Shown: piece by piece, positions 1 to 38,957 of the stretch | How positions within the stretch are numbered: position 1 is the first letter of the stretch | Layout: each line of letters begins with the position of its first letter | Program-made: the position numbers and the translations under genes | Notes under the pieces: model-generated | What the model saw: only the letters and a program-made list of their open reading frames with translations | The model's database searches: none | What the model was told of the DNA's origin: nothing | IMG/VR virus record: IMGVR_UViG_3300045988_085954 | Length of the DNA stretch: 38,957 nucleotides | Source of the DNA: a virus | Reading direction: 5' to 3' (one strand)

Positions 1-65
1 CTGTGACTAGCCCGGCTAGCCTCCCTTTGGTTACCTAAGGACGATGGCAACAACCAGACTTGCTA
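1..65. repeat. 65-bp exact direct terminal repeat (copy 1), identical to 38893-38957
   Basis: Positions 1-65 (ctgtgactagcccggctagcctccc...cttgcta) are repeated exactly at 38893-38957. The window ends inside the repeat, so it may be longer. This fits either a true direct terminal repeat of a T7-like phage or an assembly overlap of a complete genome. Confidence 0.8.
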
Positions 66-281
66 TACTAACAAGTAGTGTCAGTACTTTGTATAGCGTG
101 TCGTGCTCGTCCTCTTGCCTACCATTGATTACTATGATGTAGTAGTTAATGGTGGGCTTTTTACGTTTCATCGCCTCACATCTCTTATAATGTACTGCGC
201 AACTATACAGGCCTTTATTACCGGATTTGCGATTTTCATTTACCAGAATACGCAATAGAAGCTTTTAGCGAGTGCTAAATA

Positions 282-299
282 GTGCTTATTGGTGCTTAT
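282..299. repeat. 18-bp direct repeat gtgcttattggtgcttat (copy 1); copy 2 at 467-484
   Basis: An exact 18-mer, itself a tandem of gtgcttat, occurs twice about 185 bp apart. The two copies flank a GC-rich hairpin in a 225-bp non-coding stretch. Confidence 0.7.
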
Positions 300-319
300 C
301 CACGCAGATAATGAGCAAA

Positions 320-386
320 ACGAGGCAATAATGAAAAGGCCCCGAAAAGGCGGCAACGCTTGTCGTTGCTGACTTCCGGGGCCTTT
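320..386 (-). terminator. Candidate intrinsic terminator (GC-rich hairpin plus T-run) downstream of the right-end HTH gene
   Basis: A 10-bp stem aaaggccccg (335-344) pairs with cggggccttt (377-386) around a structured loop. On the minus strand it is followed by TTTTCATTATT. Confidence 0.45.
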
Positions 387-466
387 GAGTTCCTATGGTT
401 ATTCTTGAAAATACTGCATGGAAATATTTTTCATACCTCTATATATAAGGATTTATAAGCTGTTCG

Positions 467-484
467 GTGCTTATTGGTGCTTAT
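467..484. repeat. 18-bp direct repeat gtgcttattggtgcttat (copy 2)
   Basis: Exact copy of 282-299. Confidence 0.7.
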
Positions 485-735
485 ATTACACATACACACT
501 CGTGATTCTCGATGAATCTATACAGAGACAAACGAGTGACTCTGTAGTGTCTACCTACCTTGAAGGTCTTTAGTTTACCCTCTCTCATGTACCTTGTAAC
601 GGAGGACAGAGGTAGGTTTAGCATGATTGCTACATCTTTAGCACTAAAGGCTATTGCCTTATCCCATTGACCAGACTTACTACTATATAACTTGTTCATT
701 TCATCTTCTATCATTATATAATATACCTCATACAT
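481..735 (-). CDS. Small HTH DNA-binding protein (Xis/MerR-like HTH_17 type)
   Basis: The motif FSAKDVAIMLNLPLSSVTRYMREGKLKTFKVGRHYRVTRLSLYRFIE has the helix-turn-helix plus wing pattern of excisionase/MerR-family binders. It is the last gene after the large terminase (positional analogue of T7 gene 19.5). The true start may be an internal Met. Confidence 0.5.
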   Translation of the reverse strand: MYEVYYIMIEDEMNKLYSSKSGQWDKAIAFSAKDVAIMLNLPLSSVTRYMREGKLKTFKVGRHYRVTRLSLYRFIENHECVCVI

Positions 736-1052
736 CTTACCTCTTTATCTGTTTATGGTCTATTACCTTTATTATTCATTCTGTTTATTTATATAAATAA
801 TAGAGGTAGCAATCTTTATATAGACTGTCTCTCACCATGACTAACCTAGTACATCATTTAGATAACTTTGTCACGTCACCTTTAGGTTAGCCTTTAGGAG
901 CTTATACAAAATATCTTACCTACTACACCACTCATAGACACATACTCCGTCTGTGGACATGAGACACCTAGTAGGTACTATATATAACCTTTTCTCTCTC
1001 TTCTTCACCTTATGTCCCACCTAGGACTTCGTATTGGGTTTATTGACTTTTA

Positions 1053-1075
1053 AGTAACTTGTGTCTCACCTATAT
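1053..1075 (-). promoter_or_regulatory. Phage-RNAP promoter copy (right-end, phiOR-like)
   Basis: Plus strand reads aacttgtgtctcacctata, which matches the core cttgtgtctcacc found upstream of the capsid, SSB, dUTPase and RNAP genes. It lies in the AT-rich non-coding region 736-1122. Confidence 0.45.
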
Positions 1076-1122
1076 GAGAGGAAAATCAATAAAAAGTGCG
1101 ATTTGTCCTCTCTAGGTGAACT

Positions 1123-2811
1123 TTATCGACCTCTGAGTTCCTTGATGTTCCTAAGGCACTTATTGGTTGGCTCTGCTCTCTTTAGGAGACCTTCGTTTAT
1201 CCAGTCCTCCAGTTCCATCTCAGAGACCTCTGGGAGCCTATCGGAATCCACATCCATGTTATCAAGCCAATAGGATGTAGCCATCGTCACGGCATCCAGA
1301 CGGTCATCATGAGCAATGGCGTTCTTATCACGACACATCCTCGTCATCTGATAAATCAACGAGTATGCCTGATTGGTCTCATAGCGTCTGTAGTCGTTCT
1401 CGATGACGCTACGGTTGACAATGAGCTTATGTCGCATGAGCACTGGTTCAAGGGTGTCGATGATGCGAAGCTCTTTCTGCTTCGTGTTCTTGACCTCTGT
1501 GATGACGCATGGATGAATCTTCGAGAAGATAGGTGTCATGACCTTCGTGAACATACCGTCACCGAAGTTTGCCTCTACGACAACCTCGTTTACCTCCCAA
1601 AACTTTGCAAGCTGTGCCATCTTCGTCAGTGTGAGGTCGCTGTAGCCTTCCTCAAATCCCCCGACATCCATGAGGAACAAGTAGCCATTCAGAGACTTCA
1701 TAATCGCGTAGGAACTCTCATCCTTGCCTCTGCCTGAGGGGTCGATAGCCATAACGGTACCCGTATACGGCATGGTCTCTGGGGAACGACTCAGAGGCGC
1801 ATAGTACATGTCCCCCTTCATGGCGACGCATGGGATGTCCTGTAGTCTCTGTTGAATACCATTTGCCCATGACCACTTCGTTGATGTCTCGTGCATGTCC
1901 AGTTCCTCTACAATGAGGTCAGCGACCTTTAGAGGGTACTTCTCATAGTCAGAGAGGTTCGTGTTCAGCATGAACTGAAGGGCGAACCCCGCACGACCAT
2001 AGGACAGCTTGCGCTTCGCAATCTCGATGTCATCGAAACGCTCTGGGTCTGTTGGTTTCCCTGCCCACTTCTCCGGGTCGCTATCGTACCTCTGGGCGAT
2101 GAAGGGTGCCAGATTGTCACCATAAGACTCCCGCTCTACCTGAGACTCCGGATAGAGGACAGGCCAGATTCTCGTGATGTAGCCACGCTGTTGCAGGGTG
2201 TTGTAAAGACTTGCCTCATTCTGGGGCGTACCAAGGTAGATAATCTGACCATTCGGCTTCAGGATAGCGTCGTACTCCTTGACAGCCTCAGCCAGCTTGT
2301 CGCGCTGTAGCTGTGTACCAGAGTTCTTCGGAACCTCTACGTCATCGGAGATAAGTAGGTCTGCACGAGTACCTGTAATCTGCCCCGTGATACCTACGGA
2401 CTTTACGGAAGGGGAAATGTCGGCCTGCGCTCCACCCACGCTGAAAAGGTTCTGGGTGTCTAGCTGTGTCTTGTCGGCCTTCATGTCCTCAAGGAAAGGA
2501 ATGGTATGGATAATGCTCTTGATGAAGCGAGCATTTGCGTCAGCACGGTCTCCTGAGGCTGAAATAATCAAGACCTTTAGGTCTCTATCAGACCACAGTC
2601 TCCATACCGCATAGGCGCATGTCAGGAAGCTCTTTGCCACGCCACGGAACCCTTGAATAATCACACGGTCAGAGGGAGGGTTCTGTAGAAACTGCGCAAT
2701 GTCTACCTGAATCGGGGTTGGCTTCGGGAGACCAATGGACTTCCATACGATGTATACGAAAGCCCAAAAGTTCTCTCTTGCCTTGTCAATATCCTTCTGA
2801 GACCAATTCAC
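1123..2811 (-). CDS. Terminase large subunit (T7 gp19-like DNA maturase B)
   Basis: 562 aa, the last large gene of the late block, with an ATPase N-terminal half and a nuclease C-terminal half as in T7 gp19. It follows the small terminase. Confidence 0.85.
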   Translation of the reverse strand: MNWSQKDIDKARENFWAFVYIVWKSIGLPKPTPIQVDIAQFLQNPPSDRVIIQGFRGVAKSFLTCAYAVWRLWSDRDLKVLIISASGDRADANARFIKSIIHTIPFLEDMKADKTQLDTQNLFSVGGAQADISPSVKSVGITGQITGTRADLLISDDVEVPKNSGTQLQRDKLAEAVKEYDAILKPNGQIIYLGTPQNEASLYNTLQQRGYITRIWPVLYPESQVERESYGDNLAPFIAQRYDSDPEKWAGKPTDPERFDDIEIAKRKLSYGRAGFALQFMLNTNLSDYEKYPLKVADLIVEELDMHETSTKWSWANGIQQRLQDIPCVAMKGDMYYAPLSRSPETMPYTGTVMAIDPSGRGKDESSYAIMKSLNGYLFLMDVGGFEEGYSDLTLTKMAQLAKFWEVNEVVVEANFGDGMFTKVMTPIFSKIHPCVITEVKNTKQKELRIIDTLEPVLMRHKLIVNRSVIENDYRRYETNQAYSLIYQMTRMCRDKNAIAHDDRLDAVTMATSYWLDNMDVDSDRLPEVSEMELEDWINEGLLKRAEPTNKCLRNIKELRGR

Positions 2812-3047
2812 TGGATGGTCTCATCTCCCACAAGGTCTGGGATGTTGTTAATGTCGCGAATCAGACGCTCCACGCCCTCTGTCTCTGTGGTGGTCACGAT
2901 GTCGTTATCCTTTAGGAACTGTCGTACCTTCGCGAGGAAAGCAGGGTTCCTAGAAAGCTCTGGGTCACTCAGACCATCAAGCAGAGCATCTACTTCCATC
3001 TTTGCAATCTTGTCTACGATTGCCTGTGTCATCTTTACGGTTGCCAC
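2808..3047 (-). CDS. Terminase small subunit (gp18-like); start re-assigned to GTG at 3047
   Basis: A GGAGG site (3056-3060) sits 8 nt upstream of a GTG codon. The product is about 79 aa (T7 gp18 is 89 aa) and the gene overlaps the large-terminase start by 4 nt. Confidence 0.5.
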   Translation of the reverse strand: MATVKMTQAIVDKIAKMEVDALLDGLSDPELSRNPAFLAKVRQFLKDNDIVTTTETEGVERLIRDINNIPDLVGDETIQ

Positions 3048-3063
3048 GTTATCTACCTCCTTT

Positions 3064-3684
3064 TTAGAAGTGTATCTTCCATTGCACCTCTCCACCATTG
3101 ACCTGTTGGTCTTTCAGTCCATAATGGGCTTCGAGCATGATGGAGTGGTTCCTATCATAGTTCCTCTGGACACTCAAAGGAATATAGGGGTTATCGTTCT
3201 GGACACCAATACCCGTGCCGACTTCCCAATTCTTGTAGGTGTTAATCTTATAGATACCTACGGGAATCTCAGGGTTGTCCTTCTGCTCCACGACAACCGT
3301 CCTATCGGTTTTCTCCAAGGCTTCAGGAGGGAGCGTAGAATCGCCTGTAGCGAGCTTTTCCTCAATGACCTTAACAGGACTATCCCCGTAGCTCACAACC
3401 TCCTTGTAGACCATCTCAGGCTGTCTCAGGCCATGCTGTGCTTCGATGATTCGCTTCTGCAATGTCTCTGCATTCTGCTTATTCAAGTTCAACTGGTTCC
3501 TGAGAGAGTTGAGGTCTTCTGCGTGTTTCTCATCCATAACCTTGACCTGTTGTGTCTTGTTGTCTACAGTCCTTTCAAGGGTGTTGACCCTCCATAAGAG
3601 GACACCCATGATAAAGATAGACAACAAAATAAGAAGCTCCTTCCAATGAGACAGGAAGAAGCTCTTAATCTGTTGCAATGCCAT
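3064..3684 (-). CDS. Membrane-anchored coiled-coil protein in the lysis cassette (possible spanin-like or lysis accessory protein)
   Basis: N-terminal transmembrane helix (LLILLSIFIMGVLLW), then a heptad-rich coiled coil, then a beta-rich C-terminal domain. It lies directly downstream of the endolysin. Confidence 0.3.
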   Translation of the reverse strand: MALQQIKSFFLSHWKELLILLSIFIMGVLLWRVNTLERTVDNKTQQVKVMDEKHAEDLNSLRNQLNLNKQNAETLQKRIIEAQHGLRQPEMVYKEVVSYGDSPVKVIEEKLATGDSTLPPEALEKTDRTVVVEQKDNPEIPVGIYKINTYKNWEVGTGIGVQNDNPYIPLSVQRNYDRNHSIMLEAHYGLKDQQVNGGEVQWKIHF

Positions 3685-3696
3685 ATTCTATTCTCC

Positions 3697-4185
3697 TTAC
3701 TGATTAGCGTACCAATTCGCCTTGCCAATGATGGTCGGAATCTCATGGTAGAGGTTGTCACCGGGACAATCCGTAGACATGAGGTCACGATGCCCAACGA
3801 TGTGCTCACCATCCATCGGGAGGCCATAGTCCGTGCAAAGGTTTGCCAGAAGCATCGCCGTGGATTCAATCTGTGCGTCCGTAGGCTCCGCTTCGCTGAA
3901 GTCACCACTCAGATGAATCCCCAACGTGTGCCAGTTCTCACCATAAGCGTGTGCGCCGATTTTCCAATGAGGACGCCCCTTCTCAATCGTGCCATCTTTG
4001 CGAATGACGTAATGATAACCAATGCCAGCCCATCCATTGTTCTTATGCCATCGATCGATTTCCTCTGCACTTGCATCAATATCAGCACCACCCGTATGAT
4101 GCAAGACAATCATGTCCGTCACCTCGCGATCACTCAAGGTACCATTGAATTGTAGATGGGTGTCCTTGATATTAACTCTTTCCAC
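3697..4185 (-). CDS. Endolysin, N-acetylmuramoyl-L-alanine amidase (Amidase_2 / T7-lysozyme fold)
   Basis: Zn ligands and catalytic residues of the Amidase_2/PGRP family are all present: VLHHTGG, GYHYVIRKDG, GAHAYGENWHTLGIHLSG, HIVGHRDLMSTDCPG. Confidence 0.85.
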   Translation of the reverse strand: MERVNIKDTHLQFNGTLSDREVTDMIVLHHTGGADIDASAEEIDRWHKNNGWAGIGYHYVIRKDGTIEKGRPHWKIGAHAYGENWHTLGIHLSGDFSEAEPTDAQIESTAMLLANLCTDYGLPMDGEHIVGHRDLMSTDCPGDNLYHEIPTIIGKANWYANQ

Positions 4186-4570
4186 TCTTATCCTCCTCCT
4201 TTTTTACTGTTACTTTCTCATCTGCCATCTGCTTCAGGCGAACCCGAAGAAACTCAGGGATGTATGCTCCATATCCCATGCGGTCTACGTTCTCTACAAG
4301 GCTCATTGCTTCAATGATAGCAAAGGCCGAGATGACCATTCCTCTGAAGATGTTCATGGACATCGCCATATCCAGAAGACACGCAATGATGATACAGAGG
4401 AAAATGCCTCCCTTCTTCATGAGACCTTTGGCACCTACGCGAGAACTGAGGGCACCTGTGCGATACCCTGCCGCTACCCCTGTGATGAAGTCCATGCACA
4501 TGAGGATAGCCAAGGCTTTGATGGGTGTGTCGATTCCCCCAAGGCAGAAGTCAAGGAATGCCCAAAGCAT
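4172..4570 (-). CDS. Holin (TcdE/holin_tox_secr-like)
   Basis: 132 aa with three hydrophobic segments and a charged C-terminus. The motif DFITGVAAGYRTGALSSRVGAKGLMKKGGIF resembles the toxin-secretion/phage-lysis holin family. It overlaps the endolysin start. Confidence 0.55.
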   Translation of the reverse strand: MLWAFLDFCLGGIDTPIKALAILMCMDFITGVAAGYRTGALSSRVGAKGLMKKGGIFLCIIIACLLDMAMSMNIFRGMVISAFAIIEAMSLVENVDRMGYGAYIPEFLRVRLKQMADEKVTVKKEEDKSGKS

Positions 4571-4631
4571 CCCTGCGATAGCTCCGACACAAAGCTCTGT
4601 CTGTGTCCAGAAATGATTGAATGTGATAGTA

Positions 4632-5204
4632 TCAACCTCCTTCGTCTGTTGTGTTGTTGTTGAAGAATGGAATATCGTTGAAGGACTGAATGTCTTTCAA
4701 TGGGTAGCGGTCACTGTCCAAGACGATTGCCTGTACCTTCCCCATGTCGTACATATTCAGGTAGCCTACCAAAGTGTTGAGCTTCTGAAGGATGTAGGCA
4801 TGGATGGTTCCCCCGATACCATAAGGTATCTGGAAGGTGCCTACTTTATCCTCTTGCTTGTAGAGGAAATAGAGGTCTAGCTTGCGGATGTCAAGACCGT
4901 CATGTGGTCGATAGAGGGTATATGGCTCTATCTTCCTGATGTCAAGGCCATCATGAGGTCGATAGGTGACAAATGCTTCTGTGGTACCATCGATAGCAAC
5001 ATCGCTACCTTCCCACAAATTAATTTTATCGTCCTGCTTGTAGGTGAAGTAGACCTCTAGTTTACGGATGTCGAGACCTTTATGCTCGTTGTAGGTTGCA
5101 TAGGCATGTGTGATACCTCCTGCACCCTCAGGTAATGTGTTGTCAAGTGCTACGCCTTGTTTCACATAGACAGCATATCCATCTGTCTTACCTACAAGAG
5201 CCAT
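4632..5204 (-). CDS. Tail-fiber-associated protein with a triplicated internal repeat
   Basis: Three tandem copies of (R)PHDGLDIRK(L/I)(E/D)xY(F/T)xYK. The corresponding DNA repeats lie at about 4826-5084. Confidence 0.4.
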   Translation of the reverse strand: MALVGKTDGYAVYVKQGVALDNTLPEGAGGITHAYATYNEHKGLDIRKLEVYFTYKQDDKINLWEGSDVAIDGTTEAFVTYRPHDGLDIRKIEPYTLYRPHDGLDIRKLDLYFLYKQEDKVGTFQIPYGIGGTIHAYILQKLNTLVGYLNMYDMGKVQAIVLDSDRYPLKDIQSFNDIPFFNNNTTDEGG

Positions 5205-5206
5205 AA

Positions 5207-6109
5207 TTAACTAGCTCCATTCACTTTGAAACTCAGAGTCTTCCCTTCGATGTCATCTCGTGTCCACGGTTTCCCTGTCAGGCTATTGGTCTCCGCATGA
5301 GCAATCTCATAAGCCTTACCAGAGGAATCCGAGACATCAATGGTGCCTACATCAGCCCCTTCGAGACTGAAGGTACCCGTTGAGATATTTGCGTCACGAG
5401 AGGTTGCCTGAAGTACCGCACATACCGAAGTGATGTCTGAGAACTCCGTGGCATCCGAGAGTCCGCTGAGTTTATAGGTTGTCGTGGAGCCCTGAGGCAT
5501 ATTCTGCTCTGTGTCTGGGTCAATGGTAAGTTTCTTGAACTTCTCCAAACCGATACGGCGAGTGTCCTGAAGGATGAAATGGGCAAAGCATAATTCAGCC
5601 CCTTGATAGGATACGCCACCACGAATCTCAACCATATTTATGGTGCCGTTGAATGCAGAAGGTGAACGATAGGATGTATTCAGTTTTGTATCCTTCCATA
5701 TATCAATTCTACCATTCTCTCCTGTCTTGATATGGATTTCAAGATTTTTATTTGTGTTGAACCAAGGGTTAACATTAGTTTTATTGTAGAGCACCTGATC
5801 ATCGGACGAGCAAATCTTAACGGAACCACTCTTATCTATGTGAATGTACGGAAGAGTGTTATCAGAAAACTTCACAGTAAATTCTGCCCCTAGGTCCTCG
5901 CGGTCAGTCTGCGTCATATCAAAAGAAAACCACAATTCTGTGCAGTTTTCGGGTAACCCTGTCATTCTTACATAAGAGGCACTTATGCTATTTAATCCCA
6001 CACAATAAGTGGTTTGTAGTATCTTCGACGGTGCATCATTCGCACCTTTTTGTGAGGCTCTATCATAAGCATCAAATGCACATAGTATTCCCGGATTTAT
6101 ACGCTTCAA
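5207..6109 (-). CDS. Tail fiber distal / receptor-binding protein
   Basis: 300 aa, beta-rich and Ser/Thr/Asn-rich, placed directly after the gp17-like N-terminal adaptor gene. Confidence 0.45.
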   Translation of the reverse strand: MKRINPGILCAFDAYDRASQKGANDAPSKILQTTYCVGLNSISASYVRMTGLPENCTELWFSFDMTQTDREDLGAEFTVKFSDNTLPYIHIDKSGSVKICSSDDQVLYNKTNVNPWFNTNKNLEIHIKTGENGRIDIWKDTKLNTSYRSPSAFNGTINMVEIRGGVSYQGAELCFAHFILQDTRRIGLEKFKKLTIDPDTEQNMPQGSTTTYKLSGLSDATEFSDITSVCAVLQATSRDANISTGTFSLEGADVGTIDVSDSSGKAYEIAHAETNSLTGKPWTRDDIEGKTLSFKVNGAS

Positions 6110-6129
6110 AATATCTCCTCCAATCTCTA

Positions 6130-6825
6130 TTAAGCTAACTGAATCGCAAGGCTATCTGGGTGGAATTGCATAACATCACCTTCGATATAACCTACTACTT
6201 TCACATAGGAACCCGCAGTATTCGGAGGTGACGTTTGGTAAACGCCATCTTCCCCTACGTACACGGTACTGCCATCAGGAGCATCTGTCACTGCATACTG
6301 CCCCTGTTCCAATACTTTGACCTTCCCATTATGTGAGTCAGCTAAGGCAATCACGACATCTGCAAGTGTTGTATAGTCACTCATGGTAGCCTTTACGAAC
6401 CCTCCTGCCTTATAGCCAAGCAGGGTGCCACGGGTGCAAGACACACCCTCCGCAAGGTTCACGGTACGCTCTACCTGAAGCTGTCTTACGTCCTGCTGAA
6501 GCTCTGTAATCGTGAAGCTACCTTTTTCCTCGATGACATGAAGAAGCTGAAGCTGAAGCATCGTCAGGTCAGCTTCACGCAAGACTGAACCATCATGGAA
6601 TTTCACCAGACGGTCGGTCGTGGTCTGGCGATAAATCTTGATGGTATCTGTAGCCTGTGTGTCGCGGTACAATGTGAGGGTGCTACCATCCACCTCGTAC
6701 TCCACGTTGATGGTCAACTCTTTGTCATTGAGTTTGCACTTCACAAATGCTTTTTCCAAGTATGGGAAGGGAATAGAATATTCATGTCTACCACCATCGT
6801 AGGTGGCATCTATCACAATCGACAT
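6130..6825 (-). CDS. Tail fiber N-terminal (tail-attachment) domain protein, gp17-like
   Basis: The N-terminus DGGRHEYSIPFPYLEKAFVKCKLNDKELTINVEYE parallels the T7 gp17 N-terminus LDGSNRDFNIPFEYLARKFVVVTL...LTINTDY. Confidence 0.7.
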   Translation of the reverse strand: MSIVIDATYDGGRHEYSIPFPYLEKAFVKCKLNDKELTINVEYEVDGSTLTLYRDTQATDTIKIYRQTTTDRLVKFHDGSVLREADLTMLQLQLLHVIEEKGSFTITELQQDVRQLQVERTVNLAEGVSCTRGTLLGYKAGGFVKATMSDYTTLADVVIALADSHNGKVKVLEQGQYAVTDAPDGSTVYVGEDGVYQTSPPNTAGSYVKVVGYIEGDVMQFHPDSLAIQLA

Positions 6826-6834
6826 ATAACCTCC

Positions 6835-9800
6835 TTATCTCTTCTTCTCTGGGTAGCCCGACTGATTCACTAGGTACTGCTGAATAACCGTGAGCGGAAT
6901 GAAGTTCGGAATCGGCAGGAGCTTCAAGGCGTTCTTGAAGTCCTTCTGGGTTGTCTTATCATTCGTTGCATGACTAAAGGCATGGTAGACCTGAAGCAGA
7001 GGTTCGACACCTGCACTTAGGGCAGGAATCTGACTGATAAGGTCACCGCCAATATCACTCATGGTTCTCTCTTTGGTATTCTTATAGGTCTTTGCGTCCC
7101 GCTCTACGGTCGTGCGAATCGTCGGAGCCCCCGTGGCAATCTCGTACCAATCATTCGCGAAGGACAATGGAGAACCAAGGATAGTCGAGCGGAATGCAAT
7201 GGCACGCTCAAGATTTCCTTTGCTGAACATGTAGTCCTTGTATTCCTCTGCTTTCTGGTCGAGACCTGCGGCTTTATAGGCCGCATAGGTAGCACCTGCA
7301 CGAGCCGCATAGACCGCCGTGTTCGTGACAATAGAGGCCATTGTTGCAAAGGCATCATCAAGGTCATGGGCTTTCAAGGCACGCATGGTCTGGGCATTGA
7401 TGGAACGCAAGGTGTAGTCCTTGAACTGGAACAGGAGTTGTGTCAGGCTGTTGCGACTCTTGAGCAGGTTCTTGTTACCCTGTCTGTTGGCAGGTACAAT
7501 GGCACGCTCTGCCTGAAGCTGAATCAGGTTGTACCACTTCAGGAAACTATTCATATCCTCGTTCTGCCATTCCTTGACATCAAAGGACGTAATGTTACCA
7601 TCGGCATCCATCTTCGTATACTGACGAATACGAGCCTGAATGTCCTGCCAGTCCTTATCTGAGACATGAGCCGCCCGAAGTTTCTTTGTGCTGAAGGGGT
7701 TACGGAGCCACGGTGTCTTTCCCTGTGTTGCTACACGAATGGAATCCATCATGGTCGAGATACGCATGCCACGCATCATGCTGTCGGTCATCTTCGGGAG
7801 CATGTTGATAGCTGAAGTCACCTTACCGAGGTTGGCTGTGATGTCACCTGCCTTAATGAGCACCTTGTTTGCAAGGTCATGTTGGTCGGTGAGCGCCTCC
7901 CTGATGACCTTATCACCATAGTTGACCGAGAAAATCTGGGATTCCATCTGTGCGCCGAACATATAATCTTCTGCGTCACGGATGAGTTGTGCACTCTGCC
8001 TGCCATACTTGACATCTTCCATTAATTTACCGATTGGAGAGAAGATTCGGAACAGCTGAGACACACCACCATAGGCCATCGCTCCACCAAGTTCACCGAA
8101 CTGGTTGAAACCCATGTTGGCACCATTCTTTGCATAGGAGAAGTTCCTTAGGATATGTGCGAGTGCTCCAAGTTTCCCAATGGCTGATTCATCCTCAGGA
8201 CGGACGCCACGGAACTCTGCAATAGATTTCTTCATATCCAACAGTTCCCTCTGCACCTGTTTGTCTGAGACACCATGTCCAATGGCAGAAGTCAATTCCT
8301 TCTCAGCCTTTTTGAAGAAATCATTAAGACCCTTCTGGCTCCCAAAGACATTCATAAGACTTGCTTCACCTGCGAAGCGATTGATTGCCTTGCCAACCAT
8401 CGAGTCCATATCATAGGTGCGGAGGTTGTTGTCAAAGGAGAACTCTTTACCATTAGGTAACTTCAAGATACCCGTGGTGTCAATCGGAACACGCGCCTTG
8501 AAGAAAGAGAGGTTGCCAAGGTTGCCGAGATTCTTTGCGTCGGCAGGGTCGAAGACACCATTGAGAATGAAGTCGACTGCCTTTGGGACAGCTTTATCAA
8601 TCCAGTCCTCTACCTCCTGAGGCGTTGCAACCTCTGGAATTAATTCTTTTGGTTTCCACTTACTCTTGTCAGAGACACGAGATTGCATCACTTCATTTGC
8701 GACCTTGATTCTCTCATTTTCCATTTTCTTCTCACGAATGATTTTTTCTTCGATAATATCTTTTTTGACAAAGGTACGATAGTATTGGTCGAAGAACTCA
8801 CGCGCTTGTTCGACTGCTGTCTTTTGGTGTGTGTCGATGAAGTTGCCAATGATGAAGTCCATCTTACGCTGATTATCCATCTGTCTCCAAAGTTCTTCAT
8901 CAACCTCATACCACTCTTTGTCGATCATGTTGCGCGCCGTAGAACCTACATCACTCGCGGAGCGTTTCCCAAGGCTAATCATGAGTTGCCTCAGTTTATG
9001 CATGTGCTCTACGGCTTCTGTTACTTCAGGTGGAATGTCTGGGATAATGTTTGCGATGTTCTTTGCATACTTTGCGTTATAGGCATTGACCACCATCATA
9101 TCAAAGGCTTCATTCGCGGCTTGACCGGGGATATGGCGATTAGAGACACACCACCGCTGTCGCGCATTGGCATAATCAAGGTAGGGTCTCGTCATTAGTT
9201 GTACAAGTCTGTTCTTGTTGGTCTCAGCAGAAATAGTTTTGACATTGCCAAGGCCGCGTCCTTGTGGATCATCCCAAATAAGCGGGGTGTACTTTCGGAG
9301 CGTATTGGAAACCGAGTTGACTCCTTCGCCAACGATTCCCTGCTCTAGGTGCTTCGCCACCCAACGGAGCGGACGGGTCATGACACCTGCTTTTAGGTCA
9401 ACCTGAGTCTCCCGTGTCACCTGCTGTTCCAGATGATAGAAGTTCGCCATTGTCGCGGGGTTCGTGAGGTTGCTCTCCGAATACTGAAGACCTGCGAATG
9501 CCGTGGAACCGTCAGGATTCGTATGGAATACCTCAGGGTTCCGCTTTTCCTGCACCTGTTGCCTCATAATCTCCTTGACCTGTGTCATAGAGAAATGTGT
9601 GTCATATCCTTCCTTGTTGAGCCTTTTGTGGAAGGATCCTTTCACACGAGACCACATAGAATCAGGGAGTGTGTTATCTTCGACCATCTGGGCAAAGATT
9701 TCCTCTGGGTCGTAGCTACCTGCTTTGGCACGGGCTTCAAAGAAAGCTGTTCCTTCTTTCTCCGCCTGTTTTGCCACATAGTTCATGAGACCATCATAGG

Positions 9801-11796
9801 CTTTATCACCAAGGGTTTTCCTGAGGCCTGCGTGGACACCAAATTCATGGCTCAAAAGTTTGTCAACCTCTTTGGGCTGAACCTTATCCGTCAAGAGGAA
9901 CGTATAGTCCTCATTGGGCACATAGACTGCCTTTGCTGTCTCCGGCAACTTAATACCGCTTGCTTCTTCAATCAGTTTTCTGGCGTTCTCGTAGGTTGTC
10001 GCTACGACCCTCTGGTTCACCTCAAGTGCCTCGTATGCCTTACTATTCACTTTCTCACGGAACGTGGGGTCATGGAGCTTCAAGGCTTTCTCGATGGTCT
10101 CAGAGGAGGCTTTGGAGACATCTACATCTGCGGCATGCAAGAGGGCTTTTGTCTCTACATTATCTGCCGTATTTACAATGCGTCTCGCCATGGAAGCAGG
10201 CCGAGTCTTAGCAAATCCTCCAAGGGCACCAAAGACACTACCGCCAAGGAAGGACATTGCGGCATCCATGCCGTAATCTTGCTTTTCACCATTGAATTGT
10301 TCCTTCAGATAATCATCTGCGGTAACGACTGCCGCTGTCTTTGCTCCCATCTCTGCGGAATAGAGGGCAACCTGCTTCGCCTTGTTCAGGTTCATAATGG
10401 CTTTACCCACACGACCTGCCATCTGTAAGGCTTTGATTTCTCCCCCTACAGGCATGAGCATCATGGGGTCAAGCATAGCACCTGTGGCACCTGCGACATA
10501 GGTCAGCGCCTTTTGGAGCCCCATTTCATTCGAGGCACGCCATTGCTCTACTTCTGCTCTGCGCTTCTTGTCCACGAGTTTCTGATTGACGAGCCATTTG
10601 ATTTCCTCAGAGTCACGACCATTCATCAAGACGAACCTCTGGGCATCCTTATCATTCGGCAAGGCATTCTTGACATAATCAATGTCATCTTGTGTCACGG
10701 GTTGCATTTTCCAGAAGGAACTATTGGAGTGCATAAGGCCACCCCAAAGCCACTGTGCGAATGAGGCGGTACCCGTGGATGTGACACTATCAAGGAAGTT
10801 GCTCGTCAGAGCATCCCAAAAGGAAACGCTCTTCGGTGCCTCATGGTCGAAGTCTTCCCACATGGGGTCTCGCTGTTTCTCGTAGACATGATTGGTGATT
10901 CCTTCCCCCATCAGGCCTACCAGATAGGCAAAGCCATTCCCCGTGAAGCCCTTAGGAGCCGTATCACTCTGTTTGTCTCGTGAATCCTGACCAGAAAAAT
11001 CAATATCCCAATGGTTATCCTCAAAGTTGACTGACCAACCATTCTGGTGACAAAAGTCAATAAAGCTCTGTCCGGTCTCGTTGTTCGGGGTCATATTATG
11101 GACATCAATATCGGCTTTCCAACCATTCTCATGCGAGTAGGTTCCAGAAGCATGATAGCCTGACTCCGTTCCTCCTGTAATCACAAGAGGCACACCATAG
11201 GTGTTATACATGTAGTCAGCAATCTTATTCAGTCCATGGATTGCCTGAGGCTGAAACCCTGTGAGCCTCGTCCGCTCCGGGTCTTCAGGATGATTGGAGG
11301 TGATATGAGACATATCAAGGTCTGTATAGGAATACCCATCATCCTCAGACTGTTGTGTCTCTGGCTGACTATCTCCACTAAACAAAGAGAGGTAGCGGTT
11401 CGCCTCGTCGATACGATTGGTGTCCATTGCTTCACCTTCTGATGGTCTCTCGCAGAACTTGCGGAAAGCATAGGTGTATCCTTCAACGGATTGGTCGGGG
11501 TAGTTCAAGAATTTCTCGAACTGAGCACTTTCATACGGGTCATTCTCTACCTCGTCCCAAAAGAACGCTAACTGTGCGTCGAGGTCACCGCCATCACCTG
11601 TGGCATTAAACAGGGCTTCTTTGCGTGCCCCGAGCCACTGAAAGATACCATAGGCACCCGTAGAAGGTGCCTCACTATCTATCTCGAATCCAGATTCTTG
11701 TGAGCCATTGCCTAAGATACCTGCCGCTTGCGCAGGGGAGAGTCCGTGACCAATCAATGAATCCCATACGGCACGGGCATTTGCGTCGTTACTCAC
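6835..11796 (-). CDS. Internal virion protein gp16-like (ejectosome core) with N-terminal peptidoglycan-hydrolase-like domain
   Basis: 1653 aa, in gp16 position and of gp16 size. The N-terminus LSPAQAAGILGNGSQESGFEIDS...GAYGIFQW is a lysozyme-like motif and the C-terminal tail resembles T7 gp16. Confidence 0.75.
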   Translation of the reverse strand: MSNDANARAVWDSLIGHGLSPAQAAGILGNGSQESGFEIDSEAPSTGAYGIFQWLGARKEALFNATGDGGDLDAQLAFFWDEVENDPYESAQFEKFLNYPDQSVEGYTYAFRKFCERPSEGEAMDTNRIDEANRYLSLFSGDSQPETQQSEDDGYSYTDLDMSHITSNHPEDPERTRLTGFQPQAIHGLNKIADYMYNTYGVPLVITGGTESGYHASGTYSHENGWKADIDVHNMTPNNETGQSFIDFCHQNGWSVNFEDNHWDIDFSGQDSRDKQSDTAPKGFTGNGFAYLVGLMGEGITNHVYEKQRDPMWEDFDHEAPKSVSFWDALTSNFLDSVTSTGTASFAQWLWGGLMHSNSSFWKMQPVTQDDIDYVKNALPNDKDAQRFVLMNGRDSEEIKWLVNQKLVDKKRRAEVEQWRASNEMGLQKALTYVAGATGAMLDPMMLMPVGGEIKALQMAGRVGKAIMNLNKAKQVALYSAEMGAKTAAVVTADDYLKEQFNGEKQDYGMDAAMSFLGGSVFGALGGFAKTRPASMARRIVNTADNVETKALLHAADVDVSKASSETIEKALKLHDPTFREKVNSKAYEALEVNQRVVATTYENARKLIEEASGIKLPETAKAVYVPNEDYTFLLTDKVQPKEVDKLLSHEFGVHAGLRKTLGDKAYDGLMNYVAKQAEKEGTAFFEARAKAGSYDPEEIFAQMVEDNTLPDSMWSRVKGSFHKRLNKEGYDTHFSMTQVKEIMRQQVQEKRNPEVFHTNPDGSTAFAGLQYSESNLTNPATMANFYHLEQQVTRETQVDLKAGVMTRPLRWVAKHLEQGIVGEGVNSVSNTLRKYTPLIWDDPQGRGLGNVKTISAETNKNRLVQLMTRPYLDYANARQRWCVSNRHIPGQAANEAFDMMVVNAYNAKYAKNIANIIPDIPPEVTEAVEHMHKLRQLMISLGKRSASDVGSTARNMIDKEWYEVDEELWRQMDNQRKMDFIIGNFIDTHQKTAVEQAREFFDQYYRTFVKKDIIEEKIIREKKMENERIKVANEVMQSRVSDKSKWKPKELIPEVATPQEVEDWIDKAVPKAVDFILNGVFDPADAKNLGNLGNLSFFKARVPIDTTGILKLPNGKEFSFDNNLRTYDMDSMVGKAINRFAGEASLMNVFGSQKGLNDFFKKAEKELTSAIGHGVSDKQVQRELLDMKKSIAEFRGVRPEDESAIGKLGALAHILRNFSYAKNGANMGFNQFGELGGAMAYGGVSQLFRIFSPIGKLMEDVKYGRQSAQLIRDAEDYMFGAQMESQIFSVNYGDKVIREALTDQHDLANKVLIKAGDITANLGKVTSAINMLPKMTDSMMRGMRISTMMDSIRVATQGKTPWLRNPFSTKKLRAAHVSDKDWQDIQARIRQYTKMDADGNITSFDVKEWQNEDMNSFLKWYNLIQLQAERAIVPANRQGNKNLLKSRNSLTQLLFQFKDYTLRSINAQTMRALKAHDLDDAFATMASIVTNTAVYAARAGATYAAYKAAGLDQKAEEYKDYMFSKGNLERAIAFRSTILGSPLSFANDWYEIATGAPTIRTTVERDAKTYKNTKERTMSDIGGDLISQIPALSAGVEPLLQVYHAFSHATNDKTTQKDFKNALKLLPIPNFIPLTVIQQYLVNQSGYPEKKR

Positions 11797-11820
11797 CTAA
11801 TACCTCCTATTCTTTACTCA

Positions 11821-14139
11821 TCACGTTATCGCTCTCAAATTGATTGGGGAATCACTTTCTAATTCATAAGGTGATACATCACTAGCCGCAGAACGTGCTT
11901 CATTGATACTATCCATATCAGCATCATAGTTGCTGTCATCACTTCCACTATCAGAAGAAGCAGGGTGTTCTGCCAGATAATTCACAGCATCATCATAGTC
12001 CTGCTTCGCAATCTGCCTTGCCTCAGACAGAGACATCTCAGCATGACCTCCGTCATTGCTCCAATCCACAGCATAGAACATTTGCGTGTAACGATTGTAG
12101 CTGATATGTACGGAGTCTGCGGGGTTGTCATCACCTGCGGCACGATAGCAGAGTTGGTCGAGTGCGTGCGTGAAATATCCTTCATCATCTGGTGTTCCAA
12201 TGTTGCTATAGACAGCTTTCGGGAATGCTCCCCAATGATACGTTTGGAAGTTGTCAACGACATCAGCCCCTGCTTTGTTCACAGCATCTGAAGGTGTGTA
12301 GCCACATGTCGTATAGGCTGTGGCAAGGTCGATAATCTCATCCCTGAGGTCAGAGTTCATATTGCTGTCAAAGCGTACTGTATCGTAGGTGCCATCGCTA
12401 TAGACACTATCAAGGTGTCTCACGCCTTCTATGGTGTAGCCATTCATCTGTGCTTCTACCAATTCTTTATTCTCTGACACAACATCTGGGTCAGCATTAT
12501 TGTAATTGGCAAACATACGGAGGCCTGTATCGAAGTCACCTGAGACATCTATCAGAGACTTTAGGAAACGTGCTTGTTTCGCTACGTCTGCACCAAAACT
12601 GTGCTCTACATTGTTTGGGTTGGTCGTAATCATCTTTACAAGACCCATCATAGCTTCATCGCCACCAATATTGACACCACCATCATCGGATGGTTTGATA
12701 GATGCAAGTTTTGACGCAAGGTCAGCACCAAAGGAACCCTTGATGTCTGCAAGTTGCTTCATGTCCATCAAGCGGAAAAAGGCATCGGAATTTTCATTTT
12801 CTGCATAGTACATCAACTCATTCCACGCCACAGGGTACATGGCATCTTTATTGAGCGTGTAGGAATTGATAGCAACCCCATCATACACAGTGTTTCCAGA
12901 AGCCCATGCACCTATGATACCTTTGATTTTCTCAGCATCCTTCAGTCCACCATTACTACCACCTGTGGAAGAACCACCTCCACCACCTCTGCCCCCACGG
13001 AGACCTAACGCTTGACGCATTGCCATTTTCTTCTCCGCTGTGTCATGGTCAATCTTTGAACGCAGTTCAGGGAGAAGGGAATTATATTCTAAGGCCTTCT
13101 CTGGGTCTGTCGTGCGAAGATTTGTGACTTCAGCAATGGCTTTCTTGTAGCCAGACTCTCCCATCTTGCGGAACTTTTCGACCCAATCATATTTTTCTTG
13201 TGTGATGAACTGCCTATTGTACTGGGAGGCCATTGTCTTGACAGACTGCATGTCTAAGAGGTCAGAGGCTTTGATGGTCGAGCCATCCATGCTTGTCTGA
13301 ATCGTTACTCTATCGAGCATCTGAGAGAGCCTTTTAGCAGGAATATGCCCTGTCTTGATAATCTCCTGCGTGAAGTCTTCTAGGAGCTTCTGGCGATACT
13401 GAGGAGGAAGCCCCATCAATCGACCTTCATTGAAGATTGCCTGTACACGGTCTGTCATGGCTCCATTTGCCCGCAAGAGGTCTACTGAATTGTTGATGAC
13501 ATCACCAAGCTCACTCTGCATGTTTGCCATCGTGACAACAACATCTTCCTCATTCTTCTTCTTGTTCCATGCGGTTGCAAGGTTCCCCATGTTGACCATA
13601 GAGTTCTCATAGAACCCACGGTCAAAAGCAAGTTGATTCTGAGGAGCAGAGCTTTTGAGGTGTGCGTCACGCCATTCATTCATGAAGTTGGCATAACGCT
13701 TCATTTCCTCTTCGGCACTTTTCGCAGGTTCCATTGCGTACTTTGCATCATAGTCCTGCTTCATGCGTGCCCCGAGGAAGTTGCCTCTGAGCTTTTCGGC
13801 ATAGGCCGTGAAATAGGGGTTAGCGGCAGAGTCCGCATAACCTTCAAGCTGTGCCGCATCAATGGCATTCAGTTTCTCAATGGCACCTGCGGACATGCCG
13901 TTAATCATATCGGTTGCTTCAATCTCGCCTTTGGCATTCAGGTATTTCTCGTGGTTCACTGTGTAACCCTGAAGGGCATCACTGAGCTTTGCCAGGTTAT
14001 CAGCAACATCCACAACCTTAGGTTGCACGGAGGAACCCTGAGACACCCCAAGCCCCTGATAACGTCCCTGATAGACACCATCAGGCTGTGGGATAAACTG
14101 CCTTGCTGTTCCTATGGCATTTGATATTTCTGTTGGCAT
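11821..14139 (-). CDS. Internal virion protein gp15-like
   Basis: 772 aa between the gp14-like and gp16-like genes, with a Gly-rich linker GGRGGGGGSSTGGSNGG. An AAAGGAG site sits 5-6 nt upstream of the ATG. Confidence 0.65.
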   Translation of the reverse strand: MPTEISNAIGTARQFIPQPDGVYQGRYQGLGVSQGSSVQPKVVDVADNLAKLSDALQGYTVNHEKYLNAKGEIEATDMINGMSAGAIEKLNAIDAAQLEGYADSAANPYFTAYAEKLRGNFLGARMKQDYDAKYAMEPAKSAEEEMKRYANFMNEWRDAHLKSSAPQNQLAFDRGFYENSMVNMGNLATAWNKKKNEEDVVVTMANMQSELGDVINNSVDLLRANGAMTDRVQAIFNEGRLMGLPPQYRQKLLEDFTQEIIKTGHIPAKRLSQMLDRVTIQTSMDGSTIKASDLLDMQSVKTMASQYNRQFITQEKYDWVEKFRKMGESGYKKAIAEVTNLRTTDPEKALEYNSLLPELRSKIDHDTAEKKMAMRQALGLRGGRGGGGGSSTGGSNGGLKDAEKIKGIIGAWASGNTVYDGVAINSYTLNKDAMYPVAWNELMYYAENENSDAFFRLMDMKQLADIKGSFGADLASKLASIKPSDDGGVNIGGDEAMMGLVKMITTNPNNVEHSFGADVAKQARFLKSLIDVSGDFDTGLRMFANYNNADPDVVSENKELVEAQMNGYTIEGVRHLDSVYSDGTYDTVRFDSNMNSDLRDEIIDLATAYTTCGYTPSDAVNKAGADVVDNFQTYHWGAFPKAVYSNIGTPDDEGYFTHALDQLCYRAAGDDNPADSVHISYNRYTQMFYAVDWSNDGGHAEMSLSEARQIAKQDYDDAVNYLAEHPASSDSGSDDSNYDADMDSINEARSAASDVSPYELESDSPINLRAIT

Positions 14140-14150
14140 ACTGTCTCCTT

Positions 14151-14170
14151 TCTATCTTGTGTCTTGCTTA
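14151..14170 (-). promoter_or_regulatory. Variant phage-RNAP promoter upstream of the gp15-like gene
   Basis: Plus strand tctatcttgtgtcttgctta; sense strand TAAGCAAGACACAAGATAGA runs directly into the ribosome-binding site, as at the DNAP-module promoter. Confidence 0.45.
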
Positions 14171-14911
14171 GAAGAAGTTGATTGTCTGATTCTTTTCCGT
14201 ATATGGATTGATATACTCAAACTTAAAGGACGTATTCTTCCAATCAATATTGGTATGGAAGAGACTGCTGTAATCTGGAGCATCATCATATATGGTCTTG
14301 AATGATGAGGATGATGTATCCCAATAGAGCTTATTGGAAACTCCAGAGGAACTATGGGAACTGCCCGTGCTCATGGCGGAGTCCTTGACACCTCCCTGAG
14401 CACGGATACCCTGTATAGCATCTTCCGTCTGCTCTGCCCTATAGTATGCCGTGCCTAGCTTCAGCAGGGTAGACCACAATGAGGGTTTCTCTACTTGTGC
14501 TATGCTGTTGAGTCTCCCCTTTGCCTCCATCGCCTGTGACTCCTTATTGAGGTCAATCTCATTGGACTTGCGCCGATAGTTATCTCTGGTACTAGACAAG
14601 GCTCGATTGGTATCAGCCTGTGCGGAACGTTTCAGGAGGTTGGCTGTCCTCCCACCACCTGCAAGACCTTCGTTGACTGCCGCCCCCACCTGTGAGGTCA
14701 AACGGCCTCCCTGAAGACGAATCTTCTGGAGGTCAGCCACAGTTGCATCAAAGGCATCGGCGCGCTCCTGCTCTAGGTTCTGGAAACCATAGTTCATGGA
14801 GGTTATGATATTTTTTGCCGTCTGGACATTGGCTCTTGCCTGTGCCTCTAGCGACTTATTCTGTGCATAGACATCAACGAGAGCGGAGCCTACGGCAACC
14901 ACAGCACCCAT
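14168..14911 (-). CDS. Internal virion protein (gp14-like)
   Basis: 247 aa, Ala/Gln/Ser-rich, sitting between tail tubular B and gp15 as T7 gp14 does. Confidence 0.45.
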   Translation of the reverse strand: MGAVVAVGSALVDVYAQNKSLEAQARANVQTAKNIITSMNYGFQNLEQERADAFDATVADLQKIRLQGGRLTSQVGAAVNEGLAGGGRTANLLKRSAQADTNRALSSTRDNYRRKSNEIDLNKESQAMEAKGRLNSIAQVEKPSLWSTLLKLGTAYYRAEQTEDAIQGIRAQGGVKDSAMSTGSSHSSSGVSNKLYWDTSSSSFKTIYDDAPDYSSLFHTNIDWKNTSFKFEYINPYTEKNQTINFF

Positions 14912-14915
14912 GCAA

Positions 14916-17255
14916 TCACACTCCTTTCGACCTTGCTACAAAGCTACCTTCCCACATGAAGCCAACCAAGGATAATGGCAGGGGAAGTGCGGAATCTATA
15001 TCAATATTCACGTTCGTGTTGAGAGCCTGAATTGGAAACTTGAAGATACCTGTGTCATCTGGGGTTCTCCCTAAGGTAGCTGTGTCAAGACCAATGTTAC
15101 GGGCAGTCATTACATACTTACATTCACGACCCCCATGATAGTGAACCTTTACCGTAAAGCCACCTGTATTGACATAGTTCAGATGTACATAGCGTATCTG
15201 AAGTCTGCCTGTGAGAACAGTGCTTGTACTCGTCTGTGTCGCTGTGTGCAGATAAAGTGGACTCAGACGAATATGGAAACGATATGGGATCCCAATGATG
15301 ACATCTTCGTGATGGTGTTCACCCACGAGAGTTAAGAGACCATCTTTAATCTCACTCTCGATATATTTCCCTTCGTGTGTAACGACACCAACCACCTTAT
15401 ACGCCTCTGTATCCTTTGCACCATATTCATTCATAAGGTTGAACGTGGTCGTATTAGTGTTACTGTCGTATTTTGCCGTGGAAGCAACTTTTTTACTATC
15501 CAGATAGACACGATAGGGTTCACGTCCTGCGATGTCTTCTGTCATGTAGGTTGTAAAGTTCATCTTCTCTAAGCAATGATTACCACCACGGTTAATGAGG
15601 ATGTACAAGGTACTACCTGCGAAAAAGGCACCAAAAACGCGACCACCCATCTCCCAACGACTCCAAGAGGACTGAACACGATTCTCATTCAGGAAGAGAT
15701 ACTTATAGACATAAATGCCTGTTTTGTCTCCCGTCGTAAGAACGAGCATGATGTTCTCAGAGGTATTCGCGGTCATCTCATAGACACCATTGGGAATGTA
15801 GTCAGGAATATGGGAAGTGATGTCCTGTGCATTCTTCTCGTCAGAGACCTGTTGTACCGAGTAGTATTCCTTGATGGAAGAGTATTCGGAGCGTTCTGCC
15901 GAGAAGTAAAGGTTGCGTCCCGCTCTGGTTGGTCTACAAGCAGGGTTCGACTCAAAGGTCGTGACTTCCACAAGGGCGGTATTCTTTGGAGATAAGACAC
16001 CATCTGCCCTGAGGACGAACTGGCTCTTATCAGAGAAGCAATAAAGCTCCCCGTTATATGGCACGGCATAGTTCAGAATGTTGACACGCTCTGTTGTTGT
16101 CGCAACATCAATGGGGTCTGTGTCAACCACATCGTTCGCCGTGGTCATCCAGAAGTTGAAGTAAGAAGCACTTTCGGAGCAGATGACATTTTCACCTGCC
16201 AAGAAGACAAGACGGTTGCGATGAAAGGCAATGTCGTTGATTGCCTGGTTGATGAAGGACGGGAGCGGATTGCTGTCATCATCGCCGACATTGCGTTTAT
16301 CCCATGTACACCTCTGGAACACAAAGGTGTCATTTGCCTGTCTCACAAGCTCATGGGGCATCGTGCGTGCCTCAAAGCTGATTGCGATGTCAGGCTTGAC
16401 ACATTCCTTCCAGACGTTGCCTTCACCATCATAGGTGATGTAGTAGTTTCCCGAGTTGTCTCCTTTAGGGTCTCCCGCAATCTCTAAGGTATACCCGTCA
16501 GGTGCTGAAGCAGGTAAGAGGTTGAATCTTTGCGCTTTGGTCGTGAAACCCATCATCGAGTTATTGTTGAAGCCATCAGCCGTCTTCACGCTTTTGACAC
16601 CACGGATGCGAAGCCACGAACTTCCTGTGTCTACGGTGTAACCTTTGGCACGCACCTGCTCTGCCAACTTCCCTACAATGAACCCTACGTCAATCTGTTT
16701 CGTATGGCTCTTATCGGAGCCATCGGGTGTCTCATGGGAGGCAACCTGTACCCCGTCTACCCAAATGGCGTAGGTGCGACCATACTGTCCCTGCTTGACA
16801 TTGATGAGTGCACCCTGCGTTGCATAGTCGTTCGGCGAGTGCTCATTGCTCATGCGTGTCACAATCTCACGATTTGCAATGAAGGTATGGTCTGCAATGG
16901 TAACAACCCTCAGAGACTTCTGGGGTGTTTTTGTCTCGATGTAAGCAGGGTCTTCCTTGTAGATGACAGGATACCTCTTGCCGTTGATGTCATAGACGTA
17001 GACAAGATTCTTGTAGAAATAGACAAAATATTTCAGGTTCTCGTCACGGTCTACGAAGTGAAGCAGAGGTGCCTCATCATTCTCAAGGGAAGACGAGAGT
17101 GCCTTGATGAATACCGTAGGTGGCCTTTTGGTTAAGCCATTGGCCTCTGTAGAGAGACCATTCTCCTGCTCTTCCAGTTGTTCGGGAAGACGGAGGATAG
17201 GTGCCTGTTGTGAGATACCAGACACAATGTTCTTGATATTCTGCGATATGAGCAT
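14916..17255 (-). CDS. Tail tubular protein B (gp12-like)
   Basis: The N-terminus MLISQNIKNIVSGISQQAPILRLPEQ...KRPPTVFIKAL matches the T7 gp12 start MALISQSIKNLKGGISQQPDILRYPDQ...KRPPLVFL. Confidence 0.85.
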   Translation of the reverse strand: MLISQNIKNIVSGISQQAPILRLPEQLEEQENGLSTEANGLTKRPPTVFIKALSSSLENDEAPLLHFVDRDENLKYFVYFYKNLVYVYDINGKRYPVIYKEDPAYIETKTPQKSLRVVTIADHTFIANREIVTRMSNEHSPNDYATQGALINVKQGQYGRTYAIWVDGVQVASHETPDGSDKSHTKQIDVGFIVGKLAEQVRAKGYTVDTGSSWLRIRGVKSVKTADGFNNNSMMGFTTKAQRFNLLPASAPDGYTLEIAGDPKGDNSGNYYITYDGEGNVWKECVKPDIAISFEARTMPHELVRQANDTFVFQRCTWDKRNVGDDDSNPLPSFINQAINDIAFHRNRLVFLAGENVICSESASYFNFWMTTANDVVDTDPIDVATTTERVNILNYAVPYNGELYCFSDKSQFVLRADGVLSPKNTALVEVTTFESNPACRPTRAGRNLYFSAERSEYSSIKEYYSVQQVSDEKNAQDITSHIPDYIPNGVYEMTANTSENIMLVLTTGDKTGIYVYKYLFLNENRVQSSWSRWEMGGRVFGAFFAGSTLYILINRGGNHCLEKMNFTTYMTEDIAGREPYRVYLDSKKVASTAKYDSNTNTTTFNLMNEYGAKDTEAYKVVGVVTHEGKYIESEIKDGLLTLVGEHHHEDVIIGIPYRFHIRLSPLYLHTATQTSTSTVLTGRLQIRYVHLNYVNTGGFTVKVHYHGGRECKYVMTARNIGLDTATLGRTPDDTGIFKFPIQALNTNVNIDIDSALPLPLSLVGFMWEGSFVARSKGV

Positions 17256-17257
17256 GA

Positions 17258-17824
17258 TTATGTCCTCTGCAATACTTCAGACACACCTGCGAGATTCAAG
17301 ATGTTTGCATCCTGCATATCCATGTCGTACTGCACGATGTCCTGATGGGCAATCTGAAGCGCATACTGCAAGTCCTGAGATACCGAAGCGTCACTAAAGT
17401 ATCTGGCCTGAAAGTCGATAGCCGCCTTTGCTGTGACATACTCTTTGAAGCAATCGGGAAGGTCATCGAATTCGACACCATAGATTACCTCTACTTCTAC
17501 AGGCTCTTTGAAACTGTAGGTGTCCTCTGTCATGTTGAAGAGATAGTTGCCACGCTTGACATACACGTTGTTGTCTTTTGACTTCAATGTGATGATAGTG
17601 TCATCCCATGCAATGCGATGAGTATTGACATCTGGTGTGTAGGTTCTTGTGGTCTTGTTGAAATCCCACCCCTGACGCTGAACATGTCTACTGACTTCCT
17701 TCAGGAGCCTACGGGCATTGATGACATCAATGTCTGTGCTGTCTTCCAGAATGGTTACAGGGTCACTGCCAATCGCTGAAAGCATCTGATTGATAGCGTC
17801 TAGTTCTGTCTGTGTTGTAAGCAT
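17258..17824 (-). CDS. Tail tubular protein A (gp11-like)
   Basis: 188 aa. SAIGSDPVTILEDSTDIDVINARRLLKEVSRHVQRQGWDFN aligns with T7 gp11 [41 protein letters not shown]. Confidence 0.85.
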   Translation of the reverse strand: MLTTQTELDAINQMLSAIGSDPVTILEDSTDIDVINARRLLKEVSRHVQRQGWDFNKTTRTYTPDVNTHRIAWDDTIITLKSKDNNVYVKRGNYLFNMTEDTYSFKEPVEVEVIYGVEFDDLPDCFKEYVTAKAAIDFQARYFSDASVSQDLQYALQIAHQDIVQYDMDMQDANILNLAGVSEVLQRT

Positions 17825-17836
17825 TGTTCTCCTTTC

Positions 17837-17872
17837 TAATAAAAAGGGAGAGAAGACACAAAGTCCTCTCCC
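17837..17872 (-). terminator. Hairpin terminator after the capsid gene (Tphi analogue)
   Basis: Stem gggagag (17845-17851) pairs with ctctccc (17865-17871) around a 13-nt loop. On the minus strand it is followed by TTTTTATT, exactly between the capsid gene and the gp11 gene. Confidence 0.55.
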
Positions 17873-17904
17873 CCTTCCTATTCAAGTTGGTTGTCTCAGT
17901 TTAA

Positions 17905-18906
17905 TCAGGCACCTGCGTTCTCGATGACACCAAGGAATGCCGCCTCAGGACGGAGTCCACCCATGCCAACTGCCATCTTCGCGATCATCTGGTCTGCCTG
18001 ATACTCGATGCGGCGTCCCGTCTCCATCGAGAGGTTCTTCAGACGCAGAACACCTGCCGCCGTCTTGTGGCAGATGATAATCGGATGCTTGTCTGCGTAC
18101 TCAGCTGGGAACACATGACCCTCACCCTGAATGACATTGATATTGTCATCGCCACCACGGACGATGTGCGGGCACTCAAGGATGTCAAAACCTGCAAGGC
18201 GAATGACATTGCCCTCAAGAATCGTACCAGAAGCACCATAGTCACGGTTCAGGAATTCTACTGCCGACGCGAGTGCCGAATGGTACTCAGGGTCGAGATA
18301 TGCATAGCGTTCCGTCGCGGGGACGTAGTTCTTAGACATCTCTGCCTTTGCCTTCAGGAGCGTCTGGTAGATAGCGAGACCCGTCTGCTTGTTGATACCA
18401 ACAACACCGGCATCGAGCTTCGTCGTAAGGACACCGCCCTTACCATTGCCCTCAACGTTCTCCTTCGTGTTCAGAGCCTCCTTCGCAAGCTCTGCGAGAA
18501 CCGAGGCATCATGCGAGATAGCAAGGGCATTGCCAAGCTCTGCCGCATACGGGGAACGGAAATCGTAGTGTGCAATGAACTCATCGAGGTCGAAGATGAG
18601 CGTATCTGCCGTCAGGAGGCCGTCGAGCTTGATGACTCGCTCATTCTGCTTGATGTTCTCGCGGAGGTCATCAAGGTTCTGACCTGCCTTGAGATAGTGT
18701 GCCTTCGTGCGGCCGAACACCGGGAACTGCGCGGACTTACCGGACGCAATCGTGCGTTCCATGACGCGCCCCGTGGTTACGGACGTTCGCTGAAAGGCCG
18801 TAAGCGTCTCACCGCTGAATACCTTCAGGGCAAGGGCAAGTTTGTCGGCATCGGTCTCTGCCTGACCATTGATAGACATCGGGTTTGCAATCGTTACATT
18901 TGCCAT
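17905..18906 (-). CDS. Major capsid protein (gp10A-like)
   Basis: Strong similarity to T7 gp10A: DKLALALKVFSGETLTAFQRTSVTTGR..., SGKSAQFPVFGRT..., GGLRPEAA.... An AAAGGAG ribosome-binding site is present. Confidence 0.95.
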   Translation of the reverse strand: MANVTIANPMSINGQAETDADKLALALKVFSGETLTAFQRTSVTTGRVMERTIASGKSAQFPVFGRTKAHYLKAGQNLDDLRENIKQNERVIKLDGLLTADTLIFDLDEFIAHYDFRSPYAAELGNALAISHDASVLAELAKEALNTKENVEGNGKGGVLTTKLDAGVVGINKQTGLAIYQTLLKAKAEMSKNYVPATERYAYLDPEYHSALASAVEFLNRDYGASGTILEGNVIRLAGFDILECPHIVRGGDDNINVIQGEGHVFPAEYADKHPIIICHKTAAGVLRLKNLSMETGRRIEYQADQMIAKMAVGMGGLRPEAAFLGVIENAGA

Positions 18907-18948
18907 TATACTTTTCTCCTTTGGTCTTCAGACCATCATTTTGTTTCT

Positions 18949-18970
18949 TCTCTGTCTTGTGTCTCACCTT
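18949..18970 (-). promoter_or_regulatory. Phage-RNAP promoter upstream of the capsid gene (phi10 analogue)
   Basis: Plus strand ctctgtcttgtgtctcacctta; sense strand TAAGGTGAGACACAAGACAGAG lies 43 nt upstream of the capsid ATG and overlaps the scaffold stop. Confidence 0.6.
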
Positions 18971-19721
18971 AGAAAATCGTTGCATTGCGGATTTTCTGGT
19001 AGACTTCACGGGTAAACTTCGGGTCAACCTGATAGCGCGAATCGGACATGTCTTTCGTCATCTGCTCCATAGAGGTGTACCCTTCGGCGTTAGCATGAAC
19101 ACTTCCATTTCCCATTACTGTGGGGTTTGCCGTGCCGTATGCCTTTGTCATTTTGGAAGTGAGGCCATCAATCGTGAGACGAATCTGACCAAGGTCACCC
19201 GTCTGGATGGTCTTATTGTAAGCATCGACAACCTCTTTCGGCTGTGTCTTCAGAAATTCTACGAGCTTATCATAACCTTCCTCACCACCTGCATAACCCT
19301 TTACCATACTGGTGAAGCGATCGCTGAGTGCCTGAAGGCCATTCAGGTAAGCGTTGACCACGGACTCTGGATAACCTGCTTTCTTCAGGGATTCCATGCT
19401 CTTTTCTGACAGGGAGCCATTGTTACTGTACTCATCGGCGAGCGCATCAAAATCGACTCCCTTATCCTTCAGGTCAACCTTCAGTTCCTCTTCGGCTTTC
19501 TTCTGGTTGTTCATGTCATCCTCAAGGGTTGACTGTTCAGCCTTCGGGGTCTCCTCCTGCTTCTTATCTTCACCCGTGAAACCTTCAGGATCCTTCGGGT
19601 CAGCCAGAGAATCTACGGTTTCTACCGAGGCCGTAGTTGTCGTACCATTCGTTGTTACACTGACTTCAGGGGTAGCTTTCTGCTCTTCGCCCTGAGTCTC
19701 TTCTACTTTTTCGTTTTCCAC
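18969..19721 (-). CDS. Scaffolding protein (gp9-like)
   Basis: 250 aa, highly acidic and helical, lying between the portal and capsid genes. Confidence 0.7.
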   Translation of the reverse strand: MENEKVEETQGEEQKATPEVSVTTNGTTTTASVETVDSLADPKDPEGFTGEDKKQEETPKAEQSTLEDDMNNQKKAEEELKVDLKDKGVDFDALADEYSNNGSLSEKSMESLKKAGYPESVVNAYLNGLQALSDRFTSMVKGYAGGEEGYDKLVEFLKTQPKEVVDAYNKTIQTGDLGQIRLTIDGLTSKMTKAYGTANPTVMGNGSVHANAEGYTSMEQMTKDMSDSRYQVDPKFTREVYQKIRNATIF

Positions 19722-19732
19722 TTGTAACCTCC

Positions 19733-21259
19733 TTACATGGCACCTTTAGCCACCTGTGGGATAGCCTGTTGTGCCATCTGCATCTGCATCTGTTGCTGTT
19801 GTTCCTGCTGAACCTCTTCATCTGTCTTGACCACAGAACTGGAATCAATGCCGAGTGCTGTTGCAATCTGACGAAGAATCTCACCCTGCTTGACGCTCGT
19901 CTGAAATGCCTCAGGGAATACCTGTGCGTAGCGGATGAAGGTGTCGAGCTTCGTGAGGTCATGACCACGACCCAATGCTTCGATGCCCGTGACAATCAAA
20001 GGTTCTACACCCTTCGAGCCCTGCGGCAGGTCTGGAATAGCACCCTCTCTGGTCATCTGAATCATGAAGCGTTTTACCAAGGGAAGCTGAAATTCCTGAG
20101 ACAAAATCGAGTAGATGGAACCTACGGTATCTTCAAGCTCATTCGCGACATAGCGAATCTCTTCTGCCGTGACTCGTTCTGCATTGCGCTGAACTGCTGA
20201 GTTGAGCAAGAAAGCATAGCTGAGTCTCCCTTCGATGGACTGGATAGCATTCTCAGTAATCTGAAGGTCGGATGTCTTGTTCACCTGAAGAATCTGGATG
20301 TCTTCAATCTTGCCGCGAATAAAGTCACCCGACTTCGCTTTTGATAACTCTGAGATTCTTGTGATAGCATTCGGGTTGACAAGGTACAAGATGTTACTCG
20401 CAACTGCCGCTACCTGTGCCACACTCTTCGAGAGTGCTTCGAGAACCTTGAGGTCACCCAAGTATTCATCAACAAAGGAACGACCATAGGATTCTCCATC
20501 CATCTTCTTGAGTCTCAGGGGAATCCAAGGGCTTTTGTCTTTCGGATATTCCTGTTCCGAACCACTGATGATTGCACCTTCAATCTCCTGATAGGATTTG
20601 TAGACATCCCCTTCAAGGTAGGTGTGTGTGTAGACATCATAGGCACGGTCGGCATCTACGGCACCGGATTCACCAAGGGCACTCTGGGCTTCGGGCGGCA
20701 ATGCTCCATAAGCCACGGACTCTTTGGCAATGATTTCAAGGACATTGCCAATGCCGTCACGAGACACCACATAGGAATTCAGTCTGTAGATACGCATACC
20801 ACCTTCAGCAGGTGGAAGGAAGACACACACGTTACCTGCAATGACAAGCTGAAGCAGTGCCTCGCTTGCAGTTGTACGGATTTGATGTGTCTCCATATAG
20901 GACGTAATCTTGCGCTCCAACTTTGACAAGGCTTCTTCCCACTGCTGTTTAGTCGCGGAATCATCACCGAGGGCATTCTCGATGTCATCTCCAAGTGCCA
21001 AGCGGAAGAAGGGAGCGTTCGGAGGGAACAAAGCAAGCATGAGCTTACTCGTCAAGTTGTTGACACCACGGGCACCAATGGACTGATAAGGTGTCTCATA
21101 GTTGGTACTGGCAGAATCTGTAGCCTTAGGGAAGGCCATTGGAATAGTATACTTCGCACACTTTTCGGCTCTATCTGTGTACGGTCTTCTATCGCCTTCC
21201 AGTTTGGCGTATCTACTCTTTGCGGTCTCAACATTATGGTCGAATACTTTCACACTCAC
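19733..21259 (-). CDS. Portal (head-to-tail connector) protein, gp8-like
   Basis: SRYAKLEGDRRPYTDRAEKCAKYTIPMAFP corresponds to T7 gp8 SVYERLKNDRAPYETRAQNCAQYTIPSLFP. The GTG start overlaps the upstream stop as GTGA. Confidence 0.9.
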   Translation of the reverse strand: MSVKVFDHNVETAKSRYAKLEGDRRPYTDRAEKCAKYTIPMAFPKATDSASTNYETPYQSIGARGVNNLTSKLMLALFPPNAPFFRLALGDDIENALGDDSATKQQWEEALSKLERKITSYMETHQIRTTASEALLQLVIAGNVCVFLPPAEGGMRIYRLNSYVVSRDGIGNVLEIIAKESVAYGALPPEAQSALGESGAVDADRAYDVYTHTYLEGDVYKSYQEIEGAIISGSEQEYPKDKSPWIPLRLKKMDGESYGRSFVDEYLGDLKVLEALSKSVAQVAAVASNILYLVNPNAITRISELSKAKSGDFIRGKIEDIQILQVNKTSDLQITENAIQSIEGRLSYAFLLNSAVQRNAERVTAEEIRYVANELEDTVGSIYSILSQEFQLPLVKRFMIQMTREGAIPDLPQGSKGVEPLIVTGIEALGRGHDLTKLDTFIRYAQVFPEAFQTSVKQGEILRQIATALGIDSSSVVKTDEEVQQEQQQQMQMQMAQQAIPQVAKGAM

Positions 21260-21447
21260 AGGTTAATACCCGTTCCGCCCGAGCCAATGGCGTTATTCGT
21301 AGAATCGACCATGAGAGCGGCTTTCCCCTGCTTCTTCTTGCGCGAGGAATCTTCCTCCGGCTTCTTAGTTGCCTCTTCTCCTACGGGGGCAGGTGCCGCC
21401 GCAGGTGTAGGATCTTTGTAGTCTGGTTTCTTAAAAAGTTTACCCAC
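21256..21447 (-). CDS. Small Pro/Ala/Lys-rich protein (start re-assigned to GTG at 21447)
   Basis: An AAGGGAGGTG site precedes a GTG codon placed right after the upstream stop. The product is low-complexity. Confidence 0.3.
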   Translation of the reverse strand: MGKLFKKPDYKDPTPAAAPAPVGEEATKKPEEDSSRKKKQGKAALMVDSTNNAIGSGGTGINL

Positions 21448-21448
21448 G

Positions 21449-21643
21449 TTATACACCTCCCTTGTAGATGTTTTCACTCTGGACGAGCAGAGAACTCAAT
21501 CCTTTTTTCTTCTGGTTCACGCCATCGGTTCCCATCTGTGGACTATCCGGCTCTTCGCTTGATGTGGAAGATACCAATTCGCGTCCTGTAATGGTTGGTG
21601 TCGATGGGATATTTGGTTTGAAAATCTTCTTAAAGAACCCCAT
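21449..21643 (-). CDS. Small hypothetical protein (start re-assigned to ATG at 21643)
   Basis: An AGGAGGAAG site sits 4 nt upstream of the ATG (MGFFKKIFKPN...). Confidence 0.3.
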   Translation of the reverse strand: MGFFKKIFKPNIPSTPTITGRELVSSTSSEEPDSPQMGTDGVNQKKKGLSSLLVQSENIYKGGV

Positions 21644-21842
21644 TATCTTCCTCCTGCTGTGCCTGAATTGCTTCGAGGCGTTCGATGATGGTGTTGATAC
21701 CATACATAATCCCCATTGCAATATCAGCGTTTTTCACATTGACGGATTGATGGAGTACCATTGGCAACGTATAGGTCTCCCGAAGATACTGGCAGAGTTC
21801 CTTCGAGACATACGGGATTTTCATCTCTTCATTGATTGTCAT
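21630..21842 (-). CDS. Hypothetical protein
   Basis: 70-aa ORF lying in the gene string between the exonuclease and the portal gene. Confidence 0.3.
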   Translation of the reverse strand: MTINEEMKIPYVSKELCQYLRETYTLPMVLHQSVNVKNADIAMGIMYGINTIIERLEAIQAQQEEDNGVL

Positions 21843-22293
21843 GATTTACCACCTTTGCATACGTTGGGTAAGTATCGACATACCCGAATTTCTTATAGCA
21901 ATTTGATACCATTCGAGGATGTCTCTGAAAGAAACACCCTGAGGCAATGAGGGATGCATGATATTCCTTTGCCAACTGATCAAGCATCTTACAGGCTTCG
22001 CGCTGAAGACCATGAATTCCAAGGCAAGCTAATACCGCCACTTCCGACAGGATGACTTTAGGTGTCCACCATCCTCTGTCTACGTCGAAAATCAGGACAC
22101 CACAAAATTTATCACCCTGATAGAACTTCACGACCTTCTCCATCTTGCTAAACTGTATTGCATTCTGAGTTATCCAAGGTACGTCGAGAAATTCTGAGAT
22201 AGCCTTGCTCCCTCTTGTCTCTGCATGATACTTCAAGGATTCTTGTAGTGCCCTCACCTCGGTGGATGTCAATGGGCTTCTGTAGGTTTCCAA
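21829..22293 (-). CDS. Hypothetical protein
   Basis: 154-aa ORF that overlaps the exonuclease stop. No confident family assignment could be made. Confidence 0.35.
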   Translation of the reverse strand: METYRSPLTSTEVRALQESLKYHAETRGSKAISEFLDVPWITQNAIQFSKMEKVVKFYQGDKFCGVLIFDVDRGWWTPKVILSEVAVLACLGIHGLQREACKMLDQLAKEYHASLIASGCFFQRHPRMVSNCYKKFGYVDTYPTYAKVVNHDNQ

Positions 22294-23027
22294 AGTTTCA
22301 CCTGTCCTTCTGCATCAATGTCATCAGCCGTCAGAATCTTTGCGACTCTGGCCTGAGTGATTGCAACATTTTCGGACAGACCTGCTTTTTCGTAGGCTTC
22401 TTTGACAGCATTCCATGAGCAGTCTTTGTCAAGGATGCGCTGTGCGGTAACTTTGCCTACCTTAGGACACCCGGAGTACCCATCGGTTGCATCCCCCATG
22501 AGTGTCTGCATGTAGAAGTGCCGTAAGGAATCCTCCTCACTACTATGCCCATACTCTTTACGGAGGAAGTCATAGTGATAACCCGAAATGCACAGGAGGT
22601 CTTTGTCACCACTAATGATGATGCATTTATCACGATACATTGGTTTGGTAGCAAAGATACCCATACAGTCATCGGCTTCAAGTGTGTCTTTGGTAATGGT
22701 GTCATATTCAGATTTCACCCAAGACACAAGGGCTTTGTACCCTACGGGCTTTCTCTTACCCGCACGGTTTGCCTTGTATGTCGGGAGGATGGAACGTCTG
22801 AAATTGACCGTATCAGAGAAGCAGTATTTGACCTCAAAGGCTCCATGGTATTCGTGGGCATCAAGGGCATCCCTGAGAATCATCTCCATGAGAGATTCAA
22901 AGCGTTCTTTGGCTTCATTGAGATTGACATGGAGTGTCCAGATGTCGTTTCCCCAATCAATTTCCTTCTCCACGGAGGAGCAAGCACGGAAACATACCAT
23001 GTCTCCATCAATCAGAAGGTAAAGCAT
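22269..23027 (-). CDS. 5'-3' exonuclease (gp6-like, FEN family)
   Basis: LPTYKANRAGKRKPVGY matches T7 gp6 DPNYKANRKAVKKPVGY, and GDATDGYSG matches GDITDGYSG. Confidence 0.85.
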   Translation of the reverse strand: MLYLLIDGDMVCFRACSSVEKEIDWGNDIWTLHVNLNEAKERFESLMEMILRDALDAHEYHGAFEVKYCFSDTVNFRRSILPTYKANRAGKRKPVGYKALVSWVKSEYDTITKDTLEADDCMGIFATKPMYRDKCIIISGDKDLLCISGYHYDFLRKEYGHSSEEDSLRHFYMQTLMGDATDGYSGCPKVGKVTAQRILDKDCSWNAVKEAYEKAGLSENVAITQARVAKILTADDIDAEGQVKLWKPTEAH

Positions 23028-23190
23028 CTGTCTTCTCCTTTAACCAATCAATAGCATAGCGACCAAGATAAGCAATACTACGCCCACAATCTTCACAGCG
23101 AAGCTCATATACATCACCATCCAAAGGTACGCAAAGATGGAATGCTGTGCATCCACACTCACATTCCAATTTGAATTCAGGTTTTGACAT
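23008..23190 (-). CDS. Small Zn-ribbon / rubredoxin-like protein (start re-assigned to ATG at 23190)
   Basis: A GAGGAGG site sits 8 nt upstream of the ATG. The 60-aa product carries CECGC...CEDCGR cysteine pairs. Confidence 0.45.
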   Translation of the reverse strand: MSKPEFKLECECGCTAFHLCVPLDGDVYELRCEDCGRSIAYLGRYAIDWLKEKTDALPSD

Positions 23191-23203
23191 ATCTATTCCC
23201 TCC

Positions 23204-23443
23204 TCATGGCCGCACATAGAGACCACAGCGACACGCTTTCATCTCGCGCATATAGCGGCACGGGCAGATGGTGTCTTCTGTATGCGTGGGGAGGCACGGG
23301 CAATATGGAGCACCATACTGCACCTGATTGTTGCCAAGTTTCTCCAAGACACTTGCCACATTGTAGGTCTTAGGATTGACTTTCATACCATACTTGTTGG
23401 CATTCTTCTCCGGCTCATAGGTTTCGTTATAGTCTGGATGCAT
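23204..23443 (-). CDS. Ferredoxin-thioredoxin-reductase catalytic-subunit-like (FtrC-like) 4Fe-4S protein
   Basis: YCPC...ICPCRYMREMKACRCGLY matches the FtrC signature CPC...CPCVPMRERKECHCMLF: six Cys with the CPC / CPC / CxC arrangement, identical 8-residue spacing and conserved MRE..K. The start is taken at ATG 23443; the track's GTG at 23464 is less likely. Confidence 0.55.
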   Translation of the reverse strand: MHPDYNETYEPEKNANKYGMKVNPKTYNVASVLEKLGNNQVQYGAPYCPCLPTHTEDTICPCRYMREMKACRCGLYVRP

Positions 23444-23448
23444 ATAGT

Positions 23449-24030
23449 TCACTCGTAGGAACACCTCTTCTCTTTACATGACTTACAGTTTGGCTTGACA
23501 TTCCCAAAGACCTGAGGACATGCCGCAACAAGTGCCTGATAAATCTGCTGTGCAAGTTCCTGATGTTCTTTACTAGCACGCTTACAAAGACGCTTCGGCA
23601 GGTACTCAAACCATGCGCGGAAATTGCCCGTGATGACGAGTTTGTACTCTGCCGCTTTGGGGAGCATATAGGCGATGTCTTCTTTCTTGCAGACACCTTC
23701 AGCTACCTTAAGGTGATAGACCTGCATGATGTATTTTGTCATGTAGTCAATCATGTCATCACCTGTCTCATAGACTCCATGCAGTTCACTTCCGCGACTG
23801 GACTGAACCGTAGGACTGAAATGACGATGACGGGTAAGCTGTAGTAACGTCGTGATACTACAAGTAATCTCGAAGGTTGCATAGCAATGCTCCAAGACAC
23901 TCAAGTGACCTGCTTCAATGATGTGTTGAATCACAGCATCAGAGGCCTGTTTCTGGTAGCATTGCCCTGCCGCTCTCTTTAAGAGATTCATTGCATCGGG
24001 TGTCATGCTAATCAGTTTTGCTACACTCAT
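23449..24030 (-). CDS. thyX: Flavin-dependent thymidylate synthase ThyX
   Basis: The ThyX signature RHRxxSxxxxSxR is present as TRHRHFSPTVQSSR. Confidence 0.75.
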   Translation of the reverse strand: MSVAKLISMTPDAMNLLKRAAGQCYQKQASDAVIQHIIEAGHLSVLEHCYATFEITCSITTLLQLTRHRHFSPTVQSSRGSELHGVYETGDDMIDYMTKYIMQVYHLKVAEGVCKKEDIAYMLPKAAEYKLVITGNFRAWFEYLPKRLCKRASKEHQELAQQIYQALVAACPQVFGNVKPNCKSCKEKRCSYE

Positions 24031-24245
24031 AAGAAAAGTGTCAACCCCCTGTCTTTCAGATGTCCTTTGATTTTCCCTTTGGGATTGTAGATGGTTGCTG
24101 AAGCATCTGGAAATTGCTTCAGGAACTTCAGCATAGAACCAAAGCTACTGAAGATGACCACATGACACTCATTGTCTTTCTCTGTGGCATCCATCATTAC
24201 AAAGAATCTTGCTCTGTGTCTGAGAGTACGGTAATCAGCGACCAC
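24027..24245 (-). CDS. Hypothetical protein (GTG start in track; true start uncertain)
   Basis: ORF in the gene string with no recognisable motif. Confidence 0.25.
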   Translation of the reverse strand: MVADYRTLRHRARFFVMMDATEKDNECHVVIFSSFGSMLKFLKQFPDASATIYNPKGKIKGHLKDRGLTLFL

Positions 24246-24380
24246 GCTTCTTATCCCTCTCTTCCATGTGCTTCAAGTCAATCGTATATCCGCATTTGCA
24301 ACGGACGGATGTCACAGCTGTGGAATAGGAGCGAAGCAATACCTTGTCGCACCGTGGGCATTTCACCTGTTCTTTAATCA
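24235..24380 (-). CDS. Small Zn-ribbon protein (48 aa, not in the ORF track)
   Basis: RC translation gives MIKEQVKCPRCDKVLLRSYSTAVTSVRCKCGYTIDLKHMEERDKKRGR. An AAAGGA site sits 8 nt upstream of the ATG. Confidence 0.35.
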
Positions 24381-24402
24381 TGTAGCTCATCCTTTCATTT
24401 AC

Positions 24403-25067
24403 TTATTTATTATCTACTGTTCCTGTCCATTGGTCTGCCATAGCTTCAGCAATACCAGGAAAGGTCTTACTACGCCATTTAGCTGTTTCAGGGTCATTCC
24501 AAGCATACTGTTTCCCATTGAAAATAGCTTTCCATATATTTGTTGTCCGTTTCTCCGGAGGACATATATCCGTAGGTTGGAGGTTTGGCAATCCTTTCAA
24601 CCACAAACAGGTTTTTTTTTTACACTCTGTTGAACCAAATTGGTAAGGGTTTATGATCTGATTAGGTTTTCTATATTTTGTACTCATAATGCCTACAGGA
24701 TTCTCAATAGCAATTTTTTTTTTTTTCACAATCAGCATTTACAAACTTCATAAAGAAATCAATAGCTTCTACCTGTAAACTACGAGGTTTCTTTCCTTCC
24801 GTAAACCATCGCTGACCTGCACAGCATAAATGCGTACATGGAGGAAAAGCAATAATCATATCCCACTTAGTGTTAATTTCATGCTCTGTACCATCTGTAG
24901 TCTTAAAGGTGCAATATCCATTCAGTAATGGTAAAACATCCTCCATTATATGCCATTCCTGATGGCCCCCACTACAATCTTGAATATCGCAAGAGTAAGC
25001 CTCATGTCCTCTCTCTCAGAGCAATAGTGACTCTCTGGGATTCTTCACAAGCTACTAGAACACGCAT
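24403..25067 (-). pseudogene. SAM-MTase-like (C5-cytosine-MTase-like) gene split into three reading frames at two simple-sequence repeats
   Basis: Three consecutive minus-strand fragments: MRVLVACEESQRVTIALRERT* (25067-25002), ERGHEAYSCDIQ...IAFPPCTHLCCAG...ADCEKKK (through 24704), and KKIAIENPVG...FPGIAEAMADQW (24738-24403). The frame breaks coincide with G(AG)4 at 25009-25017 and A13 at 24714-24726. Removing one A from the A13 tract fuses the second and third frames exactly, and adding one GA unit fuses the first and second. Confidence 0.5.
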
Positions 25068-25106
25068 TAAAACCCCCTTCTAAAAATAGACAAAAAAAAG
25101 ACTGCC

Positions 25107-27008
25107 TCAGTGACAATCGCACCAATTCTTACCAATGATTCCTTCAGTGTCCAACTGCATACGGAATCCAAAGAACTCCTGCGCGTCACGCATAGCCGCC
25201 TGTGCCTCAGAGACAACAATCTCAGCAATCTCTTTGGTACGACATGCTACCTGAATTTCATCGTGAATCCATGCCATGTAGGCAAAGTCACCATCCCATC
25301 CATGTTTCAGACCACGCTGAATCAGCCGTTCTTCTGTCCTGACAATCCACTTCTTGCACACGAGGGCACCTGCGGATTGCAGGAGCAGATTCAGTGCCGA
25401 ATGTGGACTGCGTACATGCAAAAGTCTCCCATCGAGACCTTTAAGATAATGCCGTTTCCAACGAACGACCTTACCACGGTCAGTTTCAACAATAGCATTC
25501 TGAACGGCATCCCGGAGATTCTTGATAGCAGGTGTCGCTTTCAGGAATTTGCGCTTAATGCGCTTTCCGTCAGTTGCGTCACCACCAATGATTTTGCCAA
25601 TCTTTGCATCTCCTGCACCATATAAGAAGGCGTATATGAAGGTCTTCGCCTGATTTCTTTCAGGCAATCCTGCCGCCTTCTGATTCATGGTGTGGATGTC
25701 TCCATTCAGGATGGTGTGTGCATACTTTCCCTTATCGTATGGTGACATGTAGTGAGCGAGACACCTCAGTTCAAGGCCACAAGCATCAATACCTGCTTGC
25801 CACCAATCCCCTGCACTCCACAAGGCGCGACACTCAGCACCATAAGGTGAGCCTACGTGTGGCACCTGAGCCACGTTAGGAGAACTATGGGTAGCTCTGC
25901 CACTCACAGCACCATTGGGAACCACGCGACCATGAATGCATCCATCATCGGGGTCATAGGCAGAGAGCCACGCATTACTGCCATTGGCAATCTGACCAAG
26001 ACGCTTCTTCAACATCAAGGACTCCTGTATCAGCCCTGTGATTTCTCGTAGTTCCTCAGGGCACGCTGTATCTTCCTTGATGTATTGCATGATGATGTCA
26101 TCCATCTTCAGGCGATAATCAGCCAAGTTTGGATTCTCATCCATGTCTGGGATATCATAGAGGTCTGGGTTGTCTGGGTTGTAGTTGTACATGGTACGAA
26201 AGACATATTCAATCTGCTGTCTGCTGTTAGGATTGAATGTCTTGTACTTCTGAATTGGAACTCCTGCTTTATAGCCAAGACGCTTGTTGTCTCGCTTTGG
26301 CACGAATACCTTATCTGGAATCTCAGGTATCTTTTGGAGGAGCGTGGTCGTAATGATAGCCTGACGTTCCTTCAGTTCCTCAGAGAGCTTCAAGGCTCCC
26401 TCATAGTCGAATTTGAAACCATTGCGTTCCTGCTTCGCCATGAGCCATGCTACCTGATGTTCCAGTTCAATCGCTCTTGAAGAATAAGGCTTTGCGGTCA
26501 GCTTCTCATAGAGTGCTTTCGTGACCCACACATCCTGCTCGTTATAATCAAGCATCTCCGGATTGTAGACCGCCCATGCGTCTTCCTGTTCACCATAGGT
26601 TCCCTTGAGGACACCCAAGCGATACCCCCACGCCATGAGTTTGTGGGATTTATACAGGGTTTTGGGGAGCTTTCCAGACTTCATGAGGCCGAGGTCTATC
26701 GTGTCAATGTTTGAATAAATGAGACGAGCGAGGACAAGCGTGTCCACAACCTGCTCCTGTTGATCATACGAGATGCGAAAAAGATGTGGATAGAGCTTCT
26801 CAAGGGCGGGGATGTCATAGTCAATCACATTATGACCACACAGTTTGCCGCCCTGCGTGATTGTATCTTGAAGCATCTTGACTCCCTCCTCTACATTGGT
26901 GGGGTCAAAGCGATACATCTTTTTCGTCTCTGTATCATAGACACACATGCAATGAAGGACGCTTACTTCCTTCAGAAGACCATTTGTCTCAATATCAAAC
27001 ATCAACAT
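25107..27008 (-). CDS. DNA polymerase, family A (T7 gp5-like)
   Basis: 3'-5' exonuclease motif MLMFDIETNG, polymerase motif A DACGLELR, motif B RNQAKTFIYAFLYG, motif C HDEIQV. GGAGG ribosome-binding site. Confidence 0.95.
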   Translation of the reverse strand: MLMFDIETNGLLKEVSVLHCMCVYDTETKKMYRFDPTNVEEGVKMLQDTITQGGKLCGHNVIDYDIPALEKLYPHLFRISYDQQEQVVDTLVLARLIYSNIDTIDLGLMKSGKLPKTLYKSHKLMAWGYRLGVLKGTYGEQEDAWAVYNPEMLDYNEQDVWVTKALYEKLTAKPYSSRAIELEHQVAWLMAKQERNGFKFDYEGALKLSEELKERQAIITTTLLQKIPEIPDKVFVPKRDNKRLGYKAGVPIQKYKTFNPNSRQQIEYVFRTMYNYNPDNPDLYDIPDMDENPNLADYRLKMDDIIMQYIKEDTACPEELREITGLIQESLMLKKRLGQIANGSNAWLSAYDPDDGCIHGRVVPNGAVSGRATHSSPNVAQVPHVGSPYGAECRALWSAGDWWQAGIDACGLELRCLAHYMSPYDKGKYAHTILNGDIHTMNQKAAGLPERNQAKTFIYAFLYGAGDAKIGKIIGGDATDGKRIKRKFLKATPAIKNLRDAVQNAIVETDRGKVVRWKRHYLKGLDGRLLHVRSPHSALNLLLQSAGALVCKKWIVRTEERLIQRGLKHGWDGDFAYMAWIHDEIQVACRTKEIAEIVVSEAQAAMRDAQEFFGFRMQLDTEGIIGKNWCDCH

Positions 27009-27021
27009 GATATGTTACCTC

Positions 27022-27264
27022 CTATTTCTTGTAGGTTTCCAACTCCTCCTCAAGGGCATCTACCTGTTCCTGAAGGTCTTCCTGCTGACGCTTGCGCGCC
27101 ATCTCTGCCTCTTTGAGAAGACCAATCTCCTTACGGAGCATTTTGGCTTTCTCAAGGAGTGCAAGGAACTTCTGTTCTTTCAGGTAGTCATAGAAGTCGA
27201 GAAGATTTTCCTGAATCTTTTCAACCTTATCCATCGAGAAATCAAGGATTTCAATTCTTGTCAT
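27022..27264 (-). CDS. Small coiled-coil protein (start re-assigned to ATG at 27264)
   Basis: A GGAGG site sits 8 nt upstream of ATG (MTRIEILDF...). The product is heptad- and charge-rich and the gene lies immediately downstream of a phage promoter. Confidence 0.4.
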   Translation of the reverse strand: MTRIEILDFSMDKVEKIQENLLDFYDYLKEQKFLALLEKAKMLRKEIGLLKEAEMARKRQQEDLQEQVDALEEELETYKK

Positions 27265-27275
27265 ATTTATCATCC

Positions 27276-27297
27276 TCCCTGTCTTGTGTCTCACTTA
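27276..27297 (-). promoter_or_regulatory. Phage-RNAP promoter upstream of the small coiled-coil gene and the DNAP gene
   Basis: Plus strand tccctgtcttgtgtctcacttaa; the sense strand runs directly into the GGAGG ribosome-binding site. Confidence 0.55.
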
Positions 27298-29105
27298 ATA
27301 TCCGGCTTTGCGTAGTAACGCTTTGCGGCCTCTTTCTGCCGAGCGTCTGAGAAGTTCGTGATACGCTTCAGATAGCCTATGACACGTGTGCCATAGTCTA
27401 CATTCTCGCTACCACATTTCTTGCATGCTTTGCGCGTCACGGGGTCAATCGTTCCACAATCATTGCAGATGGTACAAAGGACATTGGTTGTCCAGTACGG
27501 TACGCCATTCTTGCTACAGAGCTTGAAGAGCGTTTTTGCCTGTTCGTAGGACGGAAGCTGTTCAAGGTTCAGATGAAGTGCTGAACCACCGTCAAGGGAA
27601 TCCGTGACCTCATGTGCATACATCTCAATCTTGTCAAGAACGGAAAGGTTGGTGTCTTCTACCCGATAGAAGTAAGAGTTATAGCAATCACGCTTGACAC
27701 CTGAAAAGCCATCTTCCTTATCCCACTTCGCATTTTTGACACCGAGATTTTCAGCGGGTACAAGTTCCGTGTTGAAGCGACAACCATAACGCTGAAGAGC
27801 TTTCTTGTTCTCATCCTTGAAGATACCAAGGACATTAGACACCCATTTCTTGTAGGTGTCATTGTTACTAATCTCGTAGCCATATCTTTCAGCCGCCTCT
27901 ACGAGACCATTCACGCCAATGGTAAGGAACTGCTTGTCGATGTCCATGAACCCGGCAGTATAGGCAGGGAGAAGCCCTGCTTTGATGTATTCTTTATAGA
28001 CGGCTTTAGAAGCCATCAGGTATTTATGGACATCTTGAATCTGCTCACGGAGTGTGTTTTCAAAGTCATCATGTCCACTGATTGCGAGGCGTGCCAGACG
28101 GTTCATGTTGATGGTAATGACCTGCGCTGAACCTGTCACGACACCACCTGCCCCGAGGCTGTAGCTGAAGGTGTTGTCTGCAAGCTCGTTACGGAGGCGA
28201 CAACACGAAGCAAGGGAATCTACGGAATCCGACATGTAGACAAAGAAGCTGTGTCCTTTGCTCATCTGCTCTGCACAGAAGTCTACGAACTGTGGGTCGA
28301 TGAATCCACCTTTACCGTCCGTCAGGATACTTGCGGTAAGCACTGGATACGTCAACAGTTCTTTGTGTCGCTCCTTGCGGAACCACTCCATGAAGAACTT
28401 CTGGAGTTCCATAAGGCTATCCATGTCAGGCTGAGTACCATCTGGATAGTAGAAGTTGCCAAACATCTCCTGCATGTACGGGCGGTCGAAGACCGAGATG
28501 TTCCAGAAGACACTCTGGTCACCCCGAGCAGAAGCAGGCTGATTCAAGCCGTAGACAACACCCTGAAGTTCCTGCTTGATTTCCTTTGCGTTGGTCTTCA
28601 GGTAGTCTTTGCCATACTGCTTGCGTGCGAAGTAGTCGAAGTAGTGAAGGAATTCCACGGTTGCTACTGCACCTGCGAAGTTGGAGGCCACCTGATAAAC
28701 AAGGTTGACAAAGGAACCACAGAAGGACTGAAGGTTCGTCGGGGCTTTCGAGACACCTCCCATGCATTTTGTACCTTCGAGCAGAAAGGGGTATAGCGTG
28801 ATAGAAGCACAGTACGGCTTCAGGGATGTCTCATCATGCACGTAAATAAAGTGTTCAGCGAGGTCGAGGAGGTAGTTGTTCCCTACCTCCCACCCGAACA
28901 TTTCTCGCACCTTATCCCGCACCATCGCCCGATTGAGTGTGATGGTATACGGTTTGTACATCTCTGCTTCCAGAGTTGCCAATGTCTTGCGCGTGACATT
29001 GGCATTGGCATCCACTTCGGAACCACTGGAAGCATTACTTGCCTCTGTATAAGAGCGGATGAAGTCGAGGCGGTCATTCATCTGACTAGTTGATAATGCT
29101 TTCAT
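27291..29105 (-). CDS. nrdD: Anaerobic ribonucleoside-triphosphate reductase NrdD (class III RNR)
   Basis: C-terminal Zn-ribbon CxxC...CxxC followed by the glycyl-radical motif RVIGYL. The ATG start at 29105 overlaps the nrdG stop as ATGA. Confidence 0.9.
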   Translation of the reverse strand: MKALSTSQMNDRLDFIRSYTEASNASSGSEVDANANVTRKTLATLEAEMYKPYTITLNRAMVRDKVREMFGWEVGNNYLLDLAEHFIYVHDETSLKPYCASITLYPFLLEGTKCMGGVSKAPTNLQSFCGSFVNLVYQVASNFAGAVATVEFLHYFDYFARKQYGKDYLKTNAKEIKQELQGVVYGLNQPASARGDQSVFWNISVFDRPYMQEMFGNFYYPDGTQPDMDSLMELQKFFMEWFRKERHKELLTYPVLTASILTDGKGGFIDPQFVDFCAEQMSKGHSFFVYMSDSVDSLASCCRLRNELADNTFSYSLGAGGVVTGSAQVITINMNRLARLAISGHDDFENTLREQIQDVHKYLMASKAVYKEYIKAGLLPAYTAGFMDIDKQFLTIGVNGLVEAAERYGYEISNNDTYKKWVSNVLGIFKDENKKALQRYGCRFNTELVPAENLGVKNAKWDKEDGFSGVKRDCYNSYFYRVEDTNLSVLDKIEMYAHEVTDSLDGGSALHLNLEQLPSYEQAKTLFKLCSKNGVPYWTTNVLCTICNDCGTIDPVTRKACKKCGSENVDYGTRVIGYLKRITNFSDARQKEAAKRYYAKPDIK

Positions 29106-29623
29106 GTTTGAAACAAATGCGTGCAATCTACGAAACGATTTTTCATCCTAACCAATTGGTATTTGTCGTAGATTACATCTGTCTCCTTCCTGTAAAATCT
29201 TTGGTTTGTTGTCGGGGAGGAAAGACCCCCAAGCTCTGCTTTGTAGCTCCCTGTCTTCAGCCATGTGATACCAGAGTGTTCTGCTATGTATGTGTTTGTC
29301 TCTTCATCATCAAGGCCACTATAGAGACACGTCGGGGCAATCTCTGAGAGATCGTCGAGTAATTTCAGCAAGTCTGGTGTGCTCATCTTGTTGCATGTGC
29401 CTCCCATCAGGACGATAGCATTCGCCCCGGACTCTATGGCATTCTCTGCCCCTCTCAAGACATCCTCAAGACTCGTAGGAGATTCCACTTCTTCCCATAG
29501 CTCTTTGCTGTGACAGCCTTTGCACCTCTGGGTACATGAGCCAAGCTCGATGAAATAAGCAATCTTGTCTGGTACCTCATTCAAGGTAATACCTGTGGAA
29601 ACAACAGGAACTAGAACTGACAA
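29102..29623 (-). CDS. nrdG: Anaerobic RNR activating protein NrdG (radical SAM); TTG start
   Basis: Radical-SAM motif CTQRCKGC. A GGAGG site sits 7 nt upstream of the TTG at 29623, inside the primase-helicase 3' end. The ATG-extended ORF to 29737 would overlap the primase gene by 127 nt, and 173 aa is the typical NrdG size. Confidence 0.8.
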   Translation of the reverse strand: MSVLVPVVSTGITLNEVPDKIAYFIELGSCTQRCKGCHSKELWEEVESPTSLEDVLRGAENAIESGANAIVLMGGTCNKMSTPDLLKLLDDLSEIAPTCLYSGLDDEETNTYIAEHSGITWLKTGSYKAELGGLSSPTTNQRFYRKETDVIYDKYQLVRMKNRFVDCTHLFQT

Positions 29624-31260
29624 TTTGAGTCCTCCTTTTCTGTCTTGATTTCTAAGGGGTCTACGTCCTCTATGGTGTTGGTCGATTTGTTGAACCTCAG
29701 GTACCCTGCGAGACCCGTGTTGCCTGTGAAGCGACATTTGAGTACCCTAAGTTTCAAGGTGTTCTTCATGTCTTCATCGTCGGCCTGTTGGTTTCTCTCA
29801 AGTGCCAAAATGGTGTCGGGTATCTGCTTGAGTGTACCTGAGCCACGGAGGTCATCAAGGGAAATCGTGCCCCCCTGTTCAAATGGAACTGTCTTTGTGT
29901 CCCCCTTGCGGAGGTGAGACACCACGACAATCCCTGCTCCTGTCTCTTCTACGAGTGCACGGAGCTTTGTCATGAGCATGTCAATGGCTTTGCGCTCATT
30001 GACGCTTGATTCATCGAGACCACTGACCGCTATGGATACGTGATCAAAGATGACAAAATCACAGCCTTCACCCGTGATAAGAAAGCGTATCTTCTCAAGG
30101 AGATTGTTTCCTTCAATCGACCCAAAGTGGTCATAAAGACAAAAGCCCCCATCACCAAATACGGCATCATAGACAGGCTTTAGTTCCTCTTTGTCTATGG
30201 TGTTCCATAAGAGGTGAAGGGGTTTTGCTACAGCAATGGACAGGAGGTCTCGAAGTGTCTTGTTCTTGTTCTCTTCGAGCATGACCATGCCCACTTTCAT
30301 ATTATCTTGCATCTCCAGTTTGAAAGCGATTTCTCGTGCCATCGTGGATTTGCCAATACCTGTACCTGCTGTGAGCAGAAGCATTTCGCCTTTGCGGATT
30401 CCCATTGTCATCTTTGTCAGGTCTTCTGCCCACGGGAAAGAATAAGAAGGAATCTCTGCCTCCTGTGAGAAGAACTCTTCCTTCAGGTCTTTGGCATTGA
30501 TGATACCATCTGGACGATATTCCCTAGCTTGCCAGATTGCACGGATGACCTCATCGGCCTTGCCATTCAAAAGGCACTCATTTGGGTCTTTCATTGGCAG
30601 GGTAGCAATCTTCAGCTTGTGGAGTGGCAGGATACCAGAGACAGACTTCACGGCCTCCTGACCCGCTTCATCCATGTCGAACATGACGATGACTTCATCA
30701 AACCCTGAGAGCCAATCGGCTTGAGCTTTGAAGACATCTTTTGCACTACGACAACCAAAAGGGATGGATACCACAGGGTATTTGTTGTCTTGCAACTGCG
30801 ATACCGTGAGACAATCAATCTCACCTTCTGTGATAATCAGTTTCTTGCCTGTCGAAAACAAATGCTGACCAAAGAAGATGTTGTCTTTCTTGCCACGAAC
30901 AATGAAGTTCTTCTCGCGATCTCGCGTCTTCTGAAAGATGACACGACCATCCTTGCGATAATCAGCGACTTGAATGGGTTGCCCGAAGTCGTTCTTTGAC
31001 AAGTGATAACCATACTTACGACAGGTGTCAGAGGTTATGCCTCTAGCCTTTAGTGGTCGAATCTCCATTTCAGATTCTGGAATGACAGGTAAATGCTTAG
31101 AGGACACAGACCTCCCTCCTTCTTCTTCTTTTTCATCTAGCCATGTAAACTTCTCGCAGACAAAACAAAATTTGTGGTCAGTATAGATGGTCGCTCCATC
31201 ACTACTGCCACAAAACTCACACGGTACATGGGCTTTGACAATCTCTGACACATAAATCAC
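29611..31260 (-). CDS. DNA primase-helicase (gp4-like)
   Basis: N-terminal Zn-finger CEFCGSS...CFVCEKF, TOPRIM region, and DnaB-type helicase with Walker A GTGIGKST. Confidence 0.9.
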   Translation of the reverse strand: MIYVSEIVKAHVPCEFCGSSDGATIYTDHKFCFVCEKFTWLDEKEEEGGRSVSSKHLPVIPESEMEIRPLKARGITSDTCRKYGYHLSKNDFGQPIQVADYRKDGRVIFQKTRDREKNFIVRGKKDNIFFGQHLFSTGKKLIITEGEIDCLTVSQLQDNKYPVVSIPFGCRSAKDVFKAQADWLSGFDEVIVMFDMDEAGQEAVKSVSGILPLHKLKIATLPMKDPNECLLNGKADEVIRAIWQAREYRPDGIINAKDLKEEFFSQEAEIPSYSFPWAEDLTKMTMGIRKGEMLLLTAGTGIGKSTMAREIAFKLEMQDNMKVGMVMLEENKNKTLRDLLSIAVAKPLHLLWNTIDKEELKPVYDAVFGDGGFCLYDHFGSIEGNNLLEKIRFLITGEGCDFVIFDHVSIAVSGLDESSVNERKAIDMLMTKLRALVEETGAGIVVVSHLRKGDTKTVPFEQGGTISLDDLRGSGTLKQIPDTILALERNQQADDEDMKNTLKLRVLKCRFTGNTGLAGYLRFNKSTNTIEDVDPLEIKTEKEDSNCQF

Positions 31261-31595
31261 CCTCTATGTACAAGAGGAAGGTTCAGTTCTTTCGAGAGCT
31301 CGAATAATACTTCATCTTGTATGTGGTTTACTGTATCTTTCCTATGCCCCATGACCAACACGCAGATATGGTCATCCCATCCATAGAGTGATGGGTCACA
31401 TACCTGATTCTGGGGCATTCCTGCTTCAAGGGTTCCGTCTGCGTGCAAGAGGTAGTTATATCCAATGCTGAACCACCCCTTCCGCATGACGTAACGTGCA
31501 TATTCTTTCATTGGCATATCATCTTCCGTGTAGTAGAGGACGATACCTTTGGTGCTTTCACGCTCCTTGAATTTCAAATTTGGTAACTGTTTCAT
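31257..31595 (-). CDS. T7-lysozyme (gp3.5) homologue lacking Zn ligands (probable RNAP-binding regulator, amidase-dead)
   Basis: FKERESTKGIVLYYT aligns with T7 FKQRESTDAIFVHCS, and GWFSIGYNYLLHADGTLEAG with GWLDVGYHFIIKRDGTVEAG. The T7 His17 Zn ligand is replaced by Tyr, and the C-terminal segment carrying the His/Cys ligands is absent (112 aa versus 151 aa). It occupies the gp3.5 position between endonuclease I and the primase-helicase. Confidence 0.65.
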   Translation of the reverse strand: MKQLPNLKFKERESTKGIVLYYTEDDMPMKEYARYVMRKGWFSIGYNYLLHADGTLEAGMPQNQVCDPSLYGWDDHICVLVMGHRKDTVNHIQDEVLFELSKELNLPLVHRG

Positions 31596-32035
31596 TTCTT
31601 TTTCTCCTTTTTCTCAAGGAGACCACTCGTAGGTTTTGGTTCCTCATGGAACCATGAAGCAGGTATCAGTTTCGTCGCGTACTGATAGCCATACTTTTGA
31701 CACCAATCGGCATAGGTTGTCTTCGACCCTTTGTACAAGGTGTTCTTAGGGTTTTGAAAGACAAACCTGATGTCGAGGTGCGGATATTGCTCTTTGATGA
31801 GCAGGTGCTTTTTCCGGTCGGCTGTCTCAAAGAGACCTTTGGCCTCAATGATAATGCCGTTCGGGAGGATGAAATCAGGAGTGTATGTATGGACACTCTC
31901 AGGAATCGTGTAGCGCAGATAGCGACATTCATAGACCTCTTTGCATTTCATGCTCTTAATCTGTGCCGCAATCTTGTCTTCGAGTCCTGAACGATGACCT
32001 AGGGAAGGCTTATAGCTCCATTTTCCTCCACGCAA
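31592..32035 (-). CDS. Endonuclease I (gp3-like Holliday-junction resolvase)
   Basis: YTPDFILPNGIIIEAKG matches the T7 gp3 catalytic segment YTPDFLLPNGIFVETKG. Confidence 0.85.
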   Translation of the reverse strand: MRGGKWSYKPSLGHRSGLEDKIAAQIKSMKCKEVYECRYLRYTIPESVHTYTPDFILPNGIIIEAKGLFETADRKKHLLIKEQYPHLDIRFVFQNPKNTLYKGSKTTYADWCQKYGYQYATKLIPASWFHEEPKPTSGLLEKKEKKK

Positions 32036-32043
32036 CAGACTTC

Positions 32044-32646
32044 TCAGAAGTCTTCTCCTTCCTCAGTCTCAAAAGGAACTTCGATGTTGTTGTCTTCCTC
32101 CGACTTGACGAATCCCTCTTCCTGACCAAAGCCAAGAGAGGACGCAGAAGCACTTCCCTCTTCCACAAGGTCAAGAATCTGAATGCCCGTCATACGCAAA
32201 GCAACGCCATAGTTCTTGTCATTGACATAGAACGGAGCAAGCTCGTAGGCAACCTTGCCTTTCGACCCATTGCCAATGCCTGTGACTTCATTCGAGATTT
32301 CATTGCAATGCGCATCAAAGATGGGAACATGACGCTCCCAATCACGACCATTGTTGCAATGGATGATATGGGTCATCTTGAACTTGAAGTATTCGTCTTC
32401 TTTGTATTCCTTGAGACCGTTTGCGTATTCATACTTGTATTTGTGGCGGCGTCCTTCCTCCGACTCCACAAACTTCTGCCACTCAGCTTCAATCTCCGCG
32501 AGGAGCTTCTTTTTGGCCTTCTCAGCCAGGCGAAGCATGAGCGTGAATTTGTTCGTTGACTGCCCCTTGAACTCTTCGGGTTTCAGGATGTGAGCAAAGA
32601 TGATTTCTCCTACTGCTGTGGTTCCTTTTTTCAGTTTGTTAGCCAT
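32044..32646 (-). CDS. ssDNA-binding protein (gp2.5-like)
   Basis: 200 aa with an acidic C-terminus ending in Phe (FETEEGEDF), the hallmark of T7 gp2.5. A phage promoter lies upstream. Confidence 0.75.
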   Translation of the reverse strand: MANKLKKGTTAVGEIIFAHILKPEEFKGQSTNKFTLMLRLAEKAKKKLLAEIEAEWQKFVESEEGRRHKYKYEYANGLKEYKEDEYFKFKMTHIIHCNNGRDWERHVPIFDAHCNEISNEVTGIGNGSKGKVAYELAPFYVNDKNYGVALRMTGIQILDLVEEGSASASSLGFGQEEGFVKSEEDNNIEVPFETEEGEDF

Positions 32647-32697
32647 TGTGTATACATTCCTTTCAAATTTGAAATTGACGAGAAGTCTGACTGGTTC

Positions 32698-32722
32698 TTC
32701 TCTGTCTTGTGTCCCACCTGTG
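32698..32722 (-). promoter_or_regulatory. Phage-RNAP promoter upstream of the SSB gene
   Basis: Plus strand cttctctgtcttgtgtcccacctg, with a one-base variant (cccac) in the core. Confidence 0.5.
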
Positions 32723-32729
32723 CCAGAGG

Positions 32730-33164
32730 TTATTCTCTGGGGTTGACTTTCTCACCTTTAGCGACCTTATCGAGCCATTCGGCGTACCTCAGAATCTTTG
32801 TGGTTTCCTTCGCGACATCATCTTTCTTGCCAAGACGGCAAGCATATTTGATGATATTGCCTCGCAAGAATCCCATGAAGGCTTCCGCAGACATTGCGGA
32901 CTGCATCAACTCAATCGGTTGTACGTCACCCTGATAGTGGGCATCATAATGCTCTGACATCGTCGCTTGCATCAATTCGCCTCCCGACAAAACCAGAATT
33001 AAAGGCATGTCTGAATCAGGGTCATCGAATGCCACCCGGTATTTCCAATTCATGCTCTCCGGGTCAAAGGTACGCACTCGAATAACGCCAAGACGCTTCT
33101 CTGTGCCATCGTGATACTGGATGGTATCACCCACCTTGAATCTTGCTTCTCCCATTACAATCAC
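32730..33164 (-). CDS. Conserved phage protein (DUF3310-like C-terminal motif?)
   Basis: HYQGDVQPIELMQ...FLRGNIIKYACRLGKKDD...KILRYAEWL resembles the HY..IEPI...GNIIKY..R..KG motif. The ATGA overlap couples it to the dUTPase gene. Confidence 0.35.
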   Translation of the reverse strand: MIVMGEARFKVGDTIQYHDGTEKRLGVIRVRTFDPESMNWKYRVAFDDPDSDMPLILVLSGGELMQATMSEHYDAHYQGDVQPIELMQSAMSAEAFMGFLRGNIIKYACRLGKKDDVAKETTKILRYAEWLDKVAKGEKVNPRE

Positions 33165-33652
33165 TCCTTACCTGTGGAACCAAGGCCACCTTCGCCTCTT
33201 TTGGTCTTGCTAAGTTCCTTTACCTCACTAAAGGATGTCGGAACATTCTTTTCAATCATCACTTGTGCAATGCGAACACCTGCCTTGATACTGACAGGCT
33301 CACGCGCAGGATTTTCGACCAAGAGTTTCAGTTCACCCCGATAATCGGAATCAATGATTGCTACCTGATTCGCCAACCGCAGGTGACTATTGAGACCCAC
33401 AGAAGACCTCAGAAACACTTTCATGTGGTATCCTTCAGGAATCTCAAAGGCTAATCCCGTGGGAACGACGGTTGCCTTGTCGCTTGCGTTTAAGGTATGC
33501 AGATAGATGTCCTCAAGGGTACGGATGTCGAAACAGGCGGCACCATCGGTCTTGCGTTCTGGAAGACAAGCACGCTCATCCAGACGCTTAACTTTCACGA
33601 CAACATCAGCCGTAGTGCTATGGGTTATTTTAGGTTTTCTTGTAGTTGCCAC
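33161..33652 (-). CDS. dut: dUTP diphosphatase
   Basis: dUTPase motifs are present: AIIDSDYRGEL, GVRIAQ and a C-terminal RGEGGLGSTG. Confidence 0.85.
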   Translation of the reverse strand: MATTRKPKITHSTTADVVVKVKRLDERACLPERKTDGAACFDIRTLEDIYLHTLNASDKATVVPTGLAFEIPEGYHMKVFLRSSVGLNSHLRLANQVAIIDSDYRGELKLLVENPAREPVSIKAGVRIAQVMIEKNVPTSFSEVKELSKTKRGEGGLGSTGKE

Positions 33653-33697
33653 TCACAACTACCTCCTTTCATTTTCCAAGACACAAAAAGTTATGAA

Positions 33698-33722
33698 CTT
33701 CCTCTCTGTCTTGTGTCTCACT
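33698..33722 (-). promoter_or_regulatory. Phage-RNAP promoter (origin-proximal B, reads into dut)
   Basis: Plus strand cttcctctctgtcttgtgtctcactttagc. Confidence 0.55.
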
Positions 33723-33897
33723 TTAGCTAACTAAAGGATTTTGTAGTATCCTTTAGTTAATTAAAGCAACTTATAGTTTACCTTTAGGTTATTTACCTTA
33801 TGGTTATTATTTATAAAGCAATAGAGGTAGTGACCTAAGGATAAACCTATTGGTAGAAGAGGTTCCTTTTGTTACCTTATGGTATCTATTACTCTCC
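33723..33897. other. AT-rich non-coding region with iteron-like repeats between two tandem phage promoters (candidate primary replication origin)
   Basis: There is no ATG on the sense strand. Sense-strand repeats are CCATAAGGTAA (x2), CCTAAAGGTAA, CCTTAGGTCA and ACTAAAGGATA, together with the small palindromes ctttagctaactaaag and ctttagttaattaaag. The layout RNAP gene - promoter - AT-rich - promoter mirrors the T7 primary origin. Confidence 0.5.
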
Positions 33898-33922
33898 TCC
33901 TGTCTTGTGTCTCACCTACATC
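33893..33922 (-). promoter_or_regulatory. Phage-RNAP promoter (origin-proximal A)
   Basis: Plus strand ctcctcctgtcttgtgtctcacctacatc, immediately after the RNAP-gene terminator. Confidence 0.55.
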
Positions 33923-33944
33923 TTGTGGTTATTTTTATAGCAAG

Positions 33945-33985
33945 ACACAAGAAAAGAGGCTGTACATGACAACCTCTTTTTCTAA
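33945..33985 (-). terminator. Intrinsic terminator directly after the RNAP gene (early-transcript terminator), potentially bidirectional
   Basis: Stem aaagagg (33953-33959) pairs with cctcttt (33973-33979) around a 13-nt loop. On the minus strand it is followed by TTTTCTTGTG, and on the plus strand by TTTTTCT. Confidence 0.5.
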
Positions 33986-33991
33986 AACTAT

Positions 33992-36634
33992 TTATGCAAA
34001 ACAGAAATCTGATTTTGCCACTAAATCAAGGTCGAGAGTGCCAAACTTTGGTAACTCTGGTACTTCATCGAGATCATCAATAAGATAGCTCACGGACTCT
34101 AGGAATCCTGCGAGGTGATTCTGGTCTTTATAAAGACCAATAAATTCATCTCTGATAGTCTTGTAGAGACTCCCGGCATGGGCGGCATCTGTTCCGAAAC
34201 TGTCATGTATCATCATAAAGTTTCGATTGCCCTTCAGGTGCTCCGAGACCACTACCCTCTGTAGATGGCTTGCATCCATGCTATGAATGAAGTTGGGCGC
34301 TATGCCGTTCTGCTGTCTCCTATTGTCAATCTCATCGGTCTCCTCTTGATTGTAGAAGCGTACCTGAGAGCCATCAAAGCGCAACTTTATGCACTCTTGT
34401 CGCATCTTCATGTAGTTCTGCTGAACTAAGAAGCCGTTCGGCGTTGTCCATGAAACTACCTCTCCAGATTGGCAGATAAGTCTTGCAACCTTCTGCAACC
34501 ATTCCATACCTTCAACAGCCTTGACAACAGTTGTCGCTACAGCTTCCCATATCAATTTAGCCATGTAGACAGCGGCCTGATTAGTATTCAAGAATGGACT
34601 GTTGTCTGGATGGTCAAGGACATACGGGTGGATGATGTCGGTCAGCAAATTTTCCTTGAATCCATACTGCTTTGACCCATACGCCAAGGTCATTACTGAC
34701 CGCTTGCAGACCTTGCGGGTAATGCCATCCTTGCCAAACTTGATACGATTGAAGGCTACCCAATTCTGTGCGAGTGTCTTCGTTCCATACTTGTAGGAAT
34801 CGGAACCTTCTTTTTTCTCGTCCTCTGTCCCCGTCTGGACATCCTTGAGGAGCTGAACATTTACCTTATCAGCTACGATTGAATAGATGTCTTGCACCTT
34901 GTCCGAGGGTACGAGGTTTACGGCAAAACCACCTACCTCATCCCGGAGGAGGGCTGAGAAGTGTTGCAGGCCGGAGCATGTACCATCAAACGCCAAGGGC
35001 AGATTCGACATAAATCCCTTGACAGAACCACTGTTTTCTGCCTTGTAGTCATTTAGGCGTTTCCATTCGTGACAGAAGGACAAAAATTCCATCGGGTAAT
35101 CACCTTTAGACACCTCATACCACCATGTGTAACCTAGAGGGTCTTCTGCACTTGCGATAATATCGACTGTATGCTCCTTGACCCATGCTACACGGTCGGC
35201 AAATGCTATCTTGTCGTTACCTGCAAGGTTTGCGCCGTGGATAGCCATCCACTTGTCATCCCCTTCAGCCAATGGCGAAGGATTTGCGAACAGGAGCAGG
35301 GATTTCTGGATGTCATCCCCTTGCGGACTCAGCGCGGTCGGGATAGGATAGCAACGACCACGATAATCTACGTTCCACGGAAAGTAAATTTTGTCATACT
35401 CGCTGAACTTTTCGGCCACCTTGAGTGCCAAAAGGCATCTAAGGGCTTTGCTCTTGCGTGCTTCTTCCTGCTTGTAGAGGCCTACGGCTTTCTTTTTGTG
35501 CTCCTTCACTTGCTCTTCAGGCGCATCCTCTGGGAGGCGTGGGAGTGTCTGATACGGTTCCGTCCTAGGAACGCCACCGAGTTCACCACCAGACGCATAG
35601 ATTTCCTTGAGTGTCTGCAAGATAAATGGATTGATGATAAAAGGCGTATCCTGCATGGCATTGAGAGCGTCATAAACTACTCCAAGGTCAATCGCTGACA
35701 GTTTCTTATTGTAGGCTTTCAGAAACTTTGTTTTTGTCTGTACCTTCAGCCGGATGAGCTGAGTGCCTAGCACGGACTCGCCATAATAGCCTCCATCATG
35801 TGGGTCAGTCCAATGGCGCGGCGGAATAATAGTTGGCATGTAGCGGACTGCATTCGCAATCATGTGGGACTCGTTGCTTTCCCATGTAGCCTTAAACCAA
35901 TCCGTAGCATCCACAGCTTTGATATGCTTTGTCCCCCGGCCTGTGCTTACCTCCCTTTCACGAATGACATAGTAATCGGAGCCTGCAATGAGCATTTCAA
36001 GCACCTTTGCGCCTAGGACTTCTACCTGCTGATTTGACCAAGCGAGACCTACATATCCTTCCTTGTTCATGCGGTTTGTTGCATAGGCCACACGATAAGA
36101 CGAACGTACACGCTGTTCTATGCCTTTGTCCATTGACTTTTTCAGCCATTTGACATCTGTATCCTTGTTGACCTCTTCCCATTGATAGAAGCGTTCAATA
36201 TCCGCTTCTCGCTTGATTTGCATCCCAATCAGCATAGCCACATTGGATAGGGTGGTCTGTGTTGTATCATGCGACATCAACACGGCATCCATCGCCTTGC
36301 TGTGTCCGGCGAGGACTAGGAGGTCTTCCAAAGCCTCCTCTTTTTCCCGATAGATGACTAAAAGTTCTTTCATTGGCAGGAGCCAAGCGCCTTGCGTGGT
36401 CTTCTTAGGGTGCTTTGCGTCCTCTAGGAGAGCGTGGATATTCTTGCGGCATGTCTCCCATGAGTGCTTCATGAGCTTGCCTGCTAGGTGCCCTTCGCCG
36501 CCTTCTCCCTCGCGCTTTGCCTTGTCAAGAGCTTCCTTCAGGTGCTCCTCTGCTTCCTGCTTTGCCTCCGCTTCTAGGAGGAGCTCCTGTGTGTAGAGCC
36601 CTCCGTATAGCTTTTCATATTCTTCAAATTTCAT
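33992..36634 (-). CDS. Single-subunit DNA-directed RNA polymerase (T7 gp1-like)
   Basis: 880 aa. Motif A DGTCSGLQHFSA, motif C IHDSFGT and a C-terminal ...DFCFA match T7 RNAP. A TGGAGG ribosome-binding site is present. Confidence 0.95.
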   Translation of the reverse strand: MKFEEYEKLYGGLYTQELLLEAEAKQEAEEHLKEALDKAKREGEGGEGHLAGKLMKHSWETCRKNIHALLEDAKHPKKTTQGAWLLPMKELLVIYREKEEALEDLLVLAGHSKAMDAVLMSHDTTQTTLSNVAMLIGMQIKREADIERFYQWEEVNKDTDVKWLKKSMDKGIEQRVRSSYRVAYATNRMNKEGYVGLAWSNQQVEVLGAKVLEMLIAGSDYYVIREREVSTGRGTKHIKAVDATDWFKATWESNESHMIANAVRYMPTIIPPRHWTDPHDGGYYGESVLGTQLIRLKVQTKTKFLKAYNKKLSAIDLGVVYDALNAMQDTPFIINPFILQTLKEIYASGGELGGVPRTEPYQTLPRLPEDAPEEQVKEHKKKAVGLYKQEEARKSKALRCLLALKVAEKFSEYDKIYFPWNVDYRGRCYPIPTALSPQGDDIQKSLLLFANPSPLAEGDDKWMAIHGANLAGNDKIAFADRVAWVKEHTVDIIASAEDPLGYTWWYEVSKGDYPMEFLSFCHEWKRLNDYKAENSGSVKGFMSNLPLAFDGTCSGLQHFSALLRDEVGGFAVNLVPSDKVQDIYSIVADKVNVQLLKDVQTGTEDEKKEGSDSYKYGTKTLAQNWVAFNRIKFGKDGITRKVCKRSVMTLAYGSKQYGFKENLLTDIIHPYVLDHPDNSPFLNTNQAAVYMAKLIWEAVATTVVKAVEGMEWLQKVARLICQSGEVVSWTTPNGFLVQQNYMKMRQECIKLRFDGSQVRFYNQEETDEIDNRRQQNGIAPNFIHSMDASHLQRVVVSEHLKGNRNFMMIHDSFGTDAAHAGSLYKTIRDEFIGLYKDQNHLAGFLESVSYLIDDLDEVPELPKFGTLDLDLVAKSDFCFA

Positions 36635-36654
36635 ATACTTGTGCCTCCATCTGG

Positions 36655-36687
36655 TTTTTCTCTATCTTGTGTCTCACCTAAATTTGT
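36655..36687 (-). promoter_or_regulatory. Phage-RNAP promoter immediately upstream of the RNAP gene (autoregulatory), with an inverted core copy facing the plus-strand gene
   Basis: Plus strand ttttctctatcttgtgtctcacctaaatttg. Its inverted copy gtagacacaagg lies at 36695-36706, so cttgtgtct and agacacaag form a 9-bp inverted repeat with a 22-nt spacer. Confidence 0.55.
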
Positions 36688-36751
36688 ATTACATGTAGAC
36701 ACAAGGCTAACTATACAATTTGTAAAACATGTGGTAGCATGTTATAGGGTG

Positions 36752-37372
36752 ATGAAAATGGATTTTGATGAAAAAGATGAAGCTATCCGCTTTCGCCTTT
36801 CAACTAGCATGAAGAGGAAACTTCAACTCATTGCAATGCGTCGCGGTCTCAATATGTCCCAATTCATCCGCAATTACATTGAGACAATCATTAATGAGGA
36901 TGAGAATCAAGACATGCTTGCCGCGCGTGATGCTAGGTATCTAGTGAATCCAAAAGATGAGGATGAAAATCCTTATGGTTCTATTGTTTCCACGAGGGTG
37001 CCAACAGAATTGAAAACCTTGTATAATGCCTGCTGTTCCTCTAATAGCTTGAAAGCTAGCGAGCTTATACGGAACTTCATGCGCGACTATACGGAATTTA
37101 GATTGCAGATGTACCCCGGTCACCTAAGGTCTCTATCAGGGTATCTAAGCTATTTCCTGCTGTTCCTAAGGATGGCAGAGTACCACAAAGGGAAGGCTTT
37201 CAAGTCTTGCCGTATGGTACACGCAAAGAACAAGATCATACCAGATACACCTATCATAGAAAAAGTTACTGCCTGTACTTATCGCGTAAATGACATATTA
37301 GCGGACTGCTATTACATCATTGAATTTGAAGATATAACTAATGTGAATGTCTCTTTTTCTCCCTTTGACTGA
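36752..37372 (+). CDS. Tandem ribbon-helix-helix (RHH) DNA-binding protein, the only plus-strand gene
   Basis: Two RHH units: IRFRLSTSMKRKLQLIAMRRGLNMSQFIRNYIETII and IVSTRVPTELKTLYNACCSSNSLKASELIRNFMRDY, each with a beta-strand with alternating polar residues followed by two helices, then a C-terminal domain of about 90 aa. The start is ATG 36752 or 36758, after an AGGGTGA site. The gene is convergent with the early genes. Confidence 0.6.
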   Translation: MKMDFDEKDEAIRFRLSTSMKRKLQLIAMRRGLNMSQFIRNYIETIINEDENQDMLAARDARYLVNPKDEDENPYGSIVSTRVPTELKTLYNACCSSNSLKASELIRNFMRDYTEFRLQMYPGHLRSLSGYLSYFLLFLRMAEYHKGKAFKSCRMVHAKNKIIPDTPIIEKVTACTYRVNDILADCYYIIEFEDITNVNVSFSPFD

Positions 37373-37382
37373 TACCTACACA

Positions 37383-37415
37383 CGAGACACAAGCAACTTT
37401 TTACCTTGTGTCTCG
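37383..37415. other. Perfect 11-bp-stem hairpin between convergent genes, built from the phage-promoter core
   Basis: cgagacacaag (37383-37393), loop caactttttac, cttgtgtctcg (37405-37415). It sits between the RHH-gene stop (37372) and the SprT-like gene stop (37432). Confidence 0.6.
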
Positions 37416-37431
37416 CCTTGCAGGAGCTGTT

Positions 37432-37959
37432 TTATTCACCTTTCATCAATGAAAAGTGCTGATGACCACATTTACATTTCCAGTTAGTTGCATGATGGTC
37501 AGCTACGGCCTTGATAAACTTTGTCCGGCGCATGAATCGCCATGTAGCCCCACAATTATCACACTTGACCACATACCTATAGGCGATTTCATAAGCCTTA
37601 ATTGAGTGCGGAGATTTATATGTGATTTTAATGCCATAGATACTTCCGACCTTCTTTGCAAGTCCCTGCCATTCCTCATCATGCCCGGAGTCATAGGAGG
37701 CCATTGCATGGCACAGCTCGTGCAGAATAGTTTCCTTGACGGCCTCCCATCCATCTACTACACGATATGCAGAGATCCCGAGGATAAACGTAGGAGAATC
37801 ACGATATAATCTGCAATAACCATGATGATTAAAACGAGCGTTGAAGTCGATTTTCTCTAACTTCCTGATGGAAAACCCCTGCTCTTTTAGCTCCTTGATA
37901 TACTGCATGGTCATCGCCTGCACGCGCTTTTTAGCCTCCGGCGTCCATTTTGCTTTCAT
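37432..37959 (-). CDS. SprT-like Zn metalloprotease with C-terminal Zn-ribbon
   Basis: HExxH motif ILHELCHAMASYD in a SprT-like context, plus C-terminal CDNCG...CKCGH. Confidence 0.65.
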   Translation of the reverse strand: MKAKWTPEAKKRVQAMTMQYIKELKEQGFSIRKLEKIDFNARFNHHGYCRLYRDSPTFILGISAYRVVDGWEAVKETILHELCHAMASYDSGHDEEWQGLAKKVGSIYGIKITYKSPHSIKAYEIAYRYVVKCDNCGATWRFMRRTKFIKAVADHHATNWKCKCGHQHFSLMKGE

Positions 37960-38069
37960 CTGTCATCATTCCTTTCAGACATAAGTAGTAACTCCGGAAA
38001 CCTGATGGCTTCCATGAGTGCCTTATGGTTGCCCATAAGACACCTAGCAAACCACAGATTACTTAATTT

Positions 38070-38429
38070 TTATTCTTCCTCCTTCGCCAACTTCAGCACG
38101 ATACGGCTTGCCTGATACAAAGCGCGTGCCTGCACCTTCAGCCATGATTCCCGGCTGTTCGGTGGGAGGATTCCACCTTTTGTGCGCCGGATCTCCCATG
38201 GTGCGCTGAGGCGCTTGCAAATCTCCTCGTCTGTGATGAGGGAACAGCTGCCCTCGCTGTATTCTTTCCAATCCCTTGCGCCGTTCAGCAGGCGCGACTC
38301 CGTTACTTTCCCGTCATCCTTGATATTGTCTAGGAGCTCATCGGCGTACAGGAGCACTCCGCGGCTCCATGCAGAGCGCGCCTTGCGATACCGGGCCTCT
38401 AACTCAATGCTGATACTTTTTGCGTTCAT
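38070..38429 (-). CDS. Early hypothetical protein on a GC-rich segment
   Basis: 119-aa ORF. Local GC is about 55-57% against about 44% for the genome. No recognisable motif. Confidence 0.4.
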   Translation of the reverse strand: MNAKSISIELEARYRKARSAWSRGVLLYADELLDNIKDDGKVTESRLLNGARDWKEYSEGSCSLITDEEICKRLSAPWEIRRTKGGILPPNSRESWLKVQARALYQASRIVLKLAKEEE

Positions 38430-38522
38430 GATATTTCCTCCTTTTGTGTGACATGTGGTAATTTAGGAGTCCTATAGCCTCCGTGGGATGTCCCAGAGAT
38501 TACCCTGAGACATCCTCGCAAA

Positions 38523-38741
38523 CTAGTCGTAAAGATGCATCATATCTGCAAGTTCATACCGAATGAAATCATGCAACTGAACTTCGCCGGGTACGTCTTC
38601 GGCGAAATGTGCTGCCATAGTGATCATAGCTTCCTCTTCCCTACCCTGCTTTTCGATTTCTTCGAGCACCGGCACAGCGCCCGCCCACTCATTCTCCTTG
38701 ATGTCCTCCCAGTTCATGGCCCTTTCTACACAGATATACAT
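38523..38741 (-). CDS. First early gene, small acidic protein
   Basis: An AAGGGAG site sits 8 nt upstream of the ATG. The 72-aa product is rich in Glu/Asp. It is the first gene after the left terminal repeat, in the T7 gene 0.3 position. Confidence 0.4.
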   Translation of the reverse strand: MYICVERAMNWEDIKENEWAGAVPVLEEIEKQGREEEAMITMAAHFAEDVPGEVQLHDFIRYELADMMHLYD

Positions 38742-38892
38742 CTTTATGTCTCCCTTCTATTACCAGACATGCATTAGCGGCTCACCAATACAACCAGGAT
38801 TAAAAATTGAATAATCAGCAGAATGAAGTTATACATTTCTTCCCTCTTTTCTCATCTTGTGATATAATTTAGGTAATCGGGAGGTTGCCTGC

Positions 38893-38957
38893 CTGTGACT
38901 AGCCCGGCTAGCCTCCCTTTGGTTACCTAAGGACGATGGCAACAACCAGACTTGCTA
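38893..38957. repeat. 65-bp exact direct terminal repeat (copy 2)
   Basis: Identical to 1-65. Confidence 0.8.

Follow-up and report, generated by a model that had tools for sequence, protein, structure and literature searches.

A promoter set of its own is to be expected in every T7-like phage, and a further promoter family in a phage of this kind is thus no surprise in itself; the promoters of T7, T3, K11, and SP6 all start with G after A. For T7-like polymerases, a direct-coupling analysis has tied polymerase residue 748 to promoter base -11, with K pairing with G, and the key residues of the published recognition code are 748, 756, and 758 (PMC11880802). In published data, the block CACTA occupies -7 to -3 in more than half of T7-like promoters, and R746 is paired with C-7 in 91% of the published pairs. 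Promoters that might act on the synthesis of the phage RNA polymerase (RNAP) itself have also been described. In LUZ100, the phage promoter phi1 was experimentally mapped directly upstream of the RNAP gene, and a feedback loop was proposed (PMC10134795). In Vibrio phage phiA318, the predicted promoter phi-A8 lies upstream of the kinase and RNAP genes and has been read as autoregulation (PMC4099482). Here, we analyzed a viral stretch of DNA of 38,957 nucleotides (the window, by which the whole stretch is meant) that carries a repeated motif. This motif is very probably the promoter recognized by the phage's own T7-family single-subunit RNAP. The motif family is undescribed; the kind of element, a T7-like phage promoter, is ordinary and well known.

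The window was found to be the complete genome of a T7-like phage; its two ends overlap circularly by 65 bp, positions 1 to 65 being identical to positions 38893 to 38957. An earlier note on this DNA had assigned one motif copy to the "right end"; as a physical end of the genome this was rejected, because the contig ends are the assembly overlap. Both this label and the "origin region" of the note are names given by analogy. Coding sequence makes up 93% of the window and non-coding sequence the remaining 7%. The genes follow the T7 order, and all of them lie on the minus strand except for one plus-strand open reading frame (ORF). Early genes lead to an 880-aa single-subunit RNAP (33992-36634), followed by dUTPase, a gp2.5-type SSB, and an endonuclease; primase/helicase, an NrdD-like anaerobic ribonucleotide reductase, DNA polymerase, thymidylate synthase, and exonuclease come next, and the order ends with holin, amidase, and terminase. 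The gene labels of the earlier note were confirmed by PHROGs. When GenBank phages were searched for near-identical DNA, the sole match was one of 141 bp at 77% identity, and no annotated close relative was found.

The RNAP is intact. Besides its phrog_414 match (Table 1), it matched T7 RNAP structures (E 5e-136), to which residues 117 to 880 align, and it keeps the equivalents of D537, K631, Y639, H811, and D812 as well as the C terminus FCFA. In the specificity loop, both MAFFT and HMMER placed K750 at the position of T7 N748 and R759 at that of T7 R756; Q757, two residues before the R756 equivalent, is a second residue that co-varies with the promoter (see below). The RNAP is 36 to 40% identical to the nearest GenBank phage RNAPs. 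Metagenomes, on the other hand, were rich in its relatives (403 at E below 1e-50), and the relative-bearing contigs with a stated origin came from the human gut. One relative (L069) is a prophage carried by the genome of Pectinatus frisingensis, and its RNAP is 63% identical to that of the window. Because this relative and the anaerobic reductase both point there, the hosts are probably anaerobic bacteria of the Negativicutes type. The clade includes temperate members: relatives L059 and L060 carry integrases; no integrase was found in the window.

The 21-mer TAGGTGAGACACAAGACAGAG was matched six times in the whole window at two or fewer mismatches, each time on the minus strand (36660-36680, 33898-33918, 33704-33724, 32700-32720, 27277-27297, and 18950-18970), and had zero occurrences in 100 dinucleotide-preserving shuffles. 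The core GACACAAGAYAG occurred 7 times, again exclusively on the minus strand, versus 0.51 expected, and the motif family is the top direct-repeat family of the whole window. A weight matrix was built from the six strong copies, in which 15 of 19 positions are invariant, and both strands of the window were scanned. The strong copies scored 34 to 44 bits and were followed by minus-strand variants at 14146-14175 (22.8 bits), 1048-1077 (18.7 bits), and 999-1028 (17.6 bits), giving nine minus-strand sites of at least 17.6 bits; the next-best minus-strand match scored 6.5 bits and the best plus-strand match 5.6 bits. Every copy is intergenic or reaches into the preceding gene no further than its stop codon. 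The gene-proximal copies precede start codons by 13 to 56 nt, and the promoter positions correspond to those of T7 phi1.1A/B, phi2.5, phi10, and phiOR (Table 1). A text search of the literature for the motif strings returned only unrelated primer matches.

The eight copies listed in the earlier note all correspond to real minus-strand sites, and two of them do run directly into ribosome-binding sites, as it had claimed for two genes: the copy at 27274-27297 enters that of a small ORF preceding the DNA polymerase gene, and the variant at 14147-14170 enters that of the gene for a 772-aa internal virion protein. As an addition to the labels, the 27277 copy was seen to lie on the stop codon of the NrdD-like reductase gene, with the small ORF and then the DNA polymerase gene downstream. 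The copy reported at 1056-1075 exists as a site but not as a full-length copy, since it agrees with the motif only through TAGGTGAGACACAAG and then diverges (approximately 1054-1072). A second partial copy, at 1005-1023, was missing from the earlier list. A look-alike said to lie upstream of the holin gene (4580-4611) fell outside the top 20 minus-strand matches, the lowest of which scored 3.1 bits; it has no -18 to -8 half and was rejected as a promoter.

Table 1. Positions of the putative promoters, the polymerase and its loops, and hairpins in the window (+1 is the predicted start)
Feature	Position	Strand	-18 to -1	+1 to +6	Remarks
phi1 promoter	36657..36680	-	TAGGTGAGACACAAGATA	GAGAAA	28 nt upstream of RNAP start codon
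phi1.1A-like promoter	33895..33918	-	TAGGTGAGACACAAGACA	GGAGGA	After hairpin behind RNAP gene
phi1.1B-like promoter	33701..33724	-	AAAGTGAGACACAAGACA	GAGAGG	54 nt upstream of dUTPase gene
phi2.5-like promoter	32697..32720	-	CAGGTGGGACACAAGACA	GAGAAG	56 nt upstream of gp2.5-type SSB gene
Promoter	27274..27297	-	TAAGTGAGACACAAGACA	GGGAGG	Overlaps stop codon of NrdD-like gene
phi10-like promoter	18947..18970	-	AAGGTGAGACACAAGACA	GAGAAG	On scaffold stop codon, 46 nt upstream of major capsid gene
Weaker variant	14147..14170	-	TAAGCAAGACACAAGATA	GAAAGG	22.8 bits
Partial copy	1049..1072	-	TAGGTGAGACACAAGTTA	CTTAAA	Downstream of large terminase gene; binding half intact, initiation half diverged
Second partial copy	1000..1023	-	TAGGTGGGACATAAGGTG	AAGAAG	49 nt downstream of the 1049..1072 copy
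Hairpin with promoter-like 5' arm (AAGGCGAGACACAAG)	37375..37425	-			-27.5 kcal/mol, z -7.9
T7-family single-subunit RNAP gene, 880 aa	33992..36634	-			phrog_414, E 4e-227
Specificity loop, residues 741-763 (YMKMRQECIKLRFDGSQVRFYNQ)	34346..34414	-			Alignment to T7 RNAP
AT-rich recognition loop equivalent, residues 75-84 (HPKKTTQGAW)	36383..36412	-			
Tphi-like intrinsic terminator	17837..17880	-			20-bp stem, 5-nt loop, then UUUUUAUU
Terminator-like hairpin	33952..33980	-			Directly behind RNAP stop codon

The form and the distribution of the motif bear on whether it might instead be a promoter read by the host RNAP, with a sigma factor supplied by the host or encoded by the phage. The motif has no bipartite -35/-10 structure and forms one continuous conserved block of about 19 nt, it is present in the early, middle, and late regions alike, and no sigma-factor family match was found among the approximately 37 ORFs scanned. 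Scans of the window with sigma-70 and terminator consensus models gave counts close to those of shuffled sequence; the promoters of the probable Negativicutes host may, however, not fit the sigma-70 model, which leaves some room for host recognition. Against this, the motif shifts with the phage RNAP even where capsid genes are 90 to 92% identical, and we regard a host-read promoter as extremely unlikely.

For a promoter read by the phage RNAP, the predicted register is T(-18)AGGTGAGACACAAGA(C/T)A(-1) followed by G(+1)AGAAG. We infer a start site at the nineteenth base of the motif because the sequences of relatives fix the register: these read TAATTGAGACACCTAATA/GGGGAA, TAATTGAGACACACAATA/GAGGGA, and TAGGTGAGACACAATATA/GAGA, with the slash preceding +1, and the second of them (L040) is identical to the K11 promoter at 17 of 23 positions in the chosen register. 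In the window alone, a register four bases upstream (+1 at the G of CAA/GACAG) matches reference promoters equally well, and the tie was broken only by the relatives. An SP6-type register had been suggested by the phi1 copy, which reads ATTTAGGTGA, identical to the start of the SP6 promoter, and would likewise place +1 at CAA/GACAG. It was rejected, as it loses clearly in L012, L059, L020, L060, and L040, and the resemblance is treated as an offset coincidence.

In the chosen register, the window promoter shares G-11, A-10, C-9, C-7, A-6, A-3, A-1, and G+1 with T7, is identical to the T7 and K11 promoters at 11 to 12 of 23 positions, and in all six strong copies reads A at -1 followed by G(A/G)(G/A) from +1. 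The motif had previously been called unrelated to the T7 promoter; with these eight positions in common, and with the L040 promoter so close to that of K11, this description was given up, and on sequence grounds the motif is classed as a diverged T7-class promoter. In the partial copies, the sequence is kept from -18 to -4 and diverges from -3 on, a pattern that fits the T7 split into a binding region and an initiation region. At -7 to -3, the window has CAAGA and not CACTA, and its RNAP has Cys at the R746-aligned position although the promoter keeps C-7. CACTA and the R746/C-7 pair are common features and do not strictly define such promoters; their absence marks the family as a divergent branch.

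Approximately 40 related contigs from IMG/VR, metagenomes, and one bacterial genome, with RNAP identities to the window from 98% down to 40%, were compared, and their motifs were found by unbiased k-mer counting. Each relative has its own repeated motif at the same places. The motif is TAGGTGAGACACAAGACAG in the window, L010, and L011 (RNAP identity, 97 to 98%), TAGGTGGCACACAAGATAG in L016 (90%), and a sequence ending in GATAG in L012 (86%). It begins with TAATTGGCACACAA in L013 and L033 (67 to 69%), with TAATTGAGCCACAAG in L014 (66%), and with TAATTGACGCACGA in L015 (50%); it is TAGGTGGTACACAAGTTAG in L035 and L036 (62%) and TAATTGAGACAC plus CTAATAG, GCAATAG, or ACAATAG in several lineages at 40%. 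These differences were found to track two RNAP loops. At the N748 equivalent, G at -11 is matched by K or R, C by Q, and T by S; two residues before the R756 equivalent, A at -12 is matched by Q and G by R. In the AT-rich loop segment, KKTTQG accompanies TAGGTG at -18 to -13, KKTTKG accompanies TAAGTG, and RGVK, GVKP, or KGVVP accompanies TAATTG. On a neighbor-joining tree for which both RNAP loops had been masked, GC-type RNAPs were scattered among AG-type RNAPs, with at least three independent AG-to-GC switches.

For six further relatives, the loop residues were read first and the promoters were looked for afterwards, and the rule fitted every one of them (L058, L059, L060, L061, L062, and the P. 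frisingensis prophage L069). The rule was not followed by a distant fragment, L057, with K at the N748 equivalent and A at -11. The pairing of K with G at 748/-11 agrees with the published rule. Only a polymerase that reads the motif would be expected to co-vary with it in this way, which argues that the RNAP does so. The proposal in the earlier note that these are own-RNAP promoters of an undescribed specificity is strongly supported by the strand, position, and copy number of the motif, by the intactness of the RNAP, and by the co-variation of its loops. In the code that we propose for the clade, the N748 equivalent may read -11 and the residue two before the R756 equivalent may read -12; the residue that tracks -12 is not among the three published key residues.

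The earlier note had also placed a promoter directly upstream of the RNAP gene, and this was upheld, with a predicted +1 located 28 nt before the ATG. The same position is occupied in nearly all relatives (L010 to L014, L017, L033 to L036, L059 to L062, L069, and the clade of 40% RNAP identity), and the leaders of the closer clade measure about 24 to 36 nt; in L015 and L058, the surroundings of the RNAP gene yielded no such copy. Because the RNAP-upstream promoter recurs in nearly every relative, self-amplification of the RNAP via phi1 is plausible. The arrangement is not new, as LUZ100 and phiA318 provide precedents.

The only plus-strand gene, which is absent from the earlier note, probably starts at 36752 or 36758 and ends at 37372. 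It is predicted to encode a tandem ribbon-helix-helix, CopG/Arc-like repressor-type protein, and it diverges from the RNAP gene over a 117-bp region that holds phi1. At its 3' end, the hairpin at 37375-37425, which has a SprT-like gene on its other side, separates this repressor-like gene from the upstream early genes. The 5' arm of that hairpin constitutes a tenth look-alike of the motif (37401-37419), which is probably not a promoter. Three promoter-like cores of the early region are arms of inverted repeats, and these may serve some additional purpose or may not act as promoters at all. It may be that phi1, the divergent ribbon-helix-helix gene, and the inverted core copies form a feedback switch on polymerase synthesis. 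That the two-position recognition code of the clade and this separate switch around the RNAP gene both hold is a tentative proposal, which we consider somewhat unlikely as a whole.

The same region raises the question of whether the motif could be an operator for a phage regulator, such as the divergent ribbon-helix-helix protein, or else a signal for RNA processing or stability placed at cistron 5' ends. Near the RNAP gene, three cores pair with CTTGTGTC as inverted repeats or hairpins, the CopG/Arc-like ORF adjoins phi1, and in T3, RNase III sites overlap or abut phage promoters. The inverted partner, however, is limited to the closest relatives of the window, and the late copies at 27277 and 18950 are without one among exact CTTGTGTC or TTGTGTCTT matches. 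In L012, moreover, the promoters have been kept with no repressor-like gene at that location. Nor would an operator or RNase site co-vary with two RNAP loops, as the motif does at just the bases expected from the T7 RNAP-promoter structure, and this explanation is considered very unlikely. The inverted partner was also rejected as a clade-wide hairpin or operator, since the window, L010, L011, and L012 alone have it and 12 other lineages lack it. The sequence TTGTGTCTT has four minus-strand occurrences versus approximately 0.26 expected. It was rejected as an independent second motif or pause signal: with the phi1.1A core, the copy at 33942 makes up an inverted pair, that at 33678 lies downstream of phi1.1B in a weak fold (z -1.2), that at 22721 lies inside the exonuclease gene, and the copy in the capsid terminator is not conserved in L065 to L068.

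Returning to the putative promoters for the phage RNAP, L064 and L065 have the capsid promoter, and in L066 it is degraded by the loss of one base; L067 and L068 lack it, despite capsid genes in these two that are 90 to 92% identical to that of the window. Individual copies are thus dispensable, and after module exchange promoters evidently need re-fitting to the resident polymerase. The position of the weaker variant at 14147-14170 is conserved in L064 (TAAGCGAGACAC) and L065 (GAAGTGAGACAC), and a pair of partial copies homologous to those on the terminase side occurs in L012, at 4133 and 4192. Genomes as mosaic as these (the L013 contig has a capsid gene 92% identical to that of the window and an RNAP only 69% identical) could also carry such repeats as recombination boundaries or remnants, repeated for non-transcriptional reasons, with only a minority being functional promoters. 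L064 (RNAP identity, 98%) has an extra copy after its DNA polymerase gene, where the window has unrelated sequence, and partial copies do exist. Remnants would nevertheless hardly be expected to show the invariance of the strong copies, their fixed ribosome-binding-site spacing, and their homologous positions in relatives, and the partial copies keep exactly the part that weak promoters would keep, which is not random decay. A recombinational origin of this kind is therefore considered highly improbable.

The Tphi-like hairpin described after the capsid gene (17837-17872) was likewise borne out, being stable (-30.8 kcal/mol; z -4.8; 20-bp stem), followed by a T-run (UUUUUAUU), and conserved in position. 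A hairpin with a T-run occupies the same site in five phages; the stems differ (L065 to L068), and 4 of 14 pairs are changed on both sides with the pairing kept. The terminator consensus scan had missed this terminator.

In the mechanism that we propose, TAGGTG at -18 to -13 would be read by the AT-rich recognition loop equivalent, the AG pair at -12/-11 by Q757 and K750 of the specificity loop, and C-9 by the conserved R759, and the segment from -4 to +6 would be the melting and initiation region. The six strong copies stand ahead of the genes for the RNAP, dUTPase (a tandem pair that directly follows the RNAP gene), SSB, DNA polymerase, and capsid, and the one weaker copy stands ahead of the gene for the internal virion protein; the two partial copies lie on the downstream side of the terminase gene. 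Part of the transcription that starts at the capsid promoter would be stopped by the Tphi-like hairpin, and phi1 would let the RNAP boost its own synthesis once some RNAP had been made. The residue-base contacts, the strength of each copy relative to the others, and the feedback loop are inferred.

The polymerase-promoter pair is undescribed; its source is a clade of uncultured human-gut phages that metagenomes contain in abundance. The main added value lies in the co-variation series and in the RNAP-proximal control region. The series (AG, GC, and GT at -12/-11; TAGGTG versus TAATTG) points to specific residue-base contacts, and switched pairs in close relatives could supply orthogonal transcription parts. 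If the two-position code is true, the switched natural pairs (K,Q/AG; Q,R/GC; S,R/GT) would be ready-made orthogonal polymerase-promoter sets. The control region would make control of the RNAP in temperate or ex-temperate T7-like phages testable in a second system besides LUZ100.

The classical T7 group (T7, T3, K11, and SP6; Zhu et al., NAR 2025, PMC11880802) likewise has a continuous motif of approximately 21 to 23 bp, repeated many times at gene boundaries in the orientation of the genes, with a binding and an initiation half and a purine-rich start. The window family differs in that its conservation begins at -18, whereas that of the T7 group begins at -17; in that the R746 equivalent in its clade is Cys, Val, or Thr while C-7 is kept; and in that a second co-varying residue (Q/R) tracks -12. 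T7 Tphi (class I, after gene 10) is, like the capsid terminator of the window, a G+C-rich stem-loop with a U-run directly after the major capsid gene, but the two sequences are unrelated. As for the RNAP-proximal promoter, phiA318 is an SP6/K1E-type phage with the consensus AATAAAGTTGCCCTATA, for which there is a prediction only, and its promoter does not directly adjoin the RNAP start codon, unlike phi1 of the window. LUZ100, a T7-like Pseudomonas phage with temperate features (PMC10134795), resembles the window in having a repressor-type gene adjoining phi1 and a terminator or hairpin upstream. The LUZ100 start site was mapped experimentally, whereas that of the window is predicted; and the LUZ100 regulator is MarR-like and co-oriented with an integrase, whereas that of the window would be a tandem ribbon-helix-helix ORF on the opposite strand.

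The capsid genes of two related contigs (L013 and L014) were 92% and 90% identical, respectively, to the capsid gene of the window (loci L067 and L068 compared with window positions 17905-18970), and the RNAPs of the same contigs were only 69% and 66% identical to that of the window. No phage promoter was present upstream of the capsid gene in either contig. The genomes are mosaic. A small hairpin downstream of the capsid promoter (Table) was retained in all five of the phages compared; both sides of the homologous hairpin in L067 were changed (AGTC...GACT).

Features of the window considered in this part, with positions in nucleotides
Feature	Position	Strand	Remarks
Core/inverted-copy hairpin	37375-37425	-	z -7.9
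Core/inverted-copy hairpin	36655-36715	-	z -5.0
Core/inverted-copy hairpin	33895-33985	-	z -4.2
Best plus-strand promoter look-alike, ATAGCAAGACACAAGAAA|AGAGG	33932-33961	+	
Small hairpin GGTCTGAAGACC	18922-18935	-	Between capsid promoter and capsid ribosome-binding site
Repressor-like ORF	36641-37372	+	Likely start 36752 or 36758; two ribbon-helix-helix (CopG/Arc-like repressor) segments
112-aa ORF	31257-31595	-	T7 gene 3.5 position; weak N-terminal amidase match only (phrog_822, E 6e-8)
Full amidase	3697-4185		In lysis cassette
Element TAGGACTCCTA(A/G)ATTA..ACATGTCA	38449-38474	-	One copy in window, upstream of 119-aa early ORF
Repeats ATAAGCACC(A/T)ATAAGCAC, as read on the minus strand	272-299 and 467-484		Between terminase gene and early genes
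Excisionase-type HTH_17 ORF	481-735		Retained in window

Promoter content also differed at the DNA polymerase gene. In L064, a relative's locus with an RNAP 98% identical to that of the window, an extra consensus promoter, TAAGTGAGACACAAGACA|GAGAAG, was located directly 3' of this gene. When window positions 25040-25120 were compared with L064 positions 2440-2560, the segment holding the extra promoter was found to have given way in the window to unrelated sequence, starting with a hairpin and a T8 run (25100-25118). At positions 14076-16671 of a metagenomic relative (L060), the DNA polymerase gene itself was split; the intervening Endonuclease_7-type ORF probably represents the insertion of a homing endonuclease gene.

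The T7-like clade of the window appears to be temperate in part, because one relative, with a 63% identical RNAP, lies within a Negativicutes genome (Pectinatus frisingensis MB174, NZ_WIQU01000040.1; L069) and because tyrosine integrases are encoded by two metagenomic relatives (L059, 143-1276, and L060, 165-1292), in both cases on the opposite strand and upstream of the early genes. No integrase was present in the window itself; an excisionase-type ORF was retained. Positions 1-65 and 38893-38957 of the window form an exact 65-bp repeat, which is a circular assembly overlap, and the contig therefore does not give the physical genome ends. The repeats at 272-299 and 467-484 (Table) were resembled by TATAAGCACCTATAAGCACC repeats at positions 5058-5290 of L013. 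Among the early genes, the element found once in the window occurred three times in the closely related contig L011 (2684, 3145, and 3580), again upstream of early ORFs; it could serve as an early promoter for the host polymerase or as an operator.

The 112-aa ORF at the gene 3.5 position could encode a putative lysozyme-derived RNAP inhibitor. The repressor-like gene, the sole opposite-strand gene in the whole window, encodes a product of approximately 205 aa and is divergent from the RNAP gene, with the phi1 promoter lying inside the 117 bp between them. A counterpart was present in the related contig L061 and absent from L012, one of the closest relatives.

Stable hairpins near the RNAP gene arise where three cores, each a promoter or promoter-like, pair with an inverted copy, CTTGTGTC(T). 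One arm of the homologous hairpin in L011 has G in place of A, a substitution accommodated by G-U pairing, and the inverted copy in L012 is longer, constituting a near-complete antisense promoter, CATGTGAGACACAAGACAGAA. Such an inverted partner was found only in the closest relatives of the window. The best plus-strand look-alike, which has 14 nt in common with the weak variant at 14147-14170 (minus strand), faces into the RNAP gene at its 3' end, in antisense orientation; the look-alike also makes up the tail of the hairpin following that gene. The inverted partner could act as an antisense promoter, as an operator, or as an RNase III-type site, the last of these being comparable to R1 and R1.1 of T7 and T3.

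What the first reader, a model, noticed from the sequence alone, without database searches (positions are those of the whole stretch)
23008..24030. Phage-encoded FtrC-like 4Fe-4S protein plus a Zn-ribbon/rubredoxin-like protein next to ThyX, in a genome that also carries NrdD/NrdG: a candidate anaerobic redox-supply module for dNTP synthesis
The ORF 23204-23443 carries the six-Cys signature of the ferredoxin:thioredoxin-reductase catalytic subunit, CPC..CPCRYMREMKACRCGLY, which uses a 4Fe-4S cluster and a redox-active disulfide. It is flanked by a GAGGAGG-initiated 60-aa CxC/CxxCG zinc-ribbon or rubredoxin-like protein and by ThyX. The same genome encodes the class III RNR pair NrdD/NrdG and a dUTPase. 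In anaerobes, FTR-like enzymes pass electrons from ferredoxin or flavodoxin to thioredoxin, and some NrdD subclasses are thioredoxin-dependent. T7 DNAP also recruits host thioredoxin. A phage-borne FTR-like disulfide reductase tied to nucleotide metabolism would be a new auxiliary function in a T7-like phage.
Basis: partly seen in the sequence, partly recalled or inferred. Interest (0 to 1): 0.8.

Follow-up and report, generated by a model that had tools for sequence, protein, structure and literature searches.

The report
Phage ferredoxin-type reductase paired with anaerobic RNR
A T7-like phage of strictly anaerobic gut bacteria carries a tiny iron-sulfur disulfide reductase that most likely feeds electrons to the phage's own oxygen-sensitive enzyme for making DNA building blocks. 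This pairing is already characterised in methanogens but has not, as far as I could find, been described for phages.

Summary
ORF 23204-23443/23464 (- strand) is a true member of the ferredoxin:thioredoxin-reductase catalytic-chain family. It scores 47 bits against Pfam PF02943 (cut-off 22), all six Cys are invariant, and the AF2 model (pLDDT 94) matches only FTRc/FDR structures.

The phage NrdD has the SCCR finger-loop motif of the redoxin-dependent class and resembles T. maritima NrdD. All 35 informative FTR-anchored viral loci carry NrdD, and 37 of 39 NrdD-anchored loci carry the FTR-like gene. In unrelated phages the gene abuts or overlaps the nrdD stop codon. Clostridium phage c-st has glutaredoxin-nrdG-nrdD-FTR-like-dUTPase. 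This mirrors the characterised M. barkeri NrdD/NrdH/ferredoxin:disulfide-reductase system.

ThyX adjacency is only gene order. The 60-aa neighbour is a lineage-restricted four-Cys zinc ribbon with no rubredoxin signal. The DNA polymerase lacks most of T7's thioredoxin-binding loop.

Phage FTR-like genes are already annotated in crAss001 gp5 and c-st CST077. crAss001-type phages have the gene without this class of NrdD, so the coupling is not universal.

Verdict: a minimal viral variant (CRC instead of CHC, no redoxin gene) of a known kind; moderately interesting.

The parts
23204..23464 (-). FTR-catalytic-chain-like [4Fe-4S]/disulfide protein. It is 86 aa from the GTG at 23464, or 79 aa from the ATG at 23443. 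The motif is CPC-x9-CPC-x8-CRC.
   Evidence: Pfam PF02943 at 47.4 bits against GA 22. Six Cys are invariant across 28 sequences. PDB phmmer finds FTRc 2PVG/1DJ7 at about 1e-4. The AF2 model has pLDDT 94.3, and the 13 Foldseek matches at E<=0.001 are all FTRc, FDR or Grx-FDR chains.
27291..29126 (-). Class III ribonucleotide reductase NrdD of the redoxin-dependent (SCCR, NrdDh/NrdD2-type) class. This is the inferred client of the FTR-like protein.
   Evidence: Pfam NRDD 9e-105. TIGR02827 at 840 bits against a cut-off of 568. The best PDB match is T. maritima NrdD 4COI at E=1.6e-75; no T4-type NrdD is found. The SCCR motif is at residues 307-310, Y105-C106 aligns with Tm Y124-C125, and a RVIGY glycyl-radical motif and C-terminal Cys cluster are present.
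29102..29737 (-). NrdG activase, a radical-SAM enzyme with CxxxCxxC. The true start is probably internal to this ORF.
   Evidence: TIGR02826 at E=2.6e-27, which is below the model's cut-off. Weak Pfam Fer4_12 and Radical_SAM hits. The CTQRCKGC motif is visible.
23008..23190 (-). 60-aa four-Cys (CxC...CxxC) zinc-ribbon-like protein, translationally coupled to the FTR-like gene. Its function is unknown.
   Evidence: The GAGGAGGG RBS overlaps the FTR stop codon. C10, C12, C32 and C35 are invariant. Only 7 homologue clusters at 72% identity or more were found. Small four-Cys proteins occupy the same position in L001-L029. AF2 pLDDT is 77.7, and Foldseek gives no significant hit; the top match is an Elf1 zinc ribbon at E=0.24, and no rubredoxin appears among the 50 best matches listed.
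23449..24030 (-). ThyX, the flavin-dependent thymidylate synthase, immediately upstream of the FTR-like gene.
   Evidence: Pfam Thy1 7.7e-37. TIGR02170 at 107 bits against a cut-off of 87.9.
22269..23027 (-). 5'-3' exonuclease (T7 gp6-like). Its start overlaps the end of the 60-aa ORF.
   Evidence: Pfam 5_3_exonuc_N 9e-12; sequence.
33161..33652 (-). dUTPase.
   Evidence: Pfam dUTPase 7.3e-24.
25107..27008 (-). T7-type DNA polymerase lacking most of the thioredoxin-binding loop.
   Evidence: phmmer against T7 gp5 6N7W gives E=2.4e-173. Query residues 258-301 stand opposite T7 residues 289-363.
27279..27300 (-). Candidate phage promoter, one of 7 copies of GTGAGACACAAGA on the coding strand. 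It heads the unit DNAP...ThyX-FTR-Cys60-Exo.
   Evidence: 7 matches against 0.11 expected by chance, all in the same orientation. That these sites lie between gene blocks is my reading of the coordinates; promoter function is inferred.

Best explanation
The gene encodes a minimal (79-86 aa), single-subunit ferredoxin:disulfide reductase of the FTR-catalytic-chain family.

**Proposed mechanism, by analogy with FTR/FDR.** Four of the six invariant Cys (C48, C60, C62, C71) hold a [4Fe-4S] cluster next to a redox-active disulfide (C50-C73). Reduced host ferredoxin or flavodoxin delivers two successive electrons. The resulting dithiol then reduces either a host thioredoxin, glutaredoxin or NrdH-type redoxin, or the NrdD cysteines directly.

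**Proposed client.** The client is the phage's own class III ribonucleotide reductase. It belongs to the SCCR (NrdD2/NrdDh) class, which needs a protein dithiol rather than formate. The phage would therefore bring both the anaerobic RNR and its link to the host's low-potential electron pool. That would keep dNTP synthesis going in a ferredoxin-based strict anaerobe, probably a member of the Negativicutes.

**What is shown.** Family membership, conservation of the Cys motif, the predicted fold, the NrdD class, and the genomic association.

**What is inferred.** Cluster binding, ferredoxin as the donor, the identity of the intermediate redoxin, and the flow of electrons to NrdD.
For: **Family membership**
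- Pfam PF02943 scores above its cut-off.
- All six Cys align to the Synechocystis FTRc cluster and disulfide cysteines.
- These Cys are invariant in 28 diverse homologues.
- The AF2 model (pLDDT 94.3) matches only FTRc, M. acetivorans FDR (4TPU) and the D. psychrophila Grx-FDR fusion (7PWE), with TMq 0.67-0.78.

**NrdD class**
- The SCCR motif, Y-C, the glycyl-radical motif and the Zn cysteines are present, and the T. maritima NrdD match has E=1.6e-75.
- PMC4493059 states that SCCR occurs only in the NrdDh group, that mutating either Cys kills activity, and that the thioredoxin-using N. bacilliformis enzyme belongs to this group.
- PMC9176816 Table 1 lists NrdD2 as thioredoxin-dependent and NrdD3 as NrdH-dependent.

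**Association**
- 35 of 35 informative FTR-anchored viral loci carry NrdD.
- 37 of 39 informative NrdD-anchored loci carry the FTR-like gene.
- In non-T7 phages the gene abuts or overlaps the nrdD stop codon: L030/L064 has nrdG-nrdD-ftr with the ftr start at 9992 and the nrdD end at 9995, and L031 and L097 show the same arrangement.
- Clostridium phages c-st, D-1873 and the D phage have nrdD followed by an FTR-like ORF. In c-st the order is glutaredoxin-nrdG-nrdD-FTR-like-dUTPase.

**Precedent**
- M. barkeri FDR reduces NrdH, which reduces the class III RNR. I know this from the title of Wei et al. 2015 (PMID 26536144) and from citations of it in PMC9176816, PMC5704485 and PMC6262447.

**Operon structure**
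- thyX, ftr, cys60 and exo overlap or are separated by only a few nucleotides. They sit in the DNA-metabolism block downstream of nrdD.
Against: - In this phage the gene is not adjacent to nrdD. It lies about 3.8 kb downstream, in the next putative transcription unit.
- Much of the co-occurrence within the T7-like clade may simply be vertical inheritance.
- The window encodes no thioredoxin, glutaredoxin or NrdH that Pfam can detect, so the electron path to NrdD is incomplete.
- The catalytic His of the CHC motif is replaced by an invariant Arg, and the CPC-CPC loop is 9 residues instead of 16. Activity is therefore unproven.
- crAss001-type phages carry an FTR-like gene, while NrdD hits in Crassvirales fall in different genera.
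- Vibrio, Cronobacter and Aeromonas phages have the same NrdD class with no detectable FTR-like gene. L087 has an SCCR NrdD with no FTR-like gene within 10 kb.
- There are no biochemical data.
Confidence: 0.6

Rival explanations
1. The protein is a general thiol-redox auxiliary gene. It uses host ferredoxin to keep host thioredoxin or other disulfides reduced, for example for oxidative-stress protection or for many Trx-dependent enzymes. NrdD would be only one beneficiary among many, or not a beneficiary at all.
For: crAss001 gp5 and its relatives (39% identical, six Cys conserved) sit among tRNA genes in phages that lack this class of NrdD, and were described as an auxiliary metabolic gene (PMC6235969). 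The window encodes no dedicated redoxin. The gene is not adjacent to nrdD in the T7-like clade.
Against: It does not explain the abutting or overlapping nrdD-ftr arrangement in at least three unrelated phage lineages. It also does not explain the 35/35 and 37/39 co-occurrence.
Confidence: 0.2
2. The protein serves ThyX, its immediate upstream neighbour. It might re-reduce the ThyX flavin or protect it, which would make this a thymidylate module rather than an RNR module.
For: thyX and ftr overlap or are 5 nt apart in the window and in most close relatives. Zn-ribbon-FTR fusion proteins also directly follow thyX.
Against: By established enzymology, ThyX chemistry uses FAD reduced by NAD(P)H and involves no disulfide. 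ThyX is absent from 6 of the 35 informative loci, including L037 and L039-L043, yet these keep the FTR-like gene and NrdD. In L030 the FTR-like gene overlaps nrdD, while the intein-containing thyX starts about 550 bp further downstream, after another ORF. In c-st the neighbours are nrdD and dUTPase.
Confidence: 0.05
3. The protein is a degenerate, non-catalytic Cys-rich metal-binding protein. It would act as a structural or regulatory factor, or as a Zn or Fe-S scaffold. It retains the FTRc fold but has lost disulfide-reductase activity because the catalytic His is replaced by Arg and the C-terminal part of the domain is missing.
For: The His-to-Arg change is invariant in the T7-like clade. 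The Pfam match covers only profile positions 10-87 of 106. The loop is shortened.
Against: All six cluster and disulfide Cys, and both CPC prolines, are strictly conserved over sequences as little as 33-40% identical. This argues for selection on the redox site. The c-st and crAss001 relatives keep CHC. Arg could supply the positive charge or proton-donor role, but that is inference.
Confidence: 0.1
4. The protein supplies reduced thioredoxin as the processivity factor for the T7-type DNA polymerase.
Against: The polymerase lacks about 45 residues of the T7 thioredoxin-binding loop. From my own knowledge, T7 gp5 binding of thioredoxin does not require redox turnover.
Confidence: 0.02

Closest known systems
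Methanosarcina ferredoxin:disulfide reductase (FDR) working with NrdH and the class III RNR (M. barkeri; Wei et al. 2015, PMID 26536144); M. acetivorans FDR structure 4TPU
   Same: It has an FTRc-like Fe-S/disulfide domain with the six Cys. It is genomically coupled to a redoxin-dependent NrdD and NrdG. The proposed electron path is ferredoxin to disulfide reductase to the RNR. 4TPU is among the only significant fold matches.
   Different: The phage protein is about half the size and has no fused rubredoxin domain. It has CRC instead of CHC. The window has no NrdH/glutaredoxin gene, although phage c-st has one. The carrier is viral and the hosts are bacterial.
[quoted passage not shown]
   Same: Same Pfam family. 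The six Cys align, and the fold matches with TMq 0.74-0.78.
   Different: No variable-subunit gene was found. The CPC-CPC spacer is 9 residues instead of 16. His86 is replaced by Arg. The C-terminal roughly 20-30 residues are absent. There is no photosynthetic context.
Phage FTR-like genes already in GenBank: crAss001 gp5 and relatives ('putative ferredoxin-thioredoxin reductase'), and Clostridium phage c-st CST077 ('weakly similar to FTR catalytic chain')
   Same: These are small (63-65 aa) phage-encoded FTRc-like proteins with the six Cys. The c-st copy directly follows nrdD.
   Different: They are 33-39% identical to the window protein and keep CHC. crAss001-type phages lack this class of NrdD. 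c-st additionally encodes a glutaredoxin. None of them is in a T7-like genome.
Desulfotalea psychrophila glutaredoxin/FDR fusion (PDB 7PWE)
   Same: It contains an FDR domain with the same fold. The fusion shows that FDR domains work with a Grx-type redoxin.
   Different: The redoxin is fused in that protein. Here there is no redoxin in the protein or in the genome.

Membership tests
FTR catalytic chain family (Pfam PF02943 FeThRed_B) | Profile match above the curated gathering score | tested here: met
   47.4 bits against 22, E=2.2e-12. All 48 hits of the single-sequence search also carry PF02943, except one 54-aa fragment.
FTR catalytic chain family (Pfam PF02943 FeThRed_B) | Six Cys in three pairs (CPC...CPC...CxC) that ligate the [4Fe-4S] cluster and form the adjacent disulfide | tested here: met
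   C48, C50, C60, C62, C71 and C73 align with the Synechocystis FTRc cysteines. They are invariant in 28 sequences.
FTR catalytic chain family (Pfam PF02943 FeThRed_B) | Canonical spacing CPC-x16-CPC-x8-CHC with the catalytic His | tested here: not met
   The spacing is x9/x8 and the third motif is CRC. The Arg is invariant in the T7-like clade; His is kept in c-st and crAss001.
FTR catalytic chain family (Pfam PF02943 FeThRed_B) | FTRc fold | tested here: met
   AF2 pLDDT is 94.3. The 13 Foldseek hits at E<=0.001 are all FTRc, FDR or Grx-FDR, with TMq 0.67-0.78.
Plant-type heterodimeric FTR | Partner variable subunit (FTRv) | tested here: not met
   No window ORF scanned with Pfam hits an FTR variable-chain family. 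A few small ORFs were not scanned.
FTR/FDR enzymes | Binds a [4Fe-4S] cluster and reduces disulfides using reduced ferredoxin | not testable with these tools
   This needs protein purification, UV-vis/EPR spectroscopy and activity assays.
Methanosarcina-type FDR | C-terminal rubredoxin domain fused to the FTRc-like domain | tested here: not met
   The protein ends 6 residues after the CRC motif. The next gene is a four-Cys zinc ribbon with no rubredoxin match in Pfam or among the Foldseek hits listed.
FDR-NrdH-NrdD (NrdD3-type) reductant module | Genomic association of the FDR gene with nrdD/nrdG | tested here: met
   35 of 35 and 37 of 39 loci. Direct adjacency is seen in L030, L031, L097 and phages c-st and D-1873.
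FDR-NrdH-NrdD (NrdD3-type) reductant module | A dedicated NrdH/glutaredoxin-like redoxin gene | tested here: not met
   No thioredoxin-fold hit in the window. One is present in phage c-st as CST074.
Redoxin-dependent class III RNR (NrdDh / NrdD2-type) | SCCR motif before the finger loop, the conserved reductive Cys (Tm C125), a glycyl-radical motif and a Zn-Cys site | tested here: met
   SCCR is at residues 307-310. Y105-C106 aligns with Tm Y124-C125. TRVIGYL aligns with the Tm glycyl-radical loop. Cys551, 554, 557, 568 and 571 are present. The criterion comes from PMC4493059.
Redoxin-dependent class III RNR (NrdDh / NrdD2-type) | Turnover supported by a thioredoxin-type protein and not by formate | not testable with these tools
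   This needs an anaerobic enzyme assay.
Rubredoxin (for the 60-aa neighbour) | Rubredoxin profile or fold with two CxxCG knuckles about 29 residues apart | tested here: not met
   No Pfam rubredoxin hit. The conserved Cys pattern is CxC-x19-CxxC. The Foldseek top hit is an Elf1 zinc ribbon at E=0.24, and no rubredoxin appears among the 50 best matches listed.

The most novel reading that the evidence does not exclude
The minimal CRC-type FTR-like protein works without any thioredoxin-fold intermediary. It would take electrons from host ferredoxin or flavodoxin and reduce the SCCR cysteines of the phage NrdD directly. In this reading the small four-Cys zinc-ribbon module is its docking or electron-entry partner, making a 'split FDR'. 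That module is encoded immediately downstream in this clade, fused to the N-terminus in P0080-type proteins, and is analogous to the rubredoxin domain of archaeal FDR. The result would be the smallest known self-contained reductant system for a ribonucleotide reductase.
Probability: 0.15. Interest if true: 0.7.

Novelty: new variant of a known kind. Interest (0 to 1): 0.5.

Why it matters
Class III RNRs that use protein dithiols instead of formate were recognised only in 2014-2015, and how they are re-reduced in most anaerobes is still poorly mapped. This finding gives a compact, phage-borne NrdD/NrdG plus FTR-like set that recurs in a large clade of T7-like phages and prophages of gut Negativicutes and in several unrelated phages. 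It predicts that phages of ferredoxin-based anaerobes bring their own electron link for dNTP synthesis. It reassigns the 'auxiliary metabolic' FTR-like genes of some phages to nucleotide metabolism. It also offers a very small (about 80 aa), naturally His-to-Arg-substituted FTRc domain for testing the catalytic role of that residue, and for testing whether an RNR can be reduced without a thioredoxin. The pieces are known and the biochemistry is untested, so this is an incremental advance rather than a surprise.

Tried and rejected
- **Close relatives among cultured phages.** Megablast of 22000-26000 and tblastn of the FTR-like protein at E<=1e-5 against INPHARED phages found nothing. Only relaxing to E<=10 revealed the crAss001 and c-st relatives.
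- **PHROGs.** It gave only a weak hit to an unannotated family, phrog_38239 at E=8e-4.
- **NCBIfam.** It gave only a sub-threshold FtrB selenoprotein hit.
- **Rubredoxin idea for the 60-aa protein.** Rejected. Pfam, AF2 and Foldseek give no rubredoxin signal.
- **Homology between the 60-aa protein and the N-terminal Zn-ribbon domain of the FTR fusions.** Not detectable; hhalign probability is 1.9%.
- **ThyX-partner idea.** Rejected on co-occurrence.
- **DNA polymerase/thioredoxin idea.** Rejected because the binding loop is missing.
- **Cellular context.** The genome-contig scan returned only three loci, in Pectinatus and Phascolarctobacterium. The Pectinatus locus is a T7-like phage region by gene content, and the best Phascolarctobacterium-like family members sit in T7-like regions of very large contigs. 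I therefore could not sample truly cellular nrdD-FTR pairs.
- **Papers.** Wei 2014, Wei 2015 and Prakash 2018 are not held in the library. Their content is cited second-hand.
- **Model geometry.** Model coordinates are not exposed, so Cys-Cys distances in the AF2 model could not be measured.
Full report
**1. What is in the window.**

The window is a complete genome of a T7-like (Autographiviridae-type) phage. Its first and last 65 nt are identical, so the unique length is 38,892 bp.

All recognisable genes lie on the - strand:
- single-subunit RNA polymerase, 33992-36634
- dUTPase, 33161-33652
- DUF3310 protein, SSB and endonuclease I
- T7-type primase/helicase, 29611-31260
- NrdG, 29102-29737
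- NrdD, 27291-29126
- DNA polymerase, 25107-27008
- a split DNA methyltransferase
- two small ORFs
- ThyX, 23449-24030
- the FTR-like ORF
- a 60-aa Cys-rich ORF
- 5'-3' exonuclease, 22269-23027
- portal, scaffold, capsid, tube, nozzle, internal virion proteins, tail fibre, lysis genes and terminase

A 13-mer, TCTTGTGTCTCAC on the + strand, occurs 7 times against 0.11 expected by chance. All copies have one orientation and, by their coordinates, lie between gene blocks. It looks like the phage promoter. One copy at 27282-27294 heads the block DNAP...ThyX-FTR-Cys60-Exo. The copy before it, at 32705, heads SSB...primase-NrdG-NrdD.

**2.

The ORF ending at 23204 carries CPC-x9-CPC-x8-CRC.
- It matches Pfam PF02943 (FTR catalytic beta chain) at 47.4 bits against a cut-off of 22, E=2.2e-12.
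- phmmer against PDB sequences finds only FTR catalytic chains (2PVG, 1DJ7, 7BZK), the D. psychrophila Grx/FDR fusion 7PWE and M. acetivorans FDR 4TPU. All six Cys align to the Synechocystis cluster and disulfide cysteines.
- In alignments of 25-28 homologues down to 33% identity, the six Cys are invariant.
- An AF2 model built on 24 sequences has pLDDT 94.3. Its 13 Foldseek matches in the PDB at E<=0.001 are all FTRc, FDR or Grx-FDR, with TMq 0.67-0.78.

It departs from canonical FTRc in four ways:
- The spacer is 9 residues instead of 16.
- The catalytic His of CHC is an invariant Arg in this clade.
- The domain ends six residues after the last Cys.
- No variable-subunit gene was found.

The likely start is the GTG at 23464. 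Homologues start MFIRVNY... at that position, which makes an 86-aa protein that overlaps the ThyX stop. The FTR stop codon is embedded in GAGGAGGG, the RBS of the 60-aa ORF. That ORF in turn overlaps the exonuclease start. The four genes are therefore tightly packed and very likely co-translated.

**3. The partner is NrdD, not ThyX.**

The phage NrdD scores 840 bits on TIGR02827. Its best solved relative is T. maritima NrdD at E=1.6e-75, and no T4-type NrdD is found.

It carries the SCCR motif at residues 307-310 and the conserved Y-C that aligns with Tm Y124-C125. It also has the glycyl-radical loop and the C-terminal Zn cysteines. According to PMC4493059:
- SCCR is found only in the NrdDh group.
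- Both Cys are essential.
- The thioredoxin-using N. bacilliformis enzyme is an NrdDh.

PMC9176816 summarises the subclasses as NrdD1 = formate, NrdD2 = thioredoxin and NrdD3 = NrdH-like redoxin. This RNR is therefore expected to need a protein dithiol.

Genomic association:
- **Viral contigs anchored on the FTR-like protein.** All 35 loci that reach far enough upstream contain NrdD. 31 also show NrdG, 29 show ThyX and only 8 show a recognisable Cys60.
- **Viral contigs anchored on NrdD.** 37 of 39 informative loci contain an FTR-like ORF by HMM.

Most of these are T7-like relatives, so vertical inheritance inflates the counts. The independent evidence comes from other phage types:
- In a 94-kb contig (L030/L064), in L031 and in L097, none of which shows T7 hallmark genes in the fetched flanks, the FTR-like ORF overlaps or abuts the nrdD stop codon. 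The order is nrdG-nrdD-ftr.
- In Clostridium botulinum phages c-st, D-1873 and the D phage, whose NrdD is only 29% identical, a six-Cys FTR-like ORF directly follows nrdD.
- In c-st the order is glutaredoxin (CST074), NrdG (CST075), NrdD (CST076), FTR-like (CST077, annotated 'weakly similar to FTR catalytic chain [M. mazei]') and dUTPase.

This is the same parts list as the M. barkeri class III RNR, NrdH and ferredoxin:disulfide reductase system. I could not read Wei et al. 2015 (PMID 26536144). I rely on its title and on how PMC9176816, PMC5704485 and PMC6262447 cite it.

**4. Most likely mechanism.**

By homology with FTR/FDR, which is established knowledge, four Cys bind a [4Fe-4S] cluster next to the C50-C73 disulfide. 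Two one-electron donations from reduced ferredoxin or flavodoxin open the disulfide. The dithiol then reduces a redoxin or a target disulfide. I infer that the ultimate target is the phage NrdD.

No thioredoxin-fold protein is detectable in the window. The intermediate must therefore be a host Trx, Grx or NrdH, or there is none.

The only organism-attributed relatives are in Pectinatus and Phascolarctobacterium (Negativicutes). They sit in T7-like phage regions, some inside contigs of 200-950 kb. This points to strictly anaerobic, ferredoxin-rich hosts.

Phages of facultative anaerobes (Vibrio, Cronobacter, Aeromonas) carry the same NrdD class without an FTR-like gene. That is consistent with reliance on the host NADPH-thioredoxin system, but this is inference.

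**5. What does not fit.**

- crAss001-type phages carry an FTR-like gene (gp5, CHC type, among tRNA genes) but no NrdD of this class. Other crAss genera carry the NrdD but show no FTR-like hit. The coupling is therefore not universal, and a more general thiol-redox role remains possible.
- L087 has an SCCR NrdD and no FTR-like gene within 10 kb.
- The His-to-Arg change leaves activity unproven.

**6. The neighbours.**

ThyX is genuine, but its adjacency is only gene order. Some FTR+NrdD loci lack ThyX, and ThyX chemistry needs no dithiol.

The 60-aa protein:
- It has four invariant Cys, CxC-x19-CxxC.
- It has only 7 close homologue clusters.
- Its AF2 model is moderate, pLDDT 77.7.
- It has no significant structural match. 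The best is an Elf1 zinc ribbon at E=0.24, and no rubredoxin is among the matches listed.

A small four-Cys protein occupies the same slot in L001-L029. More distant relatives have a DNA ligase there, or nothing.

In another subclade a different four-Cys zinc-ribbon domain is fused to the N-terminus of the FTR-like domain. These are P0080, P0098, P0115, P0119 and P0127, and in the one contig where the upstream gene carries a Pfam hit it is ThyX. The two four-Cys modules are not detectably homologous. The recurrence is suggestive, especially given the rubredoxin domain of archaeal FDR, but it is not evidence of partnership.

The DNA polymerase aligns with T7 gp5 throughout, except that about 45 residues of the thioredoxin-binding loop are missing. 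The T7/thioredoxin argument is therefore irrelevant.

**7. Novelty and verdict.**

The protein family, the FDR-to-class-III-RNR pathway, and the presence of FTR-like ORFs in phages (c-st annotation; crAss001 gp5 in PMC6235969) are all known.

I found no paper connecting phage FTR-like genes to phage NrdD. PMC6235969 treats gp5 as unrelated to replication.

What this locus adds:
- a widespread, minimal, CRC-type viral variant that travels with an SCCR-type NrdD/NrdG;
- a clear, testable prediction about how these phages power anaerobic dNTP synthesis.

I rate it a new variant of a known kind, with interest about 0.5.

Noticed in passing
window 1-65 and 38893-38957: An identical 65-nt direct repeat sits at both ends of the window. 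The window is therefore a complete phage genome of 38,892 bp, either a circular-assembly overlap or T7-style terminal repeats.
   Followed up: partly
window 1057, 18955, 27282, 32705, 33709, 33903, 36665 (+ strand coordinates): Seven same-orientation copies of TCTTGTGTCTCAC (coding-strand GTGAGACACAAGA, within a ~22-28-nt conserved block) lie between gene blocks, against 0.11 expected by chance. These are candidate phage RNA-polymerase promoters. A weaker eighth copy is near 14146-14164.
   Followed up: partly
window 24403-24946 (-): A DNA methyltransferase (phrog_757) is split into two overlapping ORFs of 80 and 111 aa. It is either a frameshifted or pseudogenised gene, or a programmed frameshift. 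The near-identical contig L002 has both parts, while L001 lacks the gene.
   Followed up: no
L101-L108 (contigs of 55-510 kb), L045/L053 (Pectinatus frisingensis, 100-kb contig), L054 (Phascolarctobacterium MAG, 468-kb contig): T7-like phage gene sets, running from primase/helicase-NrdD-DNAP through portal-capsid-nozzle, are embedded in very large contigs and occur in hundreds of assemblies. This suggests integrated T7-like prophages in Negativicutes. No integrase was identified in the window itself.
   Followed up: partly
P0080, P0098, P0115, P0119, P0127; loci L109, L110: Natural fusion proteins of 127-139 aa have an N-terminal CxxC...CPxCG zinc-ribbon domain and a C-terminal CRC-type FTR-like domain. 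In L109 the upstream gene is ThyX. The N-domain is not detectably homologous to the window's 60-aa protein.
   Followed up: partly
window 23040-23162 (-), and the equivalent position in L006-L029: An alternative-frame ORF ends at the exonuclease start and encodes a hydrophobic tail (...LFILGYFLCGALVVLLCG; in the window ...VVLLILVAMLLIG). The tail is conserved across relatives. It could be a tiny membrane peptide or a by-product of conserved nucleotide sequence.
   Followed up: no
L030 10740-12368; L096 and L097 NrdD regions: In the 94-kb phage, ThyX is 542 aa and appears to carry a large insertion, likely an intein. In L096, L097, L089 and the Desulfovibrio phages, NrdD is interrupted or matches in several pieces, consistent with inteins or introns.
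   Followed up: no
window 36641-37372 (+): This is the only sizeable + strand ORF (243 aa). It has weak ribbon-helix-helix/CopG-like hits and lies upstream of the RNA polymerase gene, overlapping a promoter-like motif. It may be spurious, or an early regulator encoded on the opposite strand.
   Followed up: no
window 25107-27008 (-): The T7-type DNA polymerase lacks about 45 residues corresponding to T7 gp5 289-334, which is most of the thioredoxin-binding loop. This polymerase probably does not use thioredoxin as a processivity factor.
   Followed up: partly
phage records MT774389 (cr116_1), MT774390, MT774387, KJ003983 versus MH675552 (crAss001), MT774378, MT774388, MT774391: Within Crassvirales, the SCCR-class NrdD and the FTR-like gene are carried by different genera. 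They never appeared together among the hits I saw.
   Followed up: partly

Follow-up and report, generated by a model that had tools for sequence, protein, structure and literature searches.

The DNA between the DNA polymerase gene and the Zn-ribbon gene of a T7-like phage carries what is best read as a recently inactivated pseudogene, the remains of an optional, horizontally acquired gene, encoding a small orphan C5-methyltransferase-like protein, that would have been broken by replication slippage. A probability of roughly 0.72 is attached to this reading. The locus was analyzed within a stretch of 38,957 bp, referred to here as the window, for which an earlier note had put forward three options, a phase-variable function, a pseudogene and a sequencing error; comparison with relatives favors a recent pseudogene and disfavors the other two. 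Genes disabled by frameshifts at simple repeats, methyltransferases subject to phase variation and hypermutable tracts in phages are all known kinds of phenomena, of which the present locus is a new documented instance.

In the ORF map, the genes at and around the locus all lie on the minus strand. The stop codon of the DNA polymerase gene is separated from the Zn-ribbon gene by an accessory cassette that contains a terminator-like element, a ribosome-binding site and the methyltransferase-like gene (Table 1), the gene having a GC content of 38.5% against 47.3% for the window. Its coding sequence is distributed over three pieces in three reading frames, all features of which were found as the earlier note had given them; the third piece corresponds to the ORF 24403-24738 of the program-made ORF list. 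The claim that both frame breaks fall on slippage-prone repeats was confirmed by the tract positions, and two further tracts that had been missed were recognized, the A10 run within piece 3 and the T8 run just upstream of the gene.

Table 1. Coordinates of the features of the locus and its neighbors in the window
Feature	Position	Strand	Remark
DNA polymerase gene	25107-27008	minus
Terminator-like hairpin	25092..25118	minus	GATTGTC-ACTGA-GGCAGTC, followed by a variable T tract
T8 tract	25092-25099	minus	Tail of the hairpin
Accessory cassette	24403..25106	minus	About 700 bp, low GC
Shine-Dalgarno core	25073..25077	minus	GGGGG; GGAGG in all intact copies (alignment column 42)
C5-cytosine-methyltransferase-like gene (probable pseudogene)	24403..25067	minus	Spread over three frames; ATG 25067-25065, stop 24405-24403
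Piece 1	25002..25067	minus	Frame 0; MRVLVACEESQRVTIALRERT, then TGA
G(AG)4 dinucleotide tract	25009..25017	minus	GAGAGAGAG; first frame break; one GA fewer than the (GA)5 of all intact relatives
Piece 2	24704..25015	minus	+1 frame; begins inside the GA tract; ERGHEAYSCD...FPPCTHLCCAG...NADCEKKKNCY, then stop
A13 tract	24714..24726	minus	Second frame break
Piece 3	24403..24725	minus	Third frame (+1 again); K(n)-IAIENPVG...TCLWLKG...FPGIAEAMADQWTGTVDNK, then stop
A10 tract	24612..24621	minus	In frame here (CKKKTC)
Zn-ribbon gene	24235-24390	minus

The reading frame is restored at the first junction by the addition of one GA unit or the removal of two, and at the second by a tract of A12 or A15. 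This arithmetic, already set out in the earlier note, was reproduced and yielded a single ORF of 221/222 aa. As a repair of the frame A12 is correct, but it is not the ancestral state, which is A6; with ancestral tract lengths the product has 218 aa. Those lengths were taken from homologues, in which (GA)5 gives the canonical spacing ...LRERGHE... and A6 gives E-K-I (GAA AAA ATT).

Homopolymers of at least seven bases occur only three times in the whole window, as the A13, A10 and T8 tracts, and all three lie inside 488 bp. From the A content of the gene, one would expect 0.009 A runs with a length of at least 10 and 0.0004 with a length of at least 13; the repeat cluster exceeds chance. The hairpin overlaps the polymerase stop codon and is missing from genomes that lack the cassette, while its T tract varies by genome: the window has T8, the intact copies have T9, L007 has T10 and a sister clade ranges from T6 to T9.

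Relatives were gathered from contigs carrying the exact ThyX protein of the window, from the members of a 90% protein cluster and from one IMG/VR contig; the ThyX look-up was productive, whereas that of the Zn-ribbon protein returned one short contig only. Among phages with an identical ThyX, the cassette was found in four states: absent, intact, one step off and broken. It is absent from five relatives (L100, L101, L103, L107, and L109), in which the polymerase stop is followed by a 30-nt spacer in place of the cassette, the shared GTAAATGAAAGG and then the Zn-ribbon gene, with both shared flanks, ...GATTGTCAC and GTAAATGAAAGG..., retained. Intact copies encoding 218 aa occur within the clade of the window (L102 and L108; T9, (GA)5, A6, and A7) and in a sister clade of about 93% identity (L085-L094 and L097-L099; (GA)5, A6, and AAGAAAA), counted as 16 contigs with an intact gene, the tracts being stable across 13. 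A single relative, L007, is one step off, with T10, (GA)5, A6, and A8. Broken copies share T8 and (GA)4, followed by A13 and A10 in the window, A14 and A10 in L084 and L104, and A14 and A11 in L105 and L106; two partial contigs, L095 and L096, which cover the two A tracts only, have A14 and A11 and thus share the long A tracts of the broken haplotype. Overall, the GA tract was seen as GA4 or GA5, the second tract as A6, A13, or A14, and the third, apart from the interrupted AAGAAAA of the sister clade, as A7, A8, A10, or A11, with A8 and A11 both out of frame.

The comparison of orthologues that had been recommended therefore gave a clear outcome: close orthologues are intact and carry the same tracts, the A runs being shorter ((GA)5, A6, and A7 or AAGAAAA). 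The same holds for the 90% cluster of P0001, whose 42 members, mostly of 218 aa and from dozens of contigs, have (GA)5, A6, and AAGAAAA or A7 throughout. Beyond these relatives, megablast searches of 50,697 GenBank phages, with the region as one query and 24 kb of the window as another, detected no relative, the only match being one of 140 bp at chance level, and exact-pattern scans, run on collections without the window's own contig, found one extra contig in IMG/VR and none in the JGI metagenome contigs or GTDB genomes. Exact-protein look-ups of the 111-aa and 80-aa fragments of the window had no match, and A13 was not found elsewhere. A Microviridae match, MG945386, was left out because its record is marked UNVERIFIED and its copy of the gene contains an inverted duplication.

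As is expected of a pseudogene, intact 218-aa alleles coexist with disabling lesions that are inherited, the two frameshifts and the Shine-Dalgarno change recurring in four other full-length assemblies. By record names, the broken haplotype is present in at least seven assemblies from several projects, one NCBI MAG among them. Its five full-length copies show no substitutions in 735 bp, the variation being confined to A13/14 and A10/11, and the window differs from L084 by a single A over 6,285 bp. Because the broken copies recur without substitutions and differ by ±1 nt only, the lesions are real and inherited rather than assembly noise. From the intact allele the broken haplotype is separated by three substitutions, one of which changes the Shine-Dalgarno sequence from GGAGG to GGGGG.

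Until the break, the gene was under strong purifying selection. Between the repaired gene and the sister clade there are 35 synonymous and 6 non-synonymous differences, giving a dN/dS of 0.035, a value that reflects the time before inactivation, divergence since the break being almost nil, and only two coding differences separate the repaired gene from the intact copy in L102. These observations indicate that inactivation was recent and that the gene was functional until recently. The broken allele itself would presumably have lost its function.

Replication slippage is probably the mutational mechanism, and the indels of the region are consistent with it, since all six that separate the window from L007 over 8.6 kb lie at simple repeats, four of the six in the cassette. 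Slipped-strand mispairing during DNA replication would have altered repeats already present in the intact gene, with the change of (GA)5 to (GA)4 causing a -2 frameshift, that of A6 to A13/14 a +7 or +8 frameshift, and a third change taking A7 to A10/11; the Shine-Dalgarno sequence mutated as well. Many sibling genomes lack the whole cassette, which indicates that the gene is dispensable, and in a dispensable gene such lesions would be tolerated or even favored, after which the broken haplotype would have spread. The A runs would have lengthened after the death of the gene and would now be hypermutable; the two long ones differ by ±1 nt between samples. Loss would also have been repeated, L007 having lost the gene by an A7-to-A8 slip and the broken haplotype by the lesions described for the window. 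In the siblings without a cassette, it may have been deleted or never acquired. A point against the pseudogene reading is that expansions of +7/8 and +3/4 without accompanying substitutions are a lot for pure neutral drift.

The same repeats might have evolved as a reversible ON/OFF switch for a prophage-borne orphan methyltransferase, with which a phage or lysogen population would hedge its bets on whether DNA is methylated, for instance in the face of Type II and of methylation-dependent Type IV restriction, but this is unlikely. Four tracts, including the only long homopolymers of the genome, are gathered in one 700-bp cassette, and a synonymous AAG-to-AAA change in the clade of the window has made the AAGAAAA of the sister clade a pure A7; nevertheless, efficient switching would call for longer tracts than (GA)5, A6, and A7, which are stable in 13 sister-clade contigs. 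Tract lengths do vary among otherwise identical genomes and shift the frame, yet the window haplotype is OFF in seven of seven copies, with no in-frame version of (GA)4/A13-14 among them. The ON allele with A7 (L102 and L108) is one slip from the OFF allele with A8 (L007) in near-identical genomes, and restoration of the ORF by one slip holds only for L007 (A8 to A7). In the window a single slip cannot restore the ORF because there are two frame breaks, which need both GA +1 and an A-tract change of -1 or +2, and a Shine-Dalgarno change; each of the five full-length copies would need at least two simultaneous events on top of a weak Shine-Dalgarno sequence. The many genomes without a cassette suit dispensability more than regulated use. 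Switching in phasevarions usually involves one long tract, with ON and OFF states present within one clonal population. The locus resembles those built on mod genes in Haemophilus, Neisseria, and Helicobacter in having repeats inside a methyltransferase ORF at which length changes flip the frame among close genomes, but differs from them in that several short tracts have changed, two corrections are needed, all copies of the haplotype are OFF and the gene, which is often absent, encodes an orphan C5-like enzyme on a prophage. In phages of Campylobacter, polyG tracts are said to be a source of useful phenotypic diversity; these too are phage-encoded homopolymers whose length changes alter phage gene expression, although here the runs are of A and GA, lie in an accessory methyltransferase-like gene and give no sign of maintained switching. 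It has further been considered that the upstream terminator T tract could tune read-through and that the phage's T7-type RNA polymerase could add partial rescue at the RNA level at long A tracts. A working contingency locus of Selenomonas lysogens that combined all of these in a prophage 'phasevarion' is a doubtful prospect, with the odds well against it.

Restoration of the protein during expression, rather than at the level of DNA, has a very low probability. A full-length product would be made if RNA polymerase slippage mended the break at A13 and if the GA tract were corrected by a +1 shift of the ribosome or by slippage on RNA. Among the proteins encoded in the window is an RNA polymerase of the single-subunit T7 type, and for T7 RNA polymerase A/T runs as short as 3-4 bases are enough for slippage (PMC6260861). 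By analogy, the A13 break may be leaky in mRNA, but the (GA)4 break would still truncate the protein after 21 residues, and two corrections would be required per mRNA or protein. Poly(A)-frameshifted genes of insect endosymbionts are reportedly rescued by polymerase infidelity, and the present locus is like them in combining a frameshift at a long A run with an encoded RNA polymerase that is prone to slippage. Such rescue is the topic of a review (PMC5009743); unlike those genes, however, the locus has an upstream break at (GA)4, which is not a homopolymer, so that A-tract slippage alone would be insufficient. At that junction the shift would be confined to the 11 nt between the +1-frame TGA and the 0-frame TGA, and no known slippery motif is present. 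Furthermore, the Shine-Dalgarno sequence is weakened, and orthologues are plain in-frame ORFs in which the shift sites are not conserved. A programmed frameshift is excluded because the two-frame architecture is not conserved among orthologues. Two translational routes were considered and dismissed: +1 frameshifting by the ribosome at the GA tract, where the interval between the TGAs holds neither a slippery nor an RF2-like motif and the site is not conserved, and re-initiation at an internal ATG (M42, 80-aa ORF), the product of which would be devoid of the invariant C7-Q11 loop and of beta1-beta2. An intact gene disguised by homopolymer or repeat miscalls in sequencing or assembly is least credible of all and can be given almost no weight. 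The A13 length is unique to the window, whereas the otherwise identical L084 and all other copies read A14, and L095 and L096 have about 2.5x coverage and start near the A tract; nonetheless, (GA)4 together with an A tract of 13-14 nt is present in four other full-length assemblies, and a long A tract in the two partial contigs, the records, from several projects, being named in at least three different assembly styles (k119_, NODE_, and METAG-scaffold). The intact allele assembles cleanly elsewhere as (GA)5/A6/A7, the difference between A6 and A13/14 is too large for a miscall, and the remainder of the window consists of long intact minus-strand ORFs, with no other broken gene in the ORF map. 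As explanations of the (GA)4 break and of the A6-to-A13/14 expansion, assembly artefacts are excluded. The dinucleotide break, which the earlier note had judged untypical of sequencing errors, is present in L084, L104, L105, and L106 as well and is no such error. The exact length of A13 is less secure, since every other copy of the haplotype (six assemblies) reads A14, and a deviation of ±1 in such runs is plausible. In the A14 version piece 3 returns to the frame of the ATG, but the middle piece is still out of frame and the gene still broken.

The pseudogene reading concerns a gene whose intact product is well supported, on the predicted structure, as a C5-methyltransferase-like protein with the fold of C5-cytosine methyltransferases. 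Residues 1-220 of the repaired protein match positions 15-224 of the 247 positions of the phrog_757 "DNA methyltransferase" profile (E 3.6e-62), and this full-length match bears out the proposal that the three pieces form one methyltransferase-like protein. The window copy differs from the family in being frameshifted twice. The annotation of phrog_757 rests on remote similarity, and no experimental characterization of the family was found. The family is large, with tblastn matches in 771 phage records, and at least 8,000 database proteins match the repaired protein at E 1e-10 or better, the best 120 of these being single ORFs of 200-243 aa. The suggested search of the fused ORF against methyltransferase profiles was thus successful with phrog_757 but not with Pfam, where no family matched at E up to 1 (PF00145 DNA_methylase included), nor with NCBIfam, where there was no match. 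A sequence search of the PDB with the single protein and with a 49-sequence profile recovered no methyltransferase; hits to designed beta-propeller repeats were spurious and were discarded.

Structure comparison of the model was more informative. Its 16 best matches are all C5-cytosine methyltransferases, among them DNMT3B, the prophage methyltransferase 3g7u, M.HhaI, M.HaeIII, and DNMT2, and score over generic Rossmann proteins; Foldseek was concordant. One structural neighbor, 8yf3, is a carboxymethyltransferase. Both catalytic-type motifs proposed from the letters, PC and an ENV-like sequence, proved invariant across homologues (P76-P77-C78 and E122-N123-P124). In the 49 homologues aligned, P76, P77, C78, and T79 directly follow model strand 71-74, which is the position of motif IV with its catalytic cysteine, and I121, E122, N123, and P124 stand at the end of model strand 118-123, corresponding to motif VI with P replacing V. 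The predicted protein shares with M.HhaI, M.HaeIII, DNMT3A/B, and 3g7u, in the same order, a beta1-helix unit, a beta2 with a terminal acidic residue, a beta4 followed by the invariant PPC(T), a beta5 ending in E-N-P and a C-terminal helix resembling motif X.

There are nevertheless marked departures from the C5 enzymes. Typical C5 DNA methyltransferases are 300 aa or longer. The protein considered here has about 218 aa, no Pfam, NCBIfam, or PDB sequence match and little apparent room for a target-recognition domain, which belongs between motifs VIII and IX; in the model, only some 30 residues (roughly 159-190) separate the TCLWLK strand from the helices at the C-terminus. The FxGxG AdoMet loop of motif I was not found in the 49 homologues; in its place is an invariant A-C-E-E-S-Q, and the loop after beta1 (C7-E8-E9-S10-Q11) contains no glycines. 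Because the glycine loop is replaced, SAM binding is only putative, so that of the designation "SAM-dependent" methyltransferase used in the earlier note, the methyltransferase-like fold stands, while the SAM dependence, with motif I absent and no match to Pfam DNA_methylase, is presumed. Judged from sequence, cofactor, target and transferred group are putative at most. Methyltransferase activity of the intact protein, and with it the label "SAM-dependent DNA methylase", is likewise presumptive.

The gene content of the window is T7-like and includes a single-subunit RNA polymerase, a family A DNA polymerase, a T7-type terminase and a T7 tail protein. The same phage genome is present inside bacterial contigs of 100-320 kb, where its neighbors are genes for an aminotransferase and an M20 peptidase together with recG, dapB, asd, ireB, and ruvX, and the RecG encoded in the flank shares 100% identity with its counterpart in an uncultured Selenomonas MAG and 98% with the one in Selenomonas bovis. 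By this genomic context, the window represents a temperate T7-like phage of gut Selenomonas. No tRNA gene was found at the prophage-host junction in L110, and a literature search on T7-like prophages of Selenomonas returned nothing relevant.

For annotation, the split ORFs at 24403-25067 should be taken as one gene, probably dead, and not as three small genes, and the exact length of the long A run at this locus is not to be trusted. The phrog_757 proteins emerge as a very large phage family with a predicted C5-methyltransferase fold, no Pfam model, an odd cofactor loop and little apparent room for a target-recognition domain. As a recent pseudogene, the locus would provide a natural example of a common process in which the simple repeats of an optional phage gene break first, the breaks spread among the phages and homopolymers, freed from selection, grow longer. 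If it were a contingency locus after all, methylation of the phage and of its gut host would be changed by a prophage-borne switch. With absent, intact, one-step-off and broken alleles together in one gut phage lineage, these phages could serve as a natural experiment on the benefit or harm of phage methylation in Selenomonas.

The window, a T7-like phage, encodes a family A DNA polymerase, a single-subunit RNA polymerase and a T7-type terminase. Integrated copies of the same phage also occur within bacterial contigs 100-320 kb long (loci L110-L114, which retain host flank), where the adjoining genes encode an aminotransferase, an M20 peptidase, RecG, DapB, Asd, IreB, and RuvX. RecG of the host flank is 100% identical to that of an uncultured Selenomonas metagenome-assembled genome and 98% identical to that of S. 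bovis DSM 23594. No integrase was found among the ten window proteins scanned. An exact 65-bp direct repeat occupies both window ends (1-65 and 38893-38957), and in the prophage contigs what lies beyond window position 1 is first the counterpart of window 38819-38892 and only then host DNA; because of these two features, the window contig is likely to be circular or terminally redundant, with its attachment site near 38,819.

Several gut phage contigs of small size (H9, H12, and H19) carry members of the family to which the methyltransferase-like gene belongs. The closest homologue from a cultured phage is that of Enterocloster phage PMBT24 (OQ326496.2; positions 1501-2133 of locus L001), at 66% identity. 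It too is split: the annotated 'methyltransferase Dmt' stops early, and the conserved C-terminus lies in a different frame past a G7 run at ~1963-1969, which reflects either an error in sequencing or a further natural break at a repeat tract in this family. Another homologue, at 71% identity, lies in a 5.6-kb microvirus record labeled UNVERIFIED (Microviridae sp. MG945386.1; L002 1501-2260). An inverted duplication of this homologue's sequence cuts it off at residue 161, just past the region that aligns with the A10 tract of the window. This record is probably an assembly chimera.

The methyltransferase-like cassette brings with it a terminator-like hairpin and T tract (window 25092-25118) that overlap the polymerase stop codon. 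In genomes lacking the cassette the polymerase gene stops at TAA and the hairpin is absent. Among contigs whose encoded proteins are identical, the length of the T tract ranges between T6 and T10. Repeat length also differs elsewhere in the window. Within the gene at 21256-21477 (-), an in-frame trinucleotide repeat at 21331-21340 is polymorphic, being (AAG)3 in the window, (AAG)4 in the phage copies with one-step-off (L007) and broken (L105) cassettes, and a variant in a copy with an intact cassette (L102). At ~24050, a G5 run in the window corresponds to G6 in L007, a difference which may shift the frame at the extreme end of a 72-aa gene.

Coordinates of features in the window and in related loci
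Feature	Location	Remark
T7-type terminase	window 1123-2811	
72-aa gene	window 24027-24245	3' end overlaps thyX start; G5 run at that end
Single-subunit RNA polymerase	window 33992-36634	
Split DNA polymerase gene	L086 389-2967	L087 and L090 likewise
PAPS-reductase-family gene	L086 4391-5224	
PAPS-reductase-family gene	L087 2318-3076	
PAPS-reductase-family gene	L097 1649-2473	
Host flank	~12,900-21,689 of each locus	L110-L114

Sister-clade phages have a DNA polymerase gene split into two ORFs, one of 464 aa and the other of 179 or 202 aa; in one of these contigs, L086, the halves are separated by an Endonuclease_7 (homing-endonuclease-like) gene. Some relatives carry a PAPS-reductase-family gene immediately after thyX; it is missing from the window, in which thyX is followed only by a FeThRed_B-like gene. 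The PAPS-reductase-family gene is a further optional cassette, located in the same replication module as the methyltransferase-like cassette.

Follow-up and report, generated by a model that had tools for sequence, protein, structure and literature searches.

T7 lysozyme (gp3.5) is the textbook moonlighting phage protein, acting both as a cell-wall amidase and as an allosteric inhibitor of the RNA polymerase (RNAP). To our knowledge, RNAP inhibition by gp3.5 proteins has been documented in Studiervirinae only, and RNAP binding is the sole second function of gp3.5 that we know of. Amidase-negative T7 lysozyme with substitutions at K128 ('LysY'; Cheng et al. 1994 and commercial strains) reportedly still inhibits RNAP. 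The RNAP-interaction domain of T7 lysozyme (T7L) comprises residues 2-52 and inhibition is zinc-independent (PMC5445346). The N-terminal tail is needed for RNAP inhibition, and the lysozymes of phi15 and Pf-10 inhibit the RNAPs of their phages (PMC10138996). A short gp3.5-like protein of the Aeromonas phage PZL-Ah152, Lys 17, was published as a phage endolysin and not as a regulator (PMC12817945). In the limited collection of literature that was searched, no described truncated or inactive gp3.5 regulator was found.

The window analysed here is the whole stretch of 38,957 nucleotides of the IMG/VR virus record IMGVR_UViG_3300045988_085954. It contains the following cluster of DNA-metabolism genes:

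32044..32646, minus strand: gp2.5-like ssDNA-binding protein (SSB); weak Pfam matches to Enc34_ssDNA-bd and SBB_T7, position conserved
31592..32035, minus strand: endonuclease I (T7 gene 3 homologue); PF05367, E 4.9e-57
31257..31595, minus strand: short gp3.5/T7-lysozyme orthologue; Amidase_2/PGRP fold without zinc ligands and without the catalytic C-terminal segment
29611..31260, minus strand: primase-helicase (T7 gene 4 homologue); Helic-prim_T7_N, Toprim_2 and DnaB_C

This order, in which the SSB-like protein has an acidic C-terminus with F as the last residue, is that of T7 genes 2.5-3-3.5-4. The short ORF encodes 112 aa from an ATG start, on the minus strand, which was absent from the earlier note on this DNA. 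An AAGGAG Shine-Dalgarno sequence is located 8 nt upstream of the ATG, the ATG overlaps the endonuclease I stop codon, and the primase-helicase starts at or just after the stop codon of the short gene. The slot between endonuclease I and primase-helicase is kept in every relative examined (including loci L001-L011, L113-L125 and L134-L139), SSB position and endonuclease I synteny are likewise conserved in the relatives examined, and a single-subunit RNAP is encoded in all genomic contexts recovered with the short gene; about 30 genomes have both (among them L002, L006, L008-L011, L113-L125 and L134-L139). Judged from sequence, the short gene is the T7 gene 3.5 orthologue of a large uncultured T7-like phage group of anaerobes, and the window phage is taken to be one that infects gut anaerobes. 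A megablast search of the region against deposited phages gave no match. In 50,697 phage records, the short family was absent by tblastn with the window protein and the distant member P0136; the matches were confined to the N-terminal region of amidase or lysozyme genes of the gp3.5 type, which were mostly full-length, the exceptions being short Aeromonas forms. The locus searches were run with narrower sub-alignments of the family, as the broad family alignments were too divergent.

Among solved structures, the best sequence match of the 112-aa protein is T7 lysozyme (1aro_L; E 1.4e-6, query residues 6-67 versus T7L 3-68). An AF2 model (pLDDT 90.9, pTM 0.82) was compared with the PDB using Foldseek, and T7 lysozyme was again the best match (1aro_L; E 2e-8, TMq 0.77), covering about three-quarters of the target fold (TMt 0.60); the top 40 matches all belong to Amidase_2/PGRP. 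The model thus shows the protein in a predicted fold that corresponds to the N-terminal three-quarters of a T7-lysozyme/PGRP amidase domain. The Pfam profile Amidase_2 (PF01510) does not match the 112-aa protein even at E ≤ 10, and matches 6 of 39 short-family members at E ≤ 0.01. No PHROG or Pfam family is reserved for the short form; of these 39 members, 30 were placed in phrog_822 'amidase'.

In comparison with T7 lysozyme (151 aa; 1LBA, 1ARO chain L), which occupies the same slot after endonuclease I, the window protein retains the F-K-x-R-E-x-T arm, helix 1 and the G-Y-(H/N) strand, i.e., the reported RNAP-contact region of residues 2-52. In contrast, the zinc site is missing. The His17 column (T7 numbering) holds Tyr, the His122 column holds Arg, and the chain stops near T7 position 122-124, before Lys128, Cys130 and the C-terminal helix are reached. 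Close to the C-terminus (LVHRG, two residues before the end) there is a His, but it misses the His122 column by one position and is not conserved among relatives. In the alignment of 37 short members, His is found in the His17 column in eight and in the His122 column in one, while Cys130 occurs in none; in the full-length references, His17, His122 and Cys130 are retained throughout. Tyr46 is kept in the window protein, and its column is Tyr in 22/37 and Phe in 11/37 members. The alignment shows that all three zinc ligands and Lys128 have been lost, and the protein is predicted to have no amidase activity. The earlier note had described the protein in the gp3.5 position as a T7-lysozyme homologue with Tyr in place of His17 and without the C-terminal His/Cys ligands; both statements agree with the best sequence and fold matches and with a chain that stops just before the His122/Lys128/Cys130 segment.

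A protein whose chain breaks off right at the expected start of the catalytic segment, and which Pfam Amidase_2 fails to recognise, could be a pseudogene remnant or a full-length amidase interrupted by a sequencing or assembly frameshift. However, the same slot holds the short form in two or more T7-like clades which are uncultured and deeply divergent, and the whole profile is matched by about 35 clusters at 50% identity, 102-131 aa in length. Relatives at 57-63% identity share the short length, and it is repeated in independent ENA, Logan and IMG/VR assemblies at 25-96% identity. The fold prediction is confident, and the dN/dS values of 0.09, 0.06 and 0.16, obtained for pairs with unsaturated dS, show strong purifying selection on the aligned coding sequences. 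The T7L C-terminal segment is encoded neither in the three frames downstream of the stop codon nor elsewhere in a six-frame scan of the whole window (local scores of 17-36 are noise); the sequence downstream is the primase gene. The frameshift which the earlier note had named as a refutation therefore fails, the short gene is genuine, and the pseudogene or frameshift reading, refuted by these comparative data, is barely credible.

Compared with active amidases, the conservation of the short family is inverted in the alignments. The N-terminal arm (T7 positions 2-13) has a mean BLOSUM62 score of 1.95 in the short family versus 0.40 in full-length amidases, whereas the segments of the catalytic cleft score 0.54 versus 2.56, 0.70 versus 2.57 and 0.66 versus 2.30. 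Thus, the arm is tightened, with its F-K-x-R-E-x-T motif common to the 112-aa protein and T7 lysozyme, and the cleft is relaxed. The short family also has conserved residues of its own, the GW(D/E)D(H) and A-D motifs, which are absent from active amidases.

A second Amidase_2 protein is encoded in the window in a late lysis cassette:

4172..4570, minus strand: holin, first gene of the late lysis cassette; Phage_holin_4_1, PF05105, E 1.7e-27
3697..4185, minus strand: late endolysin, Amidase_2 with zinc ligands intact, 162 aa; PF01510, E 9e-25
3064..3684, minus strand: candidate spanin-equivalent, 206 aa, after the endolysin; N-terminal transmembrane helix and coiled coil

As stated in the earlier note, this is a separate, ligand-intact amidase beside a holin: it scores 88 bits with PF01510 (cutoff 26), H17/Y46/H122/C130 are all intact, and the start of its gene overlaps the 3' end of the Phage_holin_4_1 gene. 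The 206-aa protein has no Pfam match; its homologues adjoin the endolysin in 22 of 79 loci, accompany it in non-T7 contigs and are also present in the cassettes of relatives. A late holin and endolysin cassette near the terminase genes is known from phiKMV/SP6-type Autographiviridae, whose RNAPs also have no lysozyme-docking insertion; unlike the window group, which keeps a truncated copy under purifying selection, these phages have lost gene 3.5 entirely.

The earlier note had explained the two proteins by duplication within the phage, in which a bifunctional gp3.5 gave rise to an amidase copy beside the holin and an RNAP-regulator copy. Both have the Amidase_2 fold, both match phrog_822, and they share 37% identity over 63 residues. 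The 112-aa protein, however, aligns just as well with T7 lysozyme (44.7 bits) as with the late endolysin (45.1 bits), and the latter scores nearer to clostridial LysC-type amidases (6srt) than to T7L. Homologues of the late endolysin with 67-72% identity are found in Selenomonas chromosomes and many non-T7 viral contigs, and 76 of the 79 viral loci with a homologue have no T7-type core genes. Close relatives have a GH25 muramidase in the late slot (contig 177249 carries both the short gene and the GH25 muramidase), others a different Amidase_2. These comparisons show that the lysis-cassette enzyme is interchangeable, with Amidase_2 here and GH25 muramidase in relatives, and by its homologues the late endolysin is part of a host-lineage (Selenomonas-type) module and no recent paralogue of the short gene. 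Subfunctionalisation after duplication is contradicted by the relatives of the endolysin and the GH25 enzyme in the late slot, and we consider it very improbable. The host is probably a member of the Selenomonadaceae because the endolysin homologues are named Selenomonas or Selenomonadaceae; a prophage search with the family alignment in 185,579 reference genomes found nothing.

The short protein itself might still assist lysis, by zinc-independent binding or cleavage of the wall or by an activity at the membrane. A homologue treated in this way in the literature is Lys 17 of PZL-Ah152 (relatives T7-Ah and PZL-Ah8; cultured Studiervirinae), a ligand-less gp3.5 remnant of 104 aa at the same slot, which keeps the arm KVKFKKREQT and has a separate hydrolase, a Peptidase_M15_4 ORF, immediately downstream. 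It differs from the window protein in being an independent and more severe truncation, which diverges after about residue 72 and has no TDAQ helix, and the PZL-Ah152 RNAP keeps the finger insertion and a T7-type docking surface. Lower CFU were reported when permeabilisation with EDTA or citrate was combined with Lys 17, but neither the protein by itself nor a mixture of it with holin was active (PMC12817945), and EDTA would strip a zinc amidase. Such proteins are named 'lysozyme' in databases, and Tyr46 is kept in the window protein and most members as described; on the other hand, the zinc ligands and Lys128 are all missing or variable and evolutionary constraint on the cleft segments is relaxed. 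Each genome has a bona fide hydrolase in another gene (M15 beside Lys 17, Amidase_2 or GH25 in the late cassettes), and the N-terminus MKQLPNLKFKERESTK of the window protein is hydrophilic, without a signal peptide. A residual lytic helper is therefore improbable.

The presumed target of the short protein and two copies of a promoter-like motif are located as follows:

33992..36634, minus strand: single-subunit T7-type RNAP, 880 aa; PF00940, E 1.9e-98, and PF14700
36662..36679, minus strand: promoter-like motif copy, 28-45 nt upstream of the RNAP start codon
32702..32719 (coordinates of the plus-strand match; functional orientation that of the genes, minus): promoter-like motif copy upstream of the SSB/endonuclease I/short gene/primase cluster

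The phage-specific motif is of the sequence type TAAGGTGAGACACAAGACAG, also given as a TAAGGTGAGACACAAGACAGAG-type promoter, and is present in the window in eight copies versus 0.12 expected, in a single orientation throughout. Placed upstream of the cluster, the site would serve the phage RNAP, and the short gene appears to be co-transcribed from it with SSB, endonuclease I and primase. The copy before the RNAP gene suggests possible autogenous transcription of the RNAP.

The window RNAP is 37-38% identical to T7 RNAP and ends in DFCFA. Using a list of 17 lysozyme-contact residues of T7 RNAP taken from a secondary source (PMC5445346), none is identical in the window RNAP (clade range 0-4/17), which also lacks the finger insertion 712-724 of T7 RNAP. 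For comparison, 10/17 contacts are kept in the RNAPs of phi15 and Pf-10, 8/17 in PZL-Ah152, 1/17 in phiKMV and 0/17 in SP6. Distant phages with a full-length amidase in the gp3.5 slot keep 4-5/17, so that the contact test is weak outside Studiervirinae. As to the suggestion of the earlier note that the truncated copy would be an RNAP regulator only, the 112-aa protein, aligned to T7L 3-68, retains the 2-52 interaction region, including FKxRExT, while the contact residues of the polymerase do not correspond.

Several observations speak for regulation, namely synteny, purifying selection, the retained 2-52 region, the specifically conserved arm and the promoter-like site before the RNAP gene; a further one is the independent ligand-less gp3.5 remnant of PZL-Ah152, which occurs together with a T7-type docking surface on the RNAP. 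Others speak against it: the window RNAP resembles those of the lysozyme-less phages SP6 and phiKMV in its absent contacts and finger insertion, and the CFU drop with Lys 17 (PMC12817945) makes a wall or membrane activity of short forms possible.

With the docking surface for T7 lysozyme not conserved on the window RNAP, the short protein may instead be a neofunctionalised binding module for a partner other than RNAP (a replisome component, a host protein or cytoplasmic muropeptides) without any control of transcription. The gene is translationally coupled through overlapping stop and start codons and packed among DNA-metabolism genes, and the motifs peculiar to the family are a further point in favour. 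Non-catalytic PGRPs (PGRP-SA, -LC and -LE) likewise have an Amidase_2/PGRP fold without zinc ligands and bind only; they indicate that the fold is usable as a pure binder (PMC8124813). These PGRPs are, however, receptors of full length that are secreted or membrane-bound and have an intact peptidoglycan groove, whereas the short protein is predicted to be cytoplasmic and its C-terminal third is missing. The missing segment forms part of the peptidoglycan groove, and the 112-aa protein thus has neither a complete groove nor the means of envelope export. The conservation most specific to the family is that of the N-terminal arm, the RNAP-inhibitory element in T7, and a single-subunit RNAP accompanies the gene in all contexts. 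Since no second function of gp3.5 apart from RNAP binding is known to us, we regard a different partner as unlikely, though it is the alternative to be taken most seriously.

RNAP regulation is the most parsimonious function of the short protein, plausible but unproven. Our main reading, to which we assign a probability of roughly 55%, is that the gene is a gp3.5 orthologue which lost the amidase after takeover by a lysis cassette and was kept as a predicted RNAP regulator. The acquired cassette would have taken over cell-wall cleavage, making the amidase half of gp3.5 dispensable, and this half was presumably then lost. The short protein would have survived by binding the single-subunit RNAP of the phage with the N-terminal arm and the adjacent surface and thereby damping transcription. 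As the RNAP gene of this phage has a phage promoter-like site in front of it, such a brake would be of particular use. The contact surface on the RNAP side differs from that of T7, and any contact would therefore use a re-made interface. RNAP inhibition without amidase, as in the LysY-type variants, is the state proposed here as natural and long-lived; those variants are full-length point mutants acting on T7 RNAP, whereas here the catalytic segment is deleted, the deletion is ancestral to whole clades and inhibition is predicted.

More broadly, the short proteins may constitute a natural and widespread class of regulators that are free of amidase activity and act on single-subunit phage RNAPs without a T7-type docking surface, an extension which we put forward tentatively, at somewhat less than even odds. 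If it is true, lysozyme-type control of RNAP would be ancestral beyond Studiervirinae, in a much larger share of the T7 supergroup, and would operate via a re-made interface. Ready-made non-lytic orthogonal pairs of RNAP and inhibitor would then be available, and several 'lysozymes' treated as endolysins, e.g., Lys 17 of PZL-Ah152, would in fact be transcription regulators. If the short proteins do inhibit their RNAPs, new orthogonal expression systems could draw on them as repressors that are non-toxic by nature. Automated pipelines put the labels 'amidase', 'lysozyme' and 'endolysin' on these short proteins, and at least one short form has been studied as an enzybiotic, which is probably the wrong target.

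For the phages themselves, the short proteins are markers of a T7-like lineage which is uncultured, infects anaerobes (probably Negativicutes) and has modular lysis cassettes. A natural separation of function has seemingly occurred repeatedly: once lysis is handled by another hydrolase, the catalytic third disappears, whereas the N-terminal part persists over long times under strong selection. This suggests that the non-lytic role of gp3.5 is the indispensable one.

The window was found to be a complete T7-like phage genome (38,957 bp, 47% GC) with every gene on the minus strand. Its 65-bp exact direct terminal repeat (1-65 and 38893-38957) could be a genuine terminal redundancy of the T7 type or an overlap left by the assembly of a circularised contig; the genome looks complete under both readings. 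A dUTPase, a DUF3310 protein, a family A DNA polymerase, a T7-type terminase, a gp2.5-like SSB, endonuclease I and a primase-helicase are encoded, together with the following features:

31257..31595, minus strand: short gene, 112 aa, ATG start, AAGGAG 8 nt before the ATG
33992..36634, minus strand: single-subunit RNA polymerase (RNAP; PF00940, E 2e-98)
27291-29126 and 29102-29737, both minus strand: anaerobic ribonucleotide reductase NrdD and a radical-SAM activase-like protein
3697..4185, minus strand: late endolysin, 162-aa Amidase_2 (E 9e-25), all ligands intact
3064-3684, minus strand: 206-aa protein following the late endolysin, with an N-terminal transmembrane helix, a coiled coil and a beta-rich C-terminal domain

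The start of the short gene overlaps the endonuclease I stop, and SSB, endonuclease I, short gene and primase-helicase follow one another as do T7 genes 2.5, 3, 3.5 and 4. NrdD and the activase-like protein form an anaerobe-type nucleotide-metabolism set in a T7-like genome; the related loci L001-L005 also have ThyX, an FeThRed_B-like protein and a dUTPase. The approximately 0.8 kb between the SprT-like and RNAP genes (36635-37431) contain no minus-strand ORF of more than 60 aa and could accommodate small early genes or regulatory sequences.

The best solved-structure sequence match of the short protein is T7 lysozyme (1aro_L, E 1.4e-6; residues 6-67 against T7 residues 3-68). It also matches phrog_822, the PHROG for T7-type amidases (E 6e-8), and has no match to Pfam Amidase_2 even at E ≤ 10. 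An AlphaFold2 model built from 39 family sequences was confident (pLDDT 90.9, pTM 0.82), and Foldseek placed it closest, among PDB entries, to the T7 lysozyme chain of the RNAP complex (E 2e-8, TMq 0.77, TMt 0.60); thus, the entire 112-aa chain corresponds to the first three-quarters of the amidase fold. In T7 lysozyme numbering, Tyr occupies the His17 column and the chain stops at about position 122-124, which leaves it without Lys128, Cys130 and the C-terminal helix. Close to its end, a His lies one column away from His122; relatives lack this His. The protein is a gp3.5 orthologue by synteny, fold and N-terminal arm, and does not qualify as a zinc amidase on the Pfam threshold, the ligands or Lys128. 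This agrees with the earlier note, which had described a T7-lysozyme homologue without a zinc site in the gp3.5 position and a separate, intact Amidase_2 beside a holin; the late endolysin gene indeed overlaps the end of a Phage_holin_4_1 gene.

The short form recurs. A word-indexed search of 5.8 billion proteins returned four clusters, all of 108-112 aa and 59-96% identity, on contigs with the same synteny. In an exhaustive profile search of 1.84 billion cluster representatives, about 35 of the 71 matches had 102-131 aa and aligned end-to-end with the profile. In IMG/VR, short proteins occupy the same slot in close relatives (L008-L011), in more distant NrdD-carrying phages (L113-L125; RNAPs 54-69% identical to that of the window) and in a second, far more divergent clade without NrdD (L134-L139; RNAPs about 38% identical). 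A full-length amidase is found at the slot in the more distant T7-likes L126-L128. Values of dN/dS, taken only where synonymous sites were unsaturated, were 0.09 (window and L010), 0.06 (L002 and L001) and 0.16 (L011 and L006). The earlier note had considered a frameshift behind which a full Amidase_2 domain might lie; the missing C-terminal segment is encoded neither in any frame downstream of the stop nor anywhere else in the window. The recurring length, the shared synteny, dN/dS of 0.06-0.16 and the lack of a downstream segment make both an artefact and a decaying remnant very improbable. One short gene (L125 3986-4381) carries a 22-aa internal insertion resembling primase-helicase sequence and a duplicated C-terminal segment, and is probably an assembly chimera.

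Among 37 short members, the His17 column holds His in eight and otherwise V, Y, F, S, A, L, T, C or E; His122 is retained in one and Cys130 in none, and the C-termini cluster at T7 positions 120-131. All full-length references, including the late endolysin of the window, keep H17, Y46, H122 and C130. Conservation in the short family is inverted relative to the active enzymes.

Segment conservation (mean pairwise BLOSUM62 score) in the short family and in full-length amidases
Beta1 (with His17): short family 0.54; full-length amidases 2.56
Loop 59-75: short family 0.70; full-length amidases 2.57
Beta5 (with His122): short family 0.66; full-length amidases 2.30
N-terminal arm (T7 positions 2-13): short family 1.95; full-length amidases 0.40

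Within the short family, arm conservation is exceeded only by the G-Y-H strand; R8 is present in 44/44 sequences, T11 in 42/44, and F or Y at F5 in 39/44. P0169, a full-length gp3.5-like protein of 150 aa from the profile search, keeps His17 and has Pro, Asp and Ser for H122, K128 and C130; its zinc site is gone without truncation, and it may represent an intermediate state.

For the late endolysin, the earlier note had proposed subfunctionalisation after duplication, which did not hold up. By score, clostridial LysC-type amidases (6srt, E 2.6e-25) are nearer to the enzyme than T7 lysozyme is (E 7.9e-20). Its homologues at E ≤ 1e-20 number 1,748 and include proteins of 67-72% identity from Selenomonas sp. 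AB3002, S. dianae and a Selenomonadaceae MAG; 76 of 79 IMG/VR loci with homologues lack T7-type core genes in the vicinity. Alignment of the short protein gives equivalent scores with the late endolysin (45.1 bits) and with T7 lysozyme (44.7 bits). Decisive against a duplication, which is improbable, are enzyme swaps in relatives whose terminase is 74-88% identical: a GH25 muramidase (PF01183) occupies the late slot in L104, L105, L107 and L111 (Pfam scan) and in L109 and L110 (the same protein, by inspection of translations), and L106 has a different 202-aa Amidase_2. Contig IMGVR_UViG_3300045988_177249 combines a 105-aa short gp3.5-like gene (L114 2095..2412) with a GH25 endolysin (L111 4206..4775). 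The late cassette is therefore an exchangeable module of the host lineage, and the dead gp3.5 is older than, and independent of, whichever enzyme fills it.

The 206-aa protein, encoded between the late endolysin and the terminase genes, has no Pfam match. Its homologues accompany endolysin homologues in 22/79 viral loci and also stand beside GH25 in the relatives' cassettes; it is a candidate spanin-equivalent for diderm Firmicutes (Negativicutes). Further observations in relatives were a reverse transcriptase (PF00078) just upstream of the holin (L104 3964-5277), a C5 cytosine methylase between the spanin-like gene and the small terminase (L111 5339-6724), and insertions of about 0.8 kb in the large terminase gene, one in L111 (7001-9482) and two in L112 (798-4078), for which introns, inteins or homing endonucleases are possible explanations. 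The left end of L006 (1-1048) encodes a tyrosine integrase, a hint that one member may be temperate.

The two functions of T7 lysozyme are separable: RNAP inhibition, unlike the amidase, does not require zinc, and residues 2-52 make up the RNAP-interaction region (PMC5445346). The N-terminal tail is needed for inhibition, point changes in it alter inhibition strength, and lysozymes of phi15, Pf-10 and other phages inhibit their own RNAPs (PMC10138996). Residues 2-52 are exactly what the short family retains, and a single-subunit RNAP is encoded in every context recovered. On this comparative evidence, the short protein is somewhat more probably an RNAP regulator than not (roughly 0.55), and would work like amidase-negative T7 lysozyme.

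A promoter-like motif, CTGTCTTGTGTCTCACYT on the plus strand (coding strand approximately TAAGGTGAGACACAAGACAG), occurs eight times (0.12 expected by chance), always oriented with the genes and at gene-cluster boundaries:

1054, 14152, 18952, 27279, 32702, 33706, 33900 and 36662: 18-nt plus-strand matches, functional orientation minus

The motif probably serves as promoter for the phage RNAP. One of the copies stands before the cluster of SSB, endonuclease I, short gene and primase, a place like that of phi2.5 before the equivalent T7 cluster. A further copy, 28-45 nt before the RNAP start codon, suggests autogenous RNAP transcription, unlike in T7. Such a site would create positive feedback, under which an RNAP brake would be useful.

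Evidence against an RNAP-regulator role comes from the RNAP itself. Among 17 T7 RNAP residues reported to contact lysozyme (PMC5445346), none is identical in the window enzyme (37-38% overall identity), and RNAPs of short-carrying clades keep 0-4. The T7 finger insertion 712-724 is absent, as in SP6 and phiKMV, phages without gene 3.5 (0/17 and 1/17); phi15 and Pf-10 keep 10/17. The 1ARO interface is therefore not simply transferable to the window RNAP. Binding of a different partner by the short protein, which these losses would favour, is rather unlikely. Even where distant phages have a full-length amidase in this place, just 4-5/17 contacts are kept, so the count is a low-power test outside the Studiervirinae; it nevertheless leaves RNAP binding in this clade an inference.

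An independent natural case supports the reasoning behind an RNAP-regulating short form. The cultured Studiervirinae member Aeromonas phage PZL-Ah152 (MW671054) has a ligand-less gp3.5 remnant with the arm KVKFKKREQT kept:

L144 2495-2809: annotated 'lysozyme' (published endolysin Lys 17), 104 aa, lacking zinc ligands
L144 2802-3143: unannotated Peptidase_M15_4 ORF directly after the Lys 17 gene, overlapping its end; probably the real endolysin

With 8/17 contacts and the finger insertion kept, its RNAP resembles those of phi15 and Pf-10, for which inhibition has been shown experimentally. In a J Virol 2025 study, the 104-aa protein was taken to be the endolysin; it was inactive alone or mixed with holin and lowered CFU only after EDTA or citrate (PMC12817945). 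This effect leaves room for some envelope-directed activity; it is weak evidence and fits a zinc amidase poorly, and residual lytic activity of the short form is improbable.

Non-catalytic PGRPs offer a conceptual parallel but, unlike the short protein, are full-length and extracellular; in phiKMV- and SP6-type phages the alternative outcome is seen, gene 3.5 being lost entirely. Short forms are already in databases as 'lysozyme' or 'amidase', and no description of a natural amidase-free gp3.5 family, or of a regulatory role for one, was found in the literature searched. The short family looks like a clear natural case of separation of function, with practical consequences for annotation and synthetic biology.

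Follow-up and report, generated by a model that had tools for sequence, protein, structure and literature searches.

The window, that is, the whole 38,957-nt stretch of DNA that was analysed (IMG/VR record IMGVR_UViG_3300045988_085954), is the complete genome of a T7-like phage that has its genes on the minus strand; it comes from an uncultivated clade of human-gut T7-like phages. The genome carries a T7-type gene set of RNA polymerase, SSB, endonuclease I, primase-helicase, DNA polymerase and terminase. The encoded replisome is of the T7 type, comprising primase-helicase (29611-31260; PF21268, PF03796), family A DNA polymerase (25107-27008) and endonuclease I; the gp2.5-like SSB scores below cutoff (20-24 bits vs cutoffs of 26-27).

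The interval under study, 33653-33991, separates the RNA polymerase gene, whose product is 36-40% identical to T7-group phage RNA polymerases (tblastn), from the dUTPase gene; a DUF3310 gene is also among its neighbours. Megablast of positions 33000-37000 against deposited phage genomes gave 0 matches. Judged by sequence comparison, the interval is a selected non-coding module, and its predicted elements succeed one another in the order terminator-like hairpin, promoter P1, 181-bp AT-rich block, 19-bp hairpin and promoter P2. The features of the locus are as follows:

33992..36634, minus: gene for a single-subunit phage-type RNA polymerase (880 aa), adjoining the module on its upstream side
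33952..33980, minus: terminator-like hairpin with a 12-bp stem and a 5-nt loop, then CTTGTGTCTT (terminator scan)
33941..33951, minus: inverted promoter-core copy (CTTGTGTCTTG), 30 nt upstream of P1 (inverted-repeat pair)
33895..33923, minus: predicted phage promoter P1, core GTGAGACACAAGA at 33915..33903, next gene 263 nt downstream
33722..33902, minus: AT-rich non-coding block between P1 and P2, 181 bp, 31% GC
33874..33883, minus: motif copy 1, ACCATAAGGT
33845..33854, minus: motif copy 2, ACCAATAGGT
33833..33840, minus: motif copy 3, CCTTAGGT, shorter by one base than the rest
33807..33830, minus: conserved core CTACCTCTATTgcTTTATAAATAA, start of a ~50-nt segment (33778-33830) paralogous to 763-809
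33795..33804, minus: motif copy 4, ACCATAAGGT
33780..33789, minus: motif copy 5, ACCTAAAGGT, 15 bp from copy 4
33721..33766, minus: hairpin I1, 19-nt arms with core AACTAAAGGAT / ATCCTTTAGTT, 8-nt loop, abutting P2
33701..33729, minus: predicted phage promoter P2, core at 33721..33709, dUTPase start 69 nt downstream
33679..33689, minus: second inverted promoter-core copy, downstream of P2 (inverted pair I13), conserved in alignment A1
33161..33652, minus: dUTPase gene (Pfam PF00692, E = 7e-24), the first that P2 would serve

An earlier note on this DNA had proposed a terminator followed by tandem promoters bracketing an AT-rich block, and hairpin 33952-33980, P1, P2 and the 31% GC block are indeed all present. 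Its remark that the block has no sense-strand ATG holds along all 181 bp (33722-33902), in which there is also no ORF of at least 20 aa. The note had mentioned two small palindromes; an inverted repeat, that of I1, is present with 19-nt arms at 33721-33739 and 33748-33766. A small ORF in the block was considered and rejected, as ATG is absent and the indels of relatives are not multiples of three.

Predicted promoters and RNA structure

Scanning the genome with a position-weight promoter model yielded 9 sense and 0 antisense matches, taken as predicted promoters, while the core GTGAGACACAAGA with at most two mismatches occurs 12 times in the genome vs 1.45 expected. P1 scores 32.3, and the 150 nt that follow it are 31% GC; P2 scores 38.6. 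An antisense promoter at 33940-33952 was rejected because no antisense site exceeds the position-weight threshold. As in a T7-type origin, the module lies directly downstream of the phage RNA polymerase gene (gene end 33992), both predicted promoters point along the direction of the genes, and an easily unwound AT-rich region lies downstream of P1, yet, unlike in T7, upstream of P2. Stretches of more than 250 gene-free nt follow P1 and the right-end promoter pair (1069 and a weak 1020 site), whereas all remaining promoters are 0-71 nt from a gene.

Hairpin 33952-33980 has a folding energy of -15 kcal/mol (z = -3.3) and shows compensatory AU-to-GC changes among relatives. In relatives with an inserted gene, its equivalent travels with P1 and not with the polymerase gene; where the inserted gene is Rha-like, the module comes after it. 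The inverted core at 33941-33951, which is identical in four of the five sequences of alignment A1 and has a single C-to-T change in the fifth, forms together with P1 a predicted RNA hairpin of -27.3 kcal/mol (z = -5.3), while the fold of the second inverted core at 33679-33689 is weak (z = -1.8). The 19-bp stem of I1 contains one mismatch and folds with -21.2 kcal/mol (z = -5.95); the stem is invariant among relatives, and the loop has 7, 8 or 9 nt. Folded as a whole, the region (343 nt) reaches -98.4 kcal/mol (z = -5.3). A search of 33500-34100 against Rfam returned only spurious microRNA-type matches below threshold.

I1 resembles an R1.1-type site in being an RNA stem of ~20 bp placed between gene 1 and the next gene, beside a promoter, and its position is the same as that of R1.1 in T7 and T3. 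By this analogy, I1 is most likely an RNA element for RNase III-type processing or for stabilisation, placed like R1.1, and not an operator. A symmetric dimer operator was rejected for I1, given that the spacer between its arms varies from 7 to 9 nt.

The strong folds of the entire region, of I1, and of P1 with its inverted core would also be expected if the region were a transcription and RNA-processing leader only (early terminator, class II promoters and a structured 5' leader, its hairpins being RNase III or stabiliser sites and its repeats acting in the RNA) with no role in replication, a reading we consider possible but unlikely. The invariant I1 stem with its 7-9 nt loop, better suited to a hairpin than to a dimer operator, is in line with it, as are the sense orientation of all 25 motif instances described below and the location of R1.1, which we take to be the segment between the two promoters in T7 and which is annotated right after phi1.1 in T3. 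The region has no Rfam family match, though, and almost no covariation can be scored in its stems because the stems do not vary. Furthermore, a leader alone leaves unexplained the right-end paralogue of the block, the duplex instability shared behind both gene-less promoters, and the related words that fill the mapped T7/T3 origins. A leader is compatible with an origin role, as T7 combines both functions in one intergenic region.

The AT-rich block and its repeated word

The GC content of the block is 31% vs 47% in the genome. Ranked by duplex stability over 60 and 100 bp, the genome has its second least stable stretches in the block. Five co-oriented copies of CCW(2-3)AGGT are located in it; shuffling the block itself 5000 times with dinucleotides preserved gave a mean of 0.10 and never 5 copies, so that the comparison with a shuffled control proposed in the earlier note came out in favour of enrichment. 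That note had counted about five copies of CCWTAAGGTAA; the number stands for CCW(2-3)AGGT, while the strict 11-mer fits only three. When at most one mismatch is allowed, CCWTAAGGTAA occurs 8 times in the genome vs 0.87 expected, with three of the eight inside the block. Self-similarity of the block, assessed blind to the motif, is 32 vs 7.8 and was matched by 4 of 5000 shuffles. Units of 10-12 bp recur in the window at irregular spacing (29, 14, 36 and 15 bp). From 25 motif instances in five phages, every one in sense orientation, the consensus ACCTAAAGGTnA was derived. The possibility that the repeats are degenerate upstream promoter halves was rejected: the shared TAAGGT(G/A)A is not seen in other clades, where promoters begin with AATTGAG.

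The conservation in related phages that the earlier note had suggested checking is evident, as seven relatives keep the module. Its identity to relative L003 is 76.7%, compared with 51.5% at third codon positions of the RNA polymerase gene, and to L002 94.6% compared with 82%. The last 22 nt of the conserved core (ACCTCTATTnnTTTATAAATAA) show 0 mismatches across 7 related loci. Both conservation of the block and selection on it are supported by these comparisons. Chance similarity in an AT-rich spacer, an explanation that could draw on the shortness and AT-richness of the word class and on the 39 occurrences of the loose pattern CCW(2-3)AGG in the genome, is refuted by the shuffles, by conservation above the third-codon baseline and by the invariant core, and we regard it as scarcely conceivable.

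At larger distances, the order of promoter, AT-rich block with short repeats, hairpin and promoter recurs in clades whose polymerases are 66-69% and 40% identical. The block sequence itself cannot be aligned between clades, and the word class and the layout alone persist. In the 40% clade, the block ends, according to folding, in a hairpin of -29.8 kcal/mol with a loop of more than 8 nt and a U run, so P1 there would give a non-coding transcript. One could propose on these grounds that P1 drives a dedicated non-coding RNA, with the RNA product (regulatory or anti-host) being functional rather than the DNA: there is no ORF behind P1, and the P1 transcript of the 40% clade would stop at a strong terminator ahead of the next promoter. 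In the window clade, however, no U-run terminator follows the block, and P1 transcripts should therefore continue into P2 and the dUTPase gene. Together with the negative Rfam search and a block that keeps only word class and layout between clades, this makes a dedicated RNA very improbable.

The earlier note had called the repeats iteron-like. Typical iterons are ~17-22 bp long. Iteron origins of plasmids and lambdoid phages share with the window clustered short direct repeats beside an easily melted AT-rich stretch, and the ACCTAAAGGT repeats could accordingly be imagined as true iterons or operators, bound by a phage or host protein that initiates replication or regulates P1 and P2. ACC-W4-GGT, with its palindromic ends, is over-represented genome-wide (11 vs 0.4-1.3 expected; 6 outside the two clusters vs ~1 expected). 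In L003 and L040, motif copies form arrays with 11-12 bp spacing, and words of the block and of the end arrays co-vary by clade, as expected of a factor co-evolving with its sites. On the other hand, the motif centre is asymmetric (TAAA), all copies have one orientation, and the irregularly spaced 10-12 bp unit is below typical iteron length. Neither at least three regular repeats of ~17-22 bp nor an adjacent or co-conserved Rep- or O-type gene was found, and the window genome encodes no Rep-, O- or DnaA-type protein that could act as cognate initiator. Two candidate DNA-binder genes are missing from relatives that have the motif. Of these, the HTH_17 protein (735..481) was rejected as motif binder because its gene is absent from L030 and the motif block is expanded in L003, on the same contig, and the ribbon-helix-helix ORF (36641-37372, plus strand) because it is present only in L001 and L002, the two closest relatives. 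Since an initiator gene is lacking and the two candidate binders are not co-conserved with the motif, "iteron" is a misnomer; initiation in this phage family, moreover, depends on transcription by the phage polymerase, unlike in iteron origins. Altogether, we find a protein-bound iteron or operator improbable.

Genome ends and the T7 and T3 counterparts

Related sequences are found towards the genome ends:

1049..1077, minus: predicted right-end promoter after the terminase gene, phiOR analogue, core 1069..1057, next gene 334 nt downstream
878..898, minus: pair of tandem CCTAAAGG units within right-end non-coding DNA, also kept by L021 and L030
763..809, minus: right-end segment paralogous to the block core (CTACCTCTATT...TTTATATAAATAA...TAAAGGTAA), inside the genome's least stable duplex stretch
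24..40 (also 38916-38932), minus: CCTTAGGTAACCAAAGG in the 65-bp end repeat, a weak single instance

At the right end, the features described in the earlier note are present. The motif copies announced there are the two tandem CCTAAAGG units. The phiOR-like promoter is predicted at 1069..1057 with a position-weight score of 29.8 (13.6 for the weak second site, 1020..1008). The 11-mer shared with the block occurs exactly twice in the genome and extends to a ~50-nt local alignment that scores 45 vs 19.7 +/- 2.6 in shuffles. The supposed likeness to the T7 secondary origin is strengthened by the paralogous segment downstream of the promoter and its low duplex stability, the block and this segment together accounting for the two lowest duplex stabilities in the genome at both 60 and 100 bp. 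The GC-skew signal that the note had suggested was not seen: the cumulative curves of both GC and AT skew run monotonically past the block without a turn, although T7-like genomes transcribed from one strand may lack such a signal anyway.

The motif had also been noted in the 65-bp terminal repeat. It is there, at 29-40 and 38921-38932, but as a single site, and the repeat may be a circular-assembly overlap and not a physical terminal repeat, because it overlaps an ORF (255..31) and the contig of one relative runs on through the repeat sequence. A T7-type terminal repeat would be non-coding, with an ATCTGTT-type end and CCTAAAG arrays; the window genome has no sense-strand ATCTGTT and no CCTAAAG-type array in its end region. 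Such a repeat with flanking arrays is present in relative L030 (5085-5260). The 86% relative has a terminal-repeat end of the T7 kind, with three CCTAAAG units and then ATCTGTT. Shortly after this ATCTGTT comes the 12-mer ACTAAAGGATAC, whose only other location is the block hairpin. In the 40% clade, CTTAAAG/CTTTAAG replace words of the CCTAAAG type at both the block and the genome ends. A link between block and ends through a single motif, as suggested in the earlier note, is consistent with this comparative evidence from the 86% relative and the 40% clade, whereas the window's own end copy is a single site.

Transcripts of T7 RNA polymerase prime replication at T7 origins, of which phiOR is a secondary one (PMC8373140; bioRxiv 10.1101/2024.07.25.605042). 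In both T7 and the window, two tandem promoters and an AT-rich non-coding stretch come directly after the RNA polymerase gene, and both phiOR and the window promoter at 1069 lack a close gene, precede an AT-rich region and follow the terminase gene. According to the T7 record, phi1.1A and phi1.1B are placed directly after gene 1, and the AT-rich region beyond them starts with ACCTTAAGGT. This region contains four C[CT]TWAAG words (ACCTTAAGGT, CTTTAAG, CCTTAAG and CTTTAAG), of the same class as those of the window. At least 3 such words per 100 bp are found in T7 only at the two genome ends, in the primary origin and in one stretch of gene 5. The T7 primary-origin layout claimed in the earlier note was recovered in position, promoters and AT-richness, but not in the place of the AT-rich region: the 181-bp block of the window lies between the promoters, while that of T7 is downstream of both, with ~80 bp from phi1.1B to gene 1.1. 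In addition, the repeated word of the window is longer and more regular than that of T7 (ACCTAAAGGTnA, five copies), a hairpin of terminator-like shape precedes P1, unlike in T7, and there is no detectable sequence homology to the T7 origin beyond short words. Against a T7 reading of the layout, it can also be observed that the block sits where T7 has R1.1 and that merely 69 nt separate P2 from the gene start.

T3 offers a further counterpart. Its record (NC_003298) places rep_origin at 5682-5758, just after phi1.05, and R1.1 directly after phi1.1. As in the window, the promoter next to gene 1 leads into an AT-rich stretch, in T3 with CTTAAGGT, CTTTAAG and CTTTAGGT; another promoter comes further on, along with an RNase III hairpin. 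The annotated rep_origin sequence is rich in CTTAAGG, CTTTAAG and CTTTAGG. The T3 origin differs in overlapping the start of gene 1.05, whereas the window block has no ORF, and the second T3 promoter is ~340 nt away, beyond a gene, whereas no gene intervenes before P2. Taken together, the mapped primary origins of T7/T3 are rich in related words (CCTTAAGG, ACCTTAAGGT, CTTTAAG, CTTTAGG, CTTAAGGT and CTTTAGGT).

The SRL and SRR arrays of T7/T3 consist of CCTAAAG units ~13 bp apart, beside the terminal repeats. They share with the window the CCTAAAG heptamer, the single orientation and the place downstream of a promoter without a close gene, but the window array is internal, after gene 1, and SRL and SRR are at the genome ends. 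By its spelling, the repeated word (ACCTAAAGGT type) is one of a class, C(C/T)T(W)AAG(G), that extends across the family and is found also in the T7/T3 origins and end arrays. The resemblance to the T7/T3 words was noticed post hoc, and the word class is loose.

Candidate origin and possible readers of the word

By analogy, the interval is best read as the gut-phage counterpart of the T7/T3 control region between genes 1 and 1.1. We put at even chances that it is a T7-type transcription-primed origin together with a class II transcription control region, and infer the origin activity from the parallel with the mapped origins. That parallel being close, the module is an expected feature of the phage family and no new kind of element.

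In a T7-type mode of action, the phage RNA polymerase would start at P1 and transcribe into the AT-rich block. The opened duplex and the nascent RNA would provide a primer for the phage DNA polymerase, with synthesis along the direction of transcription, and the displaced strand would allow loading of the primase-helicase and synthesis in the opposite direction. The right-end promoter and the paralogous AT-rich segment would serve as a secondary origin, like T7 phiOR, and P2 would serve the dUTPase and DNA-metabolism genes.

Because the copies of the word are co-oriented and located downstream of promoters without a nearby gene, an action via the transcribing polymerase or the displaced strand is favoured over one via an iteron-bound initiator. 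A leader acting purely at the RNA level would account just as well for the single orientation of the motif and for the strong predicted RNA structure.

The spelling of the word co-varies between block and ends, clade by clade, which would point to one conserved reading factor; candidates may be the elongating RNA polymerase, the primase-helicase and the small terminase (2808-3098). In its most general form, the proposal would be that C(C/T)T(W)AAG(G) is a cis-element of the T7 supergroup, present at origin and end arrays, through which one conserved phage factor couples initiation to concatemer processing; we advance it tentatively and assign it a low probability. With few clades and a loosely defined word class, the pattern of joint spelling is a lead and not a result. 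We know of no established function for the SRL and SRR arrays of T7/T3, and the joint-spelling pattern therefore allows a test for a single reader.

For an uncultivated clade of human-gut T7-like phages, the analysis provides a concrete candidate primary origin and a candidate secondary one at the right end, and maps the promoters of the clade. For the wider family, it reveals that CCTAAAG/CTTTAAG-type words of the T7 ends also fill the mapped T7/T3 origins, and that their spelling shifts jointly in two gut clades. If the proposal of a common reader is true, this factor would physically link replication initiation with concatemer processing.

Genome context and the interval between polymerase and dUTPase

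The window, 38,957 bp long, comprises the complete genome of a T7-like phage in reverse orientation. All of its long ORFs lie on the minus strand, including one for an RNA polymerase of 880 aa (36634..33992) that shares 36-40% identity with T7-group phage RNA polymerases. The T7-like gene set further comprises endonuclease I, a T7-type primase-helicase, a family A DNA polymerase and T7-type terminase subunits, together with a gp2.5-like SSB gene for which Pfam matches fall below cutoff. Among deposited phages, no nucleotide-level match to the part of the window searched (33000-37000) was found; the relatives come from IMG/VR and metagenome assemblies, two of them titled human gut metagenome. 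An anaerobic ribonucleotide reductase gene (NrdD; 27291-29126, minus strand), located within the DNA-metabolism region, fits an anaerobic gut host.

The module at 33653-33991 corresponds exactly to the interval from the polymerase stop codon to the GTG start of the dUTPase gene. In gene-strand order, the stop codon is followed by:

33980..33952, minus: terminator-like hairpin of 12 bp, then CTTGTGTCTT
33941-33951: inverted promoter-core copy
33903-33915, minus: core of promoter P1
3' of P1: three motif copies, ACCATAAGGT, ACCAATAGGT and CCTTAGGT
after these copies: core CTACCTCTATTgcTTTATAAATAA
next: two further motif copies, ACCATAAGGT and ACCTAAAGGT, 15 bp apart
next: hairpin with 19-nt arms, core AACTAAAGGAT / ATCCTTTAGTT
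33709-33721, minus: core of promoter P2
33679-33689: second inverted promoter-core copy
end of module: Shine-Dalgarno sequence and dUTPase start

All elements named in the earlier note are present, including the hairpin, the tandem promoters and, between them, an AT-rich block without ATG (33722-33902; GC 31%, compared with 47% in the genome). The promoter core GTGAGACACAAGA occurs 12 times in the genome at ≤2 mismatches, against 1.45 expected. A position-weight matrix derived from seven strong sites gave nine hits, all on the gene strand, and two of the nine, P1 (33915) and P2 (33721), bracket the block.

Inverted promoter-core copies (CTTGTGTCT, containing GTGTC) are also found at 36697-36705 and 37385-37393, the latter paired with 37405-37416, so that the four copies lie 11-30 nt away from four promoter or promoter-like cores. 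Copies and cores can pair as RNA hairpins, the P1 pair folding at -27.3 kcal/mol, and a perfect 11-bp stem formed from an inverted promoter core is located 3' of the SprT-like gene. The copies on either side of the block are fully or almost fully conserved among relatives, with a single C-to-T change in one sequence.

Another full-strength promoter (36665-36677, minus; position-weight score 38.5), conserved in the related loci L001-L003, precedes the RNA polymerase gene by 43 nt, and this placement implies a predicted self-amplifying expression of the polymerase in the window phage. T7 gene 1 is transcribed by the host polymerase only. The sole sizeable opposite-strand ORF (36641-37372, plus), shared only with the two closest relatives, separates the early genes from the promoter of the polymerase gene. 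It has two weak matches to ribbon-helix-helix proteins of the CopG/Arc type and may be a gene of repressor-like type. Region 256-735 holds an HTH_17 gene of excisionase type (735..481) and, 3' of it, a long GC-rich hairpin with direct TAAGCACC repeats on both sides. Integrase sequences were seen in two related loci, as a tyrosine-integrase fragment in L001 (1-330; Pfam match) and as an integrase-like reverse-strand ORF in L023 (5690-7200; judged by eye); incidental inspection of the window itself showed none. Together these elements look like an attP/Xis-type module, and by this look the clade would include temperate-looking T7-like phages.

The repeated motif and conservation of the module

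Enrichment of the repeat, suggested as a check in the earlier note, was far above chance against 5000 shuffles of the block with its dinucleotide composition preserved: CCW(2-3)AGGT is present in five copies, compared with a mean of 0.10, and none of the shuffles reached five. Motif-blind self-similarity of the block was 32 versus 7.8, with 32 attained in 4 of 5000 shuffles, and chance is considered a less likely explanation of the region. Pooling of 25 distinct instances from five phages gave the consensus ACCTAAAGGTnA, with identical orientation in all of them. In the related loci L003, L007 and L040 the block has seven to eight copies, partly in runs with 11-12 bp spacing. No initiator-type gene was found near the module, and classical iterons, which the earlier wording "iteron-like" would suggest, are also regarded as less likely.

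Beyond the two clusters, ACC-W4-GGT occurs in six copies, where Markov models of order 2-4 predict about one (2573-2582, 4818-4827, 8449-8458, 23705-23714, 25839-25848 and 29151-29160), mostly within coding regions. Two genes were rejected as obligate partners of the motif. The HTH_17 gene is absent from L030, yet L003, on the same contig, keeps and expands the motif; the ribbon-helix-helix ORF is confined to the two closest relatives.

Conservation of the block extends to the whole module, which was found in seven related loci with polymerases 86-98% identical to that of the window. Identity of the module is 76.7% with L003 (aligned columns) and 94.6% with L002, whereas third codon positions of the polymerase are 51.5% and 82% identical, respectively, and this excess indicates that the module is under purifying selection equal in strength to that on coding DNA. 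The sequence ACCTCTATTnnTTTATAAATAA is unchanged in all seven loci, and the terminator stem shows compensatory AU-to-GC changes among relatives. In the element preceding P2 the stem is invariant and the loop has 7, 8 or 9 nt, a pattern more in keeping with a hairpin than with a dimer operator of fixed spacing. In several relatives a Rha-like gene sits between the polymerase gene and the module, and the hairpin remains with P1; the module therefore moves as a single unit.

The Rha/antirepressor-like gene, identified by eye from sequence, occupies 7384-8200 in L001 and lies directly 3' of the polymerase stop codon in L007, L034 and L039, while about 80 bp in L002 resemble its remnant. The point where the polymerase gene meets the hairpin/P1 module looks like a hot spot for insertion.

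In clades with 66-69% and 40% polymerase identity to the window, the sequence is unalignable with the module and the layout is similar, with one or two promoters leading into an AT-rich block built of short repeats (CTTAGG(G) or tCTTAAAGa). The 40% clade has a hairpin and then another promoter beyond these repeats, and its block terminates in a hairpin of -29.8 kcal/mol that carries a U run. The predicted transcript of the first promoter in this clade is solely non-coding; for the region as a whole, a dedicated non-coding RNA is considered less likely. A more distantly related locus with 46% identity over the polymerase C-terminus (L058) carries, 3' of the polymerase gene, six perfect AACTAAAGG units in tandem with a 9-bp period (880-950), followed by an AT-rich stretch and the inverted pair CCTAAAGGAAC / CTTTAGGTTC.

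Comparison with the right end and with T7 and T3 origins

The 11-mer reported earlier as common to the block and the non-coding region at the right end has exactly two occurrences in the genome, and the similarity extends to a local alignment of ~50 nt (score 45, compared with 19.7 +/- 2.6 in shuffles). Motif copies outside the block were likewise found where they had been described. Of the promoters in the window, only P1 and the pair at the right end (1069 plus a weak site at 1020) have >250 nt of gene-free sequence downstream, and the stretches behind them are the genome's two least stable 60- and 100-bp duplexes. These two paralogous stretches match the arrangement in T7, where a primary origin is accompanied by a secondary origin of phiOR type. 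T7 replication is primed by T7 RNA polymerase transcripts, with an A/T-rich cluster inside the origin and phiOR as a secondary origin (PMC8373140; PMC12839067; bioRxiv 10.1101/2024.07.25.605042).

In the T7 record, phi1.1A (5848) and phi1.1B (5923) are located directly 3' of gene 1, and the AT-rich stretch beyond phi1.1B reads ACCTTAAGGTTTAACTTTAAGACCCTTAAGTG... Only two copies of ACC-W4-GGT exist in T7, and one of them makes up the first ten bases of this stretch. At least three C[CT]TWAAG words per 100 bp are found in T7 at the left end, the origin, one place in gene 5 and the right terminal repeat. The T3 record places rep_origin (5682-5758) immediately after phi1.05, in sequence rich in CTTAAGGT, CTTTAAG and CTTTAGGT. 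Arrays of CCTAAAG are present at the genome ends of both phages. Unlike in T7, the AT-rich block of the window lies between its two promoters. The T7 interval between phi1.1A and phi1.1B contains the RNase III site R1.1, whose position is occupied in the window by the hairpin before P2.

We regard as most likely, at about even odds, that the region is a T7-type transcription-primed origin which also serves for RNA processing and as a class II promoter region; the secondary origin would then be the right-end module. A leader with a purely transcriptional or RNA role is the main rival; we judge it unlikely, and it is compatible with an origin role, since T7 combines both functions in one intergenic region.

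The motif at genome ends

An exact 65-bp direct repeat (1-65 and 38893-38957) may be an assembly overlap, because it covers the 3' end of ORF 255..31 (whose small product has a hydrophobic tail), the near-identical contig of a relative (L021, 6700-6953) runs unbroken through it, and the gene strand of the window is devoid of the ATCTGTT signal. The connection of the motif with genome ends, suggested in the earlier note, is therefore weak in the window itself; relatives lend it more support. In the 86% relative (the phage of L003 and L030), a T7-like repeat end has three CCTAAAGtgtgacaa followed by ...tctctATCTGTT, and the 12-mer ACTAAAGGATAC is present only just 3' of this ATCTGTT and in the block hairpin. 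Within this end (L030, 5085-5260), four (C/T)CT(A/T)AAGtgtgacaa units precede tgtctcactctctATCTGTT, a close match to the sequence of the T7 concatemer junction, and then CTAAAGGACTAAAGGATACC.

The 40% clade carries CTTAAAG or CTTTAAG in end arrays as well as in the block, and the clade of the window carries CCTAAAG in both. We regard this apparent co-variation of words between block and genome ends as a lead, since just two clades underlie it and the word class is loose. The region of the window belongs to an already known class of element, and its interest comes mainly from a family-wide word class common to origins and genome ends.

Follow-up and report, generated by a model that had tools for sequence, protein, structure and literature searches.

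A tandem-RHH gene opposing the RNA polymerase gene probably encodes a lysogeny repressor in a temperate T7-like phage lineage of Negativicutes

Introduction

T7-like phages are the textbook case of strictly lytic viruses and are favored for therapy and as a source of orthogonal expression parts. Evidence for whole temperate T7-like lineages is recent, and their silencing mechanism is so far a proposal: a MarR-like repressor would gate the RNA polymerase (RNAP) gene (Boeckman et al. 2022, Virology 568:86, as relayed in PMC10134795), in LUZ100-type phages by acting on the phage promoter of that gene (PMC10134795). Among RHH proteins, SSV1 F55 keeps lysogeny via tandem repeats at early promoters, and the archaeal virus protein AvtR, a covalent tandem RHH, also autoregulates (PMC5569661); F-plasmid TraY is a second covalent tandem RHH protein (PMC12117103). 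Two statements of an earlier note on the DNA studied here do not survive this background: that a covalent pseudo-dimer is unusual, for which TraY and AvtR are precedents, and that gating of the RNAP gene is unseen in T7-like phages, for which the MarR-like repressor is, as relayed by that source, an earlier proposal.

We analyzed a locus in a 38,957-nucleotide stretch of virus DNA (IMG/VR virus record IMGVR_UViG_3300045988_085954), called the window throughout. It carries a gene for two RHH units followed by a C-terminal domain (RHH-CTD). Judged from sequence, this gene probably encodes a repressor that binds specific DNA sequences and serves lysogeny/immunity in a lineage of temperate T7-like phages infecting Negativicutes.

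Results

Gene layout of the window

The minus strand of the window holds genes for a terminase, Gp10A capsid, portal, DNA polymerase A, primase-helicase, and endonuclease I together with a T7-type RNAP, and minus-strand ORFs cover 93% of its length. The RNAP shares 36–40% identity with known phage RNAPs; in a search of 50,697 GenBank phage records, every phage was <41% identical. The sole gene-sized gap between minus-strand ORFs, 36635–37431, holds the sole plus-strand gene of this otherwise minus-strand genome (Table 1), which bears out the claim of a lone opposite-strand gene in a T7-like genome. The gene is convergent with the SprT-like gene and the other early genes and divergent from the RNAP gene, exactly the geometry claimed, and the convergent arrangement with SprT is kept in four relatives (L001, L008, L009, and L012). 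Full-length homologues of the protein were found down to 21% identity, and pairwise dN/dS against four homologues was 0.09–0.26, so the ORF is real and under purifying selection. Its start had to be moved. The gene had been read as 206 aa from 36752, but an extra A in L009 and L011 puts that ATG out of frame; translation therefore starts at the conserved ATG at 36758, giving 204 aa.

The other end of the window bears the remnant of a recombination module. Positions 284–432 are homologous to L001 prophage sequence just beyond the integrase (the terminator/att region), GTGCTTA repeats lie at 264–300 and 466–485, and an HTH_17 Xis-like ORF occupies 481–735. The integrase itself is absent from the window, the whole integrase module was not found, and no sigma-70-like minus-strand early promoter was detected there. 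An Rfam scan of the window gave no match. No tRNAs were found in the window, L001, L002, L004, or L009, so there is no evident tRNA att site. The window genome appears to have lost its integrase together with a small RHH gene and the early promoter.

Table 1. Positions of genes, protein domains, predicted operators, promoters, and hairpins in the window
Feature	Position	Strand	Basis or remark
Recombination-module remnant	284..735	-	homology to prophage L001, repeats, HTH_17 ORF
Next phage promoter past RNAP gene	33892-33923	-	
CTTGTGG box	33921-33927		in region after RNAP gene
Inverted partial promoter core	33940-33951		after RNAP-gene hairpin
Terminator-like hairpin after RNAP gene	33952-33980	-	
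T7-type single-subunit RNAP gene, 880 aa	33992..36634	-	PF00940 E 2e-98, PF14700
Phage-RNAP promoter directly upstream of RNAP gene	36654..36685	-	39.8 of max 43 bits
Predicted operator O1 (ATTTGTATTACATGTAGACACA)	36682..36703	+	best matrix hit, 23.3 bits
Predicted operators O2/O3, 10-bp direct repeats CATGTGGTAG / CATGTTATAG	36718..36747	+	second matrix hit, 20.3 bits
RHH-RHH-CTD gene, 204 aa, stop codon 37370-37372	36758..37372	+	translation, RHH matches, dN/dS
RHH unit 1	about 36758-36907	+	
Linker between RHH units	36908-36970	+	about 22-25 aa
RHH unit 2	about 36971-37111	+	
C-terminal alpha/beta domain	37112-37369	+	aa ~119-204, ~85 aa
11-bp perfect inverted repeat CGAGACACAAG-N11-CTTGTGTCTCG	37383..37415	.	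between RHH stop and SprT stop
Weak phage-promoter-like site (GGCGAGACACAAGG)	37393..37424	-	12.9 bits, promoter matrix
SprT-like metalloprotease gene, last early gene	37432..37959	-	PF10263 E 5e-9
Third box copy (TTTTGTGTGACATGTGGTAATT)	38442..38463	+	third matrix hit, 14.4 bits; repeat D16

A single-chain tandem-RHH protein with an additional domain

Each of the two units matches RHH families exclusively. In Pfam, unit 1 matched RHH_1, CopG_antitoxin, NikA-like, and RelB and unit 2 matched DUF6290 and RHH_9, all below gathering scores; the PDB profile search returned only RHH proteins (NikA, SvtR, Mnt, MazE7, and DinJ), and Foldseek against viral models (BFVD) returned small RHH proteins (probability 0.96–1.0, TM 0.7–0.87 on the target). 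PHROG RHH repressor families were matched at E 2e-9 to 2e-7. The best profile match, PHROG 876 (239 positions; E 1.9e-9, aa 3–113), is annotated "transcriptional repressor" by inference, not experiment; it spans both units, ends with unit 2, and leaves the C-terminal domain uncovered, so tandem-RHH phage repressors are already an annotated phage protein family. Aligning the profile of unit 1 with that of unit 2 (hhalign) gave a probability of 95.5% (E 1.6e-8, 39 columns), and the two units alone make up 108–109-aa relatives (P0010, P0025, and P0030). By sequence profile, the protein thus belongs to the RHH superfamily (beta-alpha-alpha unit, about 45 aa) and joins two homologous units through a linker in one polypeptide. 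The earlier note's proposal of a tandem RHH with an extra C-terminal domain, to be settled by profile or structure comparison, was upheld on both counts. Neither TraY nor AvtR (4hv0) was among the Pfam or PDB sequence matches.

An AlphaFold model from 5 sequences, at pLDDT 45, could not be used. With 17 sequences, AF2 reached a mean pLDDT of 62.7 and built four helices, with residues 1–10 and 48–82 below 50; DSSP called no beta-ribbon in this model of moderate quality. The C-terminal domain is conserved and predicted as one helix and four strands (pLDDT 72–83), and its profile alone had no sequence match in Pfam or PDB. We found no match to a MarR/wHTH domain in the protein. No induction route was found either, as the searches yielded neither an S24 peptidase domain nor an antirepressor, and the LexA-type pattern GAAC-N4-GTTC occurs just once, within a coding region, and was set aside.

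Predicted operators

The computationally predicted operator has the consensus TTGnnnAAC(A/T)TGT(A/G)GnCACA and occurs in roughly 10-bp-periodic boxes. A box matrix trained only on L001 and L008 placed its top three window hits at 36682, 36718, and 38442; the shuffle maximum was 19.7 bits, compared with 23.3 bits for O1. O1 borders the RNAP promoter on the upstream side, alignment A4 shows the O1 block to be conserved, and O1-type sequence occupies early-promoter spacers in L001. Its right part (GTAGACACAAGG) is the sequence at 36696 that had been taken for an inverted promoter core. The O2/O3 repeat is exact in L009 and overlaps the likely RHH-gene promoter, which has an extended -10 element (TGgTAGCAT, 36732–36740) followed by a ribosome-binding site (AGGGTGA, 36746–36752); in the window, L001, L008, L012, L015, and L016, the TGnTAnCAT element stands at a fixed distance from the start codon. 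The third box lies in an early intergenic spacer immediately 5' of the RBS for early gene 38070–38429(-), has equivalents in early spacers of L001 (12412 and 13187) and L008 (4647 and 5597), and is a candidate roadblock site.

Boxes are enriched in both training genomes: L001 has 8 against 2.4 expected, every one intergenic (p = 9e-8), and L008 has 7 against 1.15. Three of the eight in L001 fall within the spacers of three TTGACA-N17/18-TAnAnT early promoters. In both genomes, boxes occupy the spacers of all early host promoters and cover the RHH -10 element, so that computed operators overlie the early lytic promoters as well as the gene's own. In the window, only O1, O2/O3, and the 38442 box apply. 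In L009–L011, the window's lineage, the early-promoter spacer holds other boxes, apparently for the adjacent small RHH; there, the RHH-CTD protein is therefore not the sole regulator and perhaps not the master. As a negative control, relatives that lack the RHH-CTD gene or have a small RHH beside the early promoter showed different spacer boxes. A comparison of shared k-mers in the distant L012 and L015 lineages yielded no clear operator set. The box also contains a -35-like TTGnnA, so that promoter ancestry, and not repressor binding, could account for some of its repeated occurrence. About 10 bp separate O1 from the -17 edge of the phage promoter downstream of it, and direct occlusion of phage RNAP is thus not evident.

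Phage promoters and hairpins

The window contains eight strong minus-strand copies of the phage promoter (consensus TAGGTGAGACACAAGAyAGAGA). The copy upstream of the RNAP gene, with a +1 predicted near 36663 by T7 numbering, would feed back positively on RNAP synthesis. The RHH gene had been described as overlapping this promoter with its 5' region; the overlap holds for the upstream regulatory region, or an artificial GTG-extended ORF, and not for the coding sequence. The weak site at 37393..37424, if active, would transcribe antisense across the RHH gene toward the RNAP gene.

Three inverted repeats (36655–36706, 33903–33951, and 37383–37415) fold better than shuffles (z -3.7 to -5.4). The inverted promoter-core copy that had been described is thus part of a real repeat, but the inverted copies are partial, and the one upstream of the RNAP gene is unconserved in L008. 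The inverted cores were rejected as plus-strand phage promoters, as no plus-strand site exceeded 12 bits with the promoter matrix.

The 37383–37415 hairpin has a folding energy of -19.1 kcal/mol on the plus strand and -28.1 on the minus strand; its L001 counterpart reaches -34.9 and is followed by UUUU. In L001 and L008, it sits inside a larger hairpin followed by a plus-strand T-run, and it is therefore likely the terminator of the RHH transcript. The same hairpin occurs in L103, which lacks the RHH gene; we consequently rejected it as part of an RHH cassette, regarding it as ancestral, and its presence there speaks against the earlier suggestion that the protein binds this repeat. Being the only plus-strand gene, and having an extended -10-like element of its own upstream and a hairpin/terminator after it, the RHH gene appears from its layout to be an independent transcription unit.

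Relatives and lifestyle

Searches of the region and the protein against the 50,697 GenBank phage records (blastn and tblastn) gave no match, a profile search of genome contigs with the RHH alignment found nothing, and IMG/VR scans with RHH alignments recovered only 3 contigs. Twelve IMG/VR loci were found through the RNAP. L103–L109 and L112 have no RHH-CTD copy (L111, whose contig starts within the RNAP gene, was left out of this count), and since most RNAP-found relatives thus lack the gene, the clade can be temperate without it. In L103, the RHH gene and O1 are both absent and the hairpin and promoter are kept, an empty site.

The closest relatives, L009, L010, and L011 (RHH protein 96–100% identical), carry a tyrosine integrase. 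L001 and L002 (61%) sit in Mitsuokella-like chromosomes, where the neighboring genes are Lon, EngB, and an AsnC-type gene and the Lon is 78–81% identical to Mitsuokella Lon, and L015 (24%) has EF-P, YceG, and RuvX as neighbors within a 629-kb Acidaminococcus intestini contig. L012 and L013 are 99.93% identical and part company about 140 nt past the integrase gene, where one continues to the terminase and the other to cas genes; one relative phage is thus seen both free and integrated. In the relatives, the RHH gene lies 2.6–4 kb from the integrase with minus-strand early genes between, and no other regulator stands next to the integrase in L001, L008, or L012. The divergent arrangement of RNAP and RHH genes persists at 21–25% RHH protein identity. 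Outside T7-like genomes, prophage L016 has an RHH homologue divergent from a lytic-type operon, in a CI-like position, and in element L004 the RHH gene is accompanied by a fragment of phage promoter. The relatives, unlike the window genome, provided an integrase and integrated copies flanked by host sequence. The lineage is temperate, and its hosts are Negativicutes (Selenomonadaceae/Acidaminococcaceae), anaerobic gut bacteria.

Discussion

Because the lineage is temperate, the RHH-CTD gene is best read as a lysogeny/immunity repressor and not as a lytic-cycle timing device. The earlier note had proposed a switch on RNAP expression; the location of the switch fits, the options of carrier-state control or repression of a superinfecting genome point the right way, and control of lytic timing is improbable. 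In the mechanism that we propose, the fused pair of RHH units would make up a single-chain, pseudo-dimeric head for reading DNA, and the C-terminal alpha/beta domain would serve oligomerization and/or signal sensing. Bound to O2/O3, the protein would cover its own promoter and so autoregulate. On O1, it would abut the upstream edge of the phage promoter by which the RNAP amplifies its own gene, the presumed target of the switch, and bound to boxes of the early region, it would keep host RNA polymerase out or stop its passage. Since the RHH gene is set antisense in the interval from the early operon to the RNAP gene, transcripts of the early region must cross it head-on before reaching the RNAP gene, and repressor-side and lytic-side transcription would be antagonistic. 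With no phage RNAP made, the middle/late program would be off in the lysogen, and an incoming related genome would be silenced likewise, conferring immunity. The window's own copy would be at most an immunity or RNAP-gating factor of a deletion variant. A more elaborate version is speculative and rather unlikely in full: a compact bistable switch in which asymmetric, orientation-specific boxes act both as spacer operators and as intragenic "stoperator"-like roadblocks, head-on interference and repression hold the self-amplifying RNAP loop OFF, and the C-terminal domain is a new RecA/LexA-independent induction sensor.

Several other readings were weighed. The intact RHH gene of an integrase-less window genome, the position of O1 beside the RNAP promoter, and the fact that most temperate relatives manage without the gene would all suit a regulator of lytic timing with no role in lysogeny, made early by host RNA polymerase and transiently damping the RNAP feedback promoter or shutting the early promoters, much as Arc and Mnt tune ant in P22. 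We consider this improbable, because the gene opposes all lytic transcription from its own promoter to its own terminator, because in L001 and L008 the boxes fill early host promoter spacers and RHH-CTD is the only regulator beside the integrase, and because a homologue holds the CI-like position of a non-T7 prophage. The lack of any other regulator next to the integrase, there and in L012, weighs against a hetero-immunity or superinfection-exclusion cassette (moron) aimed at box-carrying related phages in a resident governed by its own small RHH, as does the placement of O1 and O2/O3 in the resident's RNAP control region. Patchy distribution with an empty site in L103, transfer to L004 together with a promoter piece, and the other boxes at the resident early promoter of L009–L011, set against the RHH-CTD boxes of L001/L008-type phages, keep a small probability for such a cassette, which in any case overlaps the repressor reading and does not exclude it.

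The first reading of the sequence had placed the binding sites in the promoter-core inverted repeats themselves (36666/36696, 33904/33940, and 37383/37405; GAGACACAAG), through which the protein would cap phage promoters directly. Three plus-strand AGACACAAG copies, each <=50 nt from a minus-strand promoter core, are consistent with this, as is the resemblance of the end of the operator consensus (...TGTAGnCACA) to the promoter core. However, L008 has lost the inverted copy that precedes the RNAP gene and L001 has a degraded one, whereas the TAC(A/T)TGTAG block is retained; no partner exists for the remaining five strong phage promoters; and L103 has the 37383–37415 hairpin without the gene. 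Hairpins on either side of gene 1 that act in RNA processing or termination would explain the repeats equally well; in T7, RNase III sites R1 and R1.1 flank gene 1. The capping of promoters is accordingly unlikely, and the TTGnnnAAC(A/T)TGT(A/G)GnCACA box is the likely operator instead. It is very improbable that the protein is an orphan type II antitoxin or acts like an antitoxin in autoregulating a phage-carried toxin-antitoxin module: the Pfam and NCBIfam scores (RelB/CopG/DUF6290) are all below curated cut-offs and the matches reflect the shared RHH fold only, the gene is monocistronic between promoter and hairpin with no toxin gene or other plus-strand ORF co-transcribed, and PADLOC gave no match. 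A reading as a defense system was also rejected.

Taken as a lysogeny repressor, RHH-CTD adds a second, unrelated solution to the silencing of temperate T7-like phages, a doubled RHH with a new domain, along with a clear candidate operator set. It also adds a host range not described before, gut and rumen Negativicutes, including the phage seen free and integrated. The locus is a directly testable system for holding a self-amplifying single-subunit RNAP circuit off, and its new RNAP/promoter pair and cognate repressor/operator pair would be usable in synthetic circuits. The window genome, moreover, indicates that an integrase-less, "lytic-looking" T7-like contig can derive from a temperate phage by deletion.

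The closest described system is the MarR model, with which, as far as PMC10134795 relays it, the lineage studied here shares a temperate T7-like genome with an integrase, a phage promoter directly upstream of the RNAP gene that gives positive feedback, and a repressor that would hold this step off during lysogeny. The two differ in that the protein here is a doubled RHH with a novel C-terminal domain and not a winged-helix MarR, in that the MarR gene is, in that account, co-transcribed with the integrase whereas RHH-CTD forms a reverse-strand unit of its own, with the early genes on one side and the RNAP gene on the other, and in their hosts, given there as Proteobacteria and here Negativicutes. 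With P22 Arc/Mnt and SSV1 F55, the protein would have in common DNA reading by a beta-ribbon, short repeats about one helical turn apart over promoters, and autoregulation. However, those proteins are noncovalent dimers or tetramers of about 50–80 aa, RHH-CTD has two fused units plus an ~85-aa domain, and the sequence similarity is at the level of the fold only (E 0.03–0.1). TraY and AvtR likewise have two RHH units per polypeptide, from which a monomeric pseudo-dimer, asymmetric sites, and polymerization along DNA would be expected; both lack the C-terminal alpha/beta domain, and TraY does not repress a prophage but assists the relaxosome as an accessory factor. The switches of coliphages 186 and P2, along with cluster A mycobacteriophage stoperators (PMC9283540), offer a parallel in a repressor gene set against the lytic transcript, with built-in transcriptional interference, and by analogy with the stoperators, asymmetric sites in the short intergenic spacers of a lytic operon could serve a monomeric repressor as roadblocks. 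Unlike RHH-CTD, L5 gp71 and the 186/P2 repressors are HTH proteins, and this likeness is purely architectural. The concept of a repressor gating the RNAP gene is thus already known; what is new here is the type of repressor, from a rare family, and the host clade.

The RHH-CTD Gene and Its Product

All T7-like genes of the window lie on the minus strand, including those for a T7-type terminase, Gp10A capsid protein, portal, DNA polymerase A, T7 primase-helicase, and endonuclease I. Minus-strand ORFs cover 93% of the window, and their only gene-sized gap is 36635–37431. The plus-strand RHH-CTD ORF is a real gene, with dN/dS of 0.09–0.26 against four homologues. The earlier note had placed it at 36752–37372 (206 aa); the gene stands, but its start is the conserved ATG at 36758 (204 aa), because an extra A in L009 and L011, two of the relatives' loci, puts ATG 36752 out of frame.

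The tandem RHH architecture read from the sequence was borne out by profile and structure checks: residues ∼1–50 and ∼72–118 each match RHH families only, and four RHH helices are predicted. Pfam RHH matches fell under gathering scores; PHROG 876 (“transcriptional repressor”) spanned both units (E 1.9e-9), a PDB profile search returned NikA, SvtR, Mnt, MazE7, and DinJ, and a BFVD search returned small RHH proteins (probability up to 1.0). Aligning one unit's profile with the other's by hhalign shows their homology (probability 95.5%, E 1.6e-8). AlphaFold, with 17 sequences (mean pLDDT of the model 62.7), gave the four helices and no confident build of the inter-unit ribbon. The proposed C-terminal domain (CTD) is also predicted, as one helix and four strands (pLDDT 72–83); searching Pfam and PDB sequences gave no match to it, and fold comparison gave no credible one. 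None of the curated family and defence models exceeded its threshold.

The family is rare, with 30 representatives (E < 1e-3) among 1.84 billion. Full-length members have 175–219 aa, members of 108–109 aa consist of two RHH units without the CTD, and in a distant member (P0027) a single chain contains four RHH units, corresponding to two pseudo-dimers; the length of this protein, 239 aa, equals that of the PHROG 876 profile (239 positions).

Genome Context and Temperate Relatives

The first 65 nt of the window (1–65) equal its last 65 (38893–38957), which makes the window a circular assembly whose unique part is 38,892 nt, and the junction is backed by a separate contig, L010. Its RNAP is at best 36–40% identical to GenBank phage RNAPs, and searching 50,697 GenBank phage records for the region gave neither a DNA nor a protein match. 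The phage promoter, TAGGTGAGACACAAGAyAGAGA, occurs in eight strong copies on the minus strand; a matrix scan found no plus-strand copy above 12 bits in the window.

The window’s lineage is temperate. L001 and L002 (RHH 61% identical) share its RNAP/RHH/SprT order and end in an integrase, beyond which lie bacterial genes (AsnC-type, EngB, and Lon), the last 78–81% identical to Mitsuokella Lon. L015 (24% identical, same gene order) is part of a 629-kb contig of Acidaminococcus intestini, in which EF-P, YceG, and RuvX come after it. L012 and L013 (22% identical to the window’s RHH) are 99.93% identical across 12.9 kb and diverge ∼140 nt past the integrase gene, into terminase in the circular phage and type I-C cas genes in the integrated copy. 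In L016, a non-T7 prophage, the homologue takes the classical CI position, divergent from a small-gene/sigma-like operon. NrdD, to which L015 adds a radical-SAM activase-like gene, fits strictly anaerobic Negativicutes hosts.

We surveyed 12 IMG/VR loci (L101–L112) with related RNAPs (58–98% identity). The RHH-CTD gene was found only in the window lineage (L101, L102) and in L110, which is the L012 phage; no copy lies beside the RNAP gene in L103–L109 or L112, and L111, whose contig starts within the RNAP gene, was left out of this count. Because 8 of the 12 flanks have an integrase and 8 have a small RHH of 50–59 aa (the L102 copy was overlooked only through the ORF length used), the RNAP clade is broadly temperate. 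RHH-CTD is one of two regulators in this clade, interchangeable or stackable: L001, L008, and L012 have RHH-CTD alone, L009–L011 have the small RHH as well, and L015 pairs it with an HTH_3 protein. In L004, the gene has MuF_C, McrBC, and IS200/605 TnpA and TnpB as neighbors; the hairpin repeat CCCCGCATGCGCGGGGATGAT on each side and a phage-promoter-like GCGAGACACAAGATAGAAAG still downstream suggest that the cassette moved from a T7-like phage into this unrelated element.

L009, L010, and L011 (RHH-CTD protein 96–100% identical) are colinear with the window except for a ∼3.2-kb extra module, placed between window ∼186 and ∼284; it comprises an early promoter of host type (GGTGTTGACA-N17-TAATAT) and genes for a small RHH protein of 51–54 aa, a membrane protein of 91 aa, and a tyrosine integrase. 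Compared with its 97–100% relatives, the window retains only the flanks of this module; integrase, small RHH, and conserved early promoter are all absent from it, and scanning the window gave no substitute host promoter for its early genes. The window genome may have arisen by deletion, be defective, or be a variant produced in assembly. The 47-aa membrane protein at its early-region start is conserved in L010. Window 264–735 looks like an attP that carries arm-type sites, together with an excisionase, all retained despite integrase loss; L012 also has GTGCTTA-like repeats 3′ of its integrase.

Coordinates of features in the window and in relatives’ loci
Feature	Locus	Coordinates	Strand	Remark
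NrdD, anaerobic ribonucleotide reductase	window	27291–29126	−	
Single-subunit RNAP gene	window	33992–36634	−	
Phage promoter directly before RNAP gene	window	36654–36685	−	
RHH cassette, O1 to stop codon	window	∼36686–37382		
Predicted operator O1	window	36682		rank 1, 23.3 bits
Predicted operator O2	window	36718		rank 2, 20.3 bits
Early-spacer box	window	38442		rank 3, 14.4 bits
Early spacers of common layout	window	38430–38522		
	L001	12390–12487, 13165–13274		
	L008	4628–4722		
20-aa hydrophobic ORF, MYNFILLIIQFLILVVLVSR	window	38778–38840	−	early-region start
47-aa membrane protein ORF	window	31–171	−	early-region start
Extended −10, TGTGATATAAT	window	38858–38868	+	faces away from the two tiny hydrophobic early ORFs
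Homology immediately beyond L001 integrase	window	284–432		
GTGCTTA direct repeats	window	264–300, 466–485		strong bidirectional hairpin between
HTH_17 (Xis/AlpA-like) ORF	window	481–735	−	adjoins GTGCTTA repeat region
Three tandem host-type early promoters	L001	13880–14190	−	
RHH-CTD gene in non-T7 element	L004 (also L005–L007)	9940–10700		62% identical
Small-RHH/early-promoter regions	L009	12064–12430		
	L010	12310–12660		
	L104	3900–4400		
Compared counterpart of extra module	L010	12325–14626		
Empty site	L103	6870–6990		
Radical-SAM activase-like gene	L015	2323–2817		

Candidate Operators

L001 contains 8 copies of AC[AT]TGT[AG]G where 2.4 are expected, all of them between genes (8/8; p = 9e-8). 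Three boxes are in the RNAP-RHH spacer, two directly 5′ of early-gene ribosome-binding sites, and three exactly inside the 17- to 18-nt spacers of three canonical early promoters (TTGACA...TATACT/TAGAAT), whose tandem arrangement resembles T7 A1–A3. The middle promoter overlaps a near-consensus phage promoter (TTGACAACTTGTAGGCACACAAGGTAGAAT) in the same orientation and so may serve both host and phage polymerase. No other regulator gene lies beside the L001 integrase. L008 has a similar pattern (7 matches vs. 1.15 expected). The extended consensus, TTGnnnAAC(A/T)TGT(A/G)GnCACA, can be read as ∼10-bp direct repeats, and L009 has the exact direct repeat CATGTGGTAG CATGTGGTAG.

A matrix trained on L001 and L008 only was scanned over the whole window, and its three best hits are those ranked in the table; the highest score in 100 shuffles was 19.7 bits. 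Predicted O1 adjoins the RNAP promoter on its upstream side, where roughly one helical turn separates it from the promoter’s −17 edge. Predicted O2/O3 overlap TGnTAnCAT, an extended −10 element that is conserved and whose distance to the start codon is fixed in all lineages. The early spacers run from a GC-rich hairpin through one box in plus orientation to the ribosome-binding site of the next early gene, and could be processing sites plus roadblocks.

The earlier note had named three promoter-core inverted repeats as candidate sites. All are present and fold well. The hairpin at 37383–37415 predates the RHH-CTD gene. In L103, the closest relative that has no RHH-CTD gene (RNAP 86% identical to the window’s), the SprT stop is followed by a compound hairpin whose stems are promoter-core sequence and, 10 nt further on, by the phage promoter and RNAP; since L103 has the same compound hairpin, sequence comparison indicates that the hairpin is ancestral, and the RHH cassette therefore lies between a preexisting hairpin and promoter. 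This empty site is of use in dating cassette gain or loss. In L001 and L008 a T-run follows the hairpin 3′ on the plus strand, so the hairpin could terminate the RHH transcript there. The hairpins with promoter-core stems that flank the RNAP gene are possibly RNase III-type processing sites, as R1 and R1.1 of T7 are. The repeat partner at 36696–36707 (GTAGACACAAGG) makes up O1’s right-hand part, and the same sequence type fills the L001 early-promoter spacers (ACTTGTAGACACAAATGG); in L008 its counterpart has diverged and a TACATGTAG block is retained.

Control relatives, which lack RHH-CTD or have a small RHH/HTH gene beside the early promoter, carry other, lineage-specific spacer boxes: TGAGAACA in L104, L009, and L011, TTATCCCATG in L010, and TGTTGTGA in L109. 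The small RHH gene (51–59 aa) and the conserved early promoter point away from each other, and TGAGAACA (L009, L011, L104) or TTATCCCATG (L010) lies in and near the spacer of that promoter. The small RHH and its own boxes probably form a separate repressor/operator pair, the clade’s common lysogeny regulator.

Proposed Mechanism

The observed fold class, internal duplication, purifying selection, gene position, temperate relatives, and box distribution underlie our proposal that RHH-CTD would be a lysogeny/immunity repressor. The protein would bind the boxes, regulating itself at O2/O3 and hampering the RNAP feedback promoter at O1. At the early spacers it would block or slow polymerase passage, and in L001-type genomes it would stop host-polymerase initiation at the early promoters. 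Head-on placement of the gene, between early operon and RNAP gene, would add transcriptional interference. In L015, just 65 bp separate the RHH and RNAP genes; this spacer has a strong promoter, TTGACG-18-TAAAAT, driving the RHH gene and no phage promoter, and RNAP there must be expressed by antisense transcription through the repressor gene. Searches for an S24 peptidase domain, a LexA-type box, or an antirepressor revealed no induction route.

Comparison with Known Systems

Arc and Mnt are RHH lysogeny repressors. F55 is another, and TraY (PMC12117103) and AvtR (PMC5569661, also for F55) are single-chain tandem RHH proteins. Temperate T7-like phages are already established, as is the notion of a phage repressor gating the phage promoter before the RNAP gene; in the earlier proposal (PMC10134795, citing Boeckman et al. 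2022) the repressors are MarR-like and co-transcribed with the integrase, whereas here the protein is RHH-CTD and its placement differs. In the literature searched, no paper pairs T7-like phages with Negativicutes, and T7-like prophages in this diderm Firmicutes clade are absent. Because gating repressors, tandem RHH proteins, and RHH repressors are known, RHH-CTD is a new form of a known concept; what is new is the repressor’s architecture and family, its gene placement, the host clade, and a concrete operator prediction.
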